64,000 nucleotides of DNA from Anaerolineae bacterium (lineage in GTDB: Bacteria; Chloroflexota; Anaerolineae; Aggregatilineales; Ch27). The stretch is taken from positions 17,605 to 81,604 of the forward strand of contig JABLXG010000001.1 of the NCBI GenBank assembly GCA_013178165.1, read 5' to 3'. Below the pieces are notes generated by a model. The model was not told the DNA's origin. It ran no database searches and saw only the letters and a list, made by a program, of their open reading frames with translations. The position numbers and the translations under genes were made by a program. Shown piece after piece: positions 1 to 64,000 of the stretch (within the stretch, counting starts at the first letter, position 1; every line of letters starts with the position of its first letter).

Positions 1-92
1 GCCCGGTGGCTGATGCTCTTATCGCCGGGGATGGTGGTCTGGCCCCGCAATGCACCGGCGGGGCGGATGGTCAGGGTGACAGGGTCGGTCAT
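1..92 (-). CDS. aroA: EPSP synthase, N-terminal fragment running off the window edge (not in ORF track)
   Basis: Manual translation from ATG at 92 gives [30 protein letters not shown], containing the AroA N-terminal motif PGDKSISHR. It overlaps the tyrA stop (ATGA). Confidence 0.93.
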   Translation of the reverse strand, partial: MTDPVTLTIRPAGALRGQTTIPGDKSISHR

Positions 93-1000
93 GGGTGCTT
101 TTCTCTGGTCGGCAGGTGCTGCTCCAAACCGAATTCACTGGCCCAGCGCACGCGCGCATCATGAGCGCTCTGCAGCAGGGCGGCAAGTTCCTGGCTATCG
201 TGGGAAATCAGGGCAACCTCCAGTATGGCCAGCTGGACACGGAACAGCGCCAGCAGGCGGGCGATGGCGGTCGTATTGGTGCTGATGATGTCGCTCATCA
301 TACGGATATCGCTGGCAGCCAGCCGGGAGGTGTCACGGAAGCCACTGGCGGCCAGTTGCCAGATCATCGGATCGGCCTGGGCTTCTCCGTCAACAGTGCG
401 CACCAGCGCCGTGCTCAGCAGGTAGGGCAGATGGCTGATCCCGGCGACCAGATGATCATGGCGGTCAGGGTCCATCTCAACCGGCACTGCCGCCAGCGCA
501 TCGACCAGCTCCAGGGCGCGCAGGCGTGCAGCGGGGGTGACACGCCGCGGCGCGCACAGGACGAATGGGCGCCCCCGGTAGAGCGTTGCGTCGGCTTCCT
601 GGATGCCGCTGCGCTCTTTGCCGCACATTGGATGACCGCCCATCGCCAGGACACTTATCGGCAGGTTGCTCATCGCCTCACAGATGCGGGCTTTGGTGCT
701 GCCCAGATCGATCAACAGCGTGTTGGCTCGCAGGTAGCTGCCAATGCGGTTTTGCAACAGATCCAGGATAACCTGCACCGGGGCAGCCAGAATGACGGTC
801 TGCGCCTCGCTGACGCCTTCCCGTAGATCCGGCGTTGCGGTGTCAATGATGCGGTGTTGAAGGGCGTAGTCCAGCGTTGCCGCATCCGGATCGACGCCCA
901 CCAACCGCTGGACCTTGTCCCTCAGCGCCAGTGCTGCCGACCCGCCCATCAGCCCCAGCCCGACAACAGCCACAGTCTGGTCTTGCAGAGTCATGCTCAT
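89..1000 (-). CDS. tyrA: Prephenate dehydrogenase
   Basis: Rossmann motif [34 protein letters not shown] and [11 protein letters not shown]; aro operon context. Confidence 0.93.
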
Positions 1001-2016
1001 AGTGTCCGATCTACCGCTTCAGCCACCCGGCGCAATTCCTGCATCATCTTAGCGAAGCGTTCCGGAGTCAGCGACTGCATACCATCGGAGACAGCTTCTT
1101 CCGGCCTGGGATGTACCTCGACAATGATGCCATCCGCACCAGCGGCGATGGCCGCGCGGGCTGCGGGGGCCACGTACTGCCAGTAACCGGTGGCGTGGCT
1201 GGGATCGGCGATCACGGGCAGGTGGGTGCGTTCCTTAAGGACGGGGATGGCGTTGAGATCGAAGGTATTGCGGGTGTAACGCTCAAAGGTACGGATGCCG
1301 CGCTCGCACAACATCAGGCGGGTGTTACCGTGGCTGAGGATGTATTCAGCGGACATCAGCAACTCCTCGATCGTGTTGCTCATGCCGCGCTTGAGCAATA
1401 CCGTATGTTGCGCCTTGCCAACAGCGTGCAATAGCGAGTAGTTCTGCATGTTACGCGCGCCGATCTGGAGGACGTCGGCGTAGTCGCAGACCAGCGGGAC
1501 GCTTTCCGGGTCCATGACTTCCGTCACGACCGGCAGGCCGGTTTCCTCCCGCGCCTCAGCCAGGTACTTCAGCCCCTCTTCGCCCAGACCCTGGAAGGCG
1601 TAGGGCGACGTGCGCGGTTTGAACGCGCCGCCGCGCAGGGCAGTCGCGCCAGCTTCTTTGACGGCGTGGGCGGTTTCCAGAATCTGCGCGCGGCTCTCCA
1701 CTGAACAGGGGCCGGCGATCACCACGATTCGCGTGTCGCCCACCTGGTGATCGTTGAGGGCGACCAGGGTGTTATCCGGATGGAACTCCCGGCTGGCCAG
1801 CTTGTACGGATGGCTGACCGGCATTGTGCGCTCCACGCCATCCATCAGTTCGAATTGTTCGCGGTACTGCCGGACGCTACCATCCCCGACAATGCCGATG
1901 ATGGTACGCTCCTGACCGCTGCTGAGGTGAGCTTCGTAGCCAAGTTTCTTGATCTTGGCGATTACCGCAGAAATCTCTTTGGTTGAGGCGCCAGCCTTCA
2001 TCACAACAATCATCAT
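997..2016 (-). CDS. aroF: DAHP synthase, class I-beta, with N-terminal regulatory domain
   Basis: [50 protein letters not shown] and DGMQSL motifs. Confidence 0.96.
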
Positions 2017-2451
2017 TCATTTCTCCTTGGCCCCGGTAGGGCTATCACTATTGTCAGGCGCGGGCGTAAGGTTCAGAGCGCGGTCTGGTCGCAGGATTTC
2101 TGCACCGCGCAGGTAGATATGCCGGATTTCGTGCTGGGGGAGGTGGGTGTTCCAGTGGATAAGGATGCGGATACAGCGGGGTAGGCTGCCCGGTGGCGCG
2201 ATCTCGACGGCGCTGAGCAGGGCAGTGTCCTGCCAGCCGATCTGGCGCGCCGCCGTGGCCGGGTAGGCGCTGGTCAGGTCCGGTGTGGCGGTGAAGATCG
2301 CGCTGGCGACATCGGCCTCTTCAATGGCATTGGCGGCGATCAGCGCCCTGAGTAATTCCCGTGTGACGCGGTGGATGTCCTCCGGGGTATCGGCGTCGGC
2401 CACGGTAGCGCCGCGAACGCCCCGGCATACTCTGGGGGGAAGATCGACCAT
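2017..2451 (-). CDS. aroH: Chorismate mutase, AroH class
   Basis: RGVRGATV, SAIFTATPDL..AYPA, LPRCIRILIH and HIYLRGAEILRPD. Its stop abuts the aroF start. Confidence 0.93.
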   Translation of the reverse strand: MVDLPPRVCRGVRGATVADADTPEDIHRVTRELLRALIAANAIEEADVASAIFTATPDLTSAYPATAARQIGWQDTALLSAVEIAPPGSLPRCIRILIHWNTHLPQHEIRHIYLRGAEILRPDRALNLTPAPDNSDSPTGAKEK

Positions 2452-2480
2452 GATGCCTCTCCTTCCAGCAGCTCCCTGAT

Positions 2481-2514
2481 AACAAAAAAGCGCAGGGGCG
2501 TTAGCCCTGCGCTT
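2481..2514 (-). terminator. Intrinsic terminator of the aro attenuator
   Basis: mRNA sense AAGCGCAGGGC-TAAC-GCCCCTGCGCTT followed by a T run (TTTTGTT), about 30 nt upstream of the aroH start. Confidence 0.88.
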
Positions 2515-2545
2515 CCCTCAACCCGATGTGATGCGTCGTCAGCCG

Positions 2546-2653
2546 CTAACGCCTGCGTCCGTTATGTCGCTTCGCGTAAAAGTAGAAGCCAAAATAGCCG
2601 CCGGAGCGGTAGGAGAAGTGGTTTTCAACGGCGAAGCGAACGGACTCAGGCAC
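2546..2653 (-). CDS. Phe/Tyr-rich attenuation leader peptide, 35 aa (below the ORF-track cutoff)
   Basis: AGGAG followed by a GTG start; translates to MPESVRFAVENHFSYRSGGYFGFYFYAKRHNGRRR* with 5 Phe and 4 Tyr. The stop lies within the antiterminator strand. Confidence 0.85.
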   Translation of the reverse strand: MPESVRFAVENHFSYRSGGYFGFYFYAKRHNGRRR

Positions 2654-2686
2654 GCTGACAACTCCTGTGCAACCTGATTTGGCTAG

Positions 2687-2715
2687 AGCATAGCCGGATT
2701 ACCCGGTGCTGTCAA
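2687..2715 (-). promoter_or_regulatory. Sigma70-type promoter of the aro leader and operon
   Basis: TTGACA (2715-2710), a 17 nt spacer and TATGCT (2692-2687), directly upstream of the leader RBS. Confidence 0.8.
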
Positions 2716-2758
2716 CAAATTCGCGGGCAGCTTTGTGCAGGTTAACCCGGAGTCTGCA

Positions 2759-3745
2759 CTACCAGCGGTGATGGACGTGCTGGCGGATATAGCGATTGTA
2801 GACCTCGGCGACTTTCTCCATGTAGGGTTTCGACAGGGGAGCCAGGTCTGCCGCAGCAATGTTCTGGCGGGCCTGGTCGGGCCGCTTGATGCCAGGGATA
2901 GCGCAGGTCACCGCATCGAACATCGTGATCCAGCGCAGCGCAGCCTGAATCATGGTATAACCCGGCGGCAGAGCGGCTTTCAACTCCTCAACCGCCTGCA
3001 GGCCGACTTCGTAGGGCACGCCGGAGAAGGTCTCGCCTACATCAAAGGCTTCTCCATAGCGGTTGTAGTGGCGATGATCATCCGCGCTGAACTGCGTTTG
3101 AGGCGTCATCTTGCCGGTCAGCAGGCCGCTGGCCAGCGGGACGCGAGCCAGGATGCCCACCTGTTTCTGCCTGGCCACGGGGAAGAACTCCTCAGCTGGT
3201 TTGAGGCGGAACATATTGAAGATAATCTGGACACTCTGGATGTTCGGGTAGCGTTCGATGGCGGTGAGCGCCTCGCTCACCTTTTCCACACTGATGCCGT
3301 AGTAGCGGATCTTGCCCTCCTGCACCAGACGTTCCAGGGCCTCAAAGGTGGAATCCTGGGTGTACACCGGCGTTGGCGGACAATGGAGTTGAACCAGATC
3401 GAGCGTTTCGGTGTCAAGATTCTTGAGGCTGCGCTCCACAAACGCCGACAGATTGGCGTAATTGTAGCCTTCCGGGATATGGGGGTTGAGACGGCGGCCG
3501 GCTTTGGTAGCGACAAAGACGCGCTCCCGACGGCCCTTCAGCACCTGGGCGATCAGGCGCTCGCTGCGTCCATCACCATAGACATCAGCGGTGTCGATGA
3601 AGTTGACTCCCAGGTCAATCGCGGTGTTCAGCGCACCCAGGGCATCCTCTTCACTGACGCGGCCCCAGTCGGCGCCAATCGCCCAGGCGCCGAAACTGAT
3701 GACCGATACACGCATGTCGGTGCGACCTAACTGCCGGTATTCCAT
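2759..3745 (-). CDS. Aldo/keto reductase
   Basis: MEYRQLGRTDMRVSVISFGAW, GVNFIDTADVYGDGRSE and DLVQLH. Start moved to ATG 3745, which has a GGAGGAG RBS. Confidence 0.92.
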   Translation of the reverse strand: MEYRQLGRTDMRVSVISFGAWAIGADWGRVSEEDALGALNTAIDLGVNFIDTADVYGDGRSERLIAQVLKGRRERVFVATKAGRRLNPHIPEGYNYANLSAFVERSLKNLDTETLDLVQLHCPPTPVYTQDSTFEALERLVQEGKIRYYGISVEKVSEALTAIERYPNIQSVQIIFNMFRLKPAEEFFPVARQKQVGILARVPLASGLLTGKMTPQTQFSADDHRHYNRYGEAFDVGETFSGVPYEVGLQAVEELKAALPPGYTMIQAALRWITMFDAVTCAIPGIKRPDQARQNIAAADLAPLSKPYMEKVAEVYNRYIRQHVHHRW

Positions 3746-3853
3746 GAATTGCTCCTCCCTAAATGTGGTTGGCACCGCGATCAGGTGCGAGCGCAATGGC
3801 CTACAGGCCAACGACAAACGCGGCTGTTGAACGGCTACCCTCCGCGGTGTACT

Positions 3854-4579
3854 TCATGAGCGACGACGTGGTGCGCGCTGGAAAGCAAGCGGCAACAGTG
3901 CCAGAATCAGCACAACAACCACCCACGGCCAAGCCCCACTGATCGTCGCCAGGATGGCCGGGGGGATGATGTCGTAAGTGATCAGCAATCCGATCAGGCC
4001 GGCGAGCAACAAGATAATGCCGGGCGTCGCCAGGCGGGATTCGCGTTGCCGATCCCCAACGTAGGTGAGCAAGATAGCCAGGCCGAGGACGGCAACATAC
4101 AGCGGCCACAGGCGGCTATCCAGCGCGCCCTGAGCGTAGGCTATGGCGGTTGTCCCTACCCAGAACAGTAACATCAGCGCCAGAAACAGTGCTCCACGCG
4201 CTTGGCGGCCGGTATGGTGCCAGTATGCCAGCAGGCTGAGCGCCCAGCCAGTGATTGCAATCACCGCGATCACGTTAGGTACGAGGATGTAACCCCCGGT
4301 GAGAACCGGCCATACCAGAATCACCCCAAGCGCGATGAGCAGAATCCCGGCCAGGGTGGTGTGCAACCCGCGTGGCGGGCGCTCCGCTGGCCTGTGAGCT
4401 GGCCGGCGCACCAGTTCAGGAATTTCGCGCCCGGCAAGCTGGCTCTCGTCGGCTGTCGTCGTCACCAGTTCGGATGTTGAGCTATCGACTGGTGGCTGGT
4501 CTGCTGGTGATTCCGGCAGGGACGGGATTACCGCAGCGTCCTCCGGGGGGATGGCCTCGTGATCATGCAGGTCGGACAT
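3854..4579 (-). CDS. Membrane protein with LiaF/DUF5668-like transmembrane repeats
   Basis: Disordered acidic N-terminus, then about six hydrophobic helices with two G..L...G...WP-type repeats. Confidence 0.6.
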   Translation of the reverse strand: MSDLHDHEAIPPEDAAVIPSLPESPADQPPVDSSTSELVTTTADESQLAGREIPELVRRPAHRPAERPPRGLHTTLAGILLIALGVILVWPVLTGGYILVPNVIAVIAITGWALSLLAYWHHTGRQARGALFLALMLLFWVGTTAIAYAQGALDSRLWPLYVAVLGLAILLTYVGDRQRESRLATPGIILLLAGLIGLLITYDIIPPAILATISGAWPWVVVVLILALLPLAFQRAPRRRS

Positions 4580-4742
4580 GCTCTGCTCTCTCCCGCTACA
4601 GGAGCGTTGCCGCCTATTCTAGCAGACCTTGCGGCTCTGCGCCCAGCAGCTTGGTCGATGCGCGGAGATATACCACATCCGGGGAGGTTTGAGTACACTC
4701 ATGCCGTGCACGGCCACAGTGTTCCCGGAGGCGAGCCAGCTT

Positions 4743-5588
4743 ATGCGGGGCGACTATACCGATCTCATTATCTCCACTGCTCTGCGCGAGTCGATGACGA
4801 CCATCGCGGGGGCCATTTGCACTGTCTGGGAGACAGAATTCGATACCCCGGCTGTCTATGCAGAGCATTGCCGGGTGAATGCCGCTGACCTTGCCCATTC
4901 GCTGATGGCCTACCTGCCTGATGGGCAGTTTGTCGGAATCGGGGTACTGTGCCGCCGGGGGAAGCGGGGCTTTGTGCTCGATTTTGGCGTGGCGCCGCGT
5001 TTTCGTCGCCAGGGATACGGGCACAGGCTGTTTGCCGCGCTGGTTGAACAGGCGTATCTGGCGGGATTGCAGGAGGTGTCGCTGCTGGTGAACGTCACCA
5101 ACGAAGCGGCGATGCGGATTTACCGGCAGGCCGGCTTCCAGCATGTGCGCGAGGTGGCGACACTACGCGGGCATGTGGAGACTGGCGGAACCGACGAGGC
5201 GCAGGAACGGCTGGGCGATATTGAGGCGGCAGTGGTGAACTGGTTTGGCGGCGGTAAGTCTACGCGACCGACCTGGGAGCGCGATCTACCTTCCTTGCTG
5301 GTGATGGCGGATGCCCGCGCTTTTGAGAATCGGCAAGGGTTGCTGCTGGCCCGCCGTTCGGTTTACTTCCGGCAAACTGAGATCGTGCATCTCGGCTTGC
5401 GGCCGGATGCTGAGCCTGAGGATGTGCATGCACTGTTAAAGGCGGCCTGCGCTGCGTTCGACCCTCATCTGCCCCTGGCGCTGTTGGAAGAGCCGCTGCA
5501 CAGCCGGACCTACGAGCGGTTGAGCGCGCTGGGTTTCCGGCCGGTAGAGCAAGCCTACGAAATGCGCCTGGATTTGACAAACCTGTAA
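4743..5588 (+). CDS. GNAT-family N-acetyltransferase, probably tandem GNAT
   Basis: FGVAPRFRRQGYG acetyl-CoA motif and N..AMRIYRQAGF. Start placed at ATG 4743 after GGAGG. Confidence 0.85.
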   Translation: MRGDYTDLIISTALRESMTTIAGAICTVWETEFDTPAVYAEHCRVNAADLAHSLMAYLPDGQFVGIGVLCRRGKRGFVLDFGVAPRFRRQGYGHRLFAALVEQAYLAGLQEVSLLVNVTNEAAMRIYRQAGFQHVREVATLRGHVETGGTDEAQERLGDIEAAVVNWFGGGKSTRPTWERDLPSLLVMADARAFENRQGLLLARRSVYFRQTEIVHLGLRPDAEPEDVHALLKAACAAFDPHLPLALLEEPLHSRTYERLSALGFRPVEQAYEMRLDLTNL

Positions 5589-5602
5589 GACCGGGAGGGC
5601 TG

Positions 5603-6337
5603 TTATTCAGGCGGCCAGACACGCTGCGGGGTCATGTTCACGTAGTCCGCGGCCACCAGGTGATAACGGGTGCCCTCCCGTTCGCCGATGACGGCTGTTG
5701 CCCATTCGCCGGGGAGATGCAGGTGACCGTAAACACAGGCATCAGGCTGAAAGTGGCGGATCACCTCTGTAAAGCCGCTAGCCTGACCGCTGGAAGTATA
5801 TGGCGGGTAGTGCAACATCAGGATAATCGGCTCGCCATTCGTTCGTAGCTCCTGCGCCGTCTGCAATGCCTGACGCAGCCAGTGCAGCTCCCGGCGATAG
5901 CTTTTGAGCTTGTGTGGCTGATAGTAGGGATCATTGGGCGCGATGTGGCCCATCGTGCCGCAAACGATCACGCCGTCCAGAAGCACACAGGAACCCTGGA
6001 CGGCCAGCATATCCGCTGGCAAGACTTGGCGGCGAACCTGTTCCAGCTTCTTCCACCAGAAGTCATGATTACCGCGCACAAGGACTTTACGTCCTGGCAG
6101 GGAAGCAAGCCACTGGACATCCGGGAGCACCTGTAGCGGCGAATGCGCCCAGCTCAGGTCGCCGGGGATCAGTACCACATCGCCCGGAGCGACGCATTCC
6201 TTCCAGGCGGTGCGGAGTCGCGCCACGTGATCCTTCCAGACAGGCCCATAGCGAGTCTGGTCACGCGGCCTGGCCAGACTTAGATGCAGGTCAGAGATGG
6301 CCCAGATGCAGGTTGGGGCGGGAACTTGGACAGCGAT
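5603..6337 (-). CDS. Calcineurin-like metallophosphoesterase with uncertain, apparently non-canonical start
   Basis: PGDLSW, RGNHD, LHYPP and YGHLH motifs. The first motif (IWAISDLHLS) is in frame upstream of the first GTG (6226). Start placed at ATC 6337, 8 nt after GGAG. Confidence 0.75.
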   Translation of the reverse strand: MAVQVPAPTCIWAISDLHLSLARPRDQTRYGPVWKDHVARLRTAWKECVAPGDVVLIPGDLSWAHSPLQVLPDVQWLASLPGRKVLVRGNHDFWWKKLEQVRRQVLPADMLAVQGSCVLLDGVIVCGTMGHIAPNDPYYQPHKLKSYRRELHWLRQALQTAQELRTNGEPIILMLHYPPYTSSGQASGFTEVIRHFQPDACVYGHLHLPGEWATAVIGEREGTRYHLVAADYVNMTPQRVWPPE

Positions 6338-6355
6338 GGGACGTTCTCCAGGTCG

Positions 6356-6685
6356 TCAGATACTGCTGAAGATGTTCTGCAGGAATAGAGCCGCATCCAG
6401 GACATGTCTTTCAAAATCATCCAGGCTGCTGTACTGGCGTCCTACCAGGGCGAGGCTGTGTTTCTGGATGGCGTCAATGATCCGGGAGAGGTCGTATTCC
6501 GCCCAGATATCCAGCACACCATTGGTGTAATGAGCCAGACTGGCAACGGCCTGCCACAGCCGTTGCCAGTGCAGTTCATCAAAGATGCGTCTGGACTCCA
6601 GGCTGTCCAGGAATCCCCCTCGCCCTTCAGCCTCAAAGAAGAGGATATCGGCGGCTTCCTGTTGCTCCAGATCCACCGAGTTCAT
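6356..6685 (-). CDS. Hypothetical protein, 109 aa
   Basis: Fills the gap after tkt on the same strand, with a protein-like acidic helical composition. Confidence 0.65.
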   Translation of the reverse strand: MNSVDLEQQEAADILFFEAEGRGGFLDSLESRRIFDELHWQRLWQAVASLAHYTNGVLDIWAEYDLSRIIDAIQKHSLALVGRQYSSLDDFERHVLDAALFLQNIFSSI

Positions 6686-6700
6686 CAGGTCACCATGGCG

Positions 6701-8707
6701 TTAGCGCTGCAGCAGCCGTTTGGCGGCCTCCACCACAGCCTCAGTGGTCAGGCCGAAGTGCTGATAGATCACCTTCATGGGCGCCGAGGCCCCAAAACGC
6801 TCCACGCTGATAATGACACCTTCGTCGCCAACCCAGCGGTGCCAGCCCATCCCCACGCCTGCTTCGATGCTCACCCGTTTGCGGACATCCGGCGGCAGCA
6901 CGGACTGGCGGTATTCCAGCGGCTGGCGGGCGAACAACTCCTGGCTGGGCATGCTGACCACGCGCACTGCAATCCCCTCCGCGGCCAGCTGTTGGCCCGC
7001 GGCTAGCGCAAACTGCACTTCGCTGCCCGTGCCGATCAGGATGACCTCGGGTCTGGGCGCGCTGTCGAACAGAATATAGGCGCCTTTGCGCACATCACCA
7101 ACCGTCGCTGGATCGAGTACCGGCAGGTCCTGGCGGGTCAGCACCAGGGCAACCGGGCCGCGGCTTTCCATGATGGCGCGGTAGGCGCCAACGGTCTCAT
7201 TGGCGTCTGCCGGGCGGATCACGGTCAGGTTCGGGATGGCCCGCAGTGCAGCCAGATGCTCGACTGGCTGGTGCGTGGGGCCATCTTCGCCGACGCCCAC
7301 GCTGTCGTGGGTGAAAATGTACAGTGTCGGCAGGTCCATCAGCGCGCCCAGACGCACGGCAGGGCGCATATAATCGCTGAAAACCATGAAGGTGGCTGAA
7401 TAAGGTCGGCAGATACCGCCGTGCAGCGCCATACCGTTGACCATCGCGCCCATGGCATGCTCACGGACGCCAAAGCGCACGTTGCGGGCGCTGTAGTCGT
7501 GCCGGCTGAAGTTGCCGGTGCCGCTGATCAGGGTATTGGTGCTGGGCGCCAGGTCGGCATCGCCGCCAATCATGGTCTTCACGCGGCGAGCGATAGCGTT
7601 CAGGACTTTGCCGCCAGCCTTGCGGGTAGCCATGGCCCCGCTTTCCGGGGAGAAGGTGGGCAGGTCGGCGTCCCAGTCTGCCGGTAGCTCGCCGGCCCAG
7701 GCCCGCGCCAGTTCCGCGTAGAGGTCCGGATAGGCGTCTTCGTAGGCTGCCAGCAGTTCGCTCCAAGCCTGCTGACTTTCACGGCCACGATCCTTGGCCT
7801 TACGCATATGGTCGAGGACTTCGGGCGGCACGTAGAAGGTCGGCTCGGCTGGCCAGCCCAGGTTCTCCTTGGTCAGCCGCACCTCGTCTGCCCCCAGGGG
7901 GGAACCATGGGCCTCATGGGAATTGGCCTTGTTGGGGCTGCCATAGCCGATGGTCGTGCGAACATCGATCAGGATTGGCCGATCGGTCACCTGATGGGCT
8001 GCGCGCAGGGCACCCGCCAGCGCATCAACATCATTGCCGTCGTCAACCTGAAGCACATGCCAGCCGTAAGCCCTGAAGCGCGCCGGAATGTCTTCGCTGA
8101 AGGTATCGCTGGTAGGGCCGGCCAGGGTGATATGGTTGTCGTCGTACAGGCAGATGAGCTTGTGGAGGCCAAGATGCCCGGCCAGCGAAGCCGCCTCATG
8201 GCTGATGCCTTCCATGAGGTCGCCATCCGAGGCCAGGACATAGGTGTAGTGATCAATGATGGGATAACCGGGGCGGTTGAAGACGGCGGCAAGATGCGCC
8301 TCCGCTACGGCCATACCCACCGCTGTGGCAAAGCCCTGACCGAGCGGGCCGGTTGTTGTCTCCACGCCAGGCGTTTCACCATATTCTGGATGGCCAGGGG
8401 TGGCGCTGCCCCATTGGCGGAACTGTTTGAGGTCTTCCAGGGAAACGCCGTAGCCAGTCAGATAAAGCAGGCTATAAAGCAACATGCTGCCATGGCCGGC
8501 AGACAGGACAAACCGGTCACGATCAGGCCATTCCGGGTTGGTGGGGTTGTGCTTCAGAAATTGAGTCCACAGCACATAGGCCATTGGCGCCGCACCCATG
8601 GGCAGGCCGGGATGCCCGCTGTTGGCCTTCTGGATAGCGTCAACCGCGAGCATCCGAATGGTATTGATGCTGAGGCTGGCGATATCCGTCTGGGTCATGA
8701 TTGACAC
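6701..8707 (-). CDS. tkt: Transketolase
   Basis: [56 protein letters not shown]; AAGGAG RBS. Confidence 0.98.
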
Positions 8708-8918
8708 GGAAGTTCACTCCTTTGGCGACACGCGAGCCGCACGTAAGTGTCCCCTATTATAGCGGATGGGCGATGGGTAACCATGCCGAATCGAGGAGAT
8801 AGGGCGATCTACGAGAGGAATCTACCGCCATGTTACCTTGCCGACTTGTTCTCCGCTGCACCCTGGGCCATAGATTTCTGGCTTGCTGGCAGTTCCGGCT
8901 GGCCCGGCAAGTCATGCC

Positions 8919-9419
8919 TCAGGGCGTGGCCTCCTGTTGAAGCTGACGGCGCCAGGCACGGATGCTCTCGGCGTGTTCCTGCTCGTGCCAGGTGGCTGTC
9001 TCCTGGATCAGGTAAGCCAGCGGCTCGCCTTCCATCCATTCGAAGCGCAACGGGTCTTCCAGTAACTGTTCATCAAGCCCTTCAATAGCCAGGAGCAGAT
9101 GCTTGTGCACGCCGTGAAAATCTGGCAGCAGGATGTCCAGCGGACGGTTGGCGTGCTGGTGGTATTGCTCCATGTTCCACTCATCGATGTCCTCGATCAG
9201 GACAATGGGCGGCGCATTGCGGTAAGCGGGGGAGAGCTTGCGATTCAGAGCGGTAACCAGTTCGGCTTCCCAGGCGATCAGGTGGGCGATGATATCCTTG
9301 ACCGACCAGATACCTTCCACCCCGGGTCGCAGCATCTCGTCCTCTGATAGCCCTTCAATGGCAGCGAGGAATTCGGCCCGCGCTGCGCGGAGATCGTCAA
9401 GTAGTGCTTTCTTACTCAC
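8919..9419 (-). CDS. DinB-superfamily (ClbS/DfsB-like) four-helix-bundle protein
   Basis: WSVKDIIAHLIAWE and a C-terminal WHEQEH His triad. Confidence 0.75.
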   Translation of the reverse strand: MSKKALLDDLRAARAEFLAAIEGLSEDEMLRPGVEGIWSVKDIIAHLIAWEAELVTALNRKLSPAYRNAPPIVLIEDIDEWNMEQYHQHANRPLDILLPDFHGVHKHLLLAIEGLDEQLLEDPLRFEWMEGEPLAYLIQETATWHEQEHAESIRAWRRQLQQEATP

Positions 9420-9439
9420 CGTATCCTGCTTTCAGGTGC

Positions 9440-10039
9440 TCAGGCGAAAATCCTGGTGATCCATTCGATGGAAAGCGCCCCGGCCCAGGCCAGGACAATC
9501 GACTGGATGGTCTTACCCAGGATGGCAGCCAGCAAGAACTGCCACCAGGGCATATGGGAGGCCCCGGCCAGCAGACCGGCCATATCAAAGACAGGATTGG
9601 GGATGATGGCCAGCACGAAAATCACCAGCGGCCCAAAACGATCCATCCAATGGTCAAAACGCTGGTAGACTCTGGTGTGCTCCAGGGGGGTCACACCGCC
9701 ATAGCCGGCCAGGTAACCTGTCAGCTCACCAAGTGCAGCGCCCGGTCCGGCGGCCAGCCCCAGCAGCCAGGGGTTGAGTGTGCTGCTCATGGCAATGACA
9801 TACACGAGTCCCGGTACGGGCAGGATCACCGTCGCATTGCCGGCCAGCATGATCAAAAACGCGCCCAGATAGCCCAGCGCACGCAATTCCTCGATATGGT
9901 TGGCCAGCAGCGCAATCACAACCGTGATCGCCAGCGCGAGCACGACCGCTCCTACGCGCTTCCAGGGAATTGTGCCGATCGACCTGCTGATCGGCAGTCT
10001 CTGCGCAGGTTCGGGAACGCGGGAGTCTTCCAGCGACAT
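9440..10039 (-). CDS. DedA/VTT-domain membrane protein
   Basis: GAALGELTGYLAG and IFVLAIIPNPVFDMAGLLAG motifs; several TM helices. Confidence 0.85.
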   Translation of the reverse strand: MSLEDSRVPEPAQRLPISRSIGTIPWKRVGAVVLALAITVVIALLANHIEELRALGYLGAFLIMLAGNATVILPVPGLVYVIAMSSTLNPWLLGLAAGPGAALGELTGYLAGYGGVTPLEHTRVYQRFDHWMDRFGPLVIFVLAIIPNPVFDMAGLLAGASHMPWWQFLLAAILGKTIQSIVLAWAGALSIEWITRIFA

Positions 10040-10288
10040 GGTGAAATCCTCAGGATAGGAATCGTCTCTGCCTGTAATAACCCTTCCGCCTGACCGGCGT
10101 GTTGGCCAGCCGCCCGAATATTACGTCTCGTCTGGCTTGCCGTCAACGTACCGGGTGGGCGTCGCCTGTAGTCTGCCTGCAAGAGGTTGATCCCACCGGG
10201 TGACAGTGGATTAGAACACTTGTGTGAGCGGCGATTCTCTATTATTCTTGCGGTAGACAGCGGCATAGGTGTCGGAGGAGAAGGTCTC

Positions 10289-11581
10289 GTGCGGTTTCTC
10301 CATATCGCGGATGTTCACCTGGGCAATCAGCAGTACAACCTCAAGGAACGGTACAACGATTTTGGCCGTGCCTTTGCAGACATGGTGACGCTGGCGCTGG
10401 ATAAAGGCGTGGATGCGCTGGTCATCGCCGGCGACCTGTTCCACAAGTCGGCAGTTGAGCCGCTGACATTGCTGCAGGCTGAGGATGGCCTGCAGCGTTT
10501 GCACGATGCCGGTGTGCCGGTGATTGTGGTGCATGGCAACCACGATAGCGCGCGCTACATGGCCCAGATGTCCTGGCTGGATTATCTTGGCGAGCGCGGC
10601 CTTGTTCATCTGCTGGCTCCGCAGTTCGACCGTTCAGGCGTTGTGCTGCTGCCCTGGGATGGTCAGGAGAAGCAGGGCGCGTATCTGGATATCGGCCATA
10701 TCCGGTTTGTAGGCGTGCCCTGGCTTGGATCGTCAGCAGGACACGTGCTGGGCGAGATCGCTCAGAAGTTGCCTGCTCTGCCAGCGGATGGGATCACGTT
10801 TACCGTGCTGGTGACTCATGCCGGTGTGGAAGGTCAGATGCCGCATATGGCCGGCGGGCTCAAATTCAGCCAGATCAACCCGCTTAAGGATGTGGTGCAG
10901 TACGTGGCGCTCGGTCACCTGCATAAGCCCTATGCCGTGGACGACTGGATATACAACCCCGGTTCGCTGGAAACATGTGGCTTTGACGAAGCGGAGTACA
11001 GGCGCGGTGCTTACCTGGTTGAGGTTTCAGAAGAGGGCAGTCACCGCGCCGAACATCTCGTCAATGTGCGGCGATTGTTCCTGTCAATTACGGTTGATGT
11101 TGATCTCTGTACCACACCGGAAGCGCTGTATAGCCTGGTTCAGGCAGTAGTTCAGGAGGCCAGACGTAAGCATGAAGCCGATCTGCAGGCGATCCCGGAT
11201 CCTGAGCGCCGGAAGCCGGTTGTCCGCCTGATCCTGCGCGGGAACCTGGCCTTTGATCGCTCCCAGCTTGACCTTGAGAAAACCCGGCAAGTGGTGCTGG
11301 ACGAGTTCGAACCCCTGCATGGACGGGTCGATGACCAGACGACACTGCTCGGTTTGGCGGTGGAGACGGACTCTACCCTGACACGGGAGCAATTGGAGCG
11401 CAGGGTGTTTGCTGCGCTGGTTCGGGGAGATCCGCGTTTCAGAGGGCATGAGGATGAGATGACAGCCCTGTTGCAGGAAGTGAAAGAGATGGCTCTACGG
11501 AAAGTGGATCCGGCGGCTATCTACACGCTTCTTGACGCCCAGCTCCACTGGATGGAAGAAGGCAGCGATGTGGATCACTAG
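10289..11581 (+). CDS. mre11: Mre11/SbcD-family DNA repair nuclease
   Basis: FLHIADVHLG, IAGDLFH, GNHD, THAG, ALGHLH and YNPGS. The start is GTG 10289 after GGAGG. Confidence 0.93.
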   Translation: MRFLHIADVHLGNQQYNLKERYNDFGRAFADMVTLALDKGVDALVIAGDLFHKSAVEPLTLLQAEDGLQRLHDAGVPVIVVHGNHDSARYMAQMSWLDYLGERGLVHLLAPQFDRSGVVLLPWDGQEKQGAYLDIGHIRFVGVPWLGSSAGHVLGEIAQKLPALPADGITFTVLVTHAGVEGQMPHMAGGLKFSQINPLKDVVQYVALGHLHKPYAVDDWIYNPGSLETCGFDEAEYRRGAYLVEVSEEGSHRAEHLVNVRRLFLSITVDVDLCTTPEALYSLVQAVVQEARRKHEADLQAIPDPERRKPVVRLILRGNLAFDRSQLDLEKTRQVVLDEFEPLHGRVDDQTTLLGLAVETDSTLTREQLERRVFAALVRGDPRFRGHEDEMTALLQEVKEMALRKVDPAAIYTLLDAQLHWMEEGSDVDH

Positions 11582-14546
11582 TGTGCAACTGACCAACATC
11601 AAGAGCTATGGGCCGGATGGCCAGACCATCCCCTTCAAGGAGGGAGTTAACCTGATTCAGGGGGAAAATGGGGCGGGCAAGTCCACAATCCTGGAAGCGA
11701 TTGGCCTGGCGCTCTTTGATCGCAAGCCCTATAACCTGGGGAGCTTTGTCCGGGAAGGGGCGCGTACCGGACGAATAGAGGTCGGCTTTTTCAGCAGTCT
11801 TGATGAGCGCGAATATGTGGTGGTGCGTGCGGTAGGCGGTAGCAGCCAGACGTATGTTTACGATCCGCAAATCAAGGCGAAAGTCTGCGAAGGCCGGGAT
11901 GATACACTGAAGTTCATCCGCGATCATCTGCAGGCCGAAGATGACGCCGATCTGACCACCTTCTTTGTGGACGCTGTTGGCGTGCCGCAGGGAACCATGA
12001 CGGCCATCTTCCGCGAGACAGCAGCCGCTCGGAAGGAGAAGTTCAACCGGCTGTTGCGGATGGATGCCTATGAGATCGCTTACAAGAACCTGAGCGAGAC
12101 AGGACACTATATTCGCGACCAGATCGCTGGCAATCAGACCCGGCAGGCTCATCTGCAGGGCAAGCTGGCTGACCTGCCGAATGTGACCGCCGCAATCGAC
12201 CGGATTACCCAGGAACTGACGGCTGCTGAAGTACAGCATGCTGATATCCGCCAGCAACTGACAGCCGTCAGTGAGCAGCGACAGGCAGCCGATCGGCAGC
12301 GCGATCGCCTGGATGACCTGACGCGGCGGGTCGAAGCAGCTGCCGCTGAACTGCGGGTTTTGGATGAGAAGTTGACCTCAGCAGGCAATGCCGTGCGAGA
12401 AGCCGAGGCGGCCCAGGATATCGTTGGCAGGACCAAGGCAGCTTATGATGGGTATGAGGCTGCTGAACGGGACCTGGCCGCCCTGCAGGCCAAGCAGCAG
12501 GAGTACCACCGCGTTCAGGAACGCCAGCACGAACTGGACAAACAGCATGGCCTGCTGGCCACCGCACTGGATCGGCTGCGCCGCGATCTGGAAGGGGCTG
12601 TTCGAGCTGAAGAGGAAATGGCCACGCTTGAGCCGCTGGTCCGCGAGCAGGAGGTTTTGGAAGCGGCGCTGACAAAGGCGCGGACTGACCAGGCTACCCT
12701 TCAGCAAAGTAAGGCACAGCTTGACCATCTGCAGGGGGTTCTGGCTGACCTGCGCAGGCGCATGGCCAGCAGTCAGGCGTTTCTGGTGGCCGCTGGCCTG
12801 AACCTGGTGAAGCCGATCACTGAGTCTGTTGAGGCTGAAGCAGAGAACGTGGATCTTGCCGCTGAACAGGCCCGTGCTGCGGTGACCCAGCTGGAGCGCG
12901 CCGCAGATCGCCTCGCCGCGGCGCAGGCTGCCCTGGATCGTGAAATACAGGAGCAGCAGGCCGTGGTCGATCAGGTGGCGCGGAGCCGGGTGGTGCAGGA
13001 ACAACTCGACGCTGCCCGGCGGATGCTGGATGATCTGGCTGACCGGAGGCGGTCGCTGGAGGTCCGGCTGGAACGGCTGCACAGCGATCAGGCTCAGCTG
13101 CAGGAATATGCGGCGCTGCTGGATGAAGCCGGGGCTATTTGCCCGGTTTGCCGGCGACCGATGGATGCGCATGCCCAGGCGCAGGCGGCAGATCACTATC
13201 AGCAGGAACAAGAACGGCTGGTCAGAGAGCTTGCCGCCCTAGAAGCCGAACTTGATCGGGTGAGCGGTCAGCTCGCCGGGATCGAGGTGGAGCGCGCAGG
13301 CTTGCAGGCAGAACTGGATCACCTGCCCAGCGCAGCCAGCCTGACTCTTGTGGAGCAGCGGGTTCAGCAGGCCCAGCGTGACCATGATGATGTCGCTGCG
13401 GAGGCTTCAGACTCCTATGGTCGTTGTCAGGCGGACCTGCACACGTTTGAACGGGCGCTGGAAGTCGAAGCCGCGGTGGTGGCTAACCTGCAGCAGAGCG
13501 TAGCTCGGCTCCCGGAACTGGAGGCTCAGTGGCAGGCGCTCGGCGATCCGCGCCGCCGCTATGAGCGTGTTCAGGACATTGCTGCTACCCGCAAGGAAAT
13601 CGAGGAGGCTCTAAACGCGCAAACAGGGGAACTGGAGCGCCTTGAAACACAGCTGGCGGAAGTTGAGGGGCAACTACGCGAGTTCGCTGATCTTGACGCC
13701 CGGCTGGCGGCAGTGGCTGAGGAGAAGGCGCGTCACGAGGCTGGCTATCGGGAGTACCTGGCGCACGTCGCTGTTGCCGGACAACTGGAGATCCGCCGGG
13801 CGCAGTTGCATAACCTGGAGGGACAACGCGCTGCCTGGCAGGCAGACCATGCGGCAGTAGTGCAGGAGCGCGATGCTGTCGCGGCTGCCTATGACGCTCA
13901 GGCTCATGAAGAGTTGCGCCAGCGGGAGCGGGAGCTGGAGGGCGAACGAGTCGCGGTGGAAACCCGGCTGGAGGAGTGGAAGCGCACCCTGCAGGCTCAT
14001 CAGGAGCGGCTTGGCGTGCTACAGGAGTCTCAGGCGCAGTTACTGGCGCTGGAGGCGGAACTGAAACGACTGAATACTCGGCATGATGTCTTGGAGTTTC
14101 TGCGGGAGAGCATCCGCAAGGCAGGCCCCGAGATCGTCCGGCAGCTGGTGCGCCTAATCAGCGAACAGGCCAACCAGATTTTCGGCGATATCCTGGGCGA
14201 TCACAGCATGGTGTTGAACTGGGATGAGGCATTCGGGATCACGGTCAACCAGAGAGGGCAGCAGCGTGACTTTGAGTTGCTTTCCGGTGGAGAGCAGATG
14301 GTGGCGGCGATGGCCGTACGACTGGCGCTGCTGATGCATCTGGCCAACGTGAAGTTCGCCTTTTTTGATGAACCGACGACCAATCTGGACGATATTCGGC
14401 GCGAACAACTGGCCGAGAACCTGGCCAGCCTGAGGGTGTTACAGCAGCTCTTTGTGATCAGCCATGACGATACGTTTGAACAGGCCGGTTACCACGTGAT
14501 TCAGGTGGCCAAGGAAGATGGCCTTAGCCAGGTGAGGGTGCTATGA
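11568..14546 (+). CDS. rad50: Rad50/SbcC SMC-like ATPase
   Basis: Walker A GENGAGKS, Q-loop VPQG, long coiled coils, central CPVC zinc hook, LSGGE signature, Walker B FFDEPT and H-loop ISHD. Start ATG 11568. Confidence 0.95.
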   Translation: MWITSVQLTNIKSYGPDGQTIPFKEGVNLIQGENGAGKSTILEAIGLALFDRKPYNLGSFVREGARTGRIEVGFFSSLDEREYVVVRAVGGSSQTYVYDPQIKAKVCEGRDDTLKFIRDHLQAEDDADLTTFFVDAVGVPQGTMTAIFRETAAARKEKFNRLLRMDAYEIAYKNLSETGHYIRDQIAGNQTRQAHLQGKLADLPNVTAAIDRITQELTAAEVQHADIRQQLTAVSEQRQAADRQRDRLDDLTRRVEAAAAELRVLDEKLTSAGNAVREAEAAQDIVGRTKAAYDGYEAAERDLAALQAKQQEYHRVQERQHELDKQHGLLATALDRLRRDLEGAVRAEEEMATLEPLVREQEVLEAALTKARTDQATLQQSKAQLDHLQGVLADLRRRMASSQAFLVAAGLNLVKPITESVEAEAENVDLAAEQARAAVTQLERAADRLAAAQAALDREIQEQQAVVDQVARSRVVQEQLDAARRMLDDLADRRRSLEVRLERLHSDQAQLQEYAALLDEAGAICPVCRRPMDAHAQAQAADHYQQEQERLVRELAALEAELDRVSGQLAGIEVERAGLQAELDHLPSAASLTLVEQRVQQAQRDHDDVAAEASDSYGRCQADLHTFERALEVEAAVVANLQQSVARLPELEAQWQALGDPRRRYERVQDIAATRKEIEEALNAQTGELERLETQLAEVEGQLREFADLDARLAAVAEEKARHEAGYREYLAHVAVAGQLEIRRAQLHNLEGQRAAWQADHAAVVQERDAVAAAYDAQAHEELRQRERELEGERVAVETRLEEWKRTLQAHQERLGVLQESQAQLLALEAELKRLNTRHDVLEFLRESIRKAGPEIVRQLVRLISEQANQIFGDILGDHSMVLNWDEAFGITVNQRGQQRDFELLSGGEQMVAAMAVRLALLMHLANVKFAFFDEPTTNLDDIRREQLAENLASLRVLQQLFVISHDDTFEQAGYHVIQVAKEDGLSQVRVL

Positions 14547-15703
14547 CACCATTGTATGCCAGCCGGGTAGCCGAGGCTCTGGCCCGCAAGGGTGGCGCAT
14601 TCGAGGCTTCTGAACGCGACATGCGCGAAGATCTGGCCTTGCTACAGGAGGCTCTGCTGGTGATGGGCCGCCTGTCGCGGCAGGAGGTCGAGGCACGCAT
14701 TGCCGGAATTGACCGGCCCGGTGCGCGTCCGACCGAGGAGCAGGACACCCGGCCGTTGATCATCCCCTTTGAGACCCGCTGGCCGGATCACCGCCAGGCG
14801 CGTGAGTGGGCCCTGAATACGCTGGTCGGGATCACGACATTCGCAGTCGATGGTTCGCAGATCTTCCCGAACCGCGATATGTCTATGCCGGTCGGGCTGG
14901 TTCAGGTGGGTTGGTTCGAAAATCCGCATGATGTCGCTGGCACCTATACCAAGGATGTGCAGGTGGAGGTGCTGACGCCCGCCGAGTTATTGCAGGCGGT
15001 TGAGGCCGGATACGCCGAGCACGAAGTTGAGTGGCGGCGCTTTGTCGGCGAGGTTCGGCGCCTGAAGGAGTTCATGGAAGCCCGAAAGGGCGGTCCGGCG
15101 CTGGCCTTTCTGGATGGCTCGCTGATTCTGTCATTTGTGCATACCATGCGTGAATCGCGGCAGCGCGACTATATCGCGCAGGTAGTCGATCTGCTGCAGT
15201 GTTCTGAGAGGACGGGCGTGCCGGTGATCGGCTACATCGACTCCAGCCTGGCTGCTGACCTGACCACGCTGCTGCACCATGCTGCCGGTTACCGCGGCGG
15301 GCGGGTGGGAGACGCCACCGCGGTCCGGCGGCGGATGCAGTGGGGCGACCGCACGCGGTGGTATGTCTGTAGCCGGGATGATGAGGTGGTTGACAGCGGG
15401 TATTACGAGCGGGTGCTATTCACGTATCTCAAAACCACACGGGATTACCCGCCGGCGCGGGTGGAAATGCCGGCCTGGGTCTTTGAGCAGGGGCGGCACG
15501 AATGGGTACTGGATGTCGTCCGTGCCGAATGTATCGTGGGGGTAGGATATCCTTATCCACTGGAGACGGCAGACGCCGTAGCCGTCCTGAGCATGCAGGA
15601 TCGCGAGCGTTTTTACCGGTTGTTCCAGGCGTTTGCCAGCGAGCGCGGGATCAGCGTGCGCTTTAGCCGCAAACTGGTCAGCAAGCGCGGACGCCGGGTG
15701 TGA
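14543..15703 (+). CDS. nurA: NurA-family 5'-3' nuclease
   Basis: FAVDGSQ, FLDGSL and C-terminal GYPYPL motifs; ATGA overlap with rad50. Confidence 0.88.
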   Translation: MTPLYASRVAEALARKGGAFEASERDMREDLALLQEALLVMGRLSRQEVEARIAGIDRPGARPTEEQDTRPLIIPFETRWPDHRQAREWALNTLVGITTFAVDGSQIFPNRDMSMPVGLVQVGWFENPHDVAGTYTKDVQVEVLTPAELLQAVEAGYAEHEVEWRRFVGEVRRLKEFMEARKGGPALAFLDGSLILSFVHTMRESRQRDYIAQVVDLLQCSERTGVPVIGYIDSSLAADLTTLLHHAAGYRGGRVGDATAVRRRMQWGDRTRWYVCSRDDEVVDSGYYERVLFTYLKTTRDYPPARVEMPAWVFEQGRHEWVLDVVRAECIVGVGYPYPLETADAVAVLSMQDRERFYRLFQAFASERGISVRFSRKLVSKRGRRV

Positions 15704-15715
15704 GGGAGGGTGATA

Positions 15716-16321
15716 GTGAGCGTATCGTTGGGGAAGATTGTCAAGTCGAACTCGCATACCGATTACATCTGTCAGGTCTACGGGCGCAACGAGTTTGACC
15801 CCGCGCCGGGTGTGGAGAACTACGCGCTGGGCACCTTCGTCCGGATTGAACTGGAGGCCGGGAAGGCCGGCGCACTGGTGGGCCTGATTTATGACACCGT
15901 GCTGCTCAACCCTGACTTTGGACGCCTGGGGCCGCGGCTGTCACCGGAAACTGAGCTGGCCATGTTCACGCCGGATTACCTGAATGAGCGGGCAGTGCTG
16001 GTAGGCATCACCGCTATTGGGCGGGTCAAAGCAAATGGGGACGTGTTTCAGGGTGTGCCATTGCTGGCGGCCAACAGCGATGCGCAGGTCATCCAGATGA
16101 CGGACGACGAAATCCGCGCCTTTCATGCCTATGATGGCTCGTTGCATCTGGACTACCTGCCGTTGCTGGCACACATGGATCATCCGCTGGCTCTGCACCT
16201 TGGCCTGATTGTGTTGAGGAAGCTGGGGCGCCTGTTGCCAGAGTGTGCAACCGAACTGGCGGTGTTGAGCGATGACCTGTTGTGGCGGACGCAAATCGGG
16301 CCGCTGGGAGGAATGCAATGA
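15716..16321 (+). CDS. Stand-alone HAS-barrel-like protein
   Basis: LGKIVKSNSHTDY..Q, LGTFVRI and GLIYD pattern, resembling the N-terminal barrel of HerA/ATP synthase. GTG 15716 lies 6 nt after GGAGG, and the stop overlaps the herA start. Confidence 0.65.
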   Translation: MSVSLGKIVKSNSHTDYICQVYGRNEFDPAPGVENYALGTFVRIELEAGKAGALVGLIYDTVLLNPDFGRLGPRLSPETELAMFTPDYLNERAVLVGITAIGRVKANGDVFQGVPLLAANSDAQVIQMTDDEIRAFHAYDGSLHLDYLPLLAHMDHPLALHLGLIVLRKLGRLLPECATELAVLSDDLLWRTQIGPLGGMQ

Positions 16322-17985
16322 ACCAGCCACTGGGTCGGGCCAAAGGGCCGGGGCCGACGCCCCACAGCTTCCTGTTTGTCTCGCCGGATGACGAGCAGAA
16401 ACTCAAAGTTGGCGAGTTCATCACCTACCCCGTGTCCCTGGGTGGCGGCCAGGAAGAACTGGTGCTTTCCCGGATTACAGAGCGCCGACCAGTGCGCCTG
16501 TACCCCAATGCGTTTTCCGGCGATCCGCAGGTGGACCCTAACCGGATTGCCGCGATGGTGGGTTACCAGGGCCGGAGCAGTGAACTCTTTGAGATCACGG
16601 CAGAGGTGATTGGCTATTATGACCGCCAGTTAAAAGATTTCGTCAATCCCCGCGTGCCACCCCGCGTGGGGACGCCGATCGCGCTGGCCGAAAACACTTA
16701 TCTGTCGGATGTGCTCAGCCGCTGCAAACCGGATGAGATCGGCGCGGCGACGATTGGCTGGTTACTCAGCCGCCCGCGGGGCGATGTGCCGGTGGCGATC
16801 GATGTTGGCGCTGTGGTCAGTACACACCTGGCGATCATCGCCAGTACCGGGGCGGGCAAGAGCTACACGGCCAGCGTCCTGATCGAAGAGATGATCCGGG
16901 CCAACAACCGGGCCGCGATCCTGGTTATCGACCCACACGGTGAGTACAACACGCTGGCCGAACTGCCCAACGCCAAACAGCTTTGCCGGGACAGTTACCG
17001 CCCGGAAGCGCGGATCTATGCGCCAGGCGACGTGAAGATCCGGGTGGGGACGCTGGAGCGGGGTGATCTGCGTTATTTGTTGCCCAGTGTCACTGATCGT
17101 ATGGACTACATGCTGGGCCGCGCCTACCGGCAAGCACAGAATTTGAGTCGTCAGCGTTTCAATACGGAAGACCGCTGGACTCGTGCTGAGTTGCTGGGGG
17201 TGCTGGATCGCATCGATGAGGATGCTGAAGATAACTTCGATAAAGGGACTATCCAGGCGCTCCGGTGGCGACTGGAAAGCACGATCAAGACAGGCAAGGG
17301 CCAGATCTTTGACGATCAGGAGCAGACTTCGCTGGAGGAATTGTTCCGACCGGGGCGCTGCTCGGTGATGCAACTCAACCAGATCGACAGCCGGGAACAA
17401 CAGGTGATCGTCGCTGCACTGCTGCGGCGCATCTTCACGGCGCGGATGCGCACCAAGAACAGCGAGGTAGGGCCGGACAGCGACTACTATCTGCCGTATC
17501 CCGTCTTCATCCTGATTGAAGAGGCGCACAATTACGCCCCCGCCGGTGTCGATATTGTCACGACCGGCATCTTGAAGAAGATTCTGGCGGAGGGGCGCAA
17601 GTTCGGCGTCGGCGTGGGGCTGATCAGCCAGCGGCCCGGCAAGCTGGATTCGGACGTCCTTTCCCAATGTAACACGCAAATCCTGCTGCGGATCGTCAAT
17701 CCGATCGACCAGGCCCGTGTACGGGAGAGTGTGGAAAGCGTTGGTCGGGACTTGCTGGCGGAACTGCCGTCGCTGACTAAAGGGCAGGCAATCATCTCCG
17801 GGGCGGCGGTTAATACGCCTGTGTTGTGCCAGATCCGACCACGGTATACCCGTCATGGCGGTGCTGAAGAGGATGCGCCGCGGGCGTGGGTGGCCTACGC
17901 CGATAGCGCACTGGCTCGTCAGCGGGAACAGGATAGTGCGCTGTTACAGCCGACAGGACGGCGCAACCGTCTCTACAAGTCGTAA
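16318..17985 (+). CDS. herA: HerA-family helicase/translocase ATPase
   Basis: N-terminal barrel, HLAIIASTGAGKS, IDPHGEY, ILIEEAHNY, EGRKFGVG, SQRP, SQCNTQI and LTKGQAIISG. Start ATG 16318. Confidence 0.92.
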   Translation: MNQPLGRAKGPGPTPHSFLFVSPDDEQKLKVGEFITYPVSLGGGQEELVLSRITERRPVRLYPNAFSGDPQVDPNRIAAMVGYQGRSSELFEITAEVIGYYDRQLKDFVNPRVPPRVGTPIALAENTYLSDVLSRCKPDEIGAATIGWLLSRPRGDVPVAIDVGAVVSTHLAIIASTGAGKSYTASVLIEEMIRANNRAAILVIDPHGEYNTLAELPNAKQLCRDSYRPEARIYAPGDVKIRVGTLERGDLRYLLPSVTDRMDYMLGRAYRQAQNLSRQRFNTEDRWTRAELLGVLDRIDEDAEDNFDKGTIQALRWRLESTIKTGKGQIFDDQEQTSLEELFRPGRCSVMQLNQIDSREQQVIVAALLRRIFTARMRTKNSEVGPDSDYYLPYPVFILIEEAHNYAPAGVDIVTTGILKKILAEGRKFGVGVGLISQRPGKLDSDVLSQCNTQILLRIVNPIDQARVRESVESVGRDLLAELPSLTKGQAIISGAAVNTPVLCQIRPRYTRHGGAEEDAPRAWVAYADSALARQREQDSALLQPTGRRNRLYKS

Positions 17986-18130
17986 CGCCGCTTTCTGCCG
18001 GCGTGGGCAGGGCCAACAGACGATTCCGCTGGATGTTCCGGCAGGGCTGCTGACCGGTCATCGACGTTACCGGAGGGCGGCCCTGTGTGCTGTTCCTTGC
18101 GTTGCCTGTCGATTTTGTTTGCAGCAGGCG

Positions 18131-18160
18131 TTTACAGATTATGTAGGAACGTGGTACAGT
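18131..18160 (+). promoter_or_regulatory. Candidate sigma70 promoter for the SH3 protein
   Basis: TTTACA, an 18 nt spacer, and TG-G-TACAGT as extended -10. Confidence 0.45.
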
Positions 18161-18226
18161 AAAGATGAAAGCAAGGTTCGTGTTTACTGTCAGACCAATA
18201 GAGAGTTTCTTTGGGGAAGATGAGCG

Positions 18227-19522
18227 ATGCCTTATGCGAAACGTGTATTTCTCCTCCTGATTTGGCTGGTTCCTCTACTGCTACCCGGCCCGGTGTATTC
18301 ACAGTCGCCGGAGTCTTCCTGCCCCCAGATCGTCCAGATCGCGCTTTCCATGGCGGACATGCTGTGCCAGGCGATGGGCACCAACCGCGCCTGCTACGGG
18401 CATATGCTGGTGGACGCCACGCCACGACCGGATGTAACGGCGCTGGACTTCAACCAGGAAGGCGATATCGCCGATGTTCACGCGCTGCAGGCCATCCGGC
18501 TCAGTCCAATGGATCTGGAGATCGGTACGTGGGGAGTTGCCCTGCTCAATCTGCAAGCCTACCTGCAATATACGGCTCCGCAGGAAGTTACCTATGTTCT
18601 GTTTGGCGATGTTGAAGTTACCAACGCGGTCGAGGCCGTGCCGACATTGCTGGCCACGGTCACTACCCGCCAGTATGTCAACGTGCGCCTGGGGCCAACA
18701 ACCAACGCCGGTGTGATTGCCACGCTGGCCCCCGGCGCAGTGATCGAGGCCAAAGGACGGCTGGCCGATAATTCGTGGCTGCGGGTGCTGATCCCGGATA
18801 CGGGGCGGGTTGGCTGGGTCTATGCCCCGGTTCTGTCGCTGGATGGTGACATTGAGACGCTGCAGGTTATGGAAGCCTGGTCGCCATACTACGGGCCGAT
18901 GCAGGCGTTCTACTTCCGCAGCGGGGTCGATGACTCGGTGTGCCAGGAAAGCCCGCAGAGTGGACTGCTGATCCAGACACCGGAAGGTGTGGCCGAAGTC
19001 ACACTGCTAGTCAACGAGGTCAGCATCCAGATGAACGCGACGGCTTACTTCCAGGCCCAGCCAGGTGGCCAGATGACTGTTGGTGTGCTGGACGGCTGGG
19101 CAGTTGTGGAGGCAAACGGGGGACGCCAGCCGGTCTTTGCCGGTACGCAGGTCAGGATTCCGATGGCCAGCAATCTGGCGGCTAGCAGTACCCCAACAGA
19201 GCCGGAGCCGTATGTGCAGGAGAACCTGATGGCGCTGCCGATCAGCCTGTTGCGTCATGAGGTGGAAATCAGCCCGGCGCTGACCGCCGGCGAGATCACC
19301 GCTTTGTTGGCGCGCTGGCGGAGTCTGGTCAGGAATGGGCAGACAGTGACATTCGCCAGTCTGTACACAGAGCAGGGTGTGGAAGAATTAACGACGGTGG
19401 GGGATGCCAGCGGTGATGCGCCAGAAGCGCCCCCTGGTCTGGAGGGTGTACTGCCGCCGGGCTGGGGATCGACGCCGCCGGGTCAGGGGGGTGTGCCGCC
19501 GGGACAGGGCAAGAAGAACTGA
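18227..19522 (+). CDS. Secreted SH3b-domain protein
   Basis: Signal peptide; VNVRLGPTTNAGVIATL...GRLADNSWLRV...GWVYA SH3b pattern; C-terminal PPG repeats. Confidence 0.75.
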   Translation: MPYAKRVFLLLIWLVPLLLPGPVYSQSPESSCPQIVQIALSMADMLCQAMGTNRACYGHMLVDATPRPDVTALDFNQEGDIADVHALQAIRLSPMDLEIGTWGVALLNLQAYLQYTAPQEVTYVLFGDVEVTNAVEAVPTLLATVTTRQYVNVRLGPTTNAGVIATLAPGAVIEAKGRLADNSWLRVLIPDTGRVGWVYAPVLSLDGDIETLQVMEAWSPYYGPMQAFYFRSGVDDSVCQESPQSGLLIQTPEGVAEVTLLVNEVSIQMNATAYFQAQPGGQMTVGVLDGWAVVEANGGRQPVFAGTQVRIPMASNLAASSTPTEPEPYVQENLMALPISLLRHEVEISPALTAGEITALLARWRSLVRNGQTVTFASLYTEQGVEELTTVGDASGDAPEAPPGLEGVLPPGWGSTPPGQGGVPPGQGKKN

Positions 19523-19527
19523 AGCTG

Positions 19528-19565
19528 AAGACCGGCATCCGCGCAGGGTGCCGGTCTTTTGTTTT
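19528..19565 (+). terminator. Intrinsic terminator
   Basis: AAGACCGGCATCC-GCGCA-GGGTGCCGGTCTT followed by TTGTTTT, just after the SH3 gene stop. Confidence 0.85.
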
Positions 19566-19610
19566 ACCCCGCCCGACGGCACTTTCCAGTACAGCGGGTG
19601 AAGTTAGCGT

Positions 19611-19700
19611 TCAGTCATCCGCACTGTCGTTGTCGTTCGTATTGTCATCATCAGTGTCATTGTCGTTGTCAGGGTTGTCCTCGTTATCGTTGCTGTTTGT
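19611..19700. repeat. Imperfect trinucleotide repeat encoding an Asn/Asp tail
   Basis: GTT/GTC/ATC triplet runs on the + strand encode NSNDNEDNPDNDNDTDDDNTNDNDSADD. Confidence 0.7.
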
Positions 19701-20504
19701 TTCTTGTCCCGAACTGTTGCCTGCCGGCGGGCTGGCAGGCCCGATATGCGTCGGGGCAGGGGCGACTCCCGTTAGGGTGGTCTGCACCCGTGCCGGGAGG
19801 GAGATCGTCTGTCCGGTGATGATCAGCCGGGCATCAGACAGGCAGTTGACCTCCATCAGACGCTGCACCGTAGCGCCGCTCCGGGTCGCCAGCCCTGACA
19901 GTGTATCGCCGGGCTGGATCGTATAGCTGATCCAGCCATCGGGCTGCAGTGTTGCGCACACCGCAGTTGTAGCGTGGGCAGCGATGGTTGGGCTGGCTGT
20001 GACTGTGGCGGTCGGTGTTGGAGATGGCGTTGGGCTGGGCGAGGCTGTTACTGTTGGCGAGGGCGGGACCGTGGGCGTGTGGGTTGGATTGGGCGTTACG
20101 GTTGCTGTGGGAATCAGCGGGGTGCTGGATGGTACAGATGTGAGCGTTGTCTCCTGAAAACCTGGCTGGAGTGTGGTGATCCTGCTGGAGAGGATGATTG
20201 CGAAGACCAGCAGCAGGCTGGCAACCATGGCCAGGGCGGGATAGCGCTGCCAGGTCGGACGCTTCCGGTCTACCTGGCGCAGTGCACGCTCGACCCGGGG
20301 ACGTACACGCTCACGTGCGGCCAGAGTCGCCTGTGTGGAAGCCCGGCTTTGCCTGACCAGCAAGCCCGCAGCCAGCAGCGGGCGCAGTTGCTCCGCATGC
20401 TGTGGGTGGCGACGCAGGCATTCCTCCAGCGTATAGCCCGCATTTAGCAGGCTGATGCAGTCATCCAGGGCGTTGAGAAAATCGGCTTCGTTCACGCTAG
20501 TCAT
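19611..20504 (-). CDS. Putative anti-sigma factor: cytoplasmic N-domain, TM helix, Pro/Thr linker, LysM, Asn/Asp-rich tail
   Basis: Overlaps the ECF sigma stop. N-terminus LDDCISLL..G.TLEECLRRHPQHAEQLRPLL; TM ALAMVASLLLVFAIIL; LysM YTIQPGDTLSGLA...NCL..ARLIITGQTISLP. Confidence 0.7.
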   Translation of the reverse strand: MTSVNEADFLNALDDCISLLNAGYTLEECLRRHPQHAEQLRPLLAAGLLVRQSRASTQATLAARERVRPRVERALRQVDRKRPTWQRYPALAMVASLLLVFAIILSSRITTLQPGFQETTLTSVPSSTPLIPTATVTPNPTHTPTVPPSPTVTASPSPTPSPTPTATVTASPTIAAHATTAVCATLQPDGWISYTIQPGDTLSGLATRSGATVQRLMEVNCLSDARLIITGQTISLPARVQTTLTGVAPAPTHIGPASPPAGNSSGQETNSNDNEDNPDNDNDTDDDNTNDNDSADD

Positions 20505-21069
20505 CCCGTTCCTGGGCCATCAGCGCAGCGCGCAGATTGCTGGCGGCGCGGAACTGCAGCGATTTGATGGCGCTGATGCTGCGGCCCATCACAGCAGCAG
20601 TATCCTCAAGACTGAGCATCTGGCCGAAGCGTAAGATCAGGACTTCCTGCTGATCAGTGGGTAGCGCCTGCAGTGCCCGGTGAATTTGCTGGCTGTCAGC
20701 GCTGGCGAAGAAGCGGGCTTCTGGATCGCTGTCTGGCTGGGCCGGGATCCATTCCTCAAGCGCGGTTATCGCCAGCTGCCTCTCACGCCCGTAGTGGTCA
20801 TACAGAACATTGCGGGCAACCCGAAATAGCCACCCGCGCAGACTGTGCCGGGGAGCGTTGCCGCCCTGCAGAGCGGCGATGAGCTTCAGAAACACCTCGG
20901 CAGACAAATCCTCTGCCAGCGTGTCATCCTCAACGCGCATTCTGATGAACTGGAAGATCGCTTCGAAGTAGCGATCGTAGATTTCGGTGATGGCATCTCT
21001 GTCACCATGGCATGCTAGCGCCAGGAGCCTGTCTTCAGTTGGAAGGTCGGGTAGCACGAGCATGATCAT
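20497..21069 (-). CDS. ECF sigma factor, BldN-like; start uncertain (21063, 21069 or 21171)
   Basis: Region 2 GDRDAITEIYDRY...AEDLSAEVF...GWLFRVARN; region 4 QQEVLILRF..S.EDTAAVMGRSISAIKSLQFRA. Confidence 0.9.
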   Translation of the reverse strand: MIMLVLPDLPTEDRLLALACHGDRDAITEIYDRYFEAIFQFIRMRVEDDTLAEDLSAEVFLKLIAALQGGNAPRHSLRGWLFRVARNVLYDHYGRERQLAITALEEWIPAQPDSDPEARFFASADSQQIHRALQALPTDQQEVLILRFGQMLSLEDTAAVMGRSISAIKSLQFRAASNLRAALMAQERDD

Positions 21070-21181
21070 GGCGTTCTGATCCGGGGCGGTTGTCGCCGCG
21101 AATGACTCGGCGTTTCCCCAGTGTAATCTGCCTTGGGGGTGGGCGCTACCGGGATTCACTACTGACAGCATGGCCCGATGC

Positions 21182-22702
21182 TCATGGTTGCATGCTACCG
21201 ACAATGCCTGCCGGAAGTACTTCCCAGACATAGCTGTAGGCATCTCGGTAGACCAGCCTCAGGCCCGGATCCGTTTCGGCTCGAGCCGCAAAATCATGGT
21301 GGTCGGTGTCACTGACGACATAAGCTGCGCCGAATTCCAGGTGGATCGCGGTAGATGGCTGCTCAACCTGGCCACGGGTGATTGCCACCCAGGAGTCCCA
21401 GAGCTGTCGATTGGCACGCTCAAGGTAGGTTGGATCCAGACCGACCAAGTAGGTGTTGTGGGTATTGTGGTAGAAAAGGTGGGTGAAATCATCCCAGTCG
21501 GTCTGGAAGATCAGCGCTCCGGGTGAAGAGTGCTCGGCCAGCCACGCCGCCGCGCCCGCATGGGTCGCCGGGTCGCGGACATCCTCCAGTGACCGGTGCA
21601 CAGCAGCCACAGTCATGCTGATCGCCAGCGCTGCGCCAGCCAGTGCTATGCCGCCTGCTAAGCGGAGAACCACCGTCAGGTCAGGCAGCCAGTCGCGCAG
21701 AGCGACGCTGCCCCTTCCCCAGCTGGCTGCTGCAAACAACAGGGCAAATGCCGGATAGTACTCGATGAACCGCCGCGAACGGAAGAGCATCGCCAGGGCT
21801 AACAGGGCCACGAACAACAGGGTTGTTTCCACACGGTCGCGCCGCCCGCCGAAGCTTGGCCGCAACAGCCCCAGAACCAGCGCCAGCAAGGCCCCCGCCG
21901 AGTTCTCCAGTAACGTGGCGGTCTGGTAGGGATACCACTCGTTGCCCACACGGATGCCCGTTTCAAAGGCTACTTTGGCGCCAAGATGTTCTGCAATGAA
22001 GACGATGTTACGCGGGAAATAGGGGTTAATCACAAGTCCCAGCCCGATGCCGGCTACGGTATAGACCACCGGGCGGGCATCCCAGTGGCGGTCGGCAACC
22101 CAATCGGCCAGGACGGCTAACGCGGCAAATGCCATGAGCAGGATGAAGCCGTCGTACAGCCAGGTGTAGGCAAAGGCGATAACCAGCAGCCATTGGTAAC
22201 GCCGCCGGAAAATCACGTGCAGCCCCAGGATCAGCAGCAACAGAGATGCGCCCTGCGTGCGGATCATCAACAGCCGGTGCAGGAAAGGGACCGACAACCC
22301 GAACAACGCAAAGGCCCATAGCGCCGCGTGGCGTGTCCCGATGTCACGCAACAGCGCCCAGCCGGCTGTGAACGTTCCCGCCACGATCAGGGCTTGAGCT
22401 ACTTTGGCGCCGGTCATGCCGCCCAGCGCGACCCAGGGCGCCAGAAACAGATGATAGAGCAGGTGGTGATCCACGAATCGGTCGGGACTGAGGATAGTCT
22501 GTGGCAGCCAGACGAAATCCAGAGCCAGACGGCGTTGGGTGATGATCTCCCCTGAAATCCGGGCGTGGTAGTAATCATCCGTGCCAGGGAAGCCCAGTGT
22601 AGCCAGCAGCAGGGCGGCAGACAGAGCAAAGCAGAGCAGGAAGAACAGGGTACCCTGCATGGTCACGGCTAAGCGTTGAGGGAGCGATCGAGCCTGCAGC
22701 AT
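21182..22702 (-). CDS. Polytopic membrane glycosyltransferase (GT-C-like)
   Basis: About 11-12 TM helices; first-loop acidic motif GTDDYYH; C-terminal soluble domain with YVVSD. Confidence 0.65.
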   Translation of the reverse strand: MLQARSLPQRLAVTMQGTLFFLLCFALSAALLLATLGFPGTDDYYHARISGEIITQRRLALDFVWLPQTILSPDRFVDHHLLYHLFLAPWVALGGMTGAKVAQALIVAGTFTAGWALLRDIGTRHAALWAFALFGLSVPFLHRLLMIRTQGASLLLLILGLHVIFRRRYQWLLVIAFAYTWLYDGFILLMAFAALAVLADWVADRHWDARPVVYTVAGIGLGLVINPYFPRNIVFIAEHLGAKVAFETGIRVGNEWYPYQTATLLENSAGALLALVLGLLRPSFGGRRDRVETTLLFVALLALAMLFRSRRFIEYYPAFALLFAAASWGRGSVALRDWLPDLTVVLRLAGGIALAGAALAISMTVAAVHRSLEDVRDPATHAGAAAWLAEHSSPGALIFQTDWDDFTHLFYHNTHNTYLVGLDPTYLERANRQLWDSWVAITRGQVEQPSTAIHLEFGAAYVVSDTDHHDFAARAETDPGLRLVYRDAYSYVWEVLPAGIVGSMQP

Positions 22703-22738
22703 GGGTGCGTGGTCCAAATCTCCGGCGGAACAGGACAG

Positions 22739-22773
22739 GGTGGGTGGAAGGGAACTATTCCCCTCCACCCACC
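22739..22773. other. Strong intergenic stem-loop without a U tract
   Basis: GGTGGGTGGAAGGGA-ACTAT-TCCCCTCCACCCACC, one mismatch, between the DUF5666-LysM and GT-C genes. Confidence 0.55.
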
Positions 22774-22790
22774 AGTGACATTAACTGTGC

Positions 22791-22955
22791 TTAGTCGTCA
22801 TCGGCGTTGTCGGAGTGGTCGTCATTGTCGTTCTCATTGCGATTGTTGTTGTGATCGTCGCCCTGGTTGTCGTTCGAACTCGTGTTGTCATCATTGTTGT
22901 TGTCATCATTGTTATCGTTCCAGTTGTCGTTATCCCGGTTGTCATTGTTGTCATT
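22791..22955. repeat. Imperfect trinucleotide repeat encoding an Asn/Asp tail (a second tract lies near 23161-23245)
   Basis: Encodes NDNNDNRDNDNWNDNNDDNNNDDN...DNADDD. Confidence 0.75.
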
Positions 22956-24005
22956 CGTGAGGTTCCCGGTTGGCTGGCGGGGGACAAAGAGCTGCTGACC
23001 GACCCGGATGAGACGCGTATTGGTGATGCAGTTGGCGGCAACCAACTCACTTATTGTGCTACCAGCACCTCTGGCAATTGCGGAGAGCGTATCGCCACGG
23101 CGGATGGTGTAGGTTGTCCAGCCGGCGGGCTGAGTCACGACGCAACTACCTGACGCGCTGGTGTTTGAGTTCGTGTTGCGATTGCTGCTGTTGTCATTGT
23201 TATTGTCATTGCTGTTGTCCGGGCTGCTACCCTCGTTGTCGTTAAAGAGGCTGCGCGCCCGCTCGATTTCACGGGCTATCAGCTGGCCATCGCGAAGGGT
23301 CAACTCAAGTTTGACGAGCGTCCCGATCATGAGGATATCGTCCACTTCAGCAGTACGAATGTCGATCGTCTGACCGCCGACAACCACAAAACCATCACCG
23401 ATGTCTTCAAGGGTGCCAACGATCTTGAACTGCCTGCCCTGCAGAAGCTCAGGACTGTCTTCCTGTGACTGTGAGCCGCTGCTACCGGAGGTCGGACTGT
23501 CTTCACTCGCAGGGAGATAAGGCTCAATTTCACGGGCGACCCAGCCCTGGCCTGCCTGTATAAAAGCGTGCAACCTGACCAGTCTGCCGACGGTAATACC
23601 ATTCTTGATCTCAGCGCCAGCCAGGCTTACCGCCAAGCCATTGATCACGGCTTGACTCTGTGCCAGCGATTCGAGGGTTCCAACTAGCTCAAGTTCGCCT
23701 GGCTGCAGAAGCCCTGCTGGTGCGGCATGTACCTGACGGGCCTGAATGATGCTATCAGGCAGGAGAATGCCCTCGACATGGACTGCCTGATTGAGCGCCA
23801 GAGGGGTTGAAATCTCGGCTATACTGGTGTCGACAATCAAACCGTTGACGGTAATCGTGTACAGGGTCATTGCCTCTACTGTGCCCAGAATCTCGATGCT
23901 GTTGGCACGCTCGTCATTCTGAGCATAAGCCCCCTGTACGCCGAGGAATGCGATCAGCAGCACTCCCAGAACAGGTACCAGACGGCGGAAGAAAGTGGAA
24001 ACCAT
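22791..24005 (-). CDS. Secreted protein with three DUF5666-like repeats, LysM and Asn/Asp-rich tracts
   Basis: AGGAGG RBS and signal peptide. Repeats IEILGTVE..., LELVGTLE... and FKIVGTLE... each end in A(R)(Q/E)(V/I). LysM YTIRRGDTLSAIA. Confidence 0.75.
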   Translation of the reverse strand: MVSTFFRRLVPVLGVLLIAFLGVQGAYAQNDERANSIEILGTVEAMTLYTITVNGLIVDTSIAEISTPLALNQAVHVEGILLPDSIIQARQVHAAPAGLLQPGELELVGTLESLAQSQAVINGLAVSLAGAEIKNGITVGRLVRLHAFIQAGQGWVAREIEPYLPASEDSPTSGSSGSQSQEDSPELLQGRQFKIVGTLEDIGDGFVVVGGQTIDIRTAEVDDILMIGTLVKLELTLRDGQLIAREIERARSLFNDNEGSSPDNSNDNNNDNSSNRNTNSNTSASGSCVVTQPAGWTTYTIRRGDTLSAIARGAGSTISELVAANCITNTRLIRVGQQLFVPRQPTGNLTNDNNDNRDNDNWNDNNDDNNNDDNTSSNDNQGDDHNNNRNENDNDDHSDNADDD

Positions 24006-24171
24006 GTGGACCTCCTGTAAGGTTCTCCAAGACAAGTGTGATGGCATAGTCACTATTTCCGATAATACCGACTTAAAAAATAGGAAAAGGTTGCGCAGAA
24101 AAACGGTGGGACTTTAGTCCTGCTGGCAGGCAGGGGAACAAACCCGTTTGTTGGAATGCAGGGGGAATCAC

Positions 24172-24203
24172 GAGGGCCGGCTGCTGCGGTAGCACCGGCC
24201 CTC
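24172..24203 (-). terminator. Hairpin immediately 3' of tRNA-Phe (terminator or processing signal)
   Basis: GAGGGCCGG...CCGGCCCTC 9-bp stem with an inner TGCT/AGCA pair; no clear U tract. Confidence 0.5.
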
Positions 24204-24205
24204 TG

Positions 24206-24278
24206 TGCCGAGGCCCAGACTTGAACTGGGGACCCCTTGATTTTCAGTCAAGTGCTCTACCAACTGAGCTACCTCGGC
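24206..24278 (-). tRNA. trnF: tRNA-Phe (GAA), CCA not encoded
   Basis: GCCGAGGTAGCTCAGTTGGTAGAGCACTTGACTGAAAATCAAGGGGTCCCCAGTTCAAGTCTGGGCCTCGGCA: 7-bp acceptor stem, CTTGA/TCAAG anticodon stem around GAA, TTCAA T-loop. Confidence 0.96.
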
Positions 24279-24291
24279 TTGAGATGCCTGT

Positions 24292-24319
24292 ATTTTAGCG
24301 ATTCCCTTCAGGATGTCAA
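24292..24319 (-). promoter_or_regulatory. tRNA promoter
   Basis: TTGACA (24319-24314), a 16 nt spacer and TAAAAT (24297-24292). Confidence 0.75.
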
Positions 24320-24377
24320 TCGTGAATTAGCCTGTTTTCCGGTGTGTACCAGGTCAGGCAGGAAGCCTTGGCCGGTA

Positions 24378-24386
24378 TGCTATAAT
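24378..24386 (+). promoter_or_regulatory. Extended -10 promoter for the receiver/TPR cluster
   Basis: TG-C-TATAAT, divergent from the tRNA. Confidence 0.6.
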
Positions 24387-24446
24387 GAGGCCGTGCTGGC
24401 TGCCATTGTCATCCTGTTCTATTCTGCCCCGGCCAGTGCGTAAGCT

Positions 24447-25121
24447 GTGAGGCAAGCGGTGATAGTCTGGTCTGGCTGGGGAAGCGATGGTACGCCCCGT
24501 TGCGTGCAGGGAGAGTCCGCTGCTGGTTCCGCAAAGGCCAGCACCTTCGCCGCCGAGTCAGGTGATTGGAGCGCGCCGGAGGAAAGCCCGCAGCCACTGC
24601 CAGACGCCGAATCTCTGGAACTGGATCGGCAGCCCCGAATGGCGCTTGCCGTTGTTGCTCAACTCGACCTGGCGAAGATGATCGCCGAGGCACTGGACCG
24701 GCTCCACCTGCAGGTGTTGCAGGAACCGCAGGCCGATCGGGCGTTGCAGGCGGTCAGCACGCGGTGCTTTGACCTTGTTCTCGTGGATGTCGATCTCCAG
24801 CCAGATGGCTGGAAGATGGTGCAGGCGATTCGCTCGCGCTTGTCTGCACCGCGCTGGCCGCTGATCCTGCTCGCTGCACCCGATACCGTGGTTGACAGCC
24901 AGCACAGAATCCCTACCGAACAGTCTGCCTGTTTGCGCAAACCGGTGACCGTTGATGAGCTGGAGCGCACCGCTGCCGGCATGCTGGGCAACCGGCGATC
25001 GCGCCGGCAACCCGGCAGGGCAGGGAACCGCGTGGAGGGATGCTCAGAAGCCAGGAACAGCCATGCCTGGATCGAGCCGGAAGGGGCCGAGAGCATGACC
25101 AACAGCCTGAAGACCGGGTGA
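24447..25121 (+). CDS. Atypical single receiver-domain protein; start uncertain
   Basis: FDLVLVDVDL, WPLILLA and CLRKPVTVDEL receiver pattern between disordered termini. Confidence 0.6.
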   Translation: MRQAVIVWSGWGSDGTPRCVQGESAAGSAKASTFAAESGDWSAPEESPQPLPDAESLELDRQPRMALAVVAQLDLAKMIAEALDRLHLQVLQEPQADRALQAVSTRCFDLVLVDVDLQPDGWKMVQAIRSRLSAPRWPLILLAAPDTVVDSQHRIPTEQSACLRKPVTVDELERTAAGMLGNRRSRRQPGRAGNRVEGCSEARNSHAWIEPEGAESMTNSLKTG

Positions 25122-25130
25122 TAGCGCGAC

Positions 25131-26426
25131 ATGTCAGGGAAGTTCAGGCAGAGAATCCGCCCAATGCTGTTGACGCTGGTAATGGTGCTTGCGGTGACCG
25201 GGCTGACTGGCAGTGTGCTGATGCCTCAACCGATGCAGCCTGCCCCCCGTGACGGCAGCCCGGCTACCTTCATCTTTGACCTGACGGTCAGCAGGTCTGA
25301 CGGTTGGGACGCCCGGCAGCACGGGGCACTGGCCGGGGCGTACGCTGCTGCCAGCAACGACGCTGCAGCAGTAGCCCATCTGTACGTAGCGGCGGCGGAA
25401 AGCGATGATCCTGCCCTGTGGCGTCAGGTTGCCGATCGTGCGTGGCGGAGTCAGCGCTGGATGCTGGCACGCCAGGCGCTGGAAGCCGTGATTCGTTGGG
25501 CGCCGGAAGACGCCTCCGCCCGTTACCGTCTGGCGGTCTTGCTCCTGCCCTATGATGCGCGGCAGGCCTATGAGCATTTGCGTTACACCCTCGGTGATTC
25601 CGCGCTGGGCGCGCGCGCTGCTTTTCTGCAGGCGGCTGTTACAGAGGCTGCTTCAGATACACCCGCTGATCAGGTGGCCCGGATCGGTATGGCGCTGGCA
25701 GCGCAGGGGCACTGGCCTCAGGCGGAACAGGCTTTCGTCACGGCTATCGCCATGACGCCGGATTACGCCGTTGGTTGGGCATACCTGGGGCTGGCGCGCG
25801 CCCAGCAGGGGAAGAACGCCACGGATGCTTTTGCCAGGGCGCTTGCCTACGCACCCGGTGATGCGGTGGTCTTGCTGTTGCAGGGGCTGGCCTGGCGAGC
25901 GCAGGGCGATCATGAGCGATCGCTTGAAGCGCTGGCCGCGGCGCAGGGGACGGCGCCTGATGACCCGGCCATTGCCGCCGAACTCGGGACGGCCTATCGC
26001 CTGCTGGGGGACCTGGCTTCAGCGGAATACTGGCTGGCGCGGGCCGCGCAACTGGGGGCCGGGCAGCCACAATTCCTCACCAACCTGGCATTCTTTTACG
26101 CTGAGGAGGCATACAATCTGACCGGCAACGGGCTGACAGTGCTGGCGGAAGCTGTAGCCCGTCAGCCAGAGAATGCCGATCTTCAGGCGGCCTACGGCTG
26201 GGCGCTGGTTCAGGCGGGCCAGGTGACCACAGGAGAGGCGGCTTTGCAGACAGCGATGAGCTTGCAGCCGGACTGCCCGCGGGCGCTGTACTATCAGGGC
26301 CTGCTCTACCAGCTGCAAGGGCAGGACGCTCTGGCGGTAGAGACGCTTGCACGCCTGATCGGGCATCCTGAGCCGCAGGGTTGGGATCGTCTGGCCCGGC
26401 GTGTTCTGGCAACGATAGGTTCTTGA
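25131..26426 (+). CDS. Exported TPR-repeat protein
   Basis: N-terminal hydrophobic helix; repeated A...LG.A...G....A..A units. Confidence 0.8.
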   Translation: MSGKFRQRIRPMLLTLVMVLAVTGLTGSVLMPQPMQPAPRDGSPATFIFDLTVSRSDGWDARQHGALAGAYAAASNDAAAVAHLYVAAAESDDPALWRQVADRAWRSQRWMLARQALEAVIRWAPEDASARYRLAVLLLPYDARQAYEHLRYTLGDSALGARAAFLQAAVTEAASDTPADQVARIGMALAAQGHWPQAEQAFVTAIAMTPDYAVGWAYLGLARAQQGKNATDAFARALAYAPGDAVVLLLQGLAWRAQGDHERSLEALAAAQGTAPDDPAIAAELGTAYRLLGDLASAEYWLARAAQLGAGQPQFLTNLAFFYAEEAYNLTGNGLTVLAEAVARQPENADLQAAYGWALVQAGQVTTGEAALQTAMSLQPDCPRALYYQGLLYQLQGQDALAVETLARLIGHPEPQGWDRLARRVLATIGS

Positions 26427-26431
26427 GTCTC

Positions 26432-26875
26432 ATGACACGACAACAGCTGTGGATTCGTGGCGGGATTGGGTGTGTAGCTGTGGTGATCCTGGGTATAGCG
26501 GTGATGCTGCTGCTGGCAGCACCGCCAGACGCACCCGCTGCAACGCGTTTGCAGGCCACGATGGCCCGCGCTCTGGATGCGCGCTATAACCCCGTGGAGC
26601 CAACAGGTATGTTCCCACCCGGAGAACCATTTTACCTATCGGTACGCATTGAGGATGCACCGCCCAACAGTGTAGTTGCAGCGAAGTGGTCGTATAAGGG
26701 GGCGGCGATCACGCAGCAGGAGCAAGCGCTGGGCGGGGAAGAAACGGTCTACGTGATAGGCTTCGAACTGCGCCGTGCTGACGCTGGGTGGCCGGTGGGC
26801 GAATACAGCGTGGAACTGCTGTTAAACGGTCAGCACGCCGGTGACATCCGGTTTTCAGTGGTGCAAACGCCGTGA
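26432..26875 (+). CDS. Membrane-anchored hypothetical beta-sandwich protein
   Basis: N-terminal TM helix; FPPGEPFYLSV...AKWSY...GEYSVELLLNG. Confidence 0.7.
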   Translation: MTRQQLWIRGGIGCVAVVILGIAVMLLLAAPPDAPAATRLQATMARALDARYNPVEPTGMFPPGEPFYLSVRIEDAPPNSVVAAKWSYKGAAITQQEQALGGEETVYVIGFELRRADAGWPVGEYSVELLLNGQHAGDIRFSVVQTP

Positions 26876-26992
26876 TGCGGGGTGGGGCGATGCCCGGCAA
26901 CGTGCTAGAATCCCCGGCGTTGGGCAGCTCCGGCGATCTGGTGTTGGTGCAGCCGGAGGGCGAAGATGCCGACGCGGTAAAGGAGTTGGCTG

Positions 26993-27784
26993 GTGCGCAA
27001 GGGTCTGATACTGGCGCTGGGCGTTATTCTGACTGCCTGCACGGGGGCGATCCCGGTGCCACGGGCGGGCCAATTGCTATACGTGACAACTTTCGATGCC
27101 TACAATGAGGATTGGCAGCTCTATGAGGGCGAACTGGCGGCGCAGGTAGTGAGCCAGGAGGGTAACGCCACGCTCCAGATTGCGGTGGACGCTGCTCAGG
27201 CAGGTGCGTTCACGGTGCTGGACGAGATGTTCGGCGATTTCGATTTGACGGTGCAGGCCAGGCAGGTAGCCGGGCCGGAGGATATTGAAGCCCCCGGCTT
27301 TGGGGTTCTGTTCCGCCATCAGGACAACAACAACTTCTATGCCTTCATGATCAGTGGCGATGGCTATTATCAGGTGATTCGCCGCCGGGATGGCGTGGAC
27401 GAGGAGCTGAGCGATTGGGCGCCTTCCGACGCTATCCGGCAGGGGCAGGCTATCAACCACATCCGGGTGATCGGCCAGGGCGATACCTTCACGTTCTTTA
27501 TCAACGATGTGCAGGTGCCGCTGTGTCTAACTATCTGGAACCCGCTGGCACCCGGTGAGTGCCAGGTGCCCGCTGCTGAAGAAGGCGGTCAGGTTTCCTG
27601 GTCTGCTGATGCGGTCGTGAGTCAGCTGGTGGATGGTTCTTTTGCCCAGGGGCGGATCGGTCTGGGCGCACGGAGTTTTGGGGAACCGGGAATCCGCATT
27701 CACTTTGACAACCTGCTGGTGTGCGGTCCGTATGAAACGCCCGCTGTGCCATTTCGCTGTGAGGAGCTGCCGGCTGGTGCATGA
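26993..27784 (+). CDS. Lipoprotein with DUF1080/concanavalin-like domain
   Basis: Lipobox ILTAC; DFDLTV, GFGVLFR, FYAFMISGDGYY, GRIGLG and FDNL. Confidence 0.7.
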   Translation: MRKGLILALGVILTACTGAIPVPRAGQLLYVTTFDAYNEDWQLYEGELAAQVVSQEGNATLQIAVDAAQAGAFTVLDEMFGDFDLTVQARQVAGPEDIEAPGFGVLFRHQDNNNFYAFMISGDGYYQVIRRRDGVDEELSDWAPSDAIRQGQAINHIRVIGQGDTFTFFINDVQVPLCLTIWNPLAPGECQVPAAEEGGQVSWSADAVVSQLVDGSFAQGRIGLGARSFGEPGIRIHFDNLLVCGPYETPAVPFRCEELPAGA

Positions 27785-28152
27785 CCATCATGGAGTCAAC
27801 ATTAGTGCATCACGAATGTCCCTTCTGCCAGATTGCTGATGGCAGGCTTCCGGCTACCCGCCTCTTCGAGAGCGAGACTGTCCTGGCTTTTGAGGATATC
27901 CATCCTGTAGCGCCGGTGCACGTCTTGGTCATTCCACGGGCGCATATCAGCGATCCCTCTGCTCTGGATGAGACAACAGCGCCGCTGATCGGTGAGTTGT
28001 TCCTGGTGGCCCGGCTGGTGGCTGAGCGGAAGGGTATTGCTGGATCGGGGTACCGGCTGGTGATGAACACAGGCCGGGATGGCGGGCAGTCAGTTTTTCA
28101 CATGCATCTGCATGTGCTGGGTGGTCGGAGGATGTCCTGGCCGCCCGGATAG
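27781..28152 (+). CDS. hit: HIT-family nucleotide hydrolase (HinT-like)
   Basis: CPFC, AFEDIHPVAPVHVLVIP and GGQSVFHMHLHVLGG. Confidence 0.95.
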   Translation: MTIMESTLVHHECPFCQIADGRLPATRLFESETVLAFEDIHPVAPVHVLVIPRAHISDPSALDETTAPLIGELFLVARLVAERKGIAGSGYRLVMNTGRDGGQSVFHMHLHVLGGRRMSWPPG

Positions 28153-28213
28153 GGCTGGCGCAGACACCGGCTATGAATTATCTGATGATGACCCACTAAG
28201 GGGGCAAGAGAGT

Positions 28214-28666
28214 ATGGACGATCCACGTGTTTCGTTACAGGCTGATTTGAAGGAAGCCATGCGCGCCCAGGATCGGCGGCGACTGAGTGTGATCCGCATG
28301 GCGCTGAACGCCATCAAGCAGGAGGAGATCGATCGCCAGGTGAAATTGAGCGCGGAAGAAGCGGCAGCAGTTCTGATGCGCGAGGCCAAGAAGCGACGCG
28401 AATCGATCACCGAAGCGGAACAGGCCGGCCGGCTCGATGTTGCGAGCGAAGAACAGGCAGAGCTGGCCATCCTCGAATCGTACCTGCCGCGGCAGCTTTC
28501 GACGGAAGAGATCGCCGACCTGGCCAGAGCAGCGATCCGCGAGGTCGGGGCCAGTTCGCCCAAGGATATAGGCAACGTCATGCGGGTGCTCATGCCGCGC
28601 CTCAAAGGGCAGGCCGAGGGCAGTCTGGTCAATCAGATCGTGCGCGACCTGCTGGTAGGCTCCTGA
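28214..28666 (+). CDS. yqeY: GatB/YqeY-domain protein
   Basis: DLKEAMRA, KKRRESI, YLPRQLS and KDIGNVM. Start ATG 28214. Confidence 0.92.
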   Translation: MDDPRVSLQADLKEAMRAQDRRRLSVIRMALNAIKQEEIDRQVKLSAEEAAAVLMREAKKRRESITEAEQAGRLDVASEEQAELAILESYLPRQLSTEEIADLARAAIREVGASSPKDIGNVMRVLMPRLKGQAEGSLVNQIVRDLLVGS

Positions 28667-28681
28667 GATCGTCAGGGGACT

Positions 28682-30958
28682 ATGAGAACCATCTGGGGAC
28701 GCTTTTATCCATACTCGGATGACGCCGGGCATGGTCAGGGCGTTTCAAAACCCGGGGTGGTATTCCGGGCGCTGCTGGCAATTGTAACGGTCGGGCTGGC
28801 CACGGTGATCGTGGGCTATGATGCGCTATTTGCCGGGCAGCAAGCCCTTGCCCTGCAGGTAGGGCAGGTTGCCCCGCAGGATATCCTGGCCCCATTCAGC
28901 ATCAGCTACGAAAGTGCTGTGCTCACCCAGCAACGCATCCAGGTGGCTATGAATAGCGTCCGCGATGTCTACGATCCCCCTGATCCAAGTGTTGCCCGGC
29001 AGCAGGTGCAACTGGCCCGGCAGGTGCTTGACTACATCGCTGATATCCGCGCTGATGAATTTGCCACGCCGGAGATGCTGCGGGCGGACCTGCGGGCTAT
29101 CGAGACATTGGCGCTCACGGATGAGATGGCAGCGGCTATTCTGGCCTTTGACCCGGCGCGCTGGAATGCGATCGATGAACAGATCATCACCGTGCTGGAA
29201 CGGGTGATGCGTACCGAAATCCGGGATGATACCCTGCGTAGCACCAAACAGAACATCCCGAATCTGGTGAGTGTACGCTTTCGGGAAGATGAAGCCGCGC
29301 TGATCTCGGCGATTGTCGAGGGATTGATCCGGCCCAACACATTCTTCAATGAGGAGCGCACGCGGCAGGCCAAGCAGGTAGCTGCGGATGCGGTAACGCC
29401 GGAGGTGCGTAGCTTTGAGCGCGGTCAGATCGTGGTGCGGGGCGGTTCTCTGGTCACGGAGGCGGACCTGGAGGCGCTAGCCCAGCTGGGCCTGCTACAG
29501 CGTTCTCCAGACCGCCGCCTGCAGGATTTGCTGGGAGTCCTGTTGACCAGCCTGATGGTGCTGCTGGTATTCGGCCTGTATCTCAGCCGTTTCCATGACC
29601 CGCTGATGACGGACAGCACCATGCTGAGTCTGGTGGCCGGCCTGTTGCTGGTGACACTGCTGGGGATGCGGCTGGCAGGCCCGGATCGGGTTGTGCAGCC
29701 CTATCTGGTTCCCACGGCGGCGATGGGCTTGATGCTCACGGCGTTGGCTGGCCCATCGGTCGCTGTCGCCGGGACAGTAAGCCTGGCGGTGTTGATCGGG
29801 TTCATGGTCAATAGCCCATTTGCGCTGGCGACGATGACTCTTCTCGGTGGGCTGGTCGGCGTTCTGACTCTAGCGAACACCGAGCGGTTCAACAGCTATT
29901 TTGTCTCTGGCCTGTTGATCGGACTGACGAATGCAGCTGTTGTGTTAATGTTCTTCTTTGATGGCTATCCGAGCGACTCGCTGGGCGCTTTGACGCTGGT
30001 GACGGCTGGTCTGGCTAACGGCCTGCTCTCCGGGGTGCTGGCGCTGATGGGATTGTATGTGATCAGCAGTGTCTTCAACATTCCGACCAGTTTGCGCCTG
30101 CTTGAACTGACCCAGCCCAGTCAGAAGTTGTTGCAGCGCCTGTTGCGGGAAGCGCCGGGTACCTACCAGCACAGTCTGCAGGTGGCCAACCTGGCGGAAC
30201 TGGCCGCTGAGCGGATCGGGGCCAACGCGATGCTGACGCGGGTTGGGGCACTTTACCACGATGTGGGCAAAATGAAAGCACCACATTTCTTTATTGAGAA
30301 TCAGGTCGATGGGATCAATCCGCATGAAGGGCTGAACGATCCGTACCGCAGCGCGCGGATCATCATTGACCATGTGACCGAAGGGGATGCCCTGGCCCGC
30401 GAATATGACCTTCCAGCGCGGGTGCGCGATTTTATCCGGGAGCATCACGGCACCACACGGCCTATGTACTTTTACCAGTTGGCTGTGGAACAGGCGGGCG
30501 GCAATGAAAACGCCATTGACCGTTCCCGCTTTACCTATCCAGGGCCGCGCCCACGCTCCAGAGAAACGGCGATCCTGATGCTGGCCGATAGCTGTGAGAG
30601 CGCGATCCGCGCCCGGCGGCCCAAGAACAAGCAGGAGATCGCTGATATCATACGCTACATGTTTGATCTCCGGGTGGCCGAAGGGCAGCTGGATGACAGC
30701 GATCTGAGCCTGTCCGAATTGAGCGAGATACAGCGCGTATTTGTGGAATCGCTGCAAGGTGTATTCCATCCGCGGATTGCCTATGCTGGCGGGCCGCTGG
30801 CGCCAGCGGCGGCCAGTAGCCAGAACGCACTGGATGGTGCCGGTGAGCGCGAGTGGGAAGCTGCCCCAGGGCAAAGCGTTGTCGAGGGGCAGGATGCCGA
30901 CCATTCCGGCCCACAGCGAGCCGATAACCGGCAAGATAACGGAACAGTGAAACCATGA
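28682..30958 (+). CDS. 7TM-HD phosphohydrolase (PgpH-like c-di-AMP phosphodiesterase family)
   Basis: Large extracellular domain, 7 TM helices, APGTYQHS, YHDVGK, FFIENQ, EHHGT and YPGPRPRSRETAILMLAD. Confidence 0.88.
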   Translation: MRTIWGRFYPYSDDAGHGQGVSKPGVVFRALLAIVTVGLATVIVGYDALFAGQQALALQVGQVAPQDILAPFSISYESAVLTQQRIQVAMNSVRDVYDPPDPSVARQQVQLARQVLDYIADIRADEFATPEMLRADLRAIETLALTDEMAAAILAFDPARWNAIDEQIITVLERVMRTEIRDDTLRSTKQNIPNLVSVRFREDEAALISAIVEGLIRPNTFFNEERTRQAKQVAADAVTPEVRSFERGQIVVRGGSLVTEADLEALAQLGLLQRSPDRRLQDLLGVLLTSLMVLLVFGLYLSRFHDPLMTDSTMLSLVAGLLLVTLLGMRLAGPDRVVQPYLVPTAAMGLMLTALAGPSVAVAGTVSLAVLIGFMVNSPFALATMTLLGGLVGVLTLANTERFNSYFVSGLLIGLTNAAVVLMFFFDGYPSDSLGALTLVTAGLANGLLSGVLALMGLYVISSVFNIPTSLRLLELTQPSQKLLQRLLREAPGTYQHSLQVANLAELAAERIGANAMLTRVGALYHDVGKMKAPHFFIENQVDGINPHEGLNDPYRSARIIIDHVTEGDALAREYDLPARVRDFIREHHGTTRPMYFYQLAVEQAGGNENAIDRSRFTYPGPRPRSRETAILMLADSCESAIRARRPKNKQEIADIIRYMFDLRVAEGQLDDSDLSLSELSEIQRVFVESLQGVFHPRIAYAGGPLAPAAASSQNALDGAGEREWEAAPGQSVVEGQDADHSGPQRADNRQDNGTVKP

Positions 30959-31485
30959 TCGAGCATCAGTACGATATCTGTGTCAGGGTGGATGCACTGT
31001 ATGCAGAAGCAACACCAACCTGCAGGTTGCGGGAGGCCATCGCCCTGACCCTGCAACACTATCAGGTTCCCCCGCAGACAGGGGTCACGCTCCTGGTCAC
31101 CGATGATGAGAGCGTGCGCAAGCTGAACAGGCGTTTTCGTGGGGTAGACGCACCAACCGATGTGCTGTCTTTCCCCGCTGTTGAGGACCTTACCGAGTTG
31201 CAGCAGCCGGGCGAGGAGGGGCCTTACCTGGGCGATATAGTGGTGGCTTTTCCCTATACCGCTGCTCAGGCCCGGGAAGACGGCCACGACATCGCTGATG
31301 TGCTGGTCCTGCTGGCGGTGCATGGGATGCTGCACCTGCTCGGCTATGATCATGACACGCCGCAGAATCAGGCTGACATGTGGGCCAGGCAGGAGGCGTT
31401 CCTGCGTATGCTGGGCGTACCGGCGAGCGTTATGCCCCCCCTGTACGATTTCCCGGCGGAGGATGAGGATAATGGAACAGCCTGA
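30955..31485 (+). CDS. ybeY: rRNA maturation endoribonuclease YbeY
   Basis: LNRRFRGVDAPTDVLSF, LGDIVV and HGMLHLLGYDH. Confidence 0.96.
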   Translation: MIEHQYDICVRVDALYAEATPTCRLREAIALTLQHYQVPPQTGVTLLVTDDESVRKLNRRFRGVDAPTDVLSFPAVEDLTELQQPGEEGPYLGDIVVAFPYTAAQAREDGHDIADVLVLLAVHGMLHLLGYDHDTPQNQADMWARQEAFLRMLGVPASVMPPLYDFPAEDEDNGTA

Positions 31486-31981
31486 GCGCGGCGCTCCGCC
31501 GGTCCACAGCCCTGGTAGATCTGCCGGTCTGCTGGCAGCCAGCCACGAGCCGCCCAGCATGGCTGACGTCACAGCGGGCCTGCGGATTAACCCGCAGGAC
31601 TACAGCTACATGGTCAGTCCCAGCCGCTGGGCCAGCTTCAAGTTTGCTCTGTCTGGCTGGTTGCATATGTTGCGCTACCAGCGGAACACCCGGATTCAGG
31701 CTGCGGCGAGCGTGCTGGTGGTCCTGGCGGGCCTGTGGCTGGGCCTGACGCCGCTGGAATGGGCGATCCTGGTATTGACCATCACGCTGGAATGGATGGC
31801 GGAGTTCATCAATGCGGCAATTGAGGCGGCGGTGAATCTGGCCAGCGCCGAGATGCATCCGATGGCCAAGGTCAGCAAGGATGTCGCCGCGGCGGCTGTC
31901 CTGATGGGGGCAGTCTCGGCGGCAATTATCGGCGTGTTGATCCTGGGGCCGCGTCTGCTGGCGCGTCTGACAGGCGGGTAA
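31472..31981 (+). CDS. dgkA: Diacylglycerol/undecaprenol kinase (DgkA family)
   Basis: FKFALSG, QRNTRIQ, EFINAAIEAAVN and AKVSKDVAAAAV. Start ATG 31472 overlaps the ybeY end. Confidence 0.9.
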   Translation: MEQPERGAPPVHSPGRSAGLLAASHEPPSMADVTAGLRINPQDYSYMVSPSRWASFKFALSGWLHMLRYQRNTRIQAAASVLVVLAGLWLGLTPLEWAILVLTITLEWMAEFINAAIEAAVNLASAEMHPMAKVSKDVAAAAVLMGAVSAAIIGVLILGPRLLARLTGG

Positions 31982-31986
31982 CGGCC

Positions 31987-33069
31987 ATGCCTGAGCCTTC
32001 CCGGCACATCACCGGTCGTTACCGGCAGGGCATGCCGCCTCCGGCGGAACGTCCTCCCGCTGGGGAGCGCGTGCAGCGTCCTGGTTGCCTGCTGGCGGCT
32101 GGCCTGCTGCTGGCTATCGGGAGCGCCGCAGTGGCGGCGCTGTTCTTCCTGCTGGTGCTGCGGCCAGCGGCTCCAGCAGGAAGTAATGCGATCTGGCTGG
32201 GCATCGACTGGGGACGGGCTGCTCAGAAAGATGAAGATGTTCGGCAACTGGCTGGGTTGTTGCGCGCTGAGGGGATTGGCACTGTCTACGTGTGGACAAC
32301 CTGGCTGCAGGCCGATGGGACATGGAGCGCGACAACCTTTCCGACTATCAGGGCGTTTGTTGACCAGTTCAGGCGCTTTTATCCGGAGGCGCGGTTGGAC
32401 GCCTGGATCGGGATACCGGCGGAAGTGCCCGAATACCGGCTTGATGACACGGACCTGCAGGACACCGTGGCAGCGTTTGCCGCGCAGGCGCTGAGCGAAT
32501 ACGCCTTCGATGCGGTGCACCTGAATGTTGAGCCGGTCTGGAATGGGGATGAGAACTTCCTGGACCTGTTGCGTGCGGTTCGCCAGGCCATCGGCGATGA
32601 AGCGGTTTTATCGATTGCCGTGCCGCCCGACTGGAACACCGGCGCTCCTGGCATCCCCGTTGGCCCATATACCACCACTGATGCGCACTGGAGCCAGGAG
32701 TACAAGCAGCGCGTTGCTTTTCTGGTGGATGAACTGGTTGTGATGGCCTATAACAGCGGGTTGAGCACGCCAGAGGACTATCAGACCTGGATGGCCTTTC
32801 AGGTGACTCAGTACCTTTCTGCCCTGGAATCGCTGGGAATCGAGACACAATTGTTGTTCGGCATACCCACATATGACGCTGAACTACCGGGTCACGATCC
32901 GGCTGCGGAAAGTATCCCGGCGGCAATTGAGGGAATCCGGCAAGGACTGGTGCAGAGCGGTGAAGCAGCGCGTCGCTTCCGCGGGCTTGCACTCTATGCC
33001 TACTGGTCTACCGACGCGCTGGAATGGGAGACTTACCGCCGGCTATGGCTGGCCCCGGACAGGGGATGA
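31987..33069 (+). CDS. Membrane-anchored GH18-like TIM-barrel protein
   Basis: TM helix near the N-terminus; FDAVHLNVEP, VDELVVMAY, LLFGIPTY and GLALYAYW strand pattern. Confidence 0.65.
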   Translation: MPEPSRHITGRYRQGMPPPAERPPAGERVQRPGCLLAAGLLLAIGSAAVAALFFLLVLRPAAPAGSNAIWLGIDWGRAAQKDEDVRQLAGLLRAEGIGTVYVWTTWLQADGTWSATTFPTIRAFVDQFRRFYPEARLDAWIGIPAEVPEYRLDDTDLQDTVAAFAAQALSEYAFDAVHLNVEPVWNGDENFLDLLRAVRQAIGDEAVLSIAVPPDWNTGAPGIPVGPYTTTDAHWSQEYKQRVAFLVDELVVMAYNSGLSTPEDYQTWMAFQVTQYLSALESLGIETQLLFGIPTYDAELPGHDPAAESIPAAIEGIRQGLVQSGEAARRFRGLALYAYWSTDALEWETYRRLWLAPDRG

Positions 33070-33184
33070 ACAACCGGCGATTCCTGACCCTAGAGATGCC
33101 TTTGTTGCTATGATTGATCCGCCGTTCTGCAACGGCGGTTCTGTGTTATCATCCAGGCGGTGCGACCCGGTGAAGGACGGCATC

Positions 33185-33829
33185 ATGACGACAATCCTGC
33201 TGATTCGCCACGCGGTGAATGACTGGGTAAAAACGGGCAAGCTGGCTGCCTGGACACCCGGCGTTCACCTGAATGCTGAAGGCCAGGCCCAGGCCAGGGC
33301 GCTGGGCGAGCGGTTGAAAGACAGGCCGCTGCAGGCTATTTACGCCAGCCCGCTGGAGCGTACCCTGGAAACGGCTGAGGCTATTGCCGCTCACCATCCC
33401 CATCTGGTAGTTCAGATTGTGGAAGCGGTGGGCGAGCTGGATTGCGGGCGCTGGCAGAACGCGCAGATTGCCGATCTGGAATCGCGTAAGATGTGGCAAC
33501 TCATCCAGCACGTACCTTCCCGCGCGCAATTTCCAGGCGGGGAAACGATGCGCCGGGCACAGGCGCGCGCTGTGGACGCGGTAGAGGCGCTGGCGGAGCA
33601 TCACCCCAGGGGCTTGATTGCGGTAGTTTCACACTGTGACATCATCAGACTGATCCTGGCACACTACCTGGGTATGCACCTGGATATGTTCCAGCGGATT
33701 GTGGTAGCTCCTGCTTCGATCTCGGTGGTACAGCTTGGCTTTGGTCGGCCAATGGTCGCTGGTATCAATGACATCAGCCATGTTCCCCCGGCGTCACAGC
33801 CGGGCAATGATTCCGGGCAACCGGCATGA
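33185..33829 (+). CDS. Histidine phosphatase, MSMEG_4193-family putative phosphomutase
   Basis: LLIRHA, LAAWTPGVHL, SPLERTLETA, FPGGE and VSHCDII. Start ATG 33185. Confidence 0.88.
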   Translation: MTTILLIRHAVNDWVKTGKLAAWTPGVHLNAEGQAQARALGERLKDRPLQAIYASPLERTLETAEAIAAHHPHLVVQIVEAVGELDCGRWQNAQIADLESRKMWQLIQHVPSRAQFPGGETMRRAQARAVDAVEALAEHHPRGLIAVVSHCDIIRLILAHYLGMHLDMFQRIVVAPASISVVQLGFGRPMVAGINDISHVPPASQPGNDSGQPA

Positions 33830-33892
33830 TCCTGTGGTGAGATAGCCGGACTTTCCTGTAAGGATGGCGCCTGCATTCTTGAAAGGACACGC

Positions 33893-34396
33893 TTGATGGC
33901 GGGCTTTGAACTGGAATTGCGACCGGTCGATTTCCTGACTGTGGGGACAGTGGGCCCACGCGGTAAGCGGGTGTTCTACCTGCAGGGGGCCAAAGGAGAT
34001 CGACTGGTTTCTTTGATCGTGGAAAAGTTGCAGGTCAGCGCCCTGGCTGAAGCGATCAAGGAATTGCTCCGCGAACTGGATGAACGCTTCCCACAACCGG
34101 GCGCGACCGAGATTGATCTGGCGGACTTTGACCTGGAACTTCGCGATCCCATTCAACCGGAATTCCGGGTGGCGGAGATCGGACTGGGTTATGATGAGGT
34201 TAGCGATCTGATTGTCCTGGTGACCCAGGAGCTGATCTCCACTGAAGAGGAAGAGGCCGGGCGCAGCCCTGGCGTGGTGCGCTTTTGGGTTGGGCGTTCC
34301 TTGATGCGTGCCCTGGCAATGTATGCCGAGACCGTGGTAGAACGTGGGCGCCCGGACCCTTCCAAGAATGGCCGCATTCATTATTACTGGATGTGA
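33893..34396 (+). CDS. DUF3090-family protein
   Basis: TVGTVGPRGKRVFYLQ, VEKLQVSAL and PEFRVAEIGLGYD; trio context. Confidence 0.85.
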   Translation: MMAGFELELRPVDFLTVGTVGPRGKRVFYLQGAKGDRLVSLIVEKLQVSALAEAIKELLRELDERFPQPGATEIDLADFDLELRDPIQPEFRVAEIGLGYDEVSDLIVLVTQELISTEEEEAGRSPGVVRFWVGRSLMRALAMYAETVVERGRPDPSKNGRIHYYWM

Positions 34397-34423
34397 TCGA
34401 TAGTTCGCTGCCTGTGGCCAGCC

Positions 34424-35197
34424 ATGAGTGATAGACCTGAGCCAGAGCCTGTCCCTGAGATTCCCTCCCAGCCGCTTTCAATGACGGATGCGCTGGCTAC
34501 GCTGAGTCAGGGTGTCATTCAGGATGATCACGGGGTGTTGCCGTGGGGATCGAACTACGCCTATCTGGTCACGGTTGCTGATGAGCGTCGCGCTTTGCTG
34601 GCAGTATACAAACCCCAGCGCGGTGAAAGGTCGCTGTGGGATTTTCCAGATGGCACGTTGTGCTACCGCGAGGTGGCGGCCTATGTCGTTTCGGAAGCGC
34701 TGGACTGGGCCATTGTGCCGCCTACAGTGTTGCGCGGCGGGCCTTACGGCCTGGGATCGCTCCAGTTCTTTGTTGATCACGATCCGGAGATCAACTACTT
34801 TACGCCCCTGCCGCCGGAATGCGGGGAACAACTGCAACGCATGGCCGTTTTTGACTACCTGATCAACAACGCGGATCGCAAGGGCGGGCATTGCCTGCTG
34901 GATTCACAGGGGCATCTGTGGGGAATCGATCACGGCGTGTCATTTCACTATCAGCTCAAGTTGCGAACCGTGATCTGGGATTATGCCGGGCAACCGCTGC
35001 CTGAGCCGATTGTGGACAGTCTGAAGGCGCTGGACACCGTGCTAAGCGACCCGGCGACATTGCTTCGCCAGACGCTGGGGGGCTTGCTGTCTGCCCGTGA
35101 GGTTGATGCATTGCTGGCGCGGTTGCACCATCTGTTGCAGACACGGCGGTTTGTCCTGCCGGGCAGGGGGCCAAATTATCCCTGGCCGCCAGTCTAG
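34424..35197 (+). CDS. SCO1664-family PI3/4-kinase-like protein
   Basis: GSNYAYL, AVYKPQRGERSLWDF, REVAAY, NNADRKGGH and WGIDHGVSF. Confidence 0.9.
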   Translation: MSDRPEPEPVPEIPSQPLSMTDALATLSQGVIQDDHGVLPWGSNYAYLVTVADERRALLAVYKPQRGERSLWDFPDGTLCYREVAAYVVSEALDWAIVPPTVLRGGPYGLGSLQFFVDHDPEINYFTPLPPECGEQLQRMAVFDYLINNADRKGGHCLLDSQGHLWGIDHGVSFHYQLKLRTVIWDYAGQPLPEPIVDSLKALDTVLSDPATLLRQTLGGLLSAREVDALLARLHHLLQTRRFVLPGRGPNYPWPPV

Positions 35198-35232
35198 GGG
35201 CGGCAGGACTCCCAACAAGGAGGGAAAGAGCC

Positions 35233-35904
35233 ATGATGAGGCGGAAAGATGCTTGCTGGCGCACGCCCCTGGCGCTGCTGAATGGCTTTGCGCTGGGGAC
35301 GTTTTACCTGTTGTTCTTGCGTCCTCAGATGATTCGCTGGGGCACCCGACTGGGCGAGTCGCAGCGGCGGCTGCCGGGTGATGATCGCATTGCGTCGCCT
35401 GGCCTGATCGTCACGCGGGCGATCAACATCGATGCCCCGCCAGAGGCAGTGTGGCCGTGGTTGGCCCAGATGGGGCGGGAACGGACGGGCTGGTACAGCT
35501 TTGACCTGCTGGGGAACAATGGCATCCCCAGCGCTACGTATCTGCGCCGGGACCTGCAGCCTCCCCGGCCTGGCCTTGCGCTGGACATGGGTTTGCAGGT
35601 GCTGGAAGTTGAGGTCAACCGCGAGCTGTTGGTTGGCGGTTTTGACCTGCCTGGCCCGCTGGGTGCGCCACTAGACGTGACCATGCTGTATCTACTTGAG
35701 CGGATGTCTGATGGCAGCACCCGGCTGCTCTTCCGCTTGCGGATCGGGACGCACGACGCGGTTGGTCAGTTGCTCTGCTGGTTGCTGGAACCGCTTGAAT
35801 TCGTGATGTCGGTCCAGCAACTCAAAGGGATTAGGGCGCGGGCGGAAACGATGGCTTATGTACGCCAGCCAGCGCCGCGCGAACTGGAAATCCCGCTGGA
35901 TTAA
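35233..35904 (+). CDS. Conserved SRPBCC-like protein
   Basis: RRLPGDD, TRAINIDAPPEAVWPWLAQMG and GWYSFD. Confidence 0.75.
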   Translation: MMRRKDACWRTPLALLNGFALGTFYLLFLRPQMIRWGTRLGESQRRLPGDDRIASPGLIVTRAINIDAPPEAVWPWLAQMGRERTGWYSFDLLGNNGIPSATYLRRDLQPPRPGLALDMGLQVLEVEVNRELLVGGFDLPGPLGAPLDVTMLYLLERMSDGSTRLLFRLRIGTHDAVGQLLCWLLEPLEFVMSVQQLKGIRARAETMAYVRQPAPRELEIPLD

Positions 35905-36044
35905 GTGGCGTATGTGTCTGCGATCGCGCCAGGCTGTGATATTCCTGAACCGGCAGGCGCTCGATCGCACAGGACAGGCTGGTGTAGTGTTCGCTGCTGC
36001 TGGCGGCGATCGGCGCAGACTCGTGATAAGGACGGAGTGCAATC

Positions 36045-37412
36045 ATGGCATTTCCAGAGGGTTTTGTCTGGGGAGCGGCGGCAGCCTCCTACCAGATTGA
36101 AGGGGCGGCTTTTGAAGACGGCAAAGGGCCGTCGGTATGGGACAGGTTCTCCCACCGCCGGGGAAAGGTGTTCGGCGGGCATACCGGCGATGTGGCCTGC
36201 GATCACTATCATCGCTACCGCGAAGATGTCGCGCTGATGAAAGCGATTGGCTTGCAGGCCTATCGGCTCTCGATCTCCTGGCCGCGCGTGCTGCCGGATG
36301 GGGTGGGTCGCATTAATGCGCCGGGGCTGGATTTCTACGATCGCCTGATCGATGAGCTTCTAGGTGCCGGGATCGCCCCATATGTGACGCTCTTTCACTG
36401 GGACTATCCGGATGCGTTGTATTGCCGTGGCGGCTGGCTCAACAGTGAATCGCCTGACTGGTTCGCTGAGTACGCTTCTGTGGTAACCAGGCGGTTGGGC
36501 AACCGGGTCCGCTACTGGATGACGCTCAACGAGCCAGCAGTGTTTGTTGTGATCGGGCACATGGATGGCCGTCATGCGCCGGGCGACACCCTGGCGTTTG
36601 ACCAGATCTTGCGGATGTCGCATCACGTGCTGCTGGCGCACGGTAAAGCGGCGCAGGTCATCCGGGCCACCGTGCCGGGCGCACAGGTGGGGGCGGCGAT
36701 CGTCGGCAAGGTTGGCATCCCGGCCAGCGCCGCAGAAGCCGATGTTGAGGCGGCGCGGCAGTACACTTTCGATTTTCGCCGTCACGATCTGTGGCATCAC
36801 AACTGGTGGTCAGACCCGATGCTGCGCGGGGAGTATCCGGTTGACGCTCTGACACTCTTCGGGGATGCCATGCCCAGCATCGGCCCGCACGATATGCAGA
36901 TCATTCATCAGCCGCTGGACTTCTACGGGATGAATGTCTACAACGGTGAATACGTGAGACAGGGTGCGGACGGTGCGCCTGAGGTCCTGCCGCTGCCTAT
37001 GGGGTTCCCTATCACGGCCTTTTACTGGCCCGTGACGCCGGAGGCTCTTTACTGGGGACCGCGCTTTATGTGGGAACGCTACAGGCTGCCAATCGTGATC
37101 ACCGAAAACGGGTTGGCCAACACTGACTGGATCAGTCTGGACGGTAAGGTGCACGATCCCCAGCGTATCGACTTCACCCGCCGTTATCTGCTTCAGCTGC
37201 GCCAGGCAGCAGCGGATGGGGTGGCCCTGCACGGATACTTCCACTGGTCGATCATGGACAACTTTGAGTGGGCTGAGGGGATGAAACAGCGCTTTGGCCT
37301 GGTCTATGTGGACTACCAGACTCAGCAGCGGACGCTCAAGGATTCGGCTTACTGGTACCGGGACGTGATCGCCAGCAATGGTGCAACGCTTGACCAGCCT
37401 CCTGCGCTGTAG
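36045..37412 (+). CDS. Glycoside hydrolase family 1 beta-glucosidase
   Basis: FVWGAAAASYQIEG, TLNEP (acid/base), ITENG (nucleophile) and DNFEWAEG. Confidence 0.96.
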   Translation: MAFPEGFVWGAAAASYQIEGAAFEDGKGPSVWDRFSHRRGKVFGGHTGDVACDHYHRYREDVALMKAIGLQAYRLSISWPRVLPDGVGRINAPGLDFYDRLIDELLGAGIAPYVTLFHWDYPDALYCRGGWLNSESPDWFAEYASVVTRRLGNRVRYWMTLNEPAVFVVIGHMDGRHAPGDTLAFDQILRMSHHVLLAHGKAAQVIRATVPGAQVGAAIVGKVGIPASAAEADVEAARQYTFDFRRHDLWHHNWWSDPMLRGEYPVDALTLFGDAMPSIGPHDMQIIHQPLDFYGMNVYNGEYVRQGADGAPEVLPLPMGFPITAFYWPVTPEALYWGPRFMWERYRLPIVITENGLANTDWISLDGKVHDPQRIDFTRRYLLQLRQAAADGVALHGYFHWSIMDNFEWAEGMKQRFGLVYVDYQTQQRTLKDSAYWYRDVIASNGATLDQPPAL

Positions 37413-37573
37413 GTGGTCTGGCTTTCTGTTCTGGAGCGAGTGGAGGCCTAAGGGGCAGTGAGGGCCAGGGCAGTTGACTGGCCCTGCCGCCTCGCGAAGT
37501 GCCGGAAGACGTTCTTCAGGTATCGTGGTGGGACGTGCAGGAATCGCGGGGCAGTTCAGGCCGGGAGTCTGGG

Positions 37574-39115
37574 ATGCTGGCGAAAGTCATCTCGTGTGGG
37601 GTGGTTGGTCTGGATGGCATTCCGGTGACGGTAGAGGTTGATTTCTCTCCGAATGCCGGTACTCCGCAGTTCAATATCGTTGGTCTGCCCGGCTCAGCCG
37701 TCAAAGAGAGCCGGGAGCGGGTGCGATCGGCCATCAAGAACAGTGGGCTGCGCTTTCCACTTAAGCGCTACACCGTCAATCTGGCGCCGGCGAATATCCC
37801 CAAGGATGGCCCGGCCTACGATCTGCCGATCGCCGTTGGCGCGCTGGCGGCAACCGACCAGGCTCCGCTTGACGTCCTGGAGATGGCGATGTTCATCGGG
37901 GAGCTGTCGCTGGATGGCGAGGTGCGGCATGTCAAAGGCGTGATCTCCTGCACCTACGCGGCGCGGCAACAGGGACTGCGCACGATTTTTGTCCCGGAAG
38001 CAGACGCTGCAGAGGCCGCCCTGATCCCGGATATTGAGGTCATCCCGGTGCGGACGCTGGGACAACTGCTGGAGCATCTGTACGGTCTGCAGGTGATCCC
38101 CGCCTTTCGCCGCGAGGATATCCCGGCGGTGGATGAAGCAGCGTTGTTGCGGGGTCTGGTGGACTTCGCCGAGATCAGGGGGCAGGAACATGTCAAGCGG
38201 GCGCTGGAAGTAGCGGCGGCGGGCAGCCATAATGTGCTGATGTCCGGCCCACCCGGCTCAGGCAAAACTCTCATGGCCCGCGCTCTGCCCGGTATCCTGC
38301 CGGCGATGACGCTGGATGAGGCGCTGGAAGTTACGCGCATCTACTCGGTCGCCGATCTGCTGCCGAGCGATTCGCCGCTGTTGCGGGCGCGCCCGTACCG
38401 CGCCCCACACCACACCATCAGCCAGGCCGGGCTGGTAGGCGGCGGACGCTTGCCACGCCCCGGCGAGGTGACGCTGGCCAATCAGGGCGTGCTTTTTCTG
38501 GATGAGTTCGGCGAGTTTGGCCGGTCGGCGCTGGAGGTCATGCGCCAGCCAATGGAGGATCGCAAGGTCACGATCAGTCGGGCTAATGGTACGCTGACCT
38601 TCCCGGCCAACTTCATGCTGGTGGCGGCGATGAATCCCTGCCCGTGCGGCTACTACGGCGATCCGTCGCACCAGTGCACCTGCTCGCCGGGGCAGATTCG
38701 CCGTTACCAGCAGACGATCTCCGGCCCCCTGCTGGATCGCATCGACATCCATGTTGATGTACCCCGGGTGGATTACGACAAGTTGACCAGCCGGGCGCAG
38801 GCGGAGACGTCGAGTAGCATCCGGGCGCGGGTAGAAGCGGCCCGGGAGCGTCAGCGCCGACGGTTTGCCGGAAGTCCTCACCTGCGGGCCAACGCCGACA
38901 TGGGGCCAGGAGACATCCGCAGGTTCTGCCGCCTGACTCCGGAGGCGGAAGGGCTGATTAAAGTGACACTGCGCCAGATGCAACTCAGCGCGCGGGCCTA
39001 TCACCGTGTGCTTAAGCTGGGGCAGACAATCGCCGATCTGGCCGGTAGCGATGTGATCGATGTGCCGCACCTGGCTGAGGCGATCCAGTACCGGCCCCGG
39101 CGTGCGACCATATAA
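37574..39115 (+). CDS. comM: YifB/ComM-family Mg-chelatase-like AAA+ ATPase
   Basis: VGLPGSAVKESRERV, NLAPA, GPPGSGKT, LFLDEF, AAMNPCPCG, ISGPLLDRID and LSARAYHRVLK. Confidence 0.93.
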   Translation: MLAKVISCGVVGLDGIPVTVEVDFSPNAGTPQFNIVGLPGSAVKESRERVRSAIKNSGLRFPLKRYTVNLAPANIPKDGPAYDLPIAVGALAATDQAPLDVLEMAMFIGELSLDGEVRHVKGVISCTYAARQQGLRTIFVPEADAAEAALIPDIEVIPVRTLGQLLEHLYGLQVIPAFRREDIPAVDEAALLRGLVDFAEIRGQEHVKRALEVAAAGSHNVLMSGPPGSGKTLMARALPGILPAMTLDEALEVTRIYSVADLLPSDSPLLRARPYRAPHHTISQAGLVGGGRLPRPGEVTLANQGVLFLDEFGEFGRSALEVMRQPMEDRKVTISRANGTLTFPANFMLVAAMNPCPCGYYGDPSHQCTCSPGQIRRYQQTISGPLLDRIDIHVDVPRVDYDKLTSRAQAETSSSIRARVEAARERQRRRFAGSPHLRANADMGPGDIRRFCRLTPEAEGLIKVTLRQMQLSARAYHRVLKLGQTIADLAGSDVIDVPHLAEAIQYRPRRATI

Positions 39116-39152
39116 TCGCCTGGTCAGGATGTGACGAAGGAAACGACTTTCC

Positions 39153-40139
39153 GTGAGCGAGCGTATTGTGATCCCGGGCCTGGGGGAGTTTTCGCCAGAT
39201 GATGGCCTGGAGCCGCTGCAAGCGTGTAGCGATGGCTTTTTCCGGGTAGGGAAGGATGGTGTTGAGGCTATTATGCGGACGGGCGACGGCAAGGTGGAGT
39301 TCATCGCCTTCGCCGACAGGACACAGGCTTATGTGCGTTCGGCGCTGGGCTACCCGGCCTACTACCCTGTTCATCCGGTGTCGATCGAACGACCATTGCG
39401 GGCGGTGCTGATGGACCTGGACGGCACCAGTGTGCGTAGTGAAGGCTTCTGGATCTGGATCATCCAGATGACTCTTGCCAGTTTGCTCGGCAACCCGCGC
39501 TTTGAACTGGAGGACGCCGATCTGCCTTATGTCTCTGGCCATAGTGTATCTGAGCATCTGCAGTACGGGATTGACAAGTACTGCCCTGGCCGGACGGTGG
39601 AAGAGGCCCGCCAACTCTACTTTGAGCACACGCACCGCGAACTGCAGGCGATCCTAGCCGGTGGAGGGCGCGCCGATGCCTTTGTCCCCACGCCGGGGCT
39701 GAAAGACTTTTTGCTGACGTTGAAGAGCAGGGGGGTCAAGATCGGACTGGTGACGTCCGGTCTCTATGAGAAGGCCTACCCGGAGATTCTCTCTGCGTTT
39801 CGCACGTTGGGCCTGGGCGATCCGCGGGAGTTTTACGACGCGATCATCACCGCCGGCTTTCCGCTGCGGCAGGGGGAGACGGGCACCCTGGGCGAGCTTT
39901 CGCCTAAGCCGCATCCCTGGCTGTATGCGGAGACCAGCCGGGTAGGGCTGGGTATTCCGTTTGAAGCGCGTAGCCGGGTGGTGGGAATTGAGGACAGCGG
40001 AGCAGGTATCTGCGCGATCCGCCTGGCGGGCTTTGCGCCGATCGGACTGAGCGGCGGCAATATTATTAAGAGCGGAACACGGGCGCTGTGCAGCCACTAT
40101 TGCGATTCGCTGGCTGAGGCGCTCTACTTTATCCTGTGA
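39153..40139 (+). CDS. HAD-superfamily phosphatase with N-terminal extension
   Basis: MDLDGT, LVTSG, KPHP and GIEDSGAG. Confidence 0.85.
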   Translation: MSERIVIPGLGEFSPDDGLEPLQACSDGFFRVGKDGVEAIMRTGDGKVEFIAFADRTQAYVRSALGYPAYYPVHPVSIERPLRAVLMDLDGTSVRSEGFWIWIIQMTLASLLGNPRFELEDADLPYVSGHSVSEHLQYGIDKYCPGRTVEEARQLYFEHTHRELQAILAGGGRADAFVPTPGLKDFLLTLKSRGVKIGLVTSGLYEKAYPEILSAFRTLGLGDPREFYDAIITAGFPLRQGETGTLGELSPKPHPWLYAETSRVGLGIPFEARSRVVGIEDSGAGICAIRLAGFAPIGLSGGNIIKSGTRALCSHYCDSLAEALYFIL

Positions 40140-40828
40140 GCAGAGGATCAGGGTCAGTTGCGATTATGGGAGGCAAGGCGTTGCAGTACATCCCCTGGGA
40201 CGAATGGCAGTACCGGCACGAAATCTGCGCTGTTGGCCGGCGCATGTACGATCTGTTTTTTGCCGTGGGCAACGATGGCAATATCAGCGTGCGGTTGTCA
40301 GACGACCGTATCCTGATCACCCCCTCTGGTGTGAGTAAGGGGCTGATGGCTCCGGAAGCTCTGATGATTGTCTCGCCGACAGGCGAAGTCCTGCAGGCGC
40401 TGGAAGGCTGCAAACCTTCCTCGGAGAACCGGATGCACCTGGCGATTTACCGCCACCGTCCGGATGTGCGGGCTGTGGTCCATGCCCATCCGCCGACGGC
40501 GACCGGTCTGGCTGTTGCAGGCGTAGGGCTGGATCAGCCGTTTCTGGCGGAGGCAGTGGTGCGCACCGGCCCGACTCCGCTGGTGCCTTATGTCATTCCC
40601 GGCGGGGATGAGTTGCCGGAGGCGTTGATACCCTATCTGGCGGACCATAACACACTGCTGCTGGGTAATCACGGCGTGGTAGCTTATGCCCGGACGCTGC
40701 AGGATGCTGCCGTGTACCTGGAGACAGTGGAATTCCTGGCGCGGGTCTACCTTGCCGCCAGACAGGCCGGACAGGTCAAGACTTTCACGCCGGAGCAGGT
40801 CGCGGCGCTACGCCAGCGCTACGGCTAG
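40136..40828 (+). CDS. Class II aldolase/adducin-family protein
   Basis: GNDGNISVR, ITPSG, PSSENRMH, VVHAHP and LLGNHGV. Confidence 0.92.
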   Translation: MSRGSGSVAIMGGKALQYIPWDEWQYRHEICAVGRRMYDLFFAVGNDGNISVRLSDDRILITPSGVSKGLMAPEALMIVSPTGEVLQALEGCKPSSENRMHLAIYRHRPDVRAVVHAHPPTATGLAVAGVGLDQPFLAEAVVRTGPTPLVPYVIPGGDELPEALIPYLADHNTLLLGNHGVVAYARTLQDAAVYLETVEFLARVYLAARQAGQVKTFTPEQVAALRQRYG

Positions 40829-40860
40829 CGACGGATGACAGGCCGTGATGCTGAATAAGT

Positions 40861-40905
40861 AAGGCCTGCGTTCCCAGAAGCACACCGGGAACGCAGGCCT
40901 TTTTC
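40861..40905. terminator. Intrinsic terminator between convergent genes
   Basis: Perfect 15-bp stem AAGGCCTGCGTTCCC / GGGAACGCAGGCCTT followed by a T run. Confidence 0.88.
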
Positions 40906-40914
40906 GCGCGGTTC

Positions 40915-43581
40915 TCAGGGGCCGGCGTGGGTTAAGGATACCAGATCCAGGTATCGGGCGGTGAACTTCCAGCGCGGATGACGCTGGCCACCCCGTAGGC
41001 GCGCCATTTCGCGTTCGGGAATGATGGCCTTGAAGCGGGGTATCTCGCCGCTATCGCCATGGAAGCGATTCGCATAGGCGAGCGAAAACCCATAGCACAT
41101 GCCTTCTACGCCATGGTTGTTCCACAGGATGAATCGATCGGCGCAGTCAGCGCCGCTGATATGGTGCACGCCCGTCCCCAGGGTCACTTCCAGCAGGGCG
41201 CGGACCTGTGAGTCGCTCATACGAGCGGCGTAATCGGCCAGCAGGTGCGGCGTCGCAGGTAAATCGGCCAGACGGCGGGCCAGAGACTGCTTGACCGCCG
41301 AATGCAGCCGGAATGCCCGCAACATCGCCTGACCCTTTTCCAGCGTTCTGTCGCGGTGGGAGAGCAGGCTACCGTGCTCCGCGGAGACCTCCAGGCGCAG
41401 GGTTGCGGTGCGGGAAAGGCTCAGGCCGGTTATGGTCAGGCGCTCCGCCTGGGCATTGTATTGCGTCGTCAGTGGAATCTCCTGCCCGTTGACCAGTGCC
41501 CGGCAGCGAGCAGGTTCGACGATGCCGTGGATGTGTAGCCGGTACTCCCGTTCCTGCGGGATCAGGGTGGCATCGCCGCGGGGAGCCTGCACGGTGATGG
41601 TCAGGCCGTCAGAATGCCATGCCTGAGCGATGTCGGTCAGGCAAGCCTGGCCATCCAGGTATGCCGGGCTGTTCCCGTCGTCCTCGTAGAGGGTGAAGTA
41701 GCCGTCTGCGCCAGCGAACAGGTGCACGTCCAGCACAGAGGGATTGTCTGTTCCGCCCCAGCCGGTCAGCGGCCCCAGTGGGACGATCGCACCAGCACGA
41801 GCAAAGACAGGGATATCTCCCATCGCACCGTACACAGCATACCAGGCATCGCCACGGTAATACTCTCCGCTGAAGAAGTCGTACCAGTCACCGGCAGGTA
41901 GCCAGACGACCTGGCGGCTCAACTGCGTGTCCGGGTCAGCAGGCGCAACATAGGGCGCTGCGATCAGTTCTGTGCCGAAGGTGTACTGTTGCGGACAGTG
42001 ATATGCCTCCTCCTGGTCGGGGTGGTGATGGTACATGGGCTGGATGAGGGGGCGGTGGCTGGTGTGGCTAAGCCAGGCCATCGTGTAGATGTACGGGATC
42101 AGCGCGTGGCGCAGTTGCAGGGCCGTTTGCAGGTGGCGGAACGTCTCAGCGTCATAGGCCCAGGGGCGGCGATCATGGAACGGGTTGTTGGTGCAGTGGA
42201 TGCGCAGGATGGGGCTGAAAACGCCATATTGCACCCAGCGCAGATATAGCTCCGGAGTCTCCACACCCAGATGATGCCCACCGATGTCATGGCTCCACCA
42301 GCCGTAGGCAACATTGGCAGCTGTTGACGTGAAATATGGCTGGAAGGCCAGCGTCTCCCAGCTGATCAGTGCATCGCCGGAGAAGCCGATGGGATAGCGG
42401 TGGTTACCCAGGCCGCCCCAGCGCGAAAAGACAAAGGAGCGTTTGTTGGCTCGTCCCAGGTCCAGAAAGTGCAGGTGGTTCAGCCACCACAGCGGATCGA
42501 GGTTGGGCAAGCTGGTGAGGGTACCCTGCTGCCAGTCCAGCCACCAGAAATCGACGCCGCGAGCTTCTTCTGGGTGGTGCAGTACCTCAAAGTAGGCGCG
42601 GGCGAAGCGTGGGTCAGCGATGTCAAAGGGAATGGGTTGCTCGCTGGCGGGGTCGACGCCCATACGCCGGGCCATTTCGGCGTAACGTTCCTCATGAGGG
42701 TGGATGCCTTCGGCCGGGTGCAGATTCAGGGCCGTACAGAGGCCTTTGCTGTGCAGGAAGCGCAGGAACCGATCCGGGTCGGGGAAGAGCGCCCGGTTCC
42801 AGGTGTAACCGGTCCAGCCGCTGCACTGGTTGCCGGTGTCGGTAATGTGCCAGTCCATGTCAACGATACAGACGGACAGGGGGACCTGATGGCGCTGGAA
42901 GTCCTCGATCAGAGCAGTGAGTTCATCTTCCGTGTAAGCCCAGTAGCGGCTCCACCAGTTGCCCAGCGCCCAGCGCGGGATCAGCGGTGTCGGGCCGGTA
43001 AGCAGGCTGTAGTCCCGCAGGCAGGCCATGTAATCGTGCCCATAACCGAAGAAATAGAGGTCTCGCGCTTCAGGAGCGGCTTGACGGACTTCCAGCCAGC
43101 CTGCTTCGTTGAAAACCAGCGATTTCGAATCATCGATAACCGCCCAGCCGGAGCGTGAGATCAGGCCGGGATCGAGGCGCGTTGGGCCGTTGATGTCATC
43201 AAGCGTGCGGATGGTGCCGCCCAGATTCTGCCGGTCGGTGTCCTCGTAGTGCCAGATTGCTCCTGTCGATTTGAGCGTGATGCGCAAGGTATCCGGAGCA
43301 AACCCCTGTGGTGTGATAGCGTACTGCAGCTGCAGATGAGCGGTCTCTAGGGTGATGTGATCAGCCGCAACAGTGGCTGTAAAAGCAGGAACCGGCTGTT
43401 GGCGGTACCAGAAGACCTGGCTGGGCCGATCCTCGAAGCGCTCAGCCGGGTCATATTCCAGGCGGAGGACTCGTTCAGTCAGTACTGTAAAACGGACGCC
43501 TGGACCCAGCACGATGGCCGCAGGATCCGCCGCTGAGCGGGCGTCAATCCGAAAGTGTTCAGGAATTACGCTTTCAGTCAT
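40915..43581 (-). CDS. Glycoside hydrolase family 31 (alpha-glucosidase/xylosidase-like)
   Basis: WWSRYW, IVDMDWH, LNLHP, FWWLDWQ, GFSGD, WSHDIGGH and LYEDDG. Confidence 0.93.
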   Translation of the reverse strand: MTESVIPEHFRIDARSAADPAAIVLGPGVRFTVLTERVLRLEYDPAERFEDRPSQVFWYRQQPVPAFTATVAADHITLETAHLQLQYAITPQGFAPDTLRITLKSTGAIWHYEDTDRQNLGGTIRTLDDINGPTRLDPGLISRSGWAVIDDSKSLVFNEAGWLEVRQAAPEARDLYFFGYGHDYMACLRDYSLLTGPTPLIPRWALGNWWSRYWAYTEDELTALIEDFQRHQVPLSVCIVDMDWHITDTGNQCSGWTGYTWNRALFPDPDRFLRFLHSKGLCTALNLHPAEGIHPHEERYAEMARRMGVDPASEQPIPFDIADPRFARAYFEVLHHPEEARGVDFWWLDWQQGTLTSLPNLDPLWWLNHLHFLDLGRANKRSFVFSRWGGLGNHRYPIGFSGDALISWETLAFQPYFTSTAANVAYGWWSHDIGGHHLGVETPELYLRWVQYGVFSPILRIHCTNNPFHDRRPWAYDAETFRHLQTALQLRHALIPYIYTMAWLSHTSHRPLIQPMYHHHPDQEEAYHCPQQYTFGTELIAAPYVAPADPDTQLSRQVVWLPAGDWYDFFSGEYYRGDAWYAVYGAMGDIPVFARAGAIVPLGPLTGWGGTDNPSVLDVHLFAGADGYFTLYEDDGNSPAYLDGQACLTDIAQAWHSDGLTITVQAPRGDATLIPQEREYRLHIHGIVEPARCRALVNGQEIPLTTQYNAQAERLTITGLSLSRTATLRLEVSAEHGSLLSHRDRTLEKGQAMLRAFRLHSAVKQSLARRLADLPATPHLLADYAARMSDSQVRALLEVTLGTGVHHISGADCADRFILWNNHGVEGMCYGFSLAYANRFHGDSGEIPRFKAIIPEREMARLRGGQRHPRWKFTARYLDLVSLTHAGP

Positions 43582-43636
43582 CGGGTGTTTATTCCTTGAG
43601 TGGGTGAAGAGAAAAACAATGCGGGTTACACAAGAG

Positions 43637-43684
43637 CAGCGGCAGGGCGGACGAGTCCATTTGTGGACACGGCCCCTGCCGCTG
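43637..43684. other. Stem-loop 3' of the GT2 gene
   Basis: CAGCGGCAGGG/CCCTGCCGCTG 11-bp stem with an inner GTCCA/TGGAC hairpin; no adjacent U tract. Confidence 0.5.
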
Positions 43685-43698
43685 GCACAGTAGCTGGT

Positions 43699-44904
43699 TC
43701 AACTGTCCGCAGTGCGCTTTTGCCAGGTAACGTGCTGGGTGCCGCGCGCCCAGCGCCACAGCCCGACCAGGGCGGCCAGATTGGAGCTGACGAAGAAGTA
43801 GATGACATTGAGCAGGCGATAATGCCTGCCGCGCCGTTCCGCCAGCCAGCCAGCCAGCGCCAGGCCATAAAAGGCCAGCTGGCCCAGCAGGATCAGCCCT
43901 CCCCACCAGCCGCGCAACAACAACGCATCTTCCAGAAAGTGGCCTGTCATTGGCTGGCTCAGCAGGACAGCAAGCAGATTGGCCAGGAGGATGAGCAGCA
44001 TCAATACCGGCGTGAGCGGGCGCAATAGCTTATGGGAGAACAATCGGAAGGCAAGTCCTGGAGTGGGGGCTTTGAGGTATCCGGCAGAGAACAGCGCCTG
44101 ATAGCGCCCGGCATTGATACGCACCCGACGATTGAACTCGTCGCTCATCGTTGCGCTGGCGTCGTCGTAGCTGATGGCGTCCGGCTCATAGACGACGCGA
44201 TAGCCCTGTCGCAGGACTTCCATCGCGATGCTGAATTCGTCGTTGATGATTCCGGTGCGCAATGGCCGGAACAAAGCCCGCCGGATGGCGAACATGTTGC
44301 CGTGAACAGCAACAGTGCTGCCAGTCTTGCTTTCCCAACGGCGCAGGGCGGCCTCATAGCGCCAGTACAGGCCGGCAGGCTTGGCGACAGCGGTGGCGGC
44401 ATCCCAGACAGCTAGTGTTCCCACCACAACGCCAACGGTGGGATCAGCGAAGCGTCGGGCCAGGATGCGCAGGCTCTCGGATTCGTAGCTCGGTGAGGCG
44501 TCACTCAAGACCACGATCTCACCAGTCGCGTGGGCAAAGCCAGTATTGACGGCAGCCATCTTTCCCCCGCGAAAGGGTTGCTCAATCAGTGTGACGCCGC
44601 GCACGGCGAATTCCCGCACGATGTCCGGCGTGCCATCGGAGCTGCCATCGTCGACCACCAGAATTTGCAGCCTGTCTCGCGGATAATTCAGCGTGAGGCT
44701 GTTGTTCAACTTGCGGCGGATGACATCAGCCTCGTTGTGAGCCGGGATCAGCAGGGTGAGGGTTGGCAGGCTGTCCGGGGCGGTGACTGGCGGAGTGCGT
44801 TTACCCCGCGCCAGGAGATACATAAATAGTGGGTAGCCGAAGTAGGTCCACAGGAAGGCAGCTACACAGATCCAGAAGATAAATACGAGAATGGGCAGGA
44901 TCAC
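43699..44904 (-). CDS. Glycosyltransferase family 2, membrane-bound
   Basis: LIPAHNE, VVDDGSSD, VLSDAS, INDEF and RRVRINAG; TM helices at both ends. Confidence 0.9.
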   Translation of the reverse strand: MILPILVFIFWICVAAFLWTYFGYPLFMYLLARGKRTPPVTAPDSLPTLTLLIPAHNEADVIRRKLNNSLTLNYPRDRLQILVVDDGSSDGTPDIVREFAVRGVTLIEQPFRGGKMAAVNTGFAHATGEIVVLSDASPSYESESLRILARRFADPTVGVVVGTLAVWDAATAVAKPAGLYWRYEAALRRWESKTGSTVAVHGNMFAIRRALFRPLRTGIINDEFSIAMEVLRQGYRVVYEPDAISYDDASATMSDEFNRRVRINAGRYQALFSAGYLKAPTPGLAFRLFSHKLLRPLTPVLMLLILLANLLAVLLSQPMTGHFLEDALLLRGWWGGLILLGQLAFYGLALAGWLAERRGRHYRLLNVIYFFVSSNLAALVGLWRWARGTQHVTWQKRTADS

Positions 44905-44927
44905 AGTCTCTCACCGGAATTGAGTTG

Positions 44928-46625
44928 TCAGCGCGCACCTTGCCGCTTGAGCACTTGCCCAATTGTACGCAGCATAATCTGAATGTCCAATGCGAAGCTG
45001 ATTTTGTCGATATAGAGCATGTCCCAGCGTAGCCAGTCGTCAAAGTCAGTGCTGCCCCGCGCCCCGATCTGCCACAGGCCGGTGATCCCAGGGCGGACCG
45101 TCAGGCGTTCGGTATGCAACAGGGTATAACTATCCAGCCCCCAGCTGGTGGGTCTGGGTCCAACGATACTCATATCGCCGCGCAGCACGTTGAAAATCTG
45201 CGGCAGTTCATCCAGGCTCGTCTTGCGGAGGATGCGGCCTACCCGCGTCACACGCGGATCACGGGCGAGTTTAAGCGGCTCGGCTAATTTGCCATCCGGG
45301 CCAAGTTTGGCCAGCCCCTGAGCGGCCAACTCCTTGAGTTTGGCCTCGGCATCAGGAACCATGGTACGGAACTTGTACATTTTAAAACGCCGGCCACCCA
45401 GCCCGGTGCGCTGCTGCACAAAGAAGATCGGGCGGCCTCCGTCGAGGTAGACCAGCAGCATCAGGACGAGCATCAGCGGCACGGTAACCGGCATGCTGAT
45501 TACCACCAGGGTGATGTCGATCAGGCGCTTGAGCACCATGTATACCAGACGGGCGCTGGCACTCTGGTATGGCAGCTCGTTAACCCAGAAATCGGGGTCA
45601 TTAGGGTGTTGGCTGCCTGAAGAGGAGGGACGCGGCTGGTCAGCGTAGTCTGTGGGCAGAGGCTGAAAGAGTTGCCTGATCCAGGAGACGGGCTGTATGG
45701 CGCTGGCGGAACGTTTTGTGGCAGTCTCTGCGGTTGCCTGCCTGGATGAGGGTGGGACAACCGCGGAGACCAGTTGATCGCTACGCGCGCCACCCTGCGG
45801 TGGACGCTGCTGATCCTCAGGCTGCAAGGGGATGGGATGCAGCAGGGCAGCATCCAGTAGATCGCGGTAGATGAGACCGTCCTCCGGGAAGGCGGCGACG
45901 CCCACGGCTACTTCCAGGCCCAGGCGCATCTTGATCAGGGTATGAATCTGTCGTGCCAGGCGGATCGCCTGCTCGCGGTCGGTCTCTGGCAGGCAAATCA
46001 CCAGGTTGTCGCCGCTCCAGGCGATGGTATCGCTGCGGTAGATGGCCGACATGGCGATCTGAGCGATGCGCACCTTGAGGTAGCGCTTCTGGAAAGCCGC
46101 CTCCAGGTTGAAACGATCGGTGATGTGTTCCTGCATCTCTTCAAGCCATTCCACCCGCAGGGCGACAAACCCCACCGGGCGGTCGAAGCGTCGGGCGCGG
46201 AACAGCTCATTGTTGATCTTCTCCTCACCTTCGGCCTCGGAGAGCACGCTTGACTTCTCTGGGGTAAGCAGCACGTTCTCAATGGCCTTCTCAATGTTGG
46301 CTGTGGCCAGTGAGATAACACGGGCTACGGAAACGGTCAGGATCAGGACGACTACCTCGGTAATGATCAACGGCAGGGGGGTGTCCGGGTGACCGATCGT
46401 CACTTTGGCAAGGCCGTACAGGATCAGCGTAGGTATCAATACGTACTCTGAACGCTTGCCCAGGTCTGGCAGGGCCAGGATGGTGACAGCGACCATGGCG
46501 GCGATGACATAGACAAAGGAGTCCAGGTCGATGTTGCCGAAATCCTGAATGTCTGGCCGTTCCAGATTGAACAGAATTACCAGCCAGATTGTCAGACCGA
46601 TGAGCAGGAGTCGGAACCTAGCCAT
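44928..46625 (-). CDS. Priming sugar transferase (WcaJ/CpsE-like) fused to an N-terminal TM bundle and a degenerate GGDEF-like domain
   Basis: C-terminal [52 protein letters not shown] and RPGITGLWQ. Middle domain [11 protein letters not shown]...[18 protein letters not shown]...[10 protein letters not shown]. Confidence 0.88.
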
Positions 46626-46835
46626 GTGTTTGAATCCTTCTAACGTTACATCTAATCCGGTGTTGATCCTGCGCGAGTGCAGGACGTGTTTGCCTGAAGG
46701 TTGGAGTAGGCGTGTATGCTGGCAGGAATGACGGTGGCAGGAGATGCCTTTAATTTATCTTAACAATTTTCCGCTTACGGCGCTGTGAATTTTTCCTAAA
46801 ATCACCGGTTATATCGAGTCATGCTGGTACCAGGA

Positions 46836-46844
46836 TGCTATAAT
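46836..46844 (+). promoter_or_regulatory. Extended -10 promoter-like site pointing antisense into the kinase gene
   Basis: TG-C-TATAAT, within an 11-mer (ATGCTATAATG) identical to the one at 24377-24387. Confidence 0.4.
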
Positions 46845-46858
46845 GCGGCAGGACATTC

Positions 46859-47971
46859 TTAATGTAGAGTCTGATTGATCTTTACCATCCAGGATGCCAT
46901 GATGCGGTAGAACGTCGGGTTGACAATCCAGCGTTGGACCGGTATCCGCCACACTGCATGCCGACCGTTGAATGTTCTTCGCAGGGCTTCCAGGCTTTCC
47001 AGCCATTTCTGCAGCAGGAAACGGCCTTCGTAAAGCGCCAGGAGCAACGGTTCGGGCTGACTGCCGGCGAAGTAGCCTGCCAGGAAGGCTTGACTGAGTG
47101 CGTCGATCATCGCTGGCGTGGGGAAGGTGGCCAGCGAAAGAAGACGCGCCCGGCGGCTCTTAAGATCGGCTACCAGCTTGCCCAGATCGTAGTAGGGACT
47201 GTCCAGTCGATCAAGCGCTGTATCCATGCTTACAACGCTCTGGTCAGGGAGCAGGAAGAAATTACGCGCATGTAAGTCTCCATGCACCCAGACCTGGCGG
47301 TCATCGCTTACCTGCTGCAGGGCGGTGAGGGTCGGCTGCCAGAGCGGCCAGCTTTCTAAGTCCACGCCGCAGGCGCGGAGTTGCTGGACATGTTCCAGCA
47401 GGATAGCCAGGCTATCCGCCGGACCAAAACACCGATCGGCTGGCGCGTTGTCAACGGGCAGCTCATGTAACCAATGCAGCCACTTTCCGCAGCGCTGTAG
47501 CATGTGCATCGCTTGCTTCATCCCCTGGCGGCTGAGCAAATGGCGTGGTGACAGGTTGTTGTCATATAATGGCTGGCCAGGGACAAAGTCCATGATCAGA
47601 GCGTTGATGTCCGGGAGATAGGCTTCCGGGTGGACTGCGCGCAGGTGTGGATCATCCTGTCGGAGGAAATGCCGGTAAACCCGCAGCAGGCTTTCGTACT
47701 CGTGTTGGCCGCGAAGCAGCAACTCTTCGGACTGATACGACACCGCTGCAGTGGCCTGGTCAGGGAAGCGCATGATCTTGACGACCAGCTGGCGTTGTTG
47801 CTGTTTCGTTCCGATGGTCAGGAAGTACAACGTGCTCCAGGGTTTTGTGATGACGGTCGGAGGACGCTGTAACTGCCAGGGGGATGGAAGCGGGTGTTTC
47901 CCATTGAAGTAAGCAAGGACAGCACTGATGGTAGCTTCGGGGGGAAGAAATGTTTCAGGTTTGAATTTCAT
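46859..47971 (-). CDS. Aminoglycoside-phosphotransferase/Kdo-kinase-like kinase
   Basis: LVVKIMRF, LIMDFVPG, WVHGDLHARNF, SMDT and DLGKLVADL. Confidence 0.78.
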   Translation of the reverse strand: MKFKPETFLPPEATISAVLAYFNGKHPLPSPWQLQRPPTVITKPWSTLYFLTIGTKQQQRQLVVKIMRFPDQATAAVSYQSEELLLRGQHEYESLLRVYRHFLRQDDPHLRAVHPEAYLPDINALIMDFVPGQPLYDNNLSPRHLLSRQGMKQAMHMLQRCGKWLHWLHELPVDNAPADRCFGPADSLAILLEHVQQLRACGVDLESWPLWQPTLTALQQVSDDRQVWVHGDLHARNFFLLPDQSVVSMDTALDRLDSPYYDLGKLVADLKSRRARLLSLATFPTPAMIDALSQAFLAGYFAGSQPEPLLLALYEGRFLLQKWLESLEALRRTFNGRHAVWRIPVQRWIVNPTFYRIMASWMVKINQTLH

Positions 47972-48002
47972 CTTTATAACCGTTTAAATGCGATATTTAA
48001 TG

Positions 48003-48008
48003 TATAAT
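48003..48008 (+). promoter_or_regulatory. -10 element of the right-arm EPS promoter
   Basis: TATAAT in an AT-rich divergent intergenic region; no clear -35. Confidence 0.45.
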
Positions 48009-48078
48009 ATCGCCCGTTTTTCCGGATGAATGAGTTCTTTCGATTTTTGACTGGCCAAGCAAACAGAAGAGAGTTCCC

Positions 48079-49350
48079 ATGGAACTGCGTCAATATCTGC
48101 GTATTATACTGAGAAGCTGGTGGTTCATCATCCCAGTGACGCTGATCGCCCTGACGGCGTCCCTGGTATTCAGCTATGCAACCACCCCGATCTACCGCGC
48201 CGCATCGTCGTACGTGGCGGGCCTGGCCCCGGATGTTGGGGCTTCCTCTGATGCGATTATCTACGGCCTGGATACCCTGGCCGGTCGAGAACGCATCTTC
48301 TCGACCTATTGCGGCGTGCTTAACAGCCACAATGTGCGGCAGGACGCCTATCGCCTCATGGGGGTGAGCGATCCGGCAGGGCTGGGCCTGGACGACTATG
48401 TTGTCCAGTGCAATGTTCTGCCCGATTCCAACATCCTGTTGCTTATTGTGGAAGGCCCGGCGCCCACGCTGGTTACAAGGCTAAATGAAGCTGTTGGGTT
48501 GGCCGGGATGGCCCAGACCAACCGGCTATACCGACCGTTCCCGCTAGAACGGCTCGATCCGGTTGTCTTGGAGCCAGAGCCGGTGTCACCGAACTACACA
48601 CAAAATGCGGTGCTGGGCGCGGTACTGGGTCTGGTGCTGGGGATCACGCTGGCATTTGTGGTGGAGTATCTGCGCAGCCCACTCGAACGTATCGAGGGAC
48701 TGACCATCCGGGACCCGAAGCTCGGCGTGTACAACGAGCGCTACTTCCTCAGGCGGTTTGAGGAAGAGATCAAGCGGGCGCGGGTACGCAACCGTCCGAT
48801 CAGTCTGGCCTTCACCCAGCTGGTGCCGGATGAGGACTTCAACCTTCTGGAAGAGCGTGTGCAGGACGCGCTGCTACGTCAGGCGGCTCTGTTTATGCAG
48901 GATTCGCTGCGAGAGGGTGACATTGTGGCCTATTTTGGCCAGCATGTCTTTGGCTTGCTGTTCGCCGAGACGCCGGGGGATGAGGCCAGATCGATGCTGG
49001 TGAACATGCACTATGATATCCGGTCACGCACCTTCCGGTTTGAGGATTTCAGCGCCAGCTTTGAGGCTAAGTCCGGTGTGGTGGAGAGCAGCGGTGGGCT
49101 GCTGGGTACGCAGGCGATGATGGACAAGGCGGCTGAGGCGCTGAGAGATGCGGAACTGGCCGGGGAGAATGCCATCCAACTCATCCGTACGTCGCCGGCG
49201 CCGTTTATCCAGGGCGATACTACCGGTGCTGCGACACCTACGCTGGCGTTTGACGCTTCTCCGCTGGATGACACACTGGGAACGACCTGGAGCACGGGGA
49301 ATCAGCCCCCTGTCTTTGATTCGGAACCTGAGCTACGGGAAGATCAGTAA
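48079..49350 (+). CDS. Wzz/CpsC-like polysaccharide co-polymerase fused to a degenerate GGDEF domain with an RxxD site
   Basis: N-terminal MELRQYLRII.RSWW...TPIYRA, and PVSPNY..NAVLGAVLGL..G before TM2. C-terminal DPKLGVYNERYF, EIKRAR.RNRP.SL, LREGDIVAYFGQHVFGLLFAET and AGEN. Confidence 0.85.
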   Translation: MELRQYLRIILRSWWFIIPVTLIALTASLVFSYATTPIYRAASSYVAGLAPDVGASSDAIIYGLDTLAGRERIFSTYCGVLNSHNVRQDAYRLMGVSDPAGLGLDDYVVQCNVLPDSNILLLIVEGPAPTLVTRLNEAVGLAGMAQTNRLYRPFPLERLDPVVLEPEPVSPNYTQNAVLGAVLGLVLGITLAFVVEYLRSPLERIEGLTIRDPKLGVYNERYFLRRFEEEIKRARVRNRPISLAFTQLVPDEDFNLLEERVQDALLRQAALFMQDSLREGDIVAYFGQHVFGLLFAETPGDEARSMLVNMHYDIRSRTFRFEDFSASFEAKSGVVESSGGLLGTQAMMDKAAEALRDAELAGENAIQLIRTSPAPFIQGDTTGAATPTLAFDASPLDDTLGTTWSTGNQPPVFDSEPELREDQ

Positions 49351-50909
49351 TGGCTGATCGCGTGTTAGTCAGTCCTGGAAAAGATATCTGGCAGTATCTG
49401 GATGACCGCCGGGTGCGCTACCGGTTGCTGGTGACCGGATTTGCGCTGCTGATGATCATCGTGGCACTCATCGGCGGCTATTTGATTGGCACAACTGACT
49501 ATGACTACGCGGTTCTCTTCGGGGTCATCGGGGTAGTTGTGGCGATGCTCGTTGCCGTACGGCCAGTGCTGGGTGTGTACATCCTGACCATCACCGTGTA
49601 TCTCAACCTGTCTGATCTTCTGGAGATCAACCTGGGTATTCCCAGCGCCAACAAGTGGCTGGTTGCCCTGATCTTCGTTGGTGTGGTTGCCAACCATATC
49701 GTGCTGTATCGGCGTCCGCTGGCCCTGGGCAGAACGCAATGGCTTATCATCATGTACGGGGTCCTGCTGTTGATAGGGGCGTTGCAGGCTGAGGAACAGT
49801 CTGTGGCAGTTTCCCAGTTCACTGATTGGGTGAAGGATTTCGTCATCCTGTTTATCGTCGTGCAGGTGACCATCAACGCTCGAGTCTGGATGCGCATGCA
49901 ATGGTTGTTGATCCTTTCTGCGGGGTTAGTGGCGGCGCTGAGCGTCTACCAGATCGTGACCAACGATGTGGGCAATACGTTCTGGGGACTGGCCAAAGCG
50001 CCAGTGCATCAGATTACTAGCGGGTTTGATAGCACCCGTGTGACAGGTCCGCTGGATGATCCCAATTTCTACGCCCAGATTTTGCTGATGGTCTTTCCGC
50101 TAGCAGTGTACCGATTTCTTGAGGAACGTTTCCTTGTCCTTCGCGTAATGGGTGGCGTGGCGGCGGCATTGATCGCGGCTGCGGCGATCTTTACCTATTC
50201 GCGCGGTGCGCTGATTTCGCTGGCGGTGATTGGGATACTGGTCACCCGTGAGCGACAGTGGAGTCCTTATAAGGCTGCGGTGATTGCGGTTGCTGTGGCG
50301 GTCGTACTGGTGGCTATCTTTCCAGTGGGCTACTGGGAACGTTTTGTGCAGTTGCGCGACCTTTTTGTGTCGGACACAGAGTTGCAGACAGAACGCTCCC
50401 TGCGCGGACGCACGAGTGAGATGATCATCGCCTGGCAGATGTTCCTGGATCACCCGCTGCTGGGGGTCGGGCCGGGGAACTACGACAAGAACTACCTTGA
50501 CTACTCATTTCTGCTGGGCATTGACAGCCGACTGCAGGAACGGCAGGCGCATAGTCTGTACCTTGAGACCGCGGCGGAGCTAGGGGCGGTCGGTCTCGCT
50601 GTGTTGTTCGGCATAATCCTCAGTACGTTTGCCAGCCTGCGCAGCGCAAAGCGTATGTTGAAGGCCAGCCATCGATCAGACCTGATACCCTGGGTGACTG
50701 GTCTGCAGTACGGTTTTACGTCGTATCTCATCACCAGCATATTTCTGCATGGTGACTACATTCGATACTTCTGGCTTCTGCTGGCTTTTGCTCTTTCCAG
50801 CGAAGGGATAGCGCGGTCGTTGCTGCAACAACACCGGGCACGGAGGGAACGCGAGGCGGCGGGGAACCAGAATCTGTTTGTCTTGCGGGAAACAGTACGG
50901 ATTTCGTAA
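49350..50909 (+). CDS. O-antigen ligase/Wzy polymerase-family membrane protein
   Basis: About 12 TM helices; R..G...DPNFYA, TYSRGA, HPLLGVGPGNY and AHSLYLETAAELG. Confidence 0.85.
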   Translation: MADRVLVSPGKDIWQYLDDRRVRYRLLVTGFALLMIIVALIGGYLIGTTDYDYAVLFGVIGVVVAMLVAVRPVLGVYILTITVYLNLSDLLEINLGIPSANKWLVALIFVGVVANHIVLYRRPLALGRTQWLIIMYGVLLLIGALQAEEQSVAVSQFTDWVKDFVILFIVVQVTINARVWMRMQWLLILSAGLVAALSVYQIVTNDVGNTFWGLAKAPVHQITSGFDSTRVTGPLDDPNFYAQILLMVFPLAVYRFLEERFLVLRVMGGVAAALIAAAAIFTYSRGALISLAVIGILVTRERQWSPYKAAVIAVAVAVVLVAIFPVGYWERFVQLRDLFVSDTELQTERSLRGRTSEMIIAWQMFLDHPLLGVGPGNYDKNYLDYSFLLGIDSRLQERQAHSLYLETAAELGAVGLAVLFGIILSTFASLRSAKRMLKASHRSDLIPWVTGLQYGFTSYLITSIFLHGDYIRYFWLLLAFALSSEGIARSLLQQHRARREREAAGNQNLFVLRETVRIS

Positions 50910-50983
50910 GCGTTCGTTGTTGTGTCGGCCAGGGCGGTCAGTCAGTAAGCTGCTGCCCCCAACTATAGATAGAGAAGAATTCG

Positions 50984-53900
50984 ATGAGACTCCAGGTGCG
51001 TTTAGCTTCCCTTGCATTGTTAAGCGGTCTTGTAGTGCTCATACTGGCGGTCATCCCCGGCGTTACTGCCCAGAATCCGACCCCTACTTTGACACCTACC
51101 CCGGTTCCTTTGCCGGCCTGCCAGCTCTACTACGTGACTGTGGACGAAGGTGTGGTGCGCTCCTGCGCAGGAACGGGTTGCAGCAGAGTGGGTGGTGTGC
51201 GCAACCAGGAGGTTGTGTGCGTTCTGGGCGTTTCAGAGACGCCGGGCTGGCTTCTGATCGATCCAGAACCACAGAATGCTGATTCCCCGATTCGCTATAT
51301 CAGCGCTGACATTGTAGCTCCTGGTCTGCCTGGCTATACCGGGGATGTTGACTGCGAAGCCTGGGAGATCACTGTGCCGGAAGCTGTTGTCCGGCGCTGC
51401 GCGGCGGAAACCTGCGCTGTGGTGGGTGGGTTGCCACAGGGCACCCAGATGTGTGTGAAGGAGTACGGTGGCCAGTACGAAGACTGGCTGTATGTCGATT
51501 ATTCCAGCTATAGCCCGATGAATGGCTGGGTTTTCGTTGATGTTGCCCAGCGCATCCCTGCCGGGACTCCGGTCGCTATTCCTACGCCCAATCGGCCGCT
51601 GGTCATCCCGGCGTCGATCCTCAGCGGTGCACAGACTCAGCCGGTCGCTCTGCAGGTAACACCCTCCCCGACCACTGCTGTGGAACTTGCGCCGCCGACC
51701 CTCACGCCAACGGCCACACTTCCGGTTTGTCCGCCAGGAGTGGTGACAGTAGGTGGAGCGGGCGAGCTCCCCGCCTATGCAGCGGAGTATCCATTCCAGT
51801 TCACCTACGTTGTACGTGCTGGAGACACGCTTCAGGGGGTAGCCGGTCGATTCTCTACAACCGTAGACGTGATTCGTCAGGCCAATGCCCTGCAACCAGC
51901 CGCGGTTATCCTGGTAGGGCAGCGGCTTATCATTCCGGTGCAGACAGCAGATGTCCCCGGACAGATCGTGGAGCCTGTGTCAGCCAGCGCTGGTGCGCCG
52001 GCCTGCGTGACCGCAACGCCCACTCCCATTCTGGCGGCGCCTCAGCAGGTGGTGGCCAGTGGCCCCCTGATTGCGCAGGACGTCGCTCTGGCCAGCTTCC
52101 AGGTGAGCAATGTTGATCTGGTTTCGCCACGGAGTGCTGCACAGTTCCGGCTGGACTTGCCTACCGATTGGCAGCTGGATGGTAACAACGTTCTGTACCT
52201 CAACCTGGAGTACACGCAGAATCTCTCGCCGCTTGCTGATCCCATGCGCCCGCTGGTGAGCATCCTCAATGTCAGGCTGGATGACACGCTGATTTCCTCC
52301 ACGACACTGACGGCTGCCAACGTGGGGTTACAGACGCTGGTGATCCCGTTGCCCTCGTCGCTGTTAGTCACGCCTGAACGGACTAACAGCCACCGGATCG
52401 ATGTCACCTTTATGGCGGATGATTTCTGCGACAGTAACTCGCTTGCCAGGGCGTTCATTCGTTCGGACCTGTCATACTTCCACTTCGAATACCACCGGCT
52501 ATCTCCCAGCCTGGATCTGGCACGGTACCCGGAGCCGTTCTATCACGGGACGGTTATCGGCACCGAGCCGGAGACGGTATGGCTGGTTCTGCCAGATGAG
52601 CCTTCGCTGGCCGACCTGGAATCCGCAGCGGGTATTGCGGCGGCGCTGGGCCAGCTCACTTTTGGCGAATTGCGTATCCGTGCTGCACTGGCTGGCGGGT
52701 TGACCGATCAGATTCGCCGTGAGAACAACCTGCTGCTTGTCGGTGAGATCGGCAAGCATGCCCTGATCGATCAGTTGTATGCTGACAACGCTCTGCCAAC
52801 ACAGCTCAGCGGCAATGTGGTCAGGCTGAGCGGCCAGGAGGTAGCAGAATCGATCGGGCTTGTTCAACTCATTGCCAACCCGGATAACCCCATGCGCGCC
52901 ATCGGGGTAGTCACCGGTCTGAACGAAGCGGCGCTGCGCAAAGCAGCCCAGGCACTTTCTGGCCCGCCATCGGTGTTGAGCCTGGGCGGACCACTGGCGC
53001 TGGTCAGCGATGTGCGACCCAAGGCGGCAGTCCCGGTTGGCATGCGCACCGAAACCACGCTAACTTTTGCGGAACTTGGCGTGACGCAGATGCTGCTGGC
53101 CGGGATCGGCACACAGACAGCCAGTGTCAGGTTTACAGCGCCTGCCACGGCAACAATCGCCCCGGATGCCTCGGTTGATCTCATCTTCACCTATTCCGGG
53201 GCACTTGGCCGGGGTTCGACGGTGACCGTGTTGGTGAATAACACGCCCATCGCCAGTACGCTGCTGGCCCTGGAATCGGTTACCGGCGGCGTAGTGCACG
53301 AGACCGATGAGTTGGGCCGCAATCACCTGCGGGGGCGCATCCCGCCGGAAAGTATCCAGCCTGGCGCTGAGAATACGTTGACCATCCTGGTTAATGGCAT
53401 TGACAGTAACCCTGATGATTGCGTATTCCCCGACCCACTGGTTGCCTGGTTCAATGTCAGCCCGGAGAGTTCGATCTTCCTGCCTACCCAGACAGCTGAC
53501 CCGGCAGCCGTGACGCCGCTGTTAAGCTGGTTCCCGGTACCGTTTACCTCGCTGCCTGATCTCAGTGATGTGTTGATATCTTTGCCACGGGCGGCAGGCG
53601 CTACTGAGATCGAACAGGGTCTGCGGATGGTTGCGCGTCTTGGTGCGGAGACCGTTGGTGGGGAGGCGTTCCGCCCGCGGTTCAGCGTCGGAGACCTGCC
53701 GGAGGGGATCGACCTGGCCCAGTACCATCTGATCGTCATCGGGCGGCCGTCAACCAATCCGCTGCTGGCAGCTCTCAACGCTGATCTACCGCAGCCTTTC
53801 GTCCCGGGCACGGATACACTCGAGCAAAAGCTGGATGACGTAGTCTACCAGTTGCCACCCGGCTACGACGTTGGGTTGCTGGAGATAGTCAAGTCGCCCT

Positions 53901-54424
53901 GGTCACCGGAGCGAGCCATTCTGGTCATTGCCGGGTTGGGTGATCGCGGTCAGGCGGATGCCGTACGCGCCCTGGCGGATAACATCTACTGGCGTGGCGA
54001 TTTAGAAGGCGATGTAGTATTTGTCTCGCCGAACTCGATCGCTGTGATTGACACGCGTACGGTGTATGCGCAGGAAGATCTGGTGACGGCGTTGCCGGAA
54101 CTGGCCACCCAGTCGGCTATCGCGGCTCAGGCGACGAGCACCCCCATCCCGGTCTATACAGTAACACCCGGCCCAACGCCTACAGCAACTGCGACCAATA
54201 CACCGACACCGGTCGTTACCGCAACACCGATTGTTCCCTTGCCATCGCCGACGGCGCCGACACCGATCCCGACCTTCCCGCCGCTTGATCCGGAGCAACT
54301 GCAGCCCGCCCGGATCGGCCAGCCGGAGTGGGTCAATATCCTGCTGGTTATCACAGCGGTTGTACTGGTCACCACGATACTTTTCGGTATCCTGGTTGCC
54401 GCACGTTCCCGGAGGCGCCCTTGA
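50984..54424 (+). CDS. Cell-surface protein: two Cys-rich SH3b-like domains, LysM, BcsB-like repeats and a C-terminal TM anchor
   Basis: Signal peptide; LysM YVVRAGDTL...N.L...ILVGQRLIIP. Two jelly-roll plus alpha/beta repeats (QFRLDLP.DW...LNVRLDD...DLARYPEPF; LLSWFPVPF) as in BcsB, each followed by a ...LVIAG/VVTG strand. Ends with a TM helix and RSRRRP. Confidence 0.72.
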   Translation: MRLQVRLASLALLSGLVVLILAVIPGVTAQNPTPTLTPTPVPLPACQLYYVTVDEGVVRSCAGTGCSRVGGVRNQEVVCVLGVSETPGWLLIDPEPQNADSPIRYISADIVAPGLPGYTGDVDCEAWEITVPEAVVRRCAAETCAVVGGLPQGTQMCVKEYGGQYEDWLYVDYSSYSPMNGWVFVDVAQRIPAGTPVAIPTPNRPLVIPASILSGAQTQPVALQVTPSPTTAVELAPPTLTPTATLPVCPPGVVTVGGAGELPAYAAEYPFQFTYVVRAGDTLQGVAGRFSTTVDVIRQANALQPAAVILVGQRLIIPVQTADVPGQIVEPVSASAGAPACVTATPTPILAAPQQVVASGPLIAQDVALASFQVSNVDLVSPRSAAQFRLDLPTDWQLDGNNVLYLNLEYTQNLSPLADPMRPLVSILNVRLDDTLISSTTLTAANVGLQTLVIPLPSSLLVTPERTNSHRIDVTFMADDFCDSNSLARAFIRSDLSYFHFEYHRLSPSLDLARYPEPFYHGTVIGTEPETVWLVLPDEPSLADLESAAGIAAALGQLTFGELRIRAALAGGLTDQIRRENNLLLVGEIGKHALIDQLYADNALPTQLSGNVVRLSGQEVAESIGLVQLIANPDNPMRAIGVVTGLNEAALRKAAQALSGPPSVLSLGGPLALVSDVRPKAAVPVGMRTETTLTFAELGVTQMLLAGIGTQTASVRFTAPATATIAPDASVDLIFTYSGALGRGSTVTVLVNNTPIASTLLALESVTGGVVHETDELGRNHLRGRIPPESIQPGAENTLTILVNGIDSNPDDCVFPDPLVAWFNVSPESSIFLPTQTADPAAVTPLLSWFPVPFTSLPDLSDVLISLPRAAGATEIEQGLRMVARLGAETVGGEAFRPRFSVGDLPEGIDLAQYHLIVIGRPSTNPLLAALNADLPQPFVPGTDTLEQKLDDVVYQLPPGYDVGLLEIVKSPWSPERAILVIAGLGDRGQADAVRALADNIYWRGDLEGDVVFVSPNSIAVIDTRTVYAQEDLVTALPELATQSAIAAQATSTPIPVYTVTPGPTPTATATNTPTPVVTATPIVPLPSPTAPTPIPTFPPLDPEQLQPARIGQPEWVNILLVITAVVLVTTILFGILVAARSRRRP

Positions 54425-56619
54425 TGCCCTGCAGGATCTTCAGAGCAATCCTGATCATTCTGCTGGGGGTGGTAATTGGCTGTGAAGCAACCAGTGCGCA
54501 GAACGCACCGCTGACATGGTGGGTGGTGGGCAGTACAGTTAAGGTGCTGCCCACCGCCGTTCCTCCTGCACAGCCAGAAACACCTATCCTCCTGTATGCG
54601 GCGCGGCGGGAGTACGTCCCCTTCCAGATTGTGCTGCGTGCCAACCAGATCGCGCTCAAGTTTGATGCGCTTTCCGTGTCCTATCCTGAGGAGTACTTCG
54701 GCCTACAGCTCTATCGTGAGCAGTATGTGCCCATGTTGCATGTTCCGGATCCGGAGATAGTCTCGCTGGCCCGCCTGACGGACGCGGGCGCTATCCCTGA
54801 TGGATTGCGCCCATTTGATAGCCCCTTTGAGGTGCGGACTGAGCAACCCACCGTCATCTGGGCTGATCTCTATGTGCAACCGGAGACACCGCCGGGGGAC
54901 TACACGTTAACGCTGACCATCAAAGGCATGGGCGAACGCCGCGTTACGGTTCGTGTATACCCGGTTGATCTGGAACCGCAACCGGCGGTGACCGTGATCA
55001 TCCCTGAAGACGCTGACTGGACGATCCCCTTCTTTGGTGGCGATGATCCGACAGCTTTCCACCGGGCGATGAATACCTTGCTGCTGGCGCATGGTGTGGT
55101 ACCGGGGACTTTTGTGGCCCAGCCCGTAATGATAGCGGATGGCTGGGATTTCTCGCCGCTGGATGCGGAACTGGATGCGCTTCCGACAGGGGCCTTCTTC
55201 TATGCGCCCCTGCCGTACGACGATCGCTCCGGGCAGTATCTGTTGCGGGATGAACATGGCCGGCCTTATCAACAGGCCATGTTCGACGACCCACAGTTTG
55301 TTCGCCAGGCGGAAGCTTTCTTCCGCGCGCTGGCGGACTATCTGCGTAGCAAAGACCGCCTGGAAGGGGCGCTGGTATACCCGGATGATGAGACGCGCTG
55401 GGTTGGCGATGAACCATGGCATGCCGGGCCGCGTGGATATGCCCGGCTGTCCCGGTGGACGGCAATAGTGCGGGTGGCAGGGTTGCGCGTGACGGCTTCC
55501 GGCGTAGATCCGGTGCCGCCTGGCCCGGCTGAGCTTGGCTGGCTGGACCCCGATCTGGTGACTGATGATACCCACGTGCATGTGGATGTGCTGGATGCGG
55601 CACCGGAGGTTTTTGCGGCCTGGATGTCCAGGCCGGGCAAGAGCAGCAGCGTATACCTGAATGAATATGGCGATCTGATTGACCTGACAGCAGCGATCCA
55701 GCGTGGCCTGATCTGGCATGTCTACGCCAGGGATGTGCGGATGATTGCCGGATACTCGGCGCTGGAATGGGTAGGCAGCGAAGACTACGATCTGGTGGAC
55801 CCGTGGCAGGACGTGACGGCGCTGTACCCGGTATCCGGTTACGGCGGTGGTGCGCTGGTCTGGCCTGGGCCGCAGCCCTCAATCCGCCTGAAACTGTTGC
55901 GGGAGGGCCTGGAAGACACTCGCCTGCTGGACCTGTATGCGCAGGCCACTTCGCCTGAGGAAGCCCGCGACCTGGCCAGGCAGCTCACTCCCGGCCCGCT
56001 GGCCCACCAGAACCCGCCCGCTGATCTCTGGGATCAGGCACATGAGGCCTTGCTGGTGGCGTTGACTGAGGGTGAACGGGCAGACTTCAGTAACTTCCGC
56101 CCGCTGCCAGCGGCAATCACGCAAGACTACTTGCTGATCGATTTTGATCGGCTTGGCCAGCCAGAGGAATGGGGGTTCACCGGTGTGACGGCTGAAGTCG
56201 TTGAGTCGCCATGGGCGGAAAGCGGCCAAGCTCTTCGTCTTACATTTGATTCCGAAGCCAACGAGGCCGGGTTGTGGTTTGAAACGTCAGACTGGGAGGG
56301 GTGGCGGGCGCTGCAATTTGAGGTCAGGAGTCTCAGCCCTTACTTCACCACACTTGATGTTGGTCTCACAGATGCAGACGGACATTACCTGTTGTTGCCG
56401 GACAAAGGGCTGCTGCTAGGGCCGAACGCAGACATGACGGTCACCCTGCCGTTGCTGATTCCAATGGACGAGACGGAGCCTTTTGACTGGTCACAGATCA
56501 GGTATTTCAGCCTGCAGGTGGCAACTTCATATGAAGCGCGGGATGGATTCGGTCAGTGGGGTGTCTATCCGCTGGGGAGCCGTACCCTGATTCTTGATAA
56601 TTTCAGGCTGGTGAAATGA
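54424..56619 (+). CDS. Secreted DUF4091/GH123-like putative glycoside hydrolase with a C-terminal CBM-like domain
   Basis: Signal peptide; LYAARREYVPFQIVL, YPDDET, and G.LVWPG..PSIRLKLLREGLED. Start ATG 54424 overlaps the upstream stop. Confidence 0.7.
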   Translation: MPCRIFRAILIILLGVVIGCEATSAQNAPLTWWVVGSTVKVLPTAVPPAQPETPILLYAARREYVPFQIVLRANQIALKFDALSVSYPEEYFGLQLYREQYVPMLHVPDPEIVSLARLTDAGAIPDGLRPFDSPFEVRTEQPTVIWADLYVQPETPPGDYTLTLTIKGMGERRVTVRVYPVDLEPQPAVTVIIPEDADWTIPFFGGDDPTAFHRAMNTLLLAHGVVPGTFVAQPVMIADGWDFSPLDAELDALPTGAFFYAPLPYDDRSGQYLLRDEHGRPYQQAMFDDPQFVRQAEAFFRALADYLRSKDRLEGALVYPDDETRWVGDEPWHAGPRGYARLSRWTAIVRVAGLRVTASGVDPVPPGPAELGWLDPDLVTDDTHVHVDVLDAAPEVFAAWMSRPGKSSSVYLNEYGDLIDLTAAIQRGLIWHVYARDVRMIAGYSALEWVGSEDYDLVDPWQDVTALYPVSGYGGGALVWPGPQPSIRLKLLREGLEDTRLLDLYAQATSPEEARDLARQLTPGPLAHQNPPADLWDQAHEALLVALTEGERADFSNFRPLPAAITQDYLLIDFDRLGQPEEWGFTGVTAEVVESPWAESGQALRLTFDSEANEAGLWFETSDWEGWRALQFEVRSLSPYFTTLDVGLTDADGHYLLLPDKGLLLGPNADMTVTLPLLIPMDETEPFDWSQIRYFSLQVATSYEARDGFGQWGVYPLGSRTLILDNFRLVK

Positions 56620-57734
56620 CAGGCAGGCGAGACTACAGGGTGCTGCTGGTAGATCTGGCGCGGGCCTATGGGGGCGCAGAAGTCCGCGTGCTCACCCAGG
56701 CCAGGGCCTTGCAGGATGGCGTGGCACGGTGCGCTGTGGCAACGCTGGCAGGTAGCCCGCTACACCAACGGCTGATAGCAGAAGGCTTGCCGGCTGAAGC
56801 GATTGCCATCCAGCGTGGCAATCCGATCATGGCCGGTGTGCTGCGCCGAACCATCCGCGCTGGTCGCTACGAGGTTGTTGACGCCCACAATGTGCAGTCC
56901 ATCCTGTGGGGGCATCTGGCGGCGTTGCTGGCTGGGGCGCGGGGACGGGTGGCCACGATTCACAGCGACTATGGCCGGGAATATCCCGGCGTGAAGGGGA
57001 TACTCTATCGCAGCGTGCTCTGGTTCGACCGGCTCCTGGCCCGGCAGTATATCACCGTGACCGATGTGCTGCAGGCCAGTCTTACGGCCCGTGGCGATGG
57101 TTCCCGTAGTACCCTGATTTACAATGCAGTGCCAGTGCCGGAAGCGCCGTTGTTGTCAGTGGATCCGGCTGTGCGCCCGGCATGGGGAGTTGGCGCGGAT
57201 GATTTTGTGGTGGCGATCATTGCCCGCCTGAAACCAGTCAAGGGCCACTGGTATCTGCTGAAGGCCCTGGCGCTCCTGGCTGACCTGCCGCAGGTGAAGC
57301 TGCTGGTGGTGGGCGATGGCCCGCTGCGTCCGGCGCTGGAAGCGCAGGCGAATATGCTGGGGATTGCTGAGCGCGTGCACTTCTGCGGATTTGTGGAAGA
57401 TGTCCCGGCGGTTTTGCGGGCGGTCGATGCCGTCTGCCTGCCGTCGCTGTCAGAGGCGCTACCGTATGTAGTACTGGAAGCAGCCGCTTTTGCGCGGCCA
57501 TTGGTGGTCACGCAGGTGGGTGGGATGGCAACGCTCCTACGGGATGGCGAGACTGCCCGTGTGGTGCCGCCACAGGATGCGCCAGCTCTGGCGGAAGCCC
57601 TGCGCTGGGTAGCCACGCATCCCGTCGAGCGGCAGGCGATGGGTTTGGCTGCTTACGCGCTGGTCAAGGGTGCGTTCAGTGTGGAGACGATGGTGGCGAA
57701 GACGCTGCAAGTCTACGATCGAGCGCTGGCATGA
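56616..57734 (+). CDS. Glycosyltransferase family 4
   Basis: GGAEVRV, IARLKPVKGH, VVGDGPLR and PSLSEALPYVVLEA. Confidence 0.93.
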   Translation: MTGRRDYRVLLVDLARAYGGAEVRVLTQARALQDGVARCAVATLAGSPLHQRLIAEGLPAEAIAIQRGNPIMAGVLRRTIRAGRYEVVDAHNVQSILWGHLAALLAGARGRVATIHSDYGREYPGVKGILYRSVLWFDRLLARQYITVTDVLQASLTARGDGSRSTLIYNAVPVPEAPLLSVDPAVRPAWGVGADDFVVAIIARLKPVKGHWYLLKALALLADLPQVKLLVVGDGPLRPALEAQANMLGIAERVHFCGFVEDVPAVLRAVDAVCLPSLSEALPYVVLEAAAFARPLVVTQVGGMATLLRDGETARVVPPQDAPALAEALRWVATHPVERQAMGLAAYALVKGAFSVETMVAKTLQVYDRALA

Positions 57735-58774
57735 GCAAAGCACAGATTGCCTTTAAGGTACTTATAGCGCTCAGGGCTCCTGTTTTGCTGAATGCCTACT
57801 GGGGAGCCGACCGGTTGACCGTTCTGGCTTACCACCGGATCGCGGATCCGGCTGCGCCGGGGTTTCAGTACTATCCGCCGAATGTGAGCGCGACGCCGGA
57901 GAAGTTCGCCCAGCAGATGGCGTATATCCGGGAGCACTTCAATGTGGTCGACCTGGAAGCGGTGAACGCCTTCCTGCATCATGGCCGGAGCCTACCACCA
58001 CGCCCGCTGCTCATCACGTTCGATGACGGCTATCTGGATAACTACTCCCACGCCTATCCAGTATTGAAACACTACGGTTTCCCGGCGGTGATCTTCCTCC
58101 TAACCAGCCGCATGGATAACCCGCTGCCGGCATGGTGGGACGAGTGCGCCTATTACTTCCATCACACGCAGCGGCAGGCCGCCACCCTGCCTTTGATCGG
58201 TGAGCGCGACCTGTCGTCGCCGGCGTTACGCCGGGCAGCGTGTGAGGCGCTGGTAGGGCAGTTAAAGCGCATCCCTGAAGCGGAGAAACTGGTTGCGCTC
58301 CGGCAGGCGGGCGAAGCGTTGCAGGTTGATCCACCGGGGCCTGATCCCGATCTATTCATGGCCTGGGATCACGTCCGCGAACTGGTGAACGCAGGAATTG
58401 CCTGCCAGCCACACACAGTCACGCATCCCATCCTGGCGCGGGTTGATGAGGAAGTGCAGCGACGCGAGATTGTTGGCTCGTGCGAACGGATTCGAGAGGA
58501 GACCGGCCAGACGATCAGCGCATTTGCTTACCCAAACGGCGGCGTGGGCGATTACACAGCGACTACCATGCAGTTGCTGCGGCAAGCTGGCATCAGGACG
58601 GCGTTCACGCTGCTAACGGGCCCGCTGCGCTCACAGGTGGCGCGGCAGCATCCGCTGGAAATCCCGCGGGTGTACCTTGGCGGACGCGACACCATGGAGC
58701 GGTTTGTGTTCAAAGTGATGGGTCTGCCCGCGCTGATGGAGCACCCGCCTTTCATCGGCCAGGCCGCAGTATAG
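57731..58774 (+). CDS. Polysaccharide deacetylase (CE4/NodB)
   Basis: VLAYHRI, ITFDDGYLDN, HTVTHPIL and FAYPNG. Confidence 0.92.
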   Translation: MSKAQIAFKVLIALRAPVLLNAYWGADRLTVLAYHRIADPAAPGFQYYPPNVSATPEKFAQQMAYIREHFNVVDLEAVNAFLHHGRSLPPRPLLITFDDGYLDNYSHAYPVLKHYGFPAVIFLLTSRMDNPLPAWWDECAYYFHHTQRQAATLPLIGERDLSSPALRRAACEALVGQLKRIPEAEKLVALRQAGEALQVDPPGPDPDLFMAWDHVRELVNAGIACQPHTVTHPILARVDEEVQRREIVGSCERIREETGQTISAFAYPNGGVGDYTATTMQLLRQAGIRTAFTLLTGPLRSQVARQHPLEIPRVYLGGRDTMERFVFKVMGLPALMEHPPFIGQAAV

Positions 58775-58819
58775 GGCAGGCGGATTCGGGCGTATTCACC
58801 TGCAGCTAACCCATGTGAC

Positions 58820-60685
58820 TCAGCGATCGGCTTTATCTTCCGCCAACAGTTTCTCCCGTCGCTTGAGCTGCTTCATGCGTTGCTCCGGATCGAGGATGCG
58901 CTTGCGCAGCCGCAGGCTCTGTGGTGTCACTTCCAGCAGTTCATCTTCAGCCATGAATTCGATGAAGTCGTCGAGGCTCATTTCGCGCACCGGCTTGAGT
59001 CGCAATTCCTCTGCATAGCTGCGGGTATGCACGGCGGTCAGATTCTTGGTCTTGTTCACGTTGATGTCCAAATCTTCGGCGCGGATGTGTTCGCCAACGA
59101 CCTGGCCGCGATAGACCTCGGTGCCGGGTGTGATGAAGAAGGTACCCCGCTGCTGCAGGTGGGTCATTGCATAGTTGACCGCAGTGCCGGTTTCCACGGC
59201 GACCAGGCTCCCGAACTGGCGGCGGGGTGGATCGCCGGACAAGACGGGCGCGTAACCGTGGAACAGCGTGTTGAACTGGCCCAGGCCGCCGGTAGCCCGC
59301 ACGAACTGTGACTGGAAACCCAGCAGGAAGCGGGTAGGTACCAGGTAGCGCAGGTAGGTCGTGCCGTTCTCGCTCTGCATGTCAAGGAGTTGCCCGCGCC
59401 GCGCCCCGATCAATTCGAAGATCGTACCGGTCAGATCATCGGCGATCTCAATATGGACTTCCTCGATTGGCTCCAGTAACTCGCCAGTGTCCGGATCGGT
59501 GTGGAAGATCACTTCTGGCTTGCTGACTTCAAACTCGTACCCCTCGCGGCGCATGGTTTCGATCAGGATTGCCAGGTGTAGTTCCCCCCGGCCACTAACG
59601 ATGAAGCGGTCAGGCGTCTGGCCGTCTTCTACCCGCAGTGCCACATTGCTGCGCATCTCGTTATACAGGCGCTCCCGCAGGCGGCGGGAAGTGCCCCAGC
59701 CCGGCTTGCCTTCTCGCCCGGCAAAGGGCGACGTATTGACGCCAAAGGTCATCCGTACAGTTGGCTGCTCAACGCTGATCAGCGGCAGTGGCGTGGTGAT
59801 TGATGGATCGGCAATGGTGTCGCTGATATTGATGGCTTCCAGTCCGGCAACGGCCACGATATCCCCGGCCTGAGCCGTTTCGACCTCAAGGCGCTCCAGG
59901 TTGTGGTACGTGAACAGGTACTCCAACCGCCCCATGGTACGCTGGCCATCTGGCGCAATGCGTACGATGGGCATTCCTCGTTTCAGCATTCCCGCCCGCA
60001 GCCGACCAACGCCGATCTGACCCTTATAGTTGTCGTATTCCAGGGTGGTCACCTGTAACAAGGCGGGCGCTTCCGGTTCGCAGACAGGGCCGGGAATCTC
60101 GCGGAGGATGGTTTCGAAGAGGGGGGTCAGATCGTTCGCGATCGCGTCCGGGCTGTAGCCGGCGCGGCCTTCCAGGCCGATGGCGTAGACAACCGGAAAG
60201 TCAGCCTGTTCATCGCTGGCGCCCAGTTCTAAGAACAAGTCAAAGGTTCTGTTGAGGGCTTCGTTGGAGCGGGCAAAAGGACGATCGATCTTATTGATCA
60301 CGACAATGACCCGCAAGCCGAGCGCCAGCGCCTTGCGCAGGACAAAACGAGTCTGGGGCATCGGCCCTTCCACGGCATCGACGAGCAGTAGAGCACCATC
60401 GACCATATTAAGGACGCGCTCCACTTCCCCGCCGAAATCGGCATGACCGGGTGTATCGACAATGTTGATCTTGACCCCCTGCCAGGTGATAGCCGTGTTT
60501 TTGGCCAGGATCGTGATCCCGCGTTCACGCTCCAGAGCATTAGAGTCCAGGATGCGTTCCCCGGTAAGGGCACCTTCCCGGAAGACTTTGGCCTGCTTGA
60601 GCATGCCGTCGACCAGGGTGGTCTTGCCGTGGTCAACATGGGCGATGATGGCAATGTTGCGGAGGTCGGTGCGTACCTGAGTCAT
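58820..60685 (-). CDS. typA: Translational GTPase TypA/BipA
   Basis: [46 protein letters not shown] and [11 protein letters not shown]. Start ATG 60685. Confidence 0.97.
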
Positions 60686-60874
60686 AGGGGTTTGTTCAGT
60701 CTCAATCCAGAGGATTGCTGCGCCCGTGCCAGAGGGCACGTCGTTCGAGCGGCGATGGATTATGCCGGTCGCCCGGCGGCATGTCAATGACGGATTTGCG
60801 GGATTGTGCCCACAAGGGGTAAAGATAGCGCAGGGCCGCCGGTGACGGCTGGGCGGACGGCCCTGCTGATCGGT

Positions 60875-61849
60875 CTAGTGGCTGGGGAGGGAGGCATACA
60901 GGCGGTCGATGACGACCATATTGCGGACGGCATCCAGCGGTTCGAACCGGGGCGGGCGGCTGTTCAGCAGGGCGTCGGCAAAGTCTTCCACCATGAGCTG
61001 GTATTGATCGGTTGGCGGAATCACGATCTCATCGCAAACATTATCGTGGTAGTACCGGATCACGGTCTCCCTGTTCGAAGCCGGTATGAAAGCCGGGTCA
61101 ACGACGATACGTCCCCGGCGTCCCCGGATTTCGTAGGTATTGGTGGTTATGGCGCGGAATCCGCAGTCCAGATGTCCGAGCGCCCCGGAAGGAAAGCTCA
61201 GCATGCCGGTGAGCGTTTCATCCACTTCGCGGCCTGTTCTGGCGAAGGCGCGCACGTCGTCTGGCTCCTCGCCGGTCATCAGGCGCATCACGTTCACGCA
61301 ATAGCAGCCCACATCCATCAGCGCGCCACCAGCCAGATTCCGTTTGAGGCGGATGTCATCTTCGCGACCAGTGATGTCAAAGGTGAAGGATGCCTGAATC
61401 AGGTTGATCTCGCCTACTGCACCATCGGCGATCATGGCCTTCACGCGTTGAGTCTGGGGATGGAAGCGGTACATAAAGGCTTCTGCCAGCAGGACATGAC
61501 GCCTGGCGAAGGCATCGACCATCACCTGTGCTTCCGCGGCGTTGCTGGCCAGGGGTTTCTCGCATAGCGTCGCTTTGCTGACCTCGGCGCACTTGATGCT
61601 CCACAGGGCATGCTCGCTGTTGGGCAGGGGATTGTAGATCGCGTCGATGTTGGGATCGGCGAGCAGTTCCTCGTAGGAGCCGTAGGCGGTGGGGATGTTC
61701 AGTTCACGGGCAAAGGTTCTGGCGCGCTCCAGGTCGCGGCTGGCTACCGCCGCGACAACGCTGTTGCGGGCCTTCTGGATGGCGGGGATGACCCGTACCC
61801 GTCCGATATGCGCGGTGCTGAGGATGCCCCAGCGGATCTTGTCTGCCAT
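60875..61849 (-). CDS. Gfo/Idh/MocA-family oxidoreductase
   Basis: IRWGILSTAHI, IYNPLPNSEH, LCEKP and GGALMDVGCY. Start ATG 61849. Confidence 0.93.
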   Translation of the reverse strand: MADKIRWGILSTAHIGRVRVIPAIQKARNSVVAAVASRDLERARTFARELNIPTAYGSYEELLADPNIDAIYNPLPNSEHALWSIKCAEVSKATLCEKPLASNAAEAQVMVDAFARRHVLLAEAFMYRFHPQTQRVKAMIADGAVGEINLIQASFTFDITGREDDIRLKRNLAGGALMDVGCYCVNVMRLMTGEEPDDVRAFARTGREVDETLTGMLSFPSGALGHLDCGFRAITTNTYEIRGRRGRIVVDPAFIPASNRETVIRYYHDNVCDEIVIPPTDQYQLMVEDFADALLNSRPPRFEPLDAVRNMVVIDRLYASLPSH

Positions 61850-61933
61850 GGTTGATTTTCCTTTCTGCTGGCCAGCCTCTGATCTGGCGCTGATGGTCTC
61901 CGCCTGCACCCATGAACCGGGAGGCGGCAACGG

Positions 61934-63727
61934 TCAATCCGCTGCTGCGAGCAAACGCTCGCCGGTTTGCACCCGCCACAGGGCGGCGTAGATGCCATCC
62001 CGGCGGATCAGGTCTTCATGACGGCCCTGTTCCTTCAAAGCGCCATTGTCCAGCACGAAGATGCGATCGGCGTTGCGGATGGTCGAAAGGCGGTGGGCAA
62101 TCACGATCGTCGTGCGATTGATGATGATGCGCTCCAGCGAACGCTGAATAGCGGCCTCGGTCTCATTGTCTACGCTGGAGGTGGCTTCGTCCAGGACCAG
62201 TACAGGCGGATTCTTGAGCACGGCCCGCGCGATGGAGATTCGCTGTCGTTGACCGCCGGAGAGCTTCTGACCGCGTTCGCCAACGAGGGTATCATAACCC
62301 TGCGGCAGGGCCATGATGAAGTCGTGGGCCTCGGCGATACGGGCTGCGGCTACAATATCCTCCAGGCTGGCGTCAAAGGTGCCATAGGCGATATTCTCCC
62401 GGACGGTGCCATCAAACAGGTAGACATCCTGGCTAACCAGGCCAATGGCGTTGCGCAGGTTGGTAACCTGTAGCTCACGCAGGTCATGCCTGTCTAGCAG
62501 GATACACCCGTCAGTGACATCGTAGAAGCGGAGTAGCAGCTTAATGATGGTGCTCTTACCGGCTCCGGTGGCCCCGACAATAGCGACGGTTTCGCCGGGA
62601 GGAATATGCAGGGAGAGATCGCGCAGCACTTCCTGGCCGTTCTTGTAGCGGAAAGAGACACGCTCAAAGCTGATCTCCCCGCGAACGCTTTCCAGCGGCA
62701 GGGGCTGCGGGCCGTCGTCGATCAGCGCAGGTGTGTCCAGCAGGTCCAGGATGCGGGTTGTCGAGGCCATGGCCCGCTGGTACTGGTCGAGTACCTCGCC
62801 CAGGCTGGTCAGCGGCCACAGCAGGCGCTGAGTCATGAACACCATGACACTGTAGAGACTGACTTCCAGCGCTCCGCTTAGGGCCAGCCGCCCACCGAAG
62901 ATCAGGATCGCAATGAAGCCACTCATGATCAGCATCCGGATGAGCGGGACAAACGCCGAACTGAGCGAGATCGCGCGGCGGTTGTGTTCCCGGTAGGTTT
63001 CGCTGCTGATGCGGATGCGCTGCACTTCGTGAGCTTCAGAGGTGAAGCTCTTGATCGTAGCGATGCCACTCAGGTTGTTGGCCAGCTGGCTGTTGAGAAT
63101 ACCGACCTGTTCACGGACGGCTGCATAGCGCGGCGCCAGAATCTTCTGGAAGCGGATCGATCCCCAGATGATCAGCGGCATGGGCAGCAAGGCCAGCCAG
63201 GCGACCGATGGCGCGACCAGGAAGAACATGCCGCCAATGACCAGGACGGTGGTGAGCACCTGAATGATGTTGTTTGCGCCGTTGTCCAGGAAGCGCTCCA
63301 GCTGGTTGATGTCGTCGTTGAGGATCGACATCAGCCCGCCGGTGTTCTGGTCTTCAAAATACGCCATGTCCAGATTCTGGACGTGGGCATAGGCGTCGAT
63401 GCGCAGATCGTGTTCAACCGCCTGAGCCAGATTGCGCCAGATGATCTTGTGAAAGTACTCAAACACGGATTCCAGCACCCAGATGACTACCGTCAGCCCG
63501 GTTAGGGCGAACAGCTGATGATCTACGTCAATGATCCCGAAACGGGCGATGAACGACTGTTCCTGCTGGACGACAATGTCCACCGCTGCCCCGATCAGGG
63601 CCGGCGGCGCGAGGTCAACCGTTTTGTTGAGGATGGAAAACAGGCTGGCCAGCACCATGCGGGTGCGGTAAGTGCGAGCGTAGCCAAACAGGCGCAGGAG
63701 AGGATGGCGGTTGTGGTGATCTGGCAT
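61934..63727 (-). CDS. ABC exporter, fused permease/ATPase (MsbA/MdlB-like)
   Basis: TM domain; [16 protein letters not shown] and VLDEATS. Confidence 0.95.
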
Positions 63728-63855
63728 GAGGATTCTGTCCTGGGGCGTTGCAGGTATTAGGGTGGGCGGGATCAGGGGCTATTCTAGCGCATCCGCGCGG
63801 CCTGGACTAGACTCAGGCCGGTCTTGCGCTGGCAGCATGGCGGAGATAGATGGCA

Positions 63856-64000
63856 ATGACTTATCTGGTTGGTATTGATGGTGGCGGTAGCTATGTACGG
63901 GTGGCGATTACAAGCCTGGCGCTGGAAGTGCTGGCTCAGGCAGAGGGTGGCACGGTTAACCCAAGCGTCGTAGGCCGCGAAGCAGCAGCGGCGCTGATCC
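63856..64000 (+). CDS. BadF/BadG/BcrA/BcrD-family kinase (GlcNAc-kinase-like), N-terminal fragment (not in ORF track)
   Basis: Manual translation MTYLVGIDGGGSYVRVAITSLALEVLAQAEGGTVNPSVVGREAAAALI; GGAG RBS; open to the window end. Confidence 0.8.
   Translation, partial: MTYLVGIDGGGSYVRVAITSLALEVLAQAEGGTVNPSVVGREAAAALI

Follow-up and report, generated by a model that had tools for sequence, protein, structure and literature searches.

What does a relative of BcsB do in a locus that lacks a cellulose synthase? The question is raised by an ORF with an ATG start codon at positions 50984..54424 (+ strand, stop included) of the window, i.e. the whole 64-kb stretch of Anaerolineae DNA analyzed here. 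It encodes a protein of 1146 aa, recognized by its matches to the Pfam families BcsB, LysM and SH3_3 and by Foldseek matches to BcsB structures, in which a signal peptide, two SH3b repeats, a LysM domain, Pro/Thr-rich linkers, a duplicated BcsB core, a Pro/Thr-rich stalk, a TM helix and a basic tail follow one another. The first-pass annotation had interpreted it as a peptidoglycan-tethered scaffold for a non-cellulose polymer; our results support this interpretation in part, and the protein may guide a polymer through the wall.

The protein belongs, as a divergent member with a tail anchor, to the superfamily of BcsB, the periplasmic, tail-anchored subunit of cellulose synthase (PF03170; 4hg6_B, 6yg8, 7l2z, 9fmt). 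Pfam BcsB matches aa 368-940 (E=1.6e-44, 152.7 bits), and the profile of the BcsB-like family finds BcsB in the PDB with E ~1e-21. The BcsB fold, for which structure prediction followed by Foldseek had been proposed as a check, was recovered: the best 22 PDB matches are without exception BcsB (E as low as 4.6e-32, TM 0.64-0.69 over ~720 columns, 17-19% identity). The two BcsB-like repeats noticed earlier are also real, as comparison of the N- and C-terminal halves with hhalign gives 99.8% probability and E=1e-27. Repeat 1 (aa 358-675, 52055..53008, +), delimited by hhalign, the secondary structure of the model and Foldseek, comprises a jellyroll carbohydrate-binding-type and a flavodoxin-like domain; repeat 2 (aa 676-1040, 53009..54103, +), delimited by profile alignment and invariant columns, contains the motifs LPQPF and WFPVPF...DLSD, the latter aligned with FPFS..DLS of E. 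coli BcsB (profile alignment, 9fmt). The four-domain fold of two jellyroll plus flavodoxin-like repeats, the FP(x)PF...DLS motif, the signal peptide and the C-terminal TM anchor are common to both proteins, but the BcsB-like protein misses all NCBIfam BcsB equivalog cutoffs by far (72.9 vs 750).

Both termini are as the first-pass annotation described them. A hydropathy scan places the signal peptide region at ~aa 1-28 (50984..51067, +), with a hydrophobic core at aa 7-25 and an end at ...PGVTA followed by Q, and an N-terminal hydrophobic segment is present in 147/162 family members. The C-terminal TM helix (~aa 1115-1140; 54326..54421, +, tail included) was delimited by the hydropathy scan and invariant residues (P1114, W1116 and L1120 in the homolog alignment); it adjoins a conserved juxtamembrane QPxWVN, is followed by the basic tail RSRRRP, and is retained in 153 of the 162 members. 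Between core and anchor lies the stalk (aa 1041-1113, 54104..54322, +; 64% P/T/S/A), a spacer of 60-115 residues found throughout the clade (median 79 aa in the close relatives, Group 1). E. coli BcsB, in contrast, has no stalk, and its last domain runs straight into an amphipathic helix and the TM segment. Since the stalk is long and flexible, it argues against a rigid channel-capping role of the kind that BcsB plays on BcsA.

The BcsB-like gene is the third in a tightly packed operon of six, encoding a Wzz-like PCP fused to a degenerate GGDEF domain, a Wzy_C-family protein, the BcsB-like protein, a GH123-like hydrolase, a GT4 and a CE4 deacetylase, with junctions of -1, +74, -1, -4 and -4 nt. 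The putative polymerase (49350..50909, +; Pfam Wzy_C E=1.5e-21) is a polytopic membrane protein with ~11-12 TM segments by topology prediction, for which no solved structure was found by sequence in the PDB. The secreted GH123-like glycoside hydrolase (731 aa, 54424..56619, +), which at its start shares 1 nt with the stop codon of the BcsB-like gene, is nearest to beta-N-acetylgalactosaminidases (PDB profile match 8k2f, E=4.3e-12), and GH123_cat is matched by 5/5 of its orthologs (best E=4.8e-6). The GT4 (56616..57734, +; Pfam, NCBIfam), with a 4-nt overlap with the preceding gene, has an NCBIfam PelF match far under the cutoff (45 vs 100 bits). The CE4 polysaccharide N-deacetylase (57731..58774, +; Pfam) carries the motifs TFDD and HxxxH, lacks a clear signal peptide in the hydropathy scan, and is nearest to the PNAG deacetylases BpsB/PgaB/IcaB (PDB 5bu6 BpsB, E=5.6e-17).

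Running divergently from the operon are genes for a membrane GT2, discussed below, and a polyprenyl-phosphate glycosyl-1-phosphate transferase (PGT; 44928..46625, -; Bac_transf E=3.5e-63, TIGR03025, weak TIGR00254) with a degenerate GGDEF-like cytoplasmic insert. A divergent APH-fold kinase-like protein (46859..47971, -; Pfam APH, HMM annotation), without a PDB match, is encoded at a position conserved in loci L001, L002, L010 and L011. A -10-like box, TGTATAAT (48001..48008, +), found by inspection of sequence and alignment within an 8-bp inverted repeat (47990-48013), is a candidate operon promoter or operator; it is conserved in L001, L010 and L011, and L002 has TATAAAAT at the same place. 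A generic promoter scan scored the real sequence no better than shuffles. No Wzx was found in the 64-kb window (tblastn), and several relatives likewise have none within 10 kb. Because PGT, GT4, GT2, CE4 and a GH123-like beta-N-acetylhexosaminidase surround the BcsB-like gene, they point to a non-cellulose polymer, in agreement with the earlier proposal.

The first gene (48079..49350, +), whose stop overlaps the Wzy_C start, was assigned from Pfam/NCBIfam, topology, motif alignments, the model and Foldseek. Its product has two TM helices, an outer domain of ~140 aa and a cytoplasmic GGDEF domain (model pLDDT 83.5; GGDEF matches fill the Foldseek list, so that the fold search supports this domain but not the PCP part), in which GGDEF is replaced by GQHVF and the REGD I-site is kept 5 residues ahead of it, aligned with RKSD/GGEEF of DgcR. 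The Pfam Wzz match is slightly under the gathering score (24.3 vs 25.5), orthologs match Wzz and GNVR, the TM2 region matches Wzc/EpsF models in NCBIfam, and the canonical PCP-BY-kinase P0220 is homologous to it. With PCP-2a Wzc and the Gram-positive CapA/CapB-type PCP-2b plus BY-kinase it shares the two-TM topology, Wzz/GNVR signatures, a cytoplasmic C-terminal regulatory module and a gene beside Wzy; it differs in its small outer domain, in its companion, a BcsB-like protein and not OPX/Wza, and in that degenerate GGDEF replaces the tyrosine autokinase. The cytoplasmic module alternates at one position between GGDEF, P-loop and REC (the last in L048); the L008 counterpart, a PCP fused to a ParA/CbiA-like P-loop, is a PCP-BY-kinase. 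Control by c-di-GMP via the I-site is possible, to judge from the motif, but cannot be universal, because RxxD is lost in about one third of orthologs (L004, L006, L013, L024, L007, L026, L032).

The BcsB-like clade comprises 1079 clusters at 50% identity (E<=1e-30), and the close relatives are all from Chloroflexota. In Group 1 a PCP-like gene lies upstream in 20/20 loci and Wzy_C directly upstream in 19/20, while GT4 and CE4, both downstream, are each present in 20/21. PGT, TM-GT2 and Wzx are nearby in L006, L007, L009, L013, L015 and L024. The synteny is kept down to 29% identity, at which the gene of P0024 belongs to a full PGT / PCP-BY-kinase / Wzy_C / Wzx / GT4 / CE4 cluster without any GT2. 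The more divergent Group 2 has similar neighbors (PCP-GGDEF, Wzy_C, PGT, Wzx), with PCP-like genes in 5/11 loci, a weaker count, in part because Group 1 supplied the training set of the HMMs. The BcsB-like gene has its conserved partners directly upstream, in the genes for PCP-GGDEF and Wzy_C; the first-pass annotation had named Wzy and Wzz only as modelling targets.

Our best explanation, held with middling confidence, is that in Anaerolineae-class Chloroflexota a Wzx/Wzy-type exopolysaccharide pathway, which works with lipid-linked repeat units, has taken up a BcsB superfamily member. With much the same credence we propose that it serves as a tail-anchored glycan-binding scaffold cooperating with Wzy and PCP on a HexNAc-rich, partly deacetylated polymer.

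The alternative that fares best, albeit unlikely, pairs the BcsB-like protein with the 401-aa GT2 (43699..44904, -) as a processive synthase-translocase, like Listeria PssC-PssD, with the degenerate GGDEF protein as a PssE/YdaK-like c-di-GMP receptor and CE4 and GH modifying the polymer. The precedent for BcsB outside cellulose synthesis is the non-cellulose EPS of Listeria monocytogenes, the product of the BcsB ortholog PssD, the IcaA-like GT2 PssC and the I-site receptor PssE (PMC4125290). That system and the BcsB-like operon have in common the BcsB homolog for such an EPS, a clustered membrane protein whose GGDEF is degenerate and whose RxxD I-site is intact, and a host that lacks a classical outer membrane. 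YdaJKLMN of B. subtilis is a system similar to PssD-PssC/PssE. Pfam, NCBIfam, topology, alignment and a PDB search reveal a GT2 with one N-terminal and three C-terminal TM helices, D/DxD-like/GxxxxRR/ND motifs and a weak NCBIfam match to PgaC_IcaA, and at the distant locus L058 a BcsB-like gene is accompanied by an MshEN-GT2 and a small TM-GGDEF. However, as the first-pass annotation had noted, this GT2 has no PilZ (Pfam) and carries NRRVRINAG where QxxRW is expected; this replacement is conserved in 6/6 aligned orthologs, so that Q and W are missing in all. Its nearest solved relative is 6yv7 (E=1.5e-34), the mannosyltransferase PcManGT (PMC10569066), and BcsA scores only 28 bits. The GT2 is PcManGT-like and not a BcsA. 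Of the 16 Group-1 loci whose flanks are long, only 9 have it within 10 kb, each time with PGT and/or Wzx next to it, and it is missing from the tandem-BcsB loci and L008, whereas PCP and Wzy_C are essentially always adjacent. Listeria Pss, moreover, has a processive IcaA/BcsA-like GT2 and a stand-alone TM-GGDEF receptor; here GGDEF is fused to the PCP and Wzy_C is the conserved neighbor.

A quite unlikely possibility is that the BcsB-like protein stands outside export and binds the finished polymer, holding it to the cell in the space from membrane to peptidoglycan, or informs the PCP about the state of the polymer. The N-terminal modules, described earlier as two SH3-like four-Cys repeats and LysM, were all located: SH3b repeat 1 (aa 45-113, 51116..51322, +; Pfam SH3_3, model strands, Foldseek) has Cys46, 61, 66 and 79 (VRSCAGTGC) and matches the SH3b wall-binding modules 4krt and 6biq in Foldseek, repeat 2 (aa 123-190, 51350..51553, +; Pfam SH3_3, model strands) has Cys124, 139, 144 and 157 (VRRCAAETC), and LysM (Pfam E=2.1e-10) spans aa 275-318 (51806..51937, +), with a Pro/Thr-rich linker on either side (aa 196-272 and 320-358, pLDDT<50 in the predicted model). 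The cysteines are invariant or nearly so among module-carrying homologs; in repeat 2, C144 is invariant and the others at least 90% conserved (alignment A1). Such a double tether, a flexible stalk setting the core apart from the membrane, and carbohydrate-binding-type domains would suit retention or sensing. Yet N-terminal extensions range from ~50 to 590 aa among close relatives, and because many members lack SH3b and LysM, the wall tether claimed earlier is accessory and not a family-wide trait. The TM anchor and the PCP/Wzy adjacency are universal and thereby indicate a role at the assembly site, although the sequence by itself is compatible with both this reading and recruitment into export.

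More doubtful still is the view of the BcsB-like protein as the product in its own right, a sheath or S-layer-like protein with a tail anchor, whose Pro/Thr linkers are O-glycosylated by the Wzy_C-family protein acting as oligosaccharyltransferase, with the other cluster genes building the glycan. The Wzy_C family also covers ligases and O-oligosaccharyltransferases, and the best NCBIfam match here is the 'putative O-glycosylation ligase' model, under its cutoff. The Pro/Thr linkers claimed earlier are present, with four stretches rich in Pro/Thr/Ser/Ala (52-65%), the Thr/Pro stalk adjoins the anchor, S_layer_C is in the precomputed annotation of homologs P0012 and P0023, and E. coli BcsB self-polymerizes (PMC8892547). 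But the S_layer_C match of the protein is under the Pfam cutoff (E=0.004, 17.2 vs 23.9), a CE4 together with a secreted GH is characteristic of EPS systems, and the conserved PCP (PCP-BY-kinase in L008) implies chain-length control; conservation in the protein centers on the BcsB core and its carbohydrate-binding fold, while stalk length and N-terminal decoration vary widely.

That the protein is an ordinary BcsB serving a canonical BcsA encoded elsewhere, and thus making cellulose, is suggested by database names of homologs ('cellulose biosynthesis cyclic di-GMP-binding regulatory protein BcsB' in the NCBI pipeline, in one case 'Cellulose synthase' in UniRef) and by the search of its own genome having covered the 64-kb window, but is highly improbable given that Pfam found no BcsA, PilZ or cellulose-synthase family in 40 window ORFs (39 of at least 200 aa plus that at 54328-56619), that no BcsA or PilZ was found in the window, for which the first-pass annotation had likewise reported no BcsA partner, or in ~780 kb of related loci (~60 loci), that an E. 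coli BcsA probe matched, across these 842 kb, only small TM-GT2 (21-39 bits) and the L058 MshEN-GT2 (the maximum, 43 bits), that identity to solved BcsB and the equivalog scores are as low as given above, that translational overlap and conserved synteny join the gene to non-cellulose genes, and that BcsA and BcsB are packed too tightly in solved complexes (PMC8892547) to accommodate such a stalk.

For recruitment into a Wzx/Wzy-type pathway, all functional steps are drawn from homology and gene order. To judge by homology, PGT, GT4 and the membrane GT2 assemble a repeat unit with HexNAc on a polyprenyl carrier; a Wzx (adjacent in relatives) would flip it, and Wzy_C and the two-TM PCP would polymerize the units at the outer face. 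The degenerate GGDEF would occupy the place of the BY-kinase of other PCPs, and its retained I-site may render the process c-di-GMP-responsive. The BcsB-like protein, anchored beside Wzy/PCP by its C-terminal helix and kept off the membrane by its stalk, would use its two jellyroll domains to bind the growing chain, may oligomerize like E. coli BcsB, and in this organism would be pinned to the wall by SH3b and LysM. CE4 would de-N-acetylate part of the polymer, and the GH123-like enzyme would trim or release it.

A GalNAc/HexNAc-rich, partly deacetylated polymer is plausible from the enzymes encoded. The Pel system (PelD, a degenerate-GGDEF I-site receptor, PelF, a GT4, and PelA, a CE4 deacetylase/hydrolase) has an overlapping parts list, i.e. 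GT4, CE4 deacetylase, dedicated glycoside hydrolase and membrane-bound degenerate GGDEF receptor, but the BcsB-like operon has no equivalents of PelE, PelG, PelB or PelC, and has PGT, Wzy_C and PCP instead. Pel systems are not known to include a BcsB-like protein.

The BcsB-like protein may act as an extracytoplasmic guide or conduit, as OPX proteins do in classical diderms. In Wzx/Wzy pathways OPX/Wza holds the functional position proposed here, that of the extracytoplasmic partner of PCP/Wzy which leads the polymer off the membrane, but has no sequence or fold relation to it; OPX are outer-membrane lipoproteins, whereas the BcsB-like protein is tail-anchored in the inner membrane, and Chloroflexota lack canonical OM machinery (PMC7332563). 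We found no published description of a BcsB-like protein in such a Wzy operon. With a membrane-anchored BcsB relative, yet no nearby cellulose synthase, this conserved Chloroflexota operon of the Wzx/Wzy type seems to have taken over a component from a different polysaccharide export route.

The BcsB-like ORF (50984..54424, + strand, ATG start) encodes a protein of 1146 aa, whose architecture agrees with that proposed in the first-pass annotation: a signal-like segment (aa 7-25), two SH3-like repeats (two SH3_3 stretches in Pfam), a LysM domain (Pfam E=2.1e-10, aa 275-318), linkers made up to 52-65% of Pro, Thr, Ser and Ala, two BcsB-like repeats, and a C-terminal TM helix (~aa 1115-1140) followed by the basic tail RSRRRP, both terminal segments being delineated by hydropathy. 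Each SH3b repeat contains four of the 12 Cys residues of the whole protein, in the contexts originally described (VRSCAGTGC and VRRCAAETC), and an alignment reveals that these residues are invariant or nearly so among homologs that possess this module. The linkers correspond to low-confidence stretches of the AlphaFold model (mean pLDDT 62.9; 70-90 for most of the core). In hhalign, one half of the core matches the other with 99.8% probability (E=1e-27), hence the description of the halves as two BcsB-like repeats is correct and corresponds to the internal duplication known for BcsB. Like members of the BcsB superfamily, the protein is secreted and tail-anchored by a single C-terminal TM helix; the helix and its basic tail are retained by 153 of the 162 full-length members of the clade. 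The N-terminal extension is variable, spanning from ~50 to 590 aa among the close relatives of the window protein (Group 1), which indicates that its SH3b/LysM module is an accessory decoration.

Other exported proteins encoded in the window also carry SH3b or LysM domains, thus both belong to the usual surface modules of this organism. At 18227-24053, genes for exported wall-binding proteins cluster around one for a sigma-70-family factor (20497-21243, -); they encode an SH3_3 protein (18227-19522, +), a LysM protein (19611-20504, -), a 528-aa protein without Pfam match (21182-22768, -) and a DUF5666+LysM protein (22791-24053, -). Elsewhere in the window we found an archaeal-type DNA-end-resection operon, here in a Chloroflexota genome (10187-17985, +), which encodes an Mre11-like phosphoesterase (10187-11581, +), a Rad50-like SMC protein with a zinc hook (11532-14546, +), NurA (14543-15703, +), a 203-aa ORF without Pfam match and HerA/DUF87 (16282-17985, +), as well as a 7TM-receptor/HD-hydrolase (7TMR-HDED + HD; 28682-30958, +) and a small bacterial protein with a PI3/PI4-kinase-like domain (34424-35197, +). 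The tRNA-Phe (GAA) at 24205-24278 (-) is the sole Rfam family in the window at the gathering threshold.

The core matches the Pfam family BcsB (PF03170) with 152.7 bits against a gathering threshold of 21 (E=1.6e-44, aa 368-940, profile positions 7-548 of 606), and a profile of the family core matches the solved E. coli BcsB in the PDB with E ~1e-21, the motif FP(x)PF...DLS being common to both. The proposed BcsB fold was borne out by Foldseek, in which the best 22 PDB matches are all BcsB (E from 4.6e-32 to 3.5e-18; among them 9fmt, 6yg8, 7l2z, 9b8i and 4hg6_B, with 17-19% identity), and the target-normalised TM-score against E. coli BcsB is 0.64-0.69 over ~720 columns; next come wall-binding SH3b modules, from an endolysin and from NlpC/P60 proteins. 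Foldseek and the internal repeat (E=1e-27) agree in the four-domain fold, with two repeats of a jellyroll carbohydrate-binding domain and a flavodoxin-like domain. These results place the window protein in the BcsB superfamily, at a distance from the cellulose-synthase subunit. It falls far below the NCBIfam equivalog cutoffs for BcsB (best NF008323, 72.9 bits against 750; the others 14.9-56.6 against 922-1098). In E. coli BcsB there is no spacer between the core and the TM helix, whereas in the window protein a Pro/Thr-rich spacer occupies aa 1041-1113 (73 aa by residue count, 78 aa by HMM envelope) and intervenes where the core of BcsB would be packed directly on the membrane and the synthase via an amphipathic helix and the TM helix. 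This Pro/Thr/Ser-rich spacer has a median length of 79 aa in Group 1 and of 56 aa elsewhere in the clade.

The BcsB-like gene is the third of six genes on the + strand, separated by junction gaps of -1, +74, -1, -4 and -4 nt. The first encodes a putative polysaccharide co-polymerase (PCP), Wzz-like and with two TM helices, to which a GGDEF domain is fused on the cytoplasmic side (48079-49350, +), and the second a polytopic Wzy_C-family protein (49350-50909, +) with ~11-12 TM segments, a Wzy_C domain scoring 77.2 bits against 31.7, and no sequence match in the PDB. The Wzy_C family also includes ligases and O-OTases; the polymerase role is inferred here because the PCP gene adjoins. Between the BcsB-like gene and a GT4 gene (56616-57734, +) lies a gene (+) for a secreted GH123-like protein of 731 aa, which on its own has no significant Pfam match; its profile matches GH123-type beta-N-acetylgalactosaminidases (8k2f, E=4.3e-12), and five of five orthologs match GH123_cat. 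The last gene encodes a CE4 deacetylase (57731-58774, +), nearest to the PNAG deacetylases BpsB/PgaB/IcaB; it has the catalytic TFDD and HxxxH motifs and no clear signal peptide or TM helix, so its substrate may be either the completed polymer or a lipid-linked precursor.

Divergently oriented genes encode an APH-fold kinase-like protein, a polyprenyl-phosphate glycosyl-1-phosphate transferase (PGT), a membrane GT2 and a GH31 protein. The PGT is recognisable as an initiating enzyme (Bac_transf E=3.5e-63; TIGR03025 256.6 bits, somewhat under the cutoff of 295.55). It is encoded at 44928-46625 (-) and has three N-terminal TM helices and a ~250-aa cytoplasmic insert with a weak, degenerate GGDEF-like match (TIGR00254 E=4e-4, aa 186-260; no canonical RxxD), a second GGDEF-derived module of the same cluster. 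A PDB sequence search gave no match for the APH-fold protein; one idea is that it may be an N-acetylhexosamine 1-kinase. Between the divergent genes, the PCP-GGDEF start is preceded at ~70 nt by a TGTATAAT box, which lies inside a perfect 8-bp inverted repeat, GCGATATT...AATATCGC (47990-48013); the box is kept in the related loci L001, L010 and L011, and together with the inverted repeat it is a possible promoter or operator. A generic promoter/terminator scan performed no better than on shuffled sequence, and no riboswitch or other Rfam family was found near the operon.

The PCP of the window scores 24.3 bits against Pfam Wzz, under the cutoff of 25.5, and its TM2 region matches Wzc/EpsF models; its orthologs have precomputed PF02706 matches, with L048 scoring 42.6 bits and L036 matching GNVR as well. 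Its outer domain is a short alpha/beta unit flanked by the two TM helices. In a fold search with the AlphaFold model of PCP-GGDEF (pLDDT 83.5) the best 50 matches are all GGDEF, so none of them bears on the PCP part; the C-terminal domain superposes on GGDEF with TM 0.86 and rmsd 2.2 A. A residue-by-residue alignment places the window sequence REGD-IVAYF-GQHVF over RKSD...GGEEF of DgcR, a diguanylate cyclase. All 28 aligned GGDEF-containing sequences have a degenerate A-site; RxxD persists in about two thirds, and one subclade has lost it. With a non-catalytic GGDEF fold and RxxD five residues upstream, the window protein has the features of I-site c-di-GMP receptors of the PelD/PssE type and is a putative receptor. 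The fusion comprises ~44 clusters, automatically annotated as "diguanylate cyclase" or "Wzz/FepE/Etk N-terminal domain-containing protein". The cytoplasmic module is exchanged in some loci: it is a ParA/CbiA-like P-loop (BY-kinase-like) domain in L008:3372-4943, a REC receiver in L048:1362-2540, and a degenerate GGDEF in L036:8703-9830 and most other loci.

Related loci, 63 in all, were gathered from public assemblies, from GTDB species genomes and from metagenomes, and annotated with HMMs derived from the cassette proteins together with E. coli BcsA and BcsB probes. The neighbourhood is strongly conserved. Group 1 comprises 26 loci, of which all source-named ones are from Chloroflexota (Anaerolineae, Aggregatilineales or 'Ca. 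Thermofonsia'), and includes a copy (L010) 95% identical to the window protein. Where enough upstream sequence was available, a PCP-like gene is present in 20/20 and Wzy_C in 19/20 Group-1 loci; downstream, GT4 and CE4 are each found in 20 of 21, and the GH123-like gene in 10 of 21. Eight of the 26 loci possess two tandem BcsB-like paralogs, not one long decorated copy, which suggests a hetero-oligomer. In these loci (L003, L014, L017-L020, L022 and L023) paralogs of ~770 and 840-900 aa replace the long BcsB-like and GH123-like genes and precede GT4, CE4 and another GT4. PGT, membrane GT2 and Polysacc_synt flippase genes occur within 10 kb in a subset of Group-1 loci. Wzx adjoins the cassette in L006, L007, L008, L009, L013, L015 and L024. 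Among more divergent homologs (Group 2), the locus of P0024 (29% identity) contains a complete PGT/PCP/Wzy_C/Wzx/GT4/CE4 cluster and no GT2, and its PCP has a ParA/CbiA-like P-loop, as in PCP-BY-kinases; other Group-2 loci again have PCP-GGDEF, Wzy_C, PGT and Wzx as neighbours. Word-index searches recovered only ~24 homolog clusters, probably as the Pro/Thr linkers took up most of the list of candidates. When 1.84 billion representatives were searched exhaustively with a profile, 3027 proteins were obtained at E<=1e-3 and 1079 at E<=1e-30, with the best 150 matches all full-length (E<1e-106). These form two main subgroups, with 57 and 91 representatives.

Among 40 ORFs of the window scanned with Pfam (39 of at least 200 aa) there is no BcsA, PilZ, OPX (Wza-type exporter) or Wzx, nor was a Wzx flippase found there by tblastn with the Wzx proteins of four relatives; Wzx may be encoded elsewhere in the source genome. 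The E. coli BcsA probe scored at most 43 bits across 842 kb (the window and the 63 loci). The claim that the BcsB-like protein has no BcsA partner can thus be upheld for the 64-kb window and the 63 related loci, as judged by this probe and Pfam. The protein does not qualify as a functional ortholog of the cellulose-synthase subunit on three counts: the equivalog cutoffs, the lack of a BcsA in the window and the 63 loci, and the lack of direct core packing.

A different possibility is a Pss/Yda-like synthase pair formed by the BcsB-like protein and the membrane GT2; YdaN of B. subtilis is likewise BcsB-like. Listeria PssD is a BcsB outside cellulose synthesis (PMC4125290), and the Yda system is comparable (PMC5422440). 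The synthase-pair explanation is weakened by the properties of the GT2 (43699-44904, -), which, as reported earlier, has 401 aa and no PilZ, and carries NRRVRINAG at the position of QxxRW, a motif conserved across all orthologs aligned. Its nearest solved relative is PcManGT (6yv7, E=1.5e-34), while BcsA scores 28 bits over the nucleotide-binding part only; 6YV7 is also the structure that PslC, a GT2 of the Wzx/Wzy-dependent Psl pathway, most resembles (PMC10569066). Moreover, its co-location with the BcsB-like gene is patchy. We also ranked the GT2 low as a BcsA surrogate. The only synthase-like locus among those collected is the much more distant L058 (L058:3398-12167), where a BcsB-like gene adjoins genes for a 1341-aa protein with five c-di-GMP-binding MshEN domains fused to a Glyco_trans_2_3 GT2, an unusual receptor architecture, and for a 298-aa TM-GGDEF protein.

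The fold, the domains, the operon and its synteny are established, and on this basis the simplest interpretation is a pathway of the Wzx/Wzy type, for a polymer that would be HexNAc-rich and partly de-N-acetylated. The BcsB-like protein would act as a tail-anchored, putatively glycan-binding scaffold beside Wzy and the PCP, with which it may be in contact; the stalk would raise its core off the membrane, and in this organism SH3b and LysM would attach it to the wall. In such a pathway it would stand in for OPX proteins, and Chloroflexota are a phylum without canonical outer-membrane machinery (PMC7332563). The GGDEF domain of the PCP is predicted to sit where a BY-kinase would, and in proteins that retain the I-site it may link polymerisation to c-di-GMP, in the manner of PelD and PssE of synthase systems (PMC4125290). 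In its full form, this reading combines PCP (with degenerate GGDEF, BY-kinase or REC), Wzy_C and the BcsB-like protein into an unrecognised hybrid secretion module, in which the latter, perhaps an oligomeric crown on a Pro/Thr stalk, would be the extracytoplasmic conduit of a Wzy-dependent pathway in bacteria without OPX and c-di-GMP would act directly on the PCP; we propose it tentatively, at somewhat less than even chances.

It is possible that the BcsB-like protein is instead a surface glycoprotein, with the Wzy_C enzyme glycosylating its linkers; the basis for this consists of weak matches, and it is difficult to reconcile with the conserved PCP. A function in polymer retention or sensing would give the same picture in the sequence as the scaffold of the Wzx/Wzy-type pathway, and we regard it as improbable. 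Least likely, in view of its conserved neighbourhood, its divergence and its stalk, is that the protein is an ordinary BcsB serving a distant BcsA.

By convention, bacterial polysaccharide export is divided into separate synthase-, Wzx/Wzy- and ABC-dependent routes, with BcsB as a signature of the synthase route. Parts of a 2021 review likewise tie BcsB to BcsA and give Wzx/Wzy pathways a section of their own (PMC8892547). Our search of an incomplete literature library found no BcsB homolog in a Wzx/Wzy-type cluster, no description of a PCP-GGDEF fusion, and no BcsB in Chloroflexota EPS. A large clade of BcsB-like proteins beside a co-polymerase and a Wzy-family protein would mean that parts have been exchanged between export routes. 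The arrangement spans two textbook pathways and is a candidate answer to how Wzy polymers exit without Wza-type exporters, and a co-polymerase with a likely c-di-GMP receptor domain would provide a direct post-translational link between c-di-GMP and Wzy polymerisation. The annotations of these genes as "cellulose synthase BcsB" and "diguanylate cyclase" are probably misleading, and may cause too much cellulose and c-di-GMP synthesis to be predicted for Chloroflexota of wastewater, sediments and hot springs.
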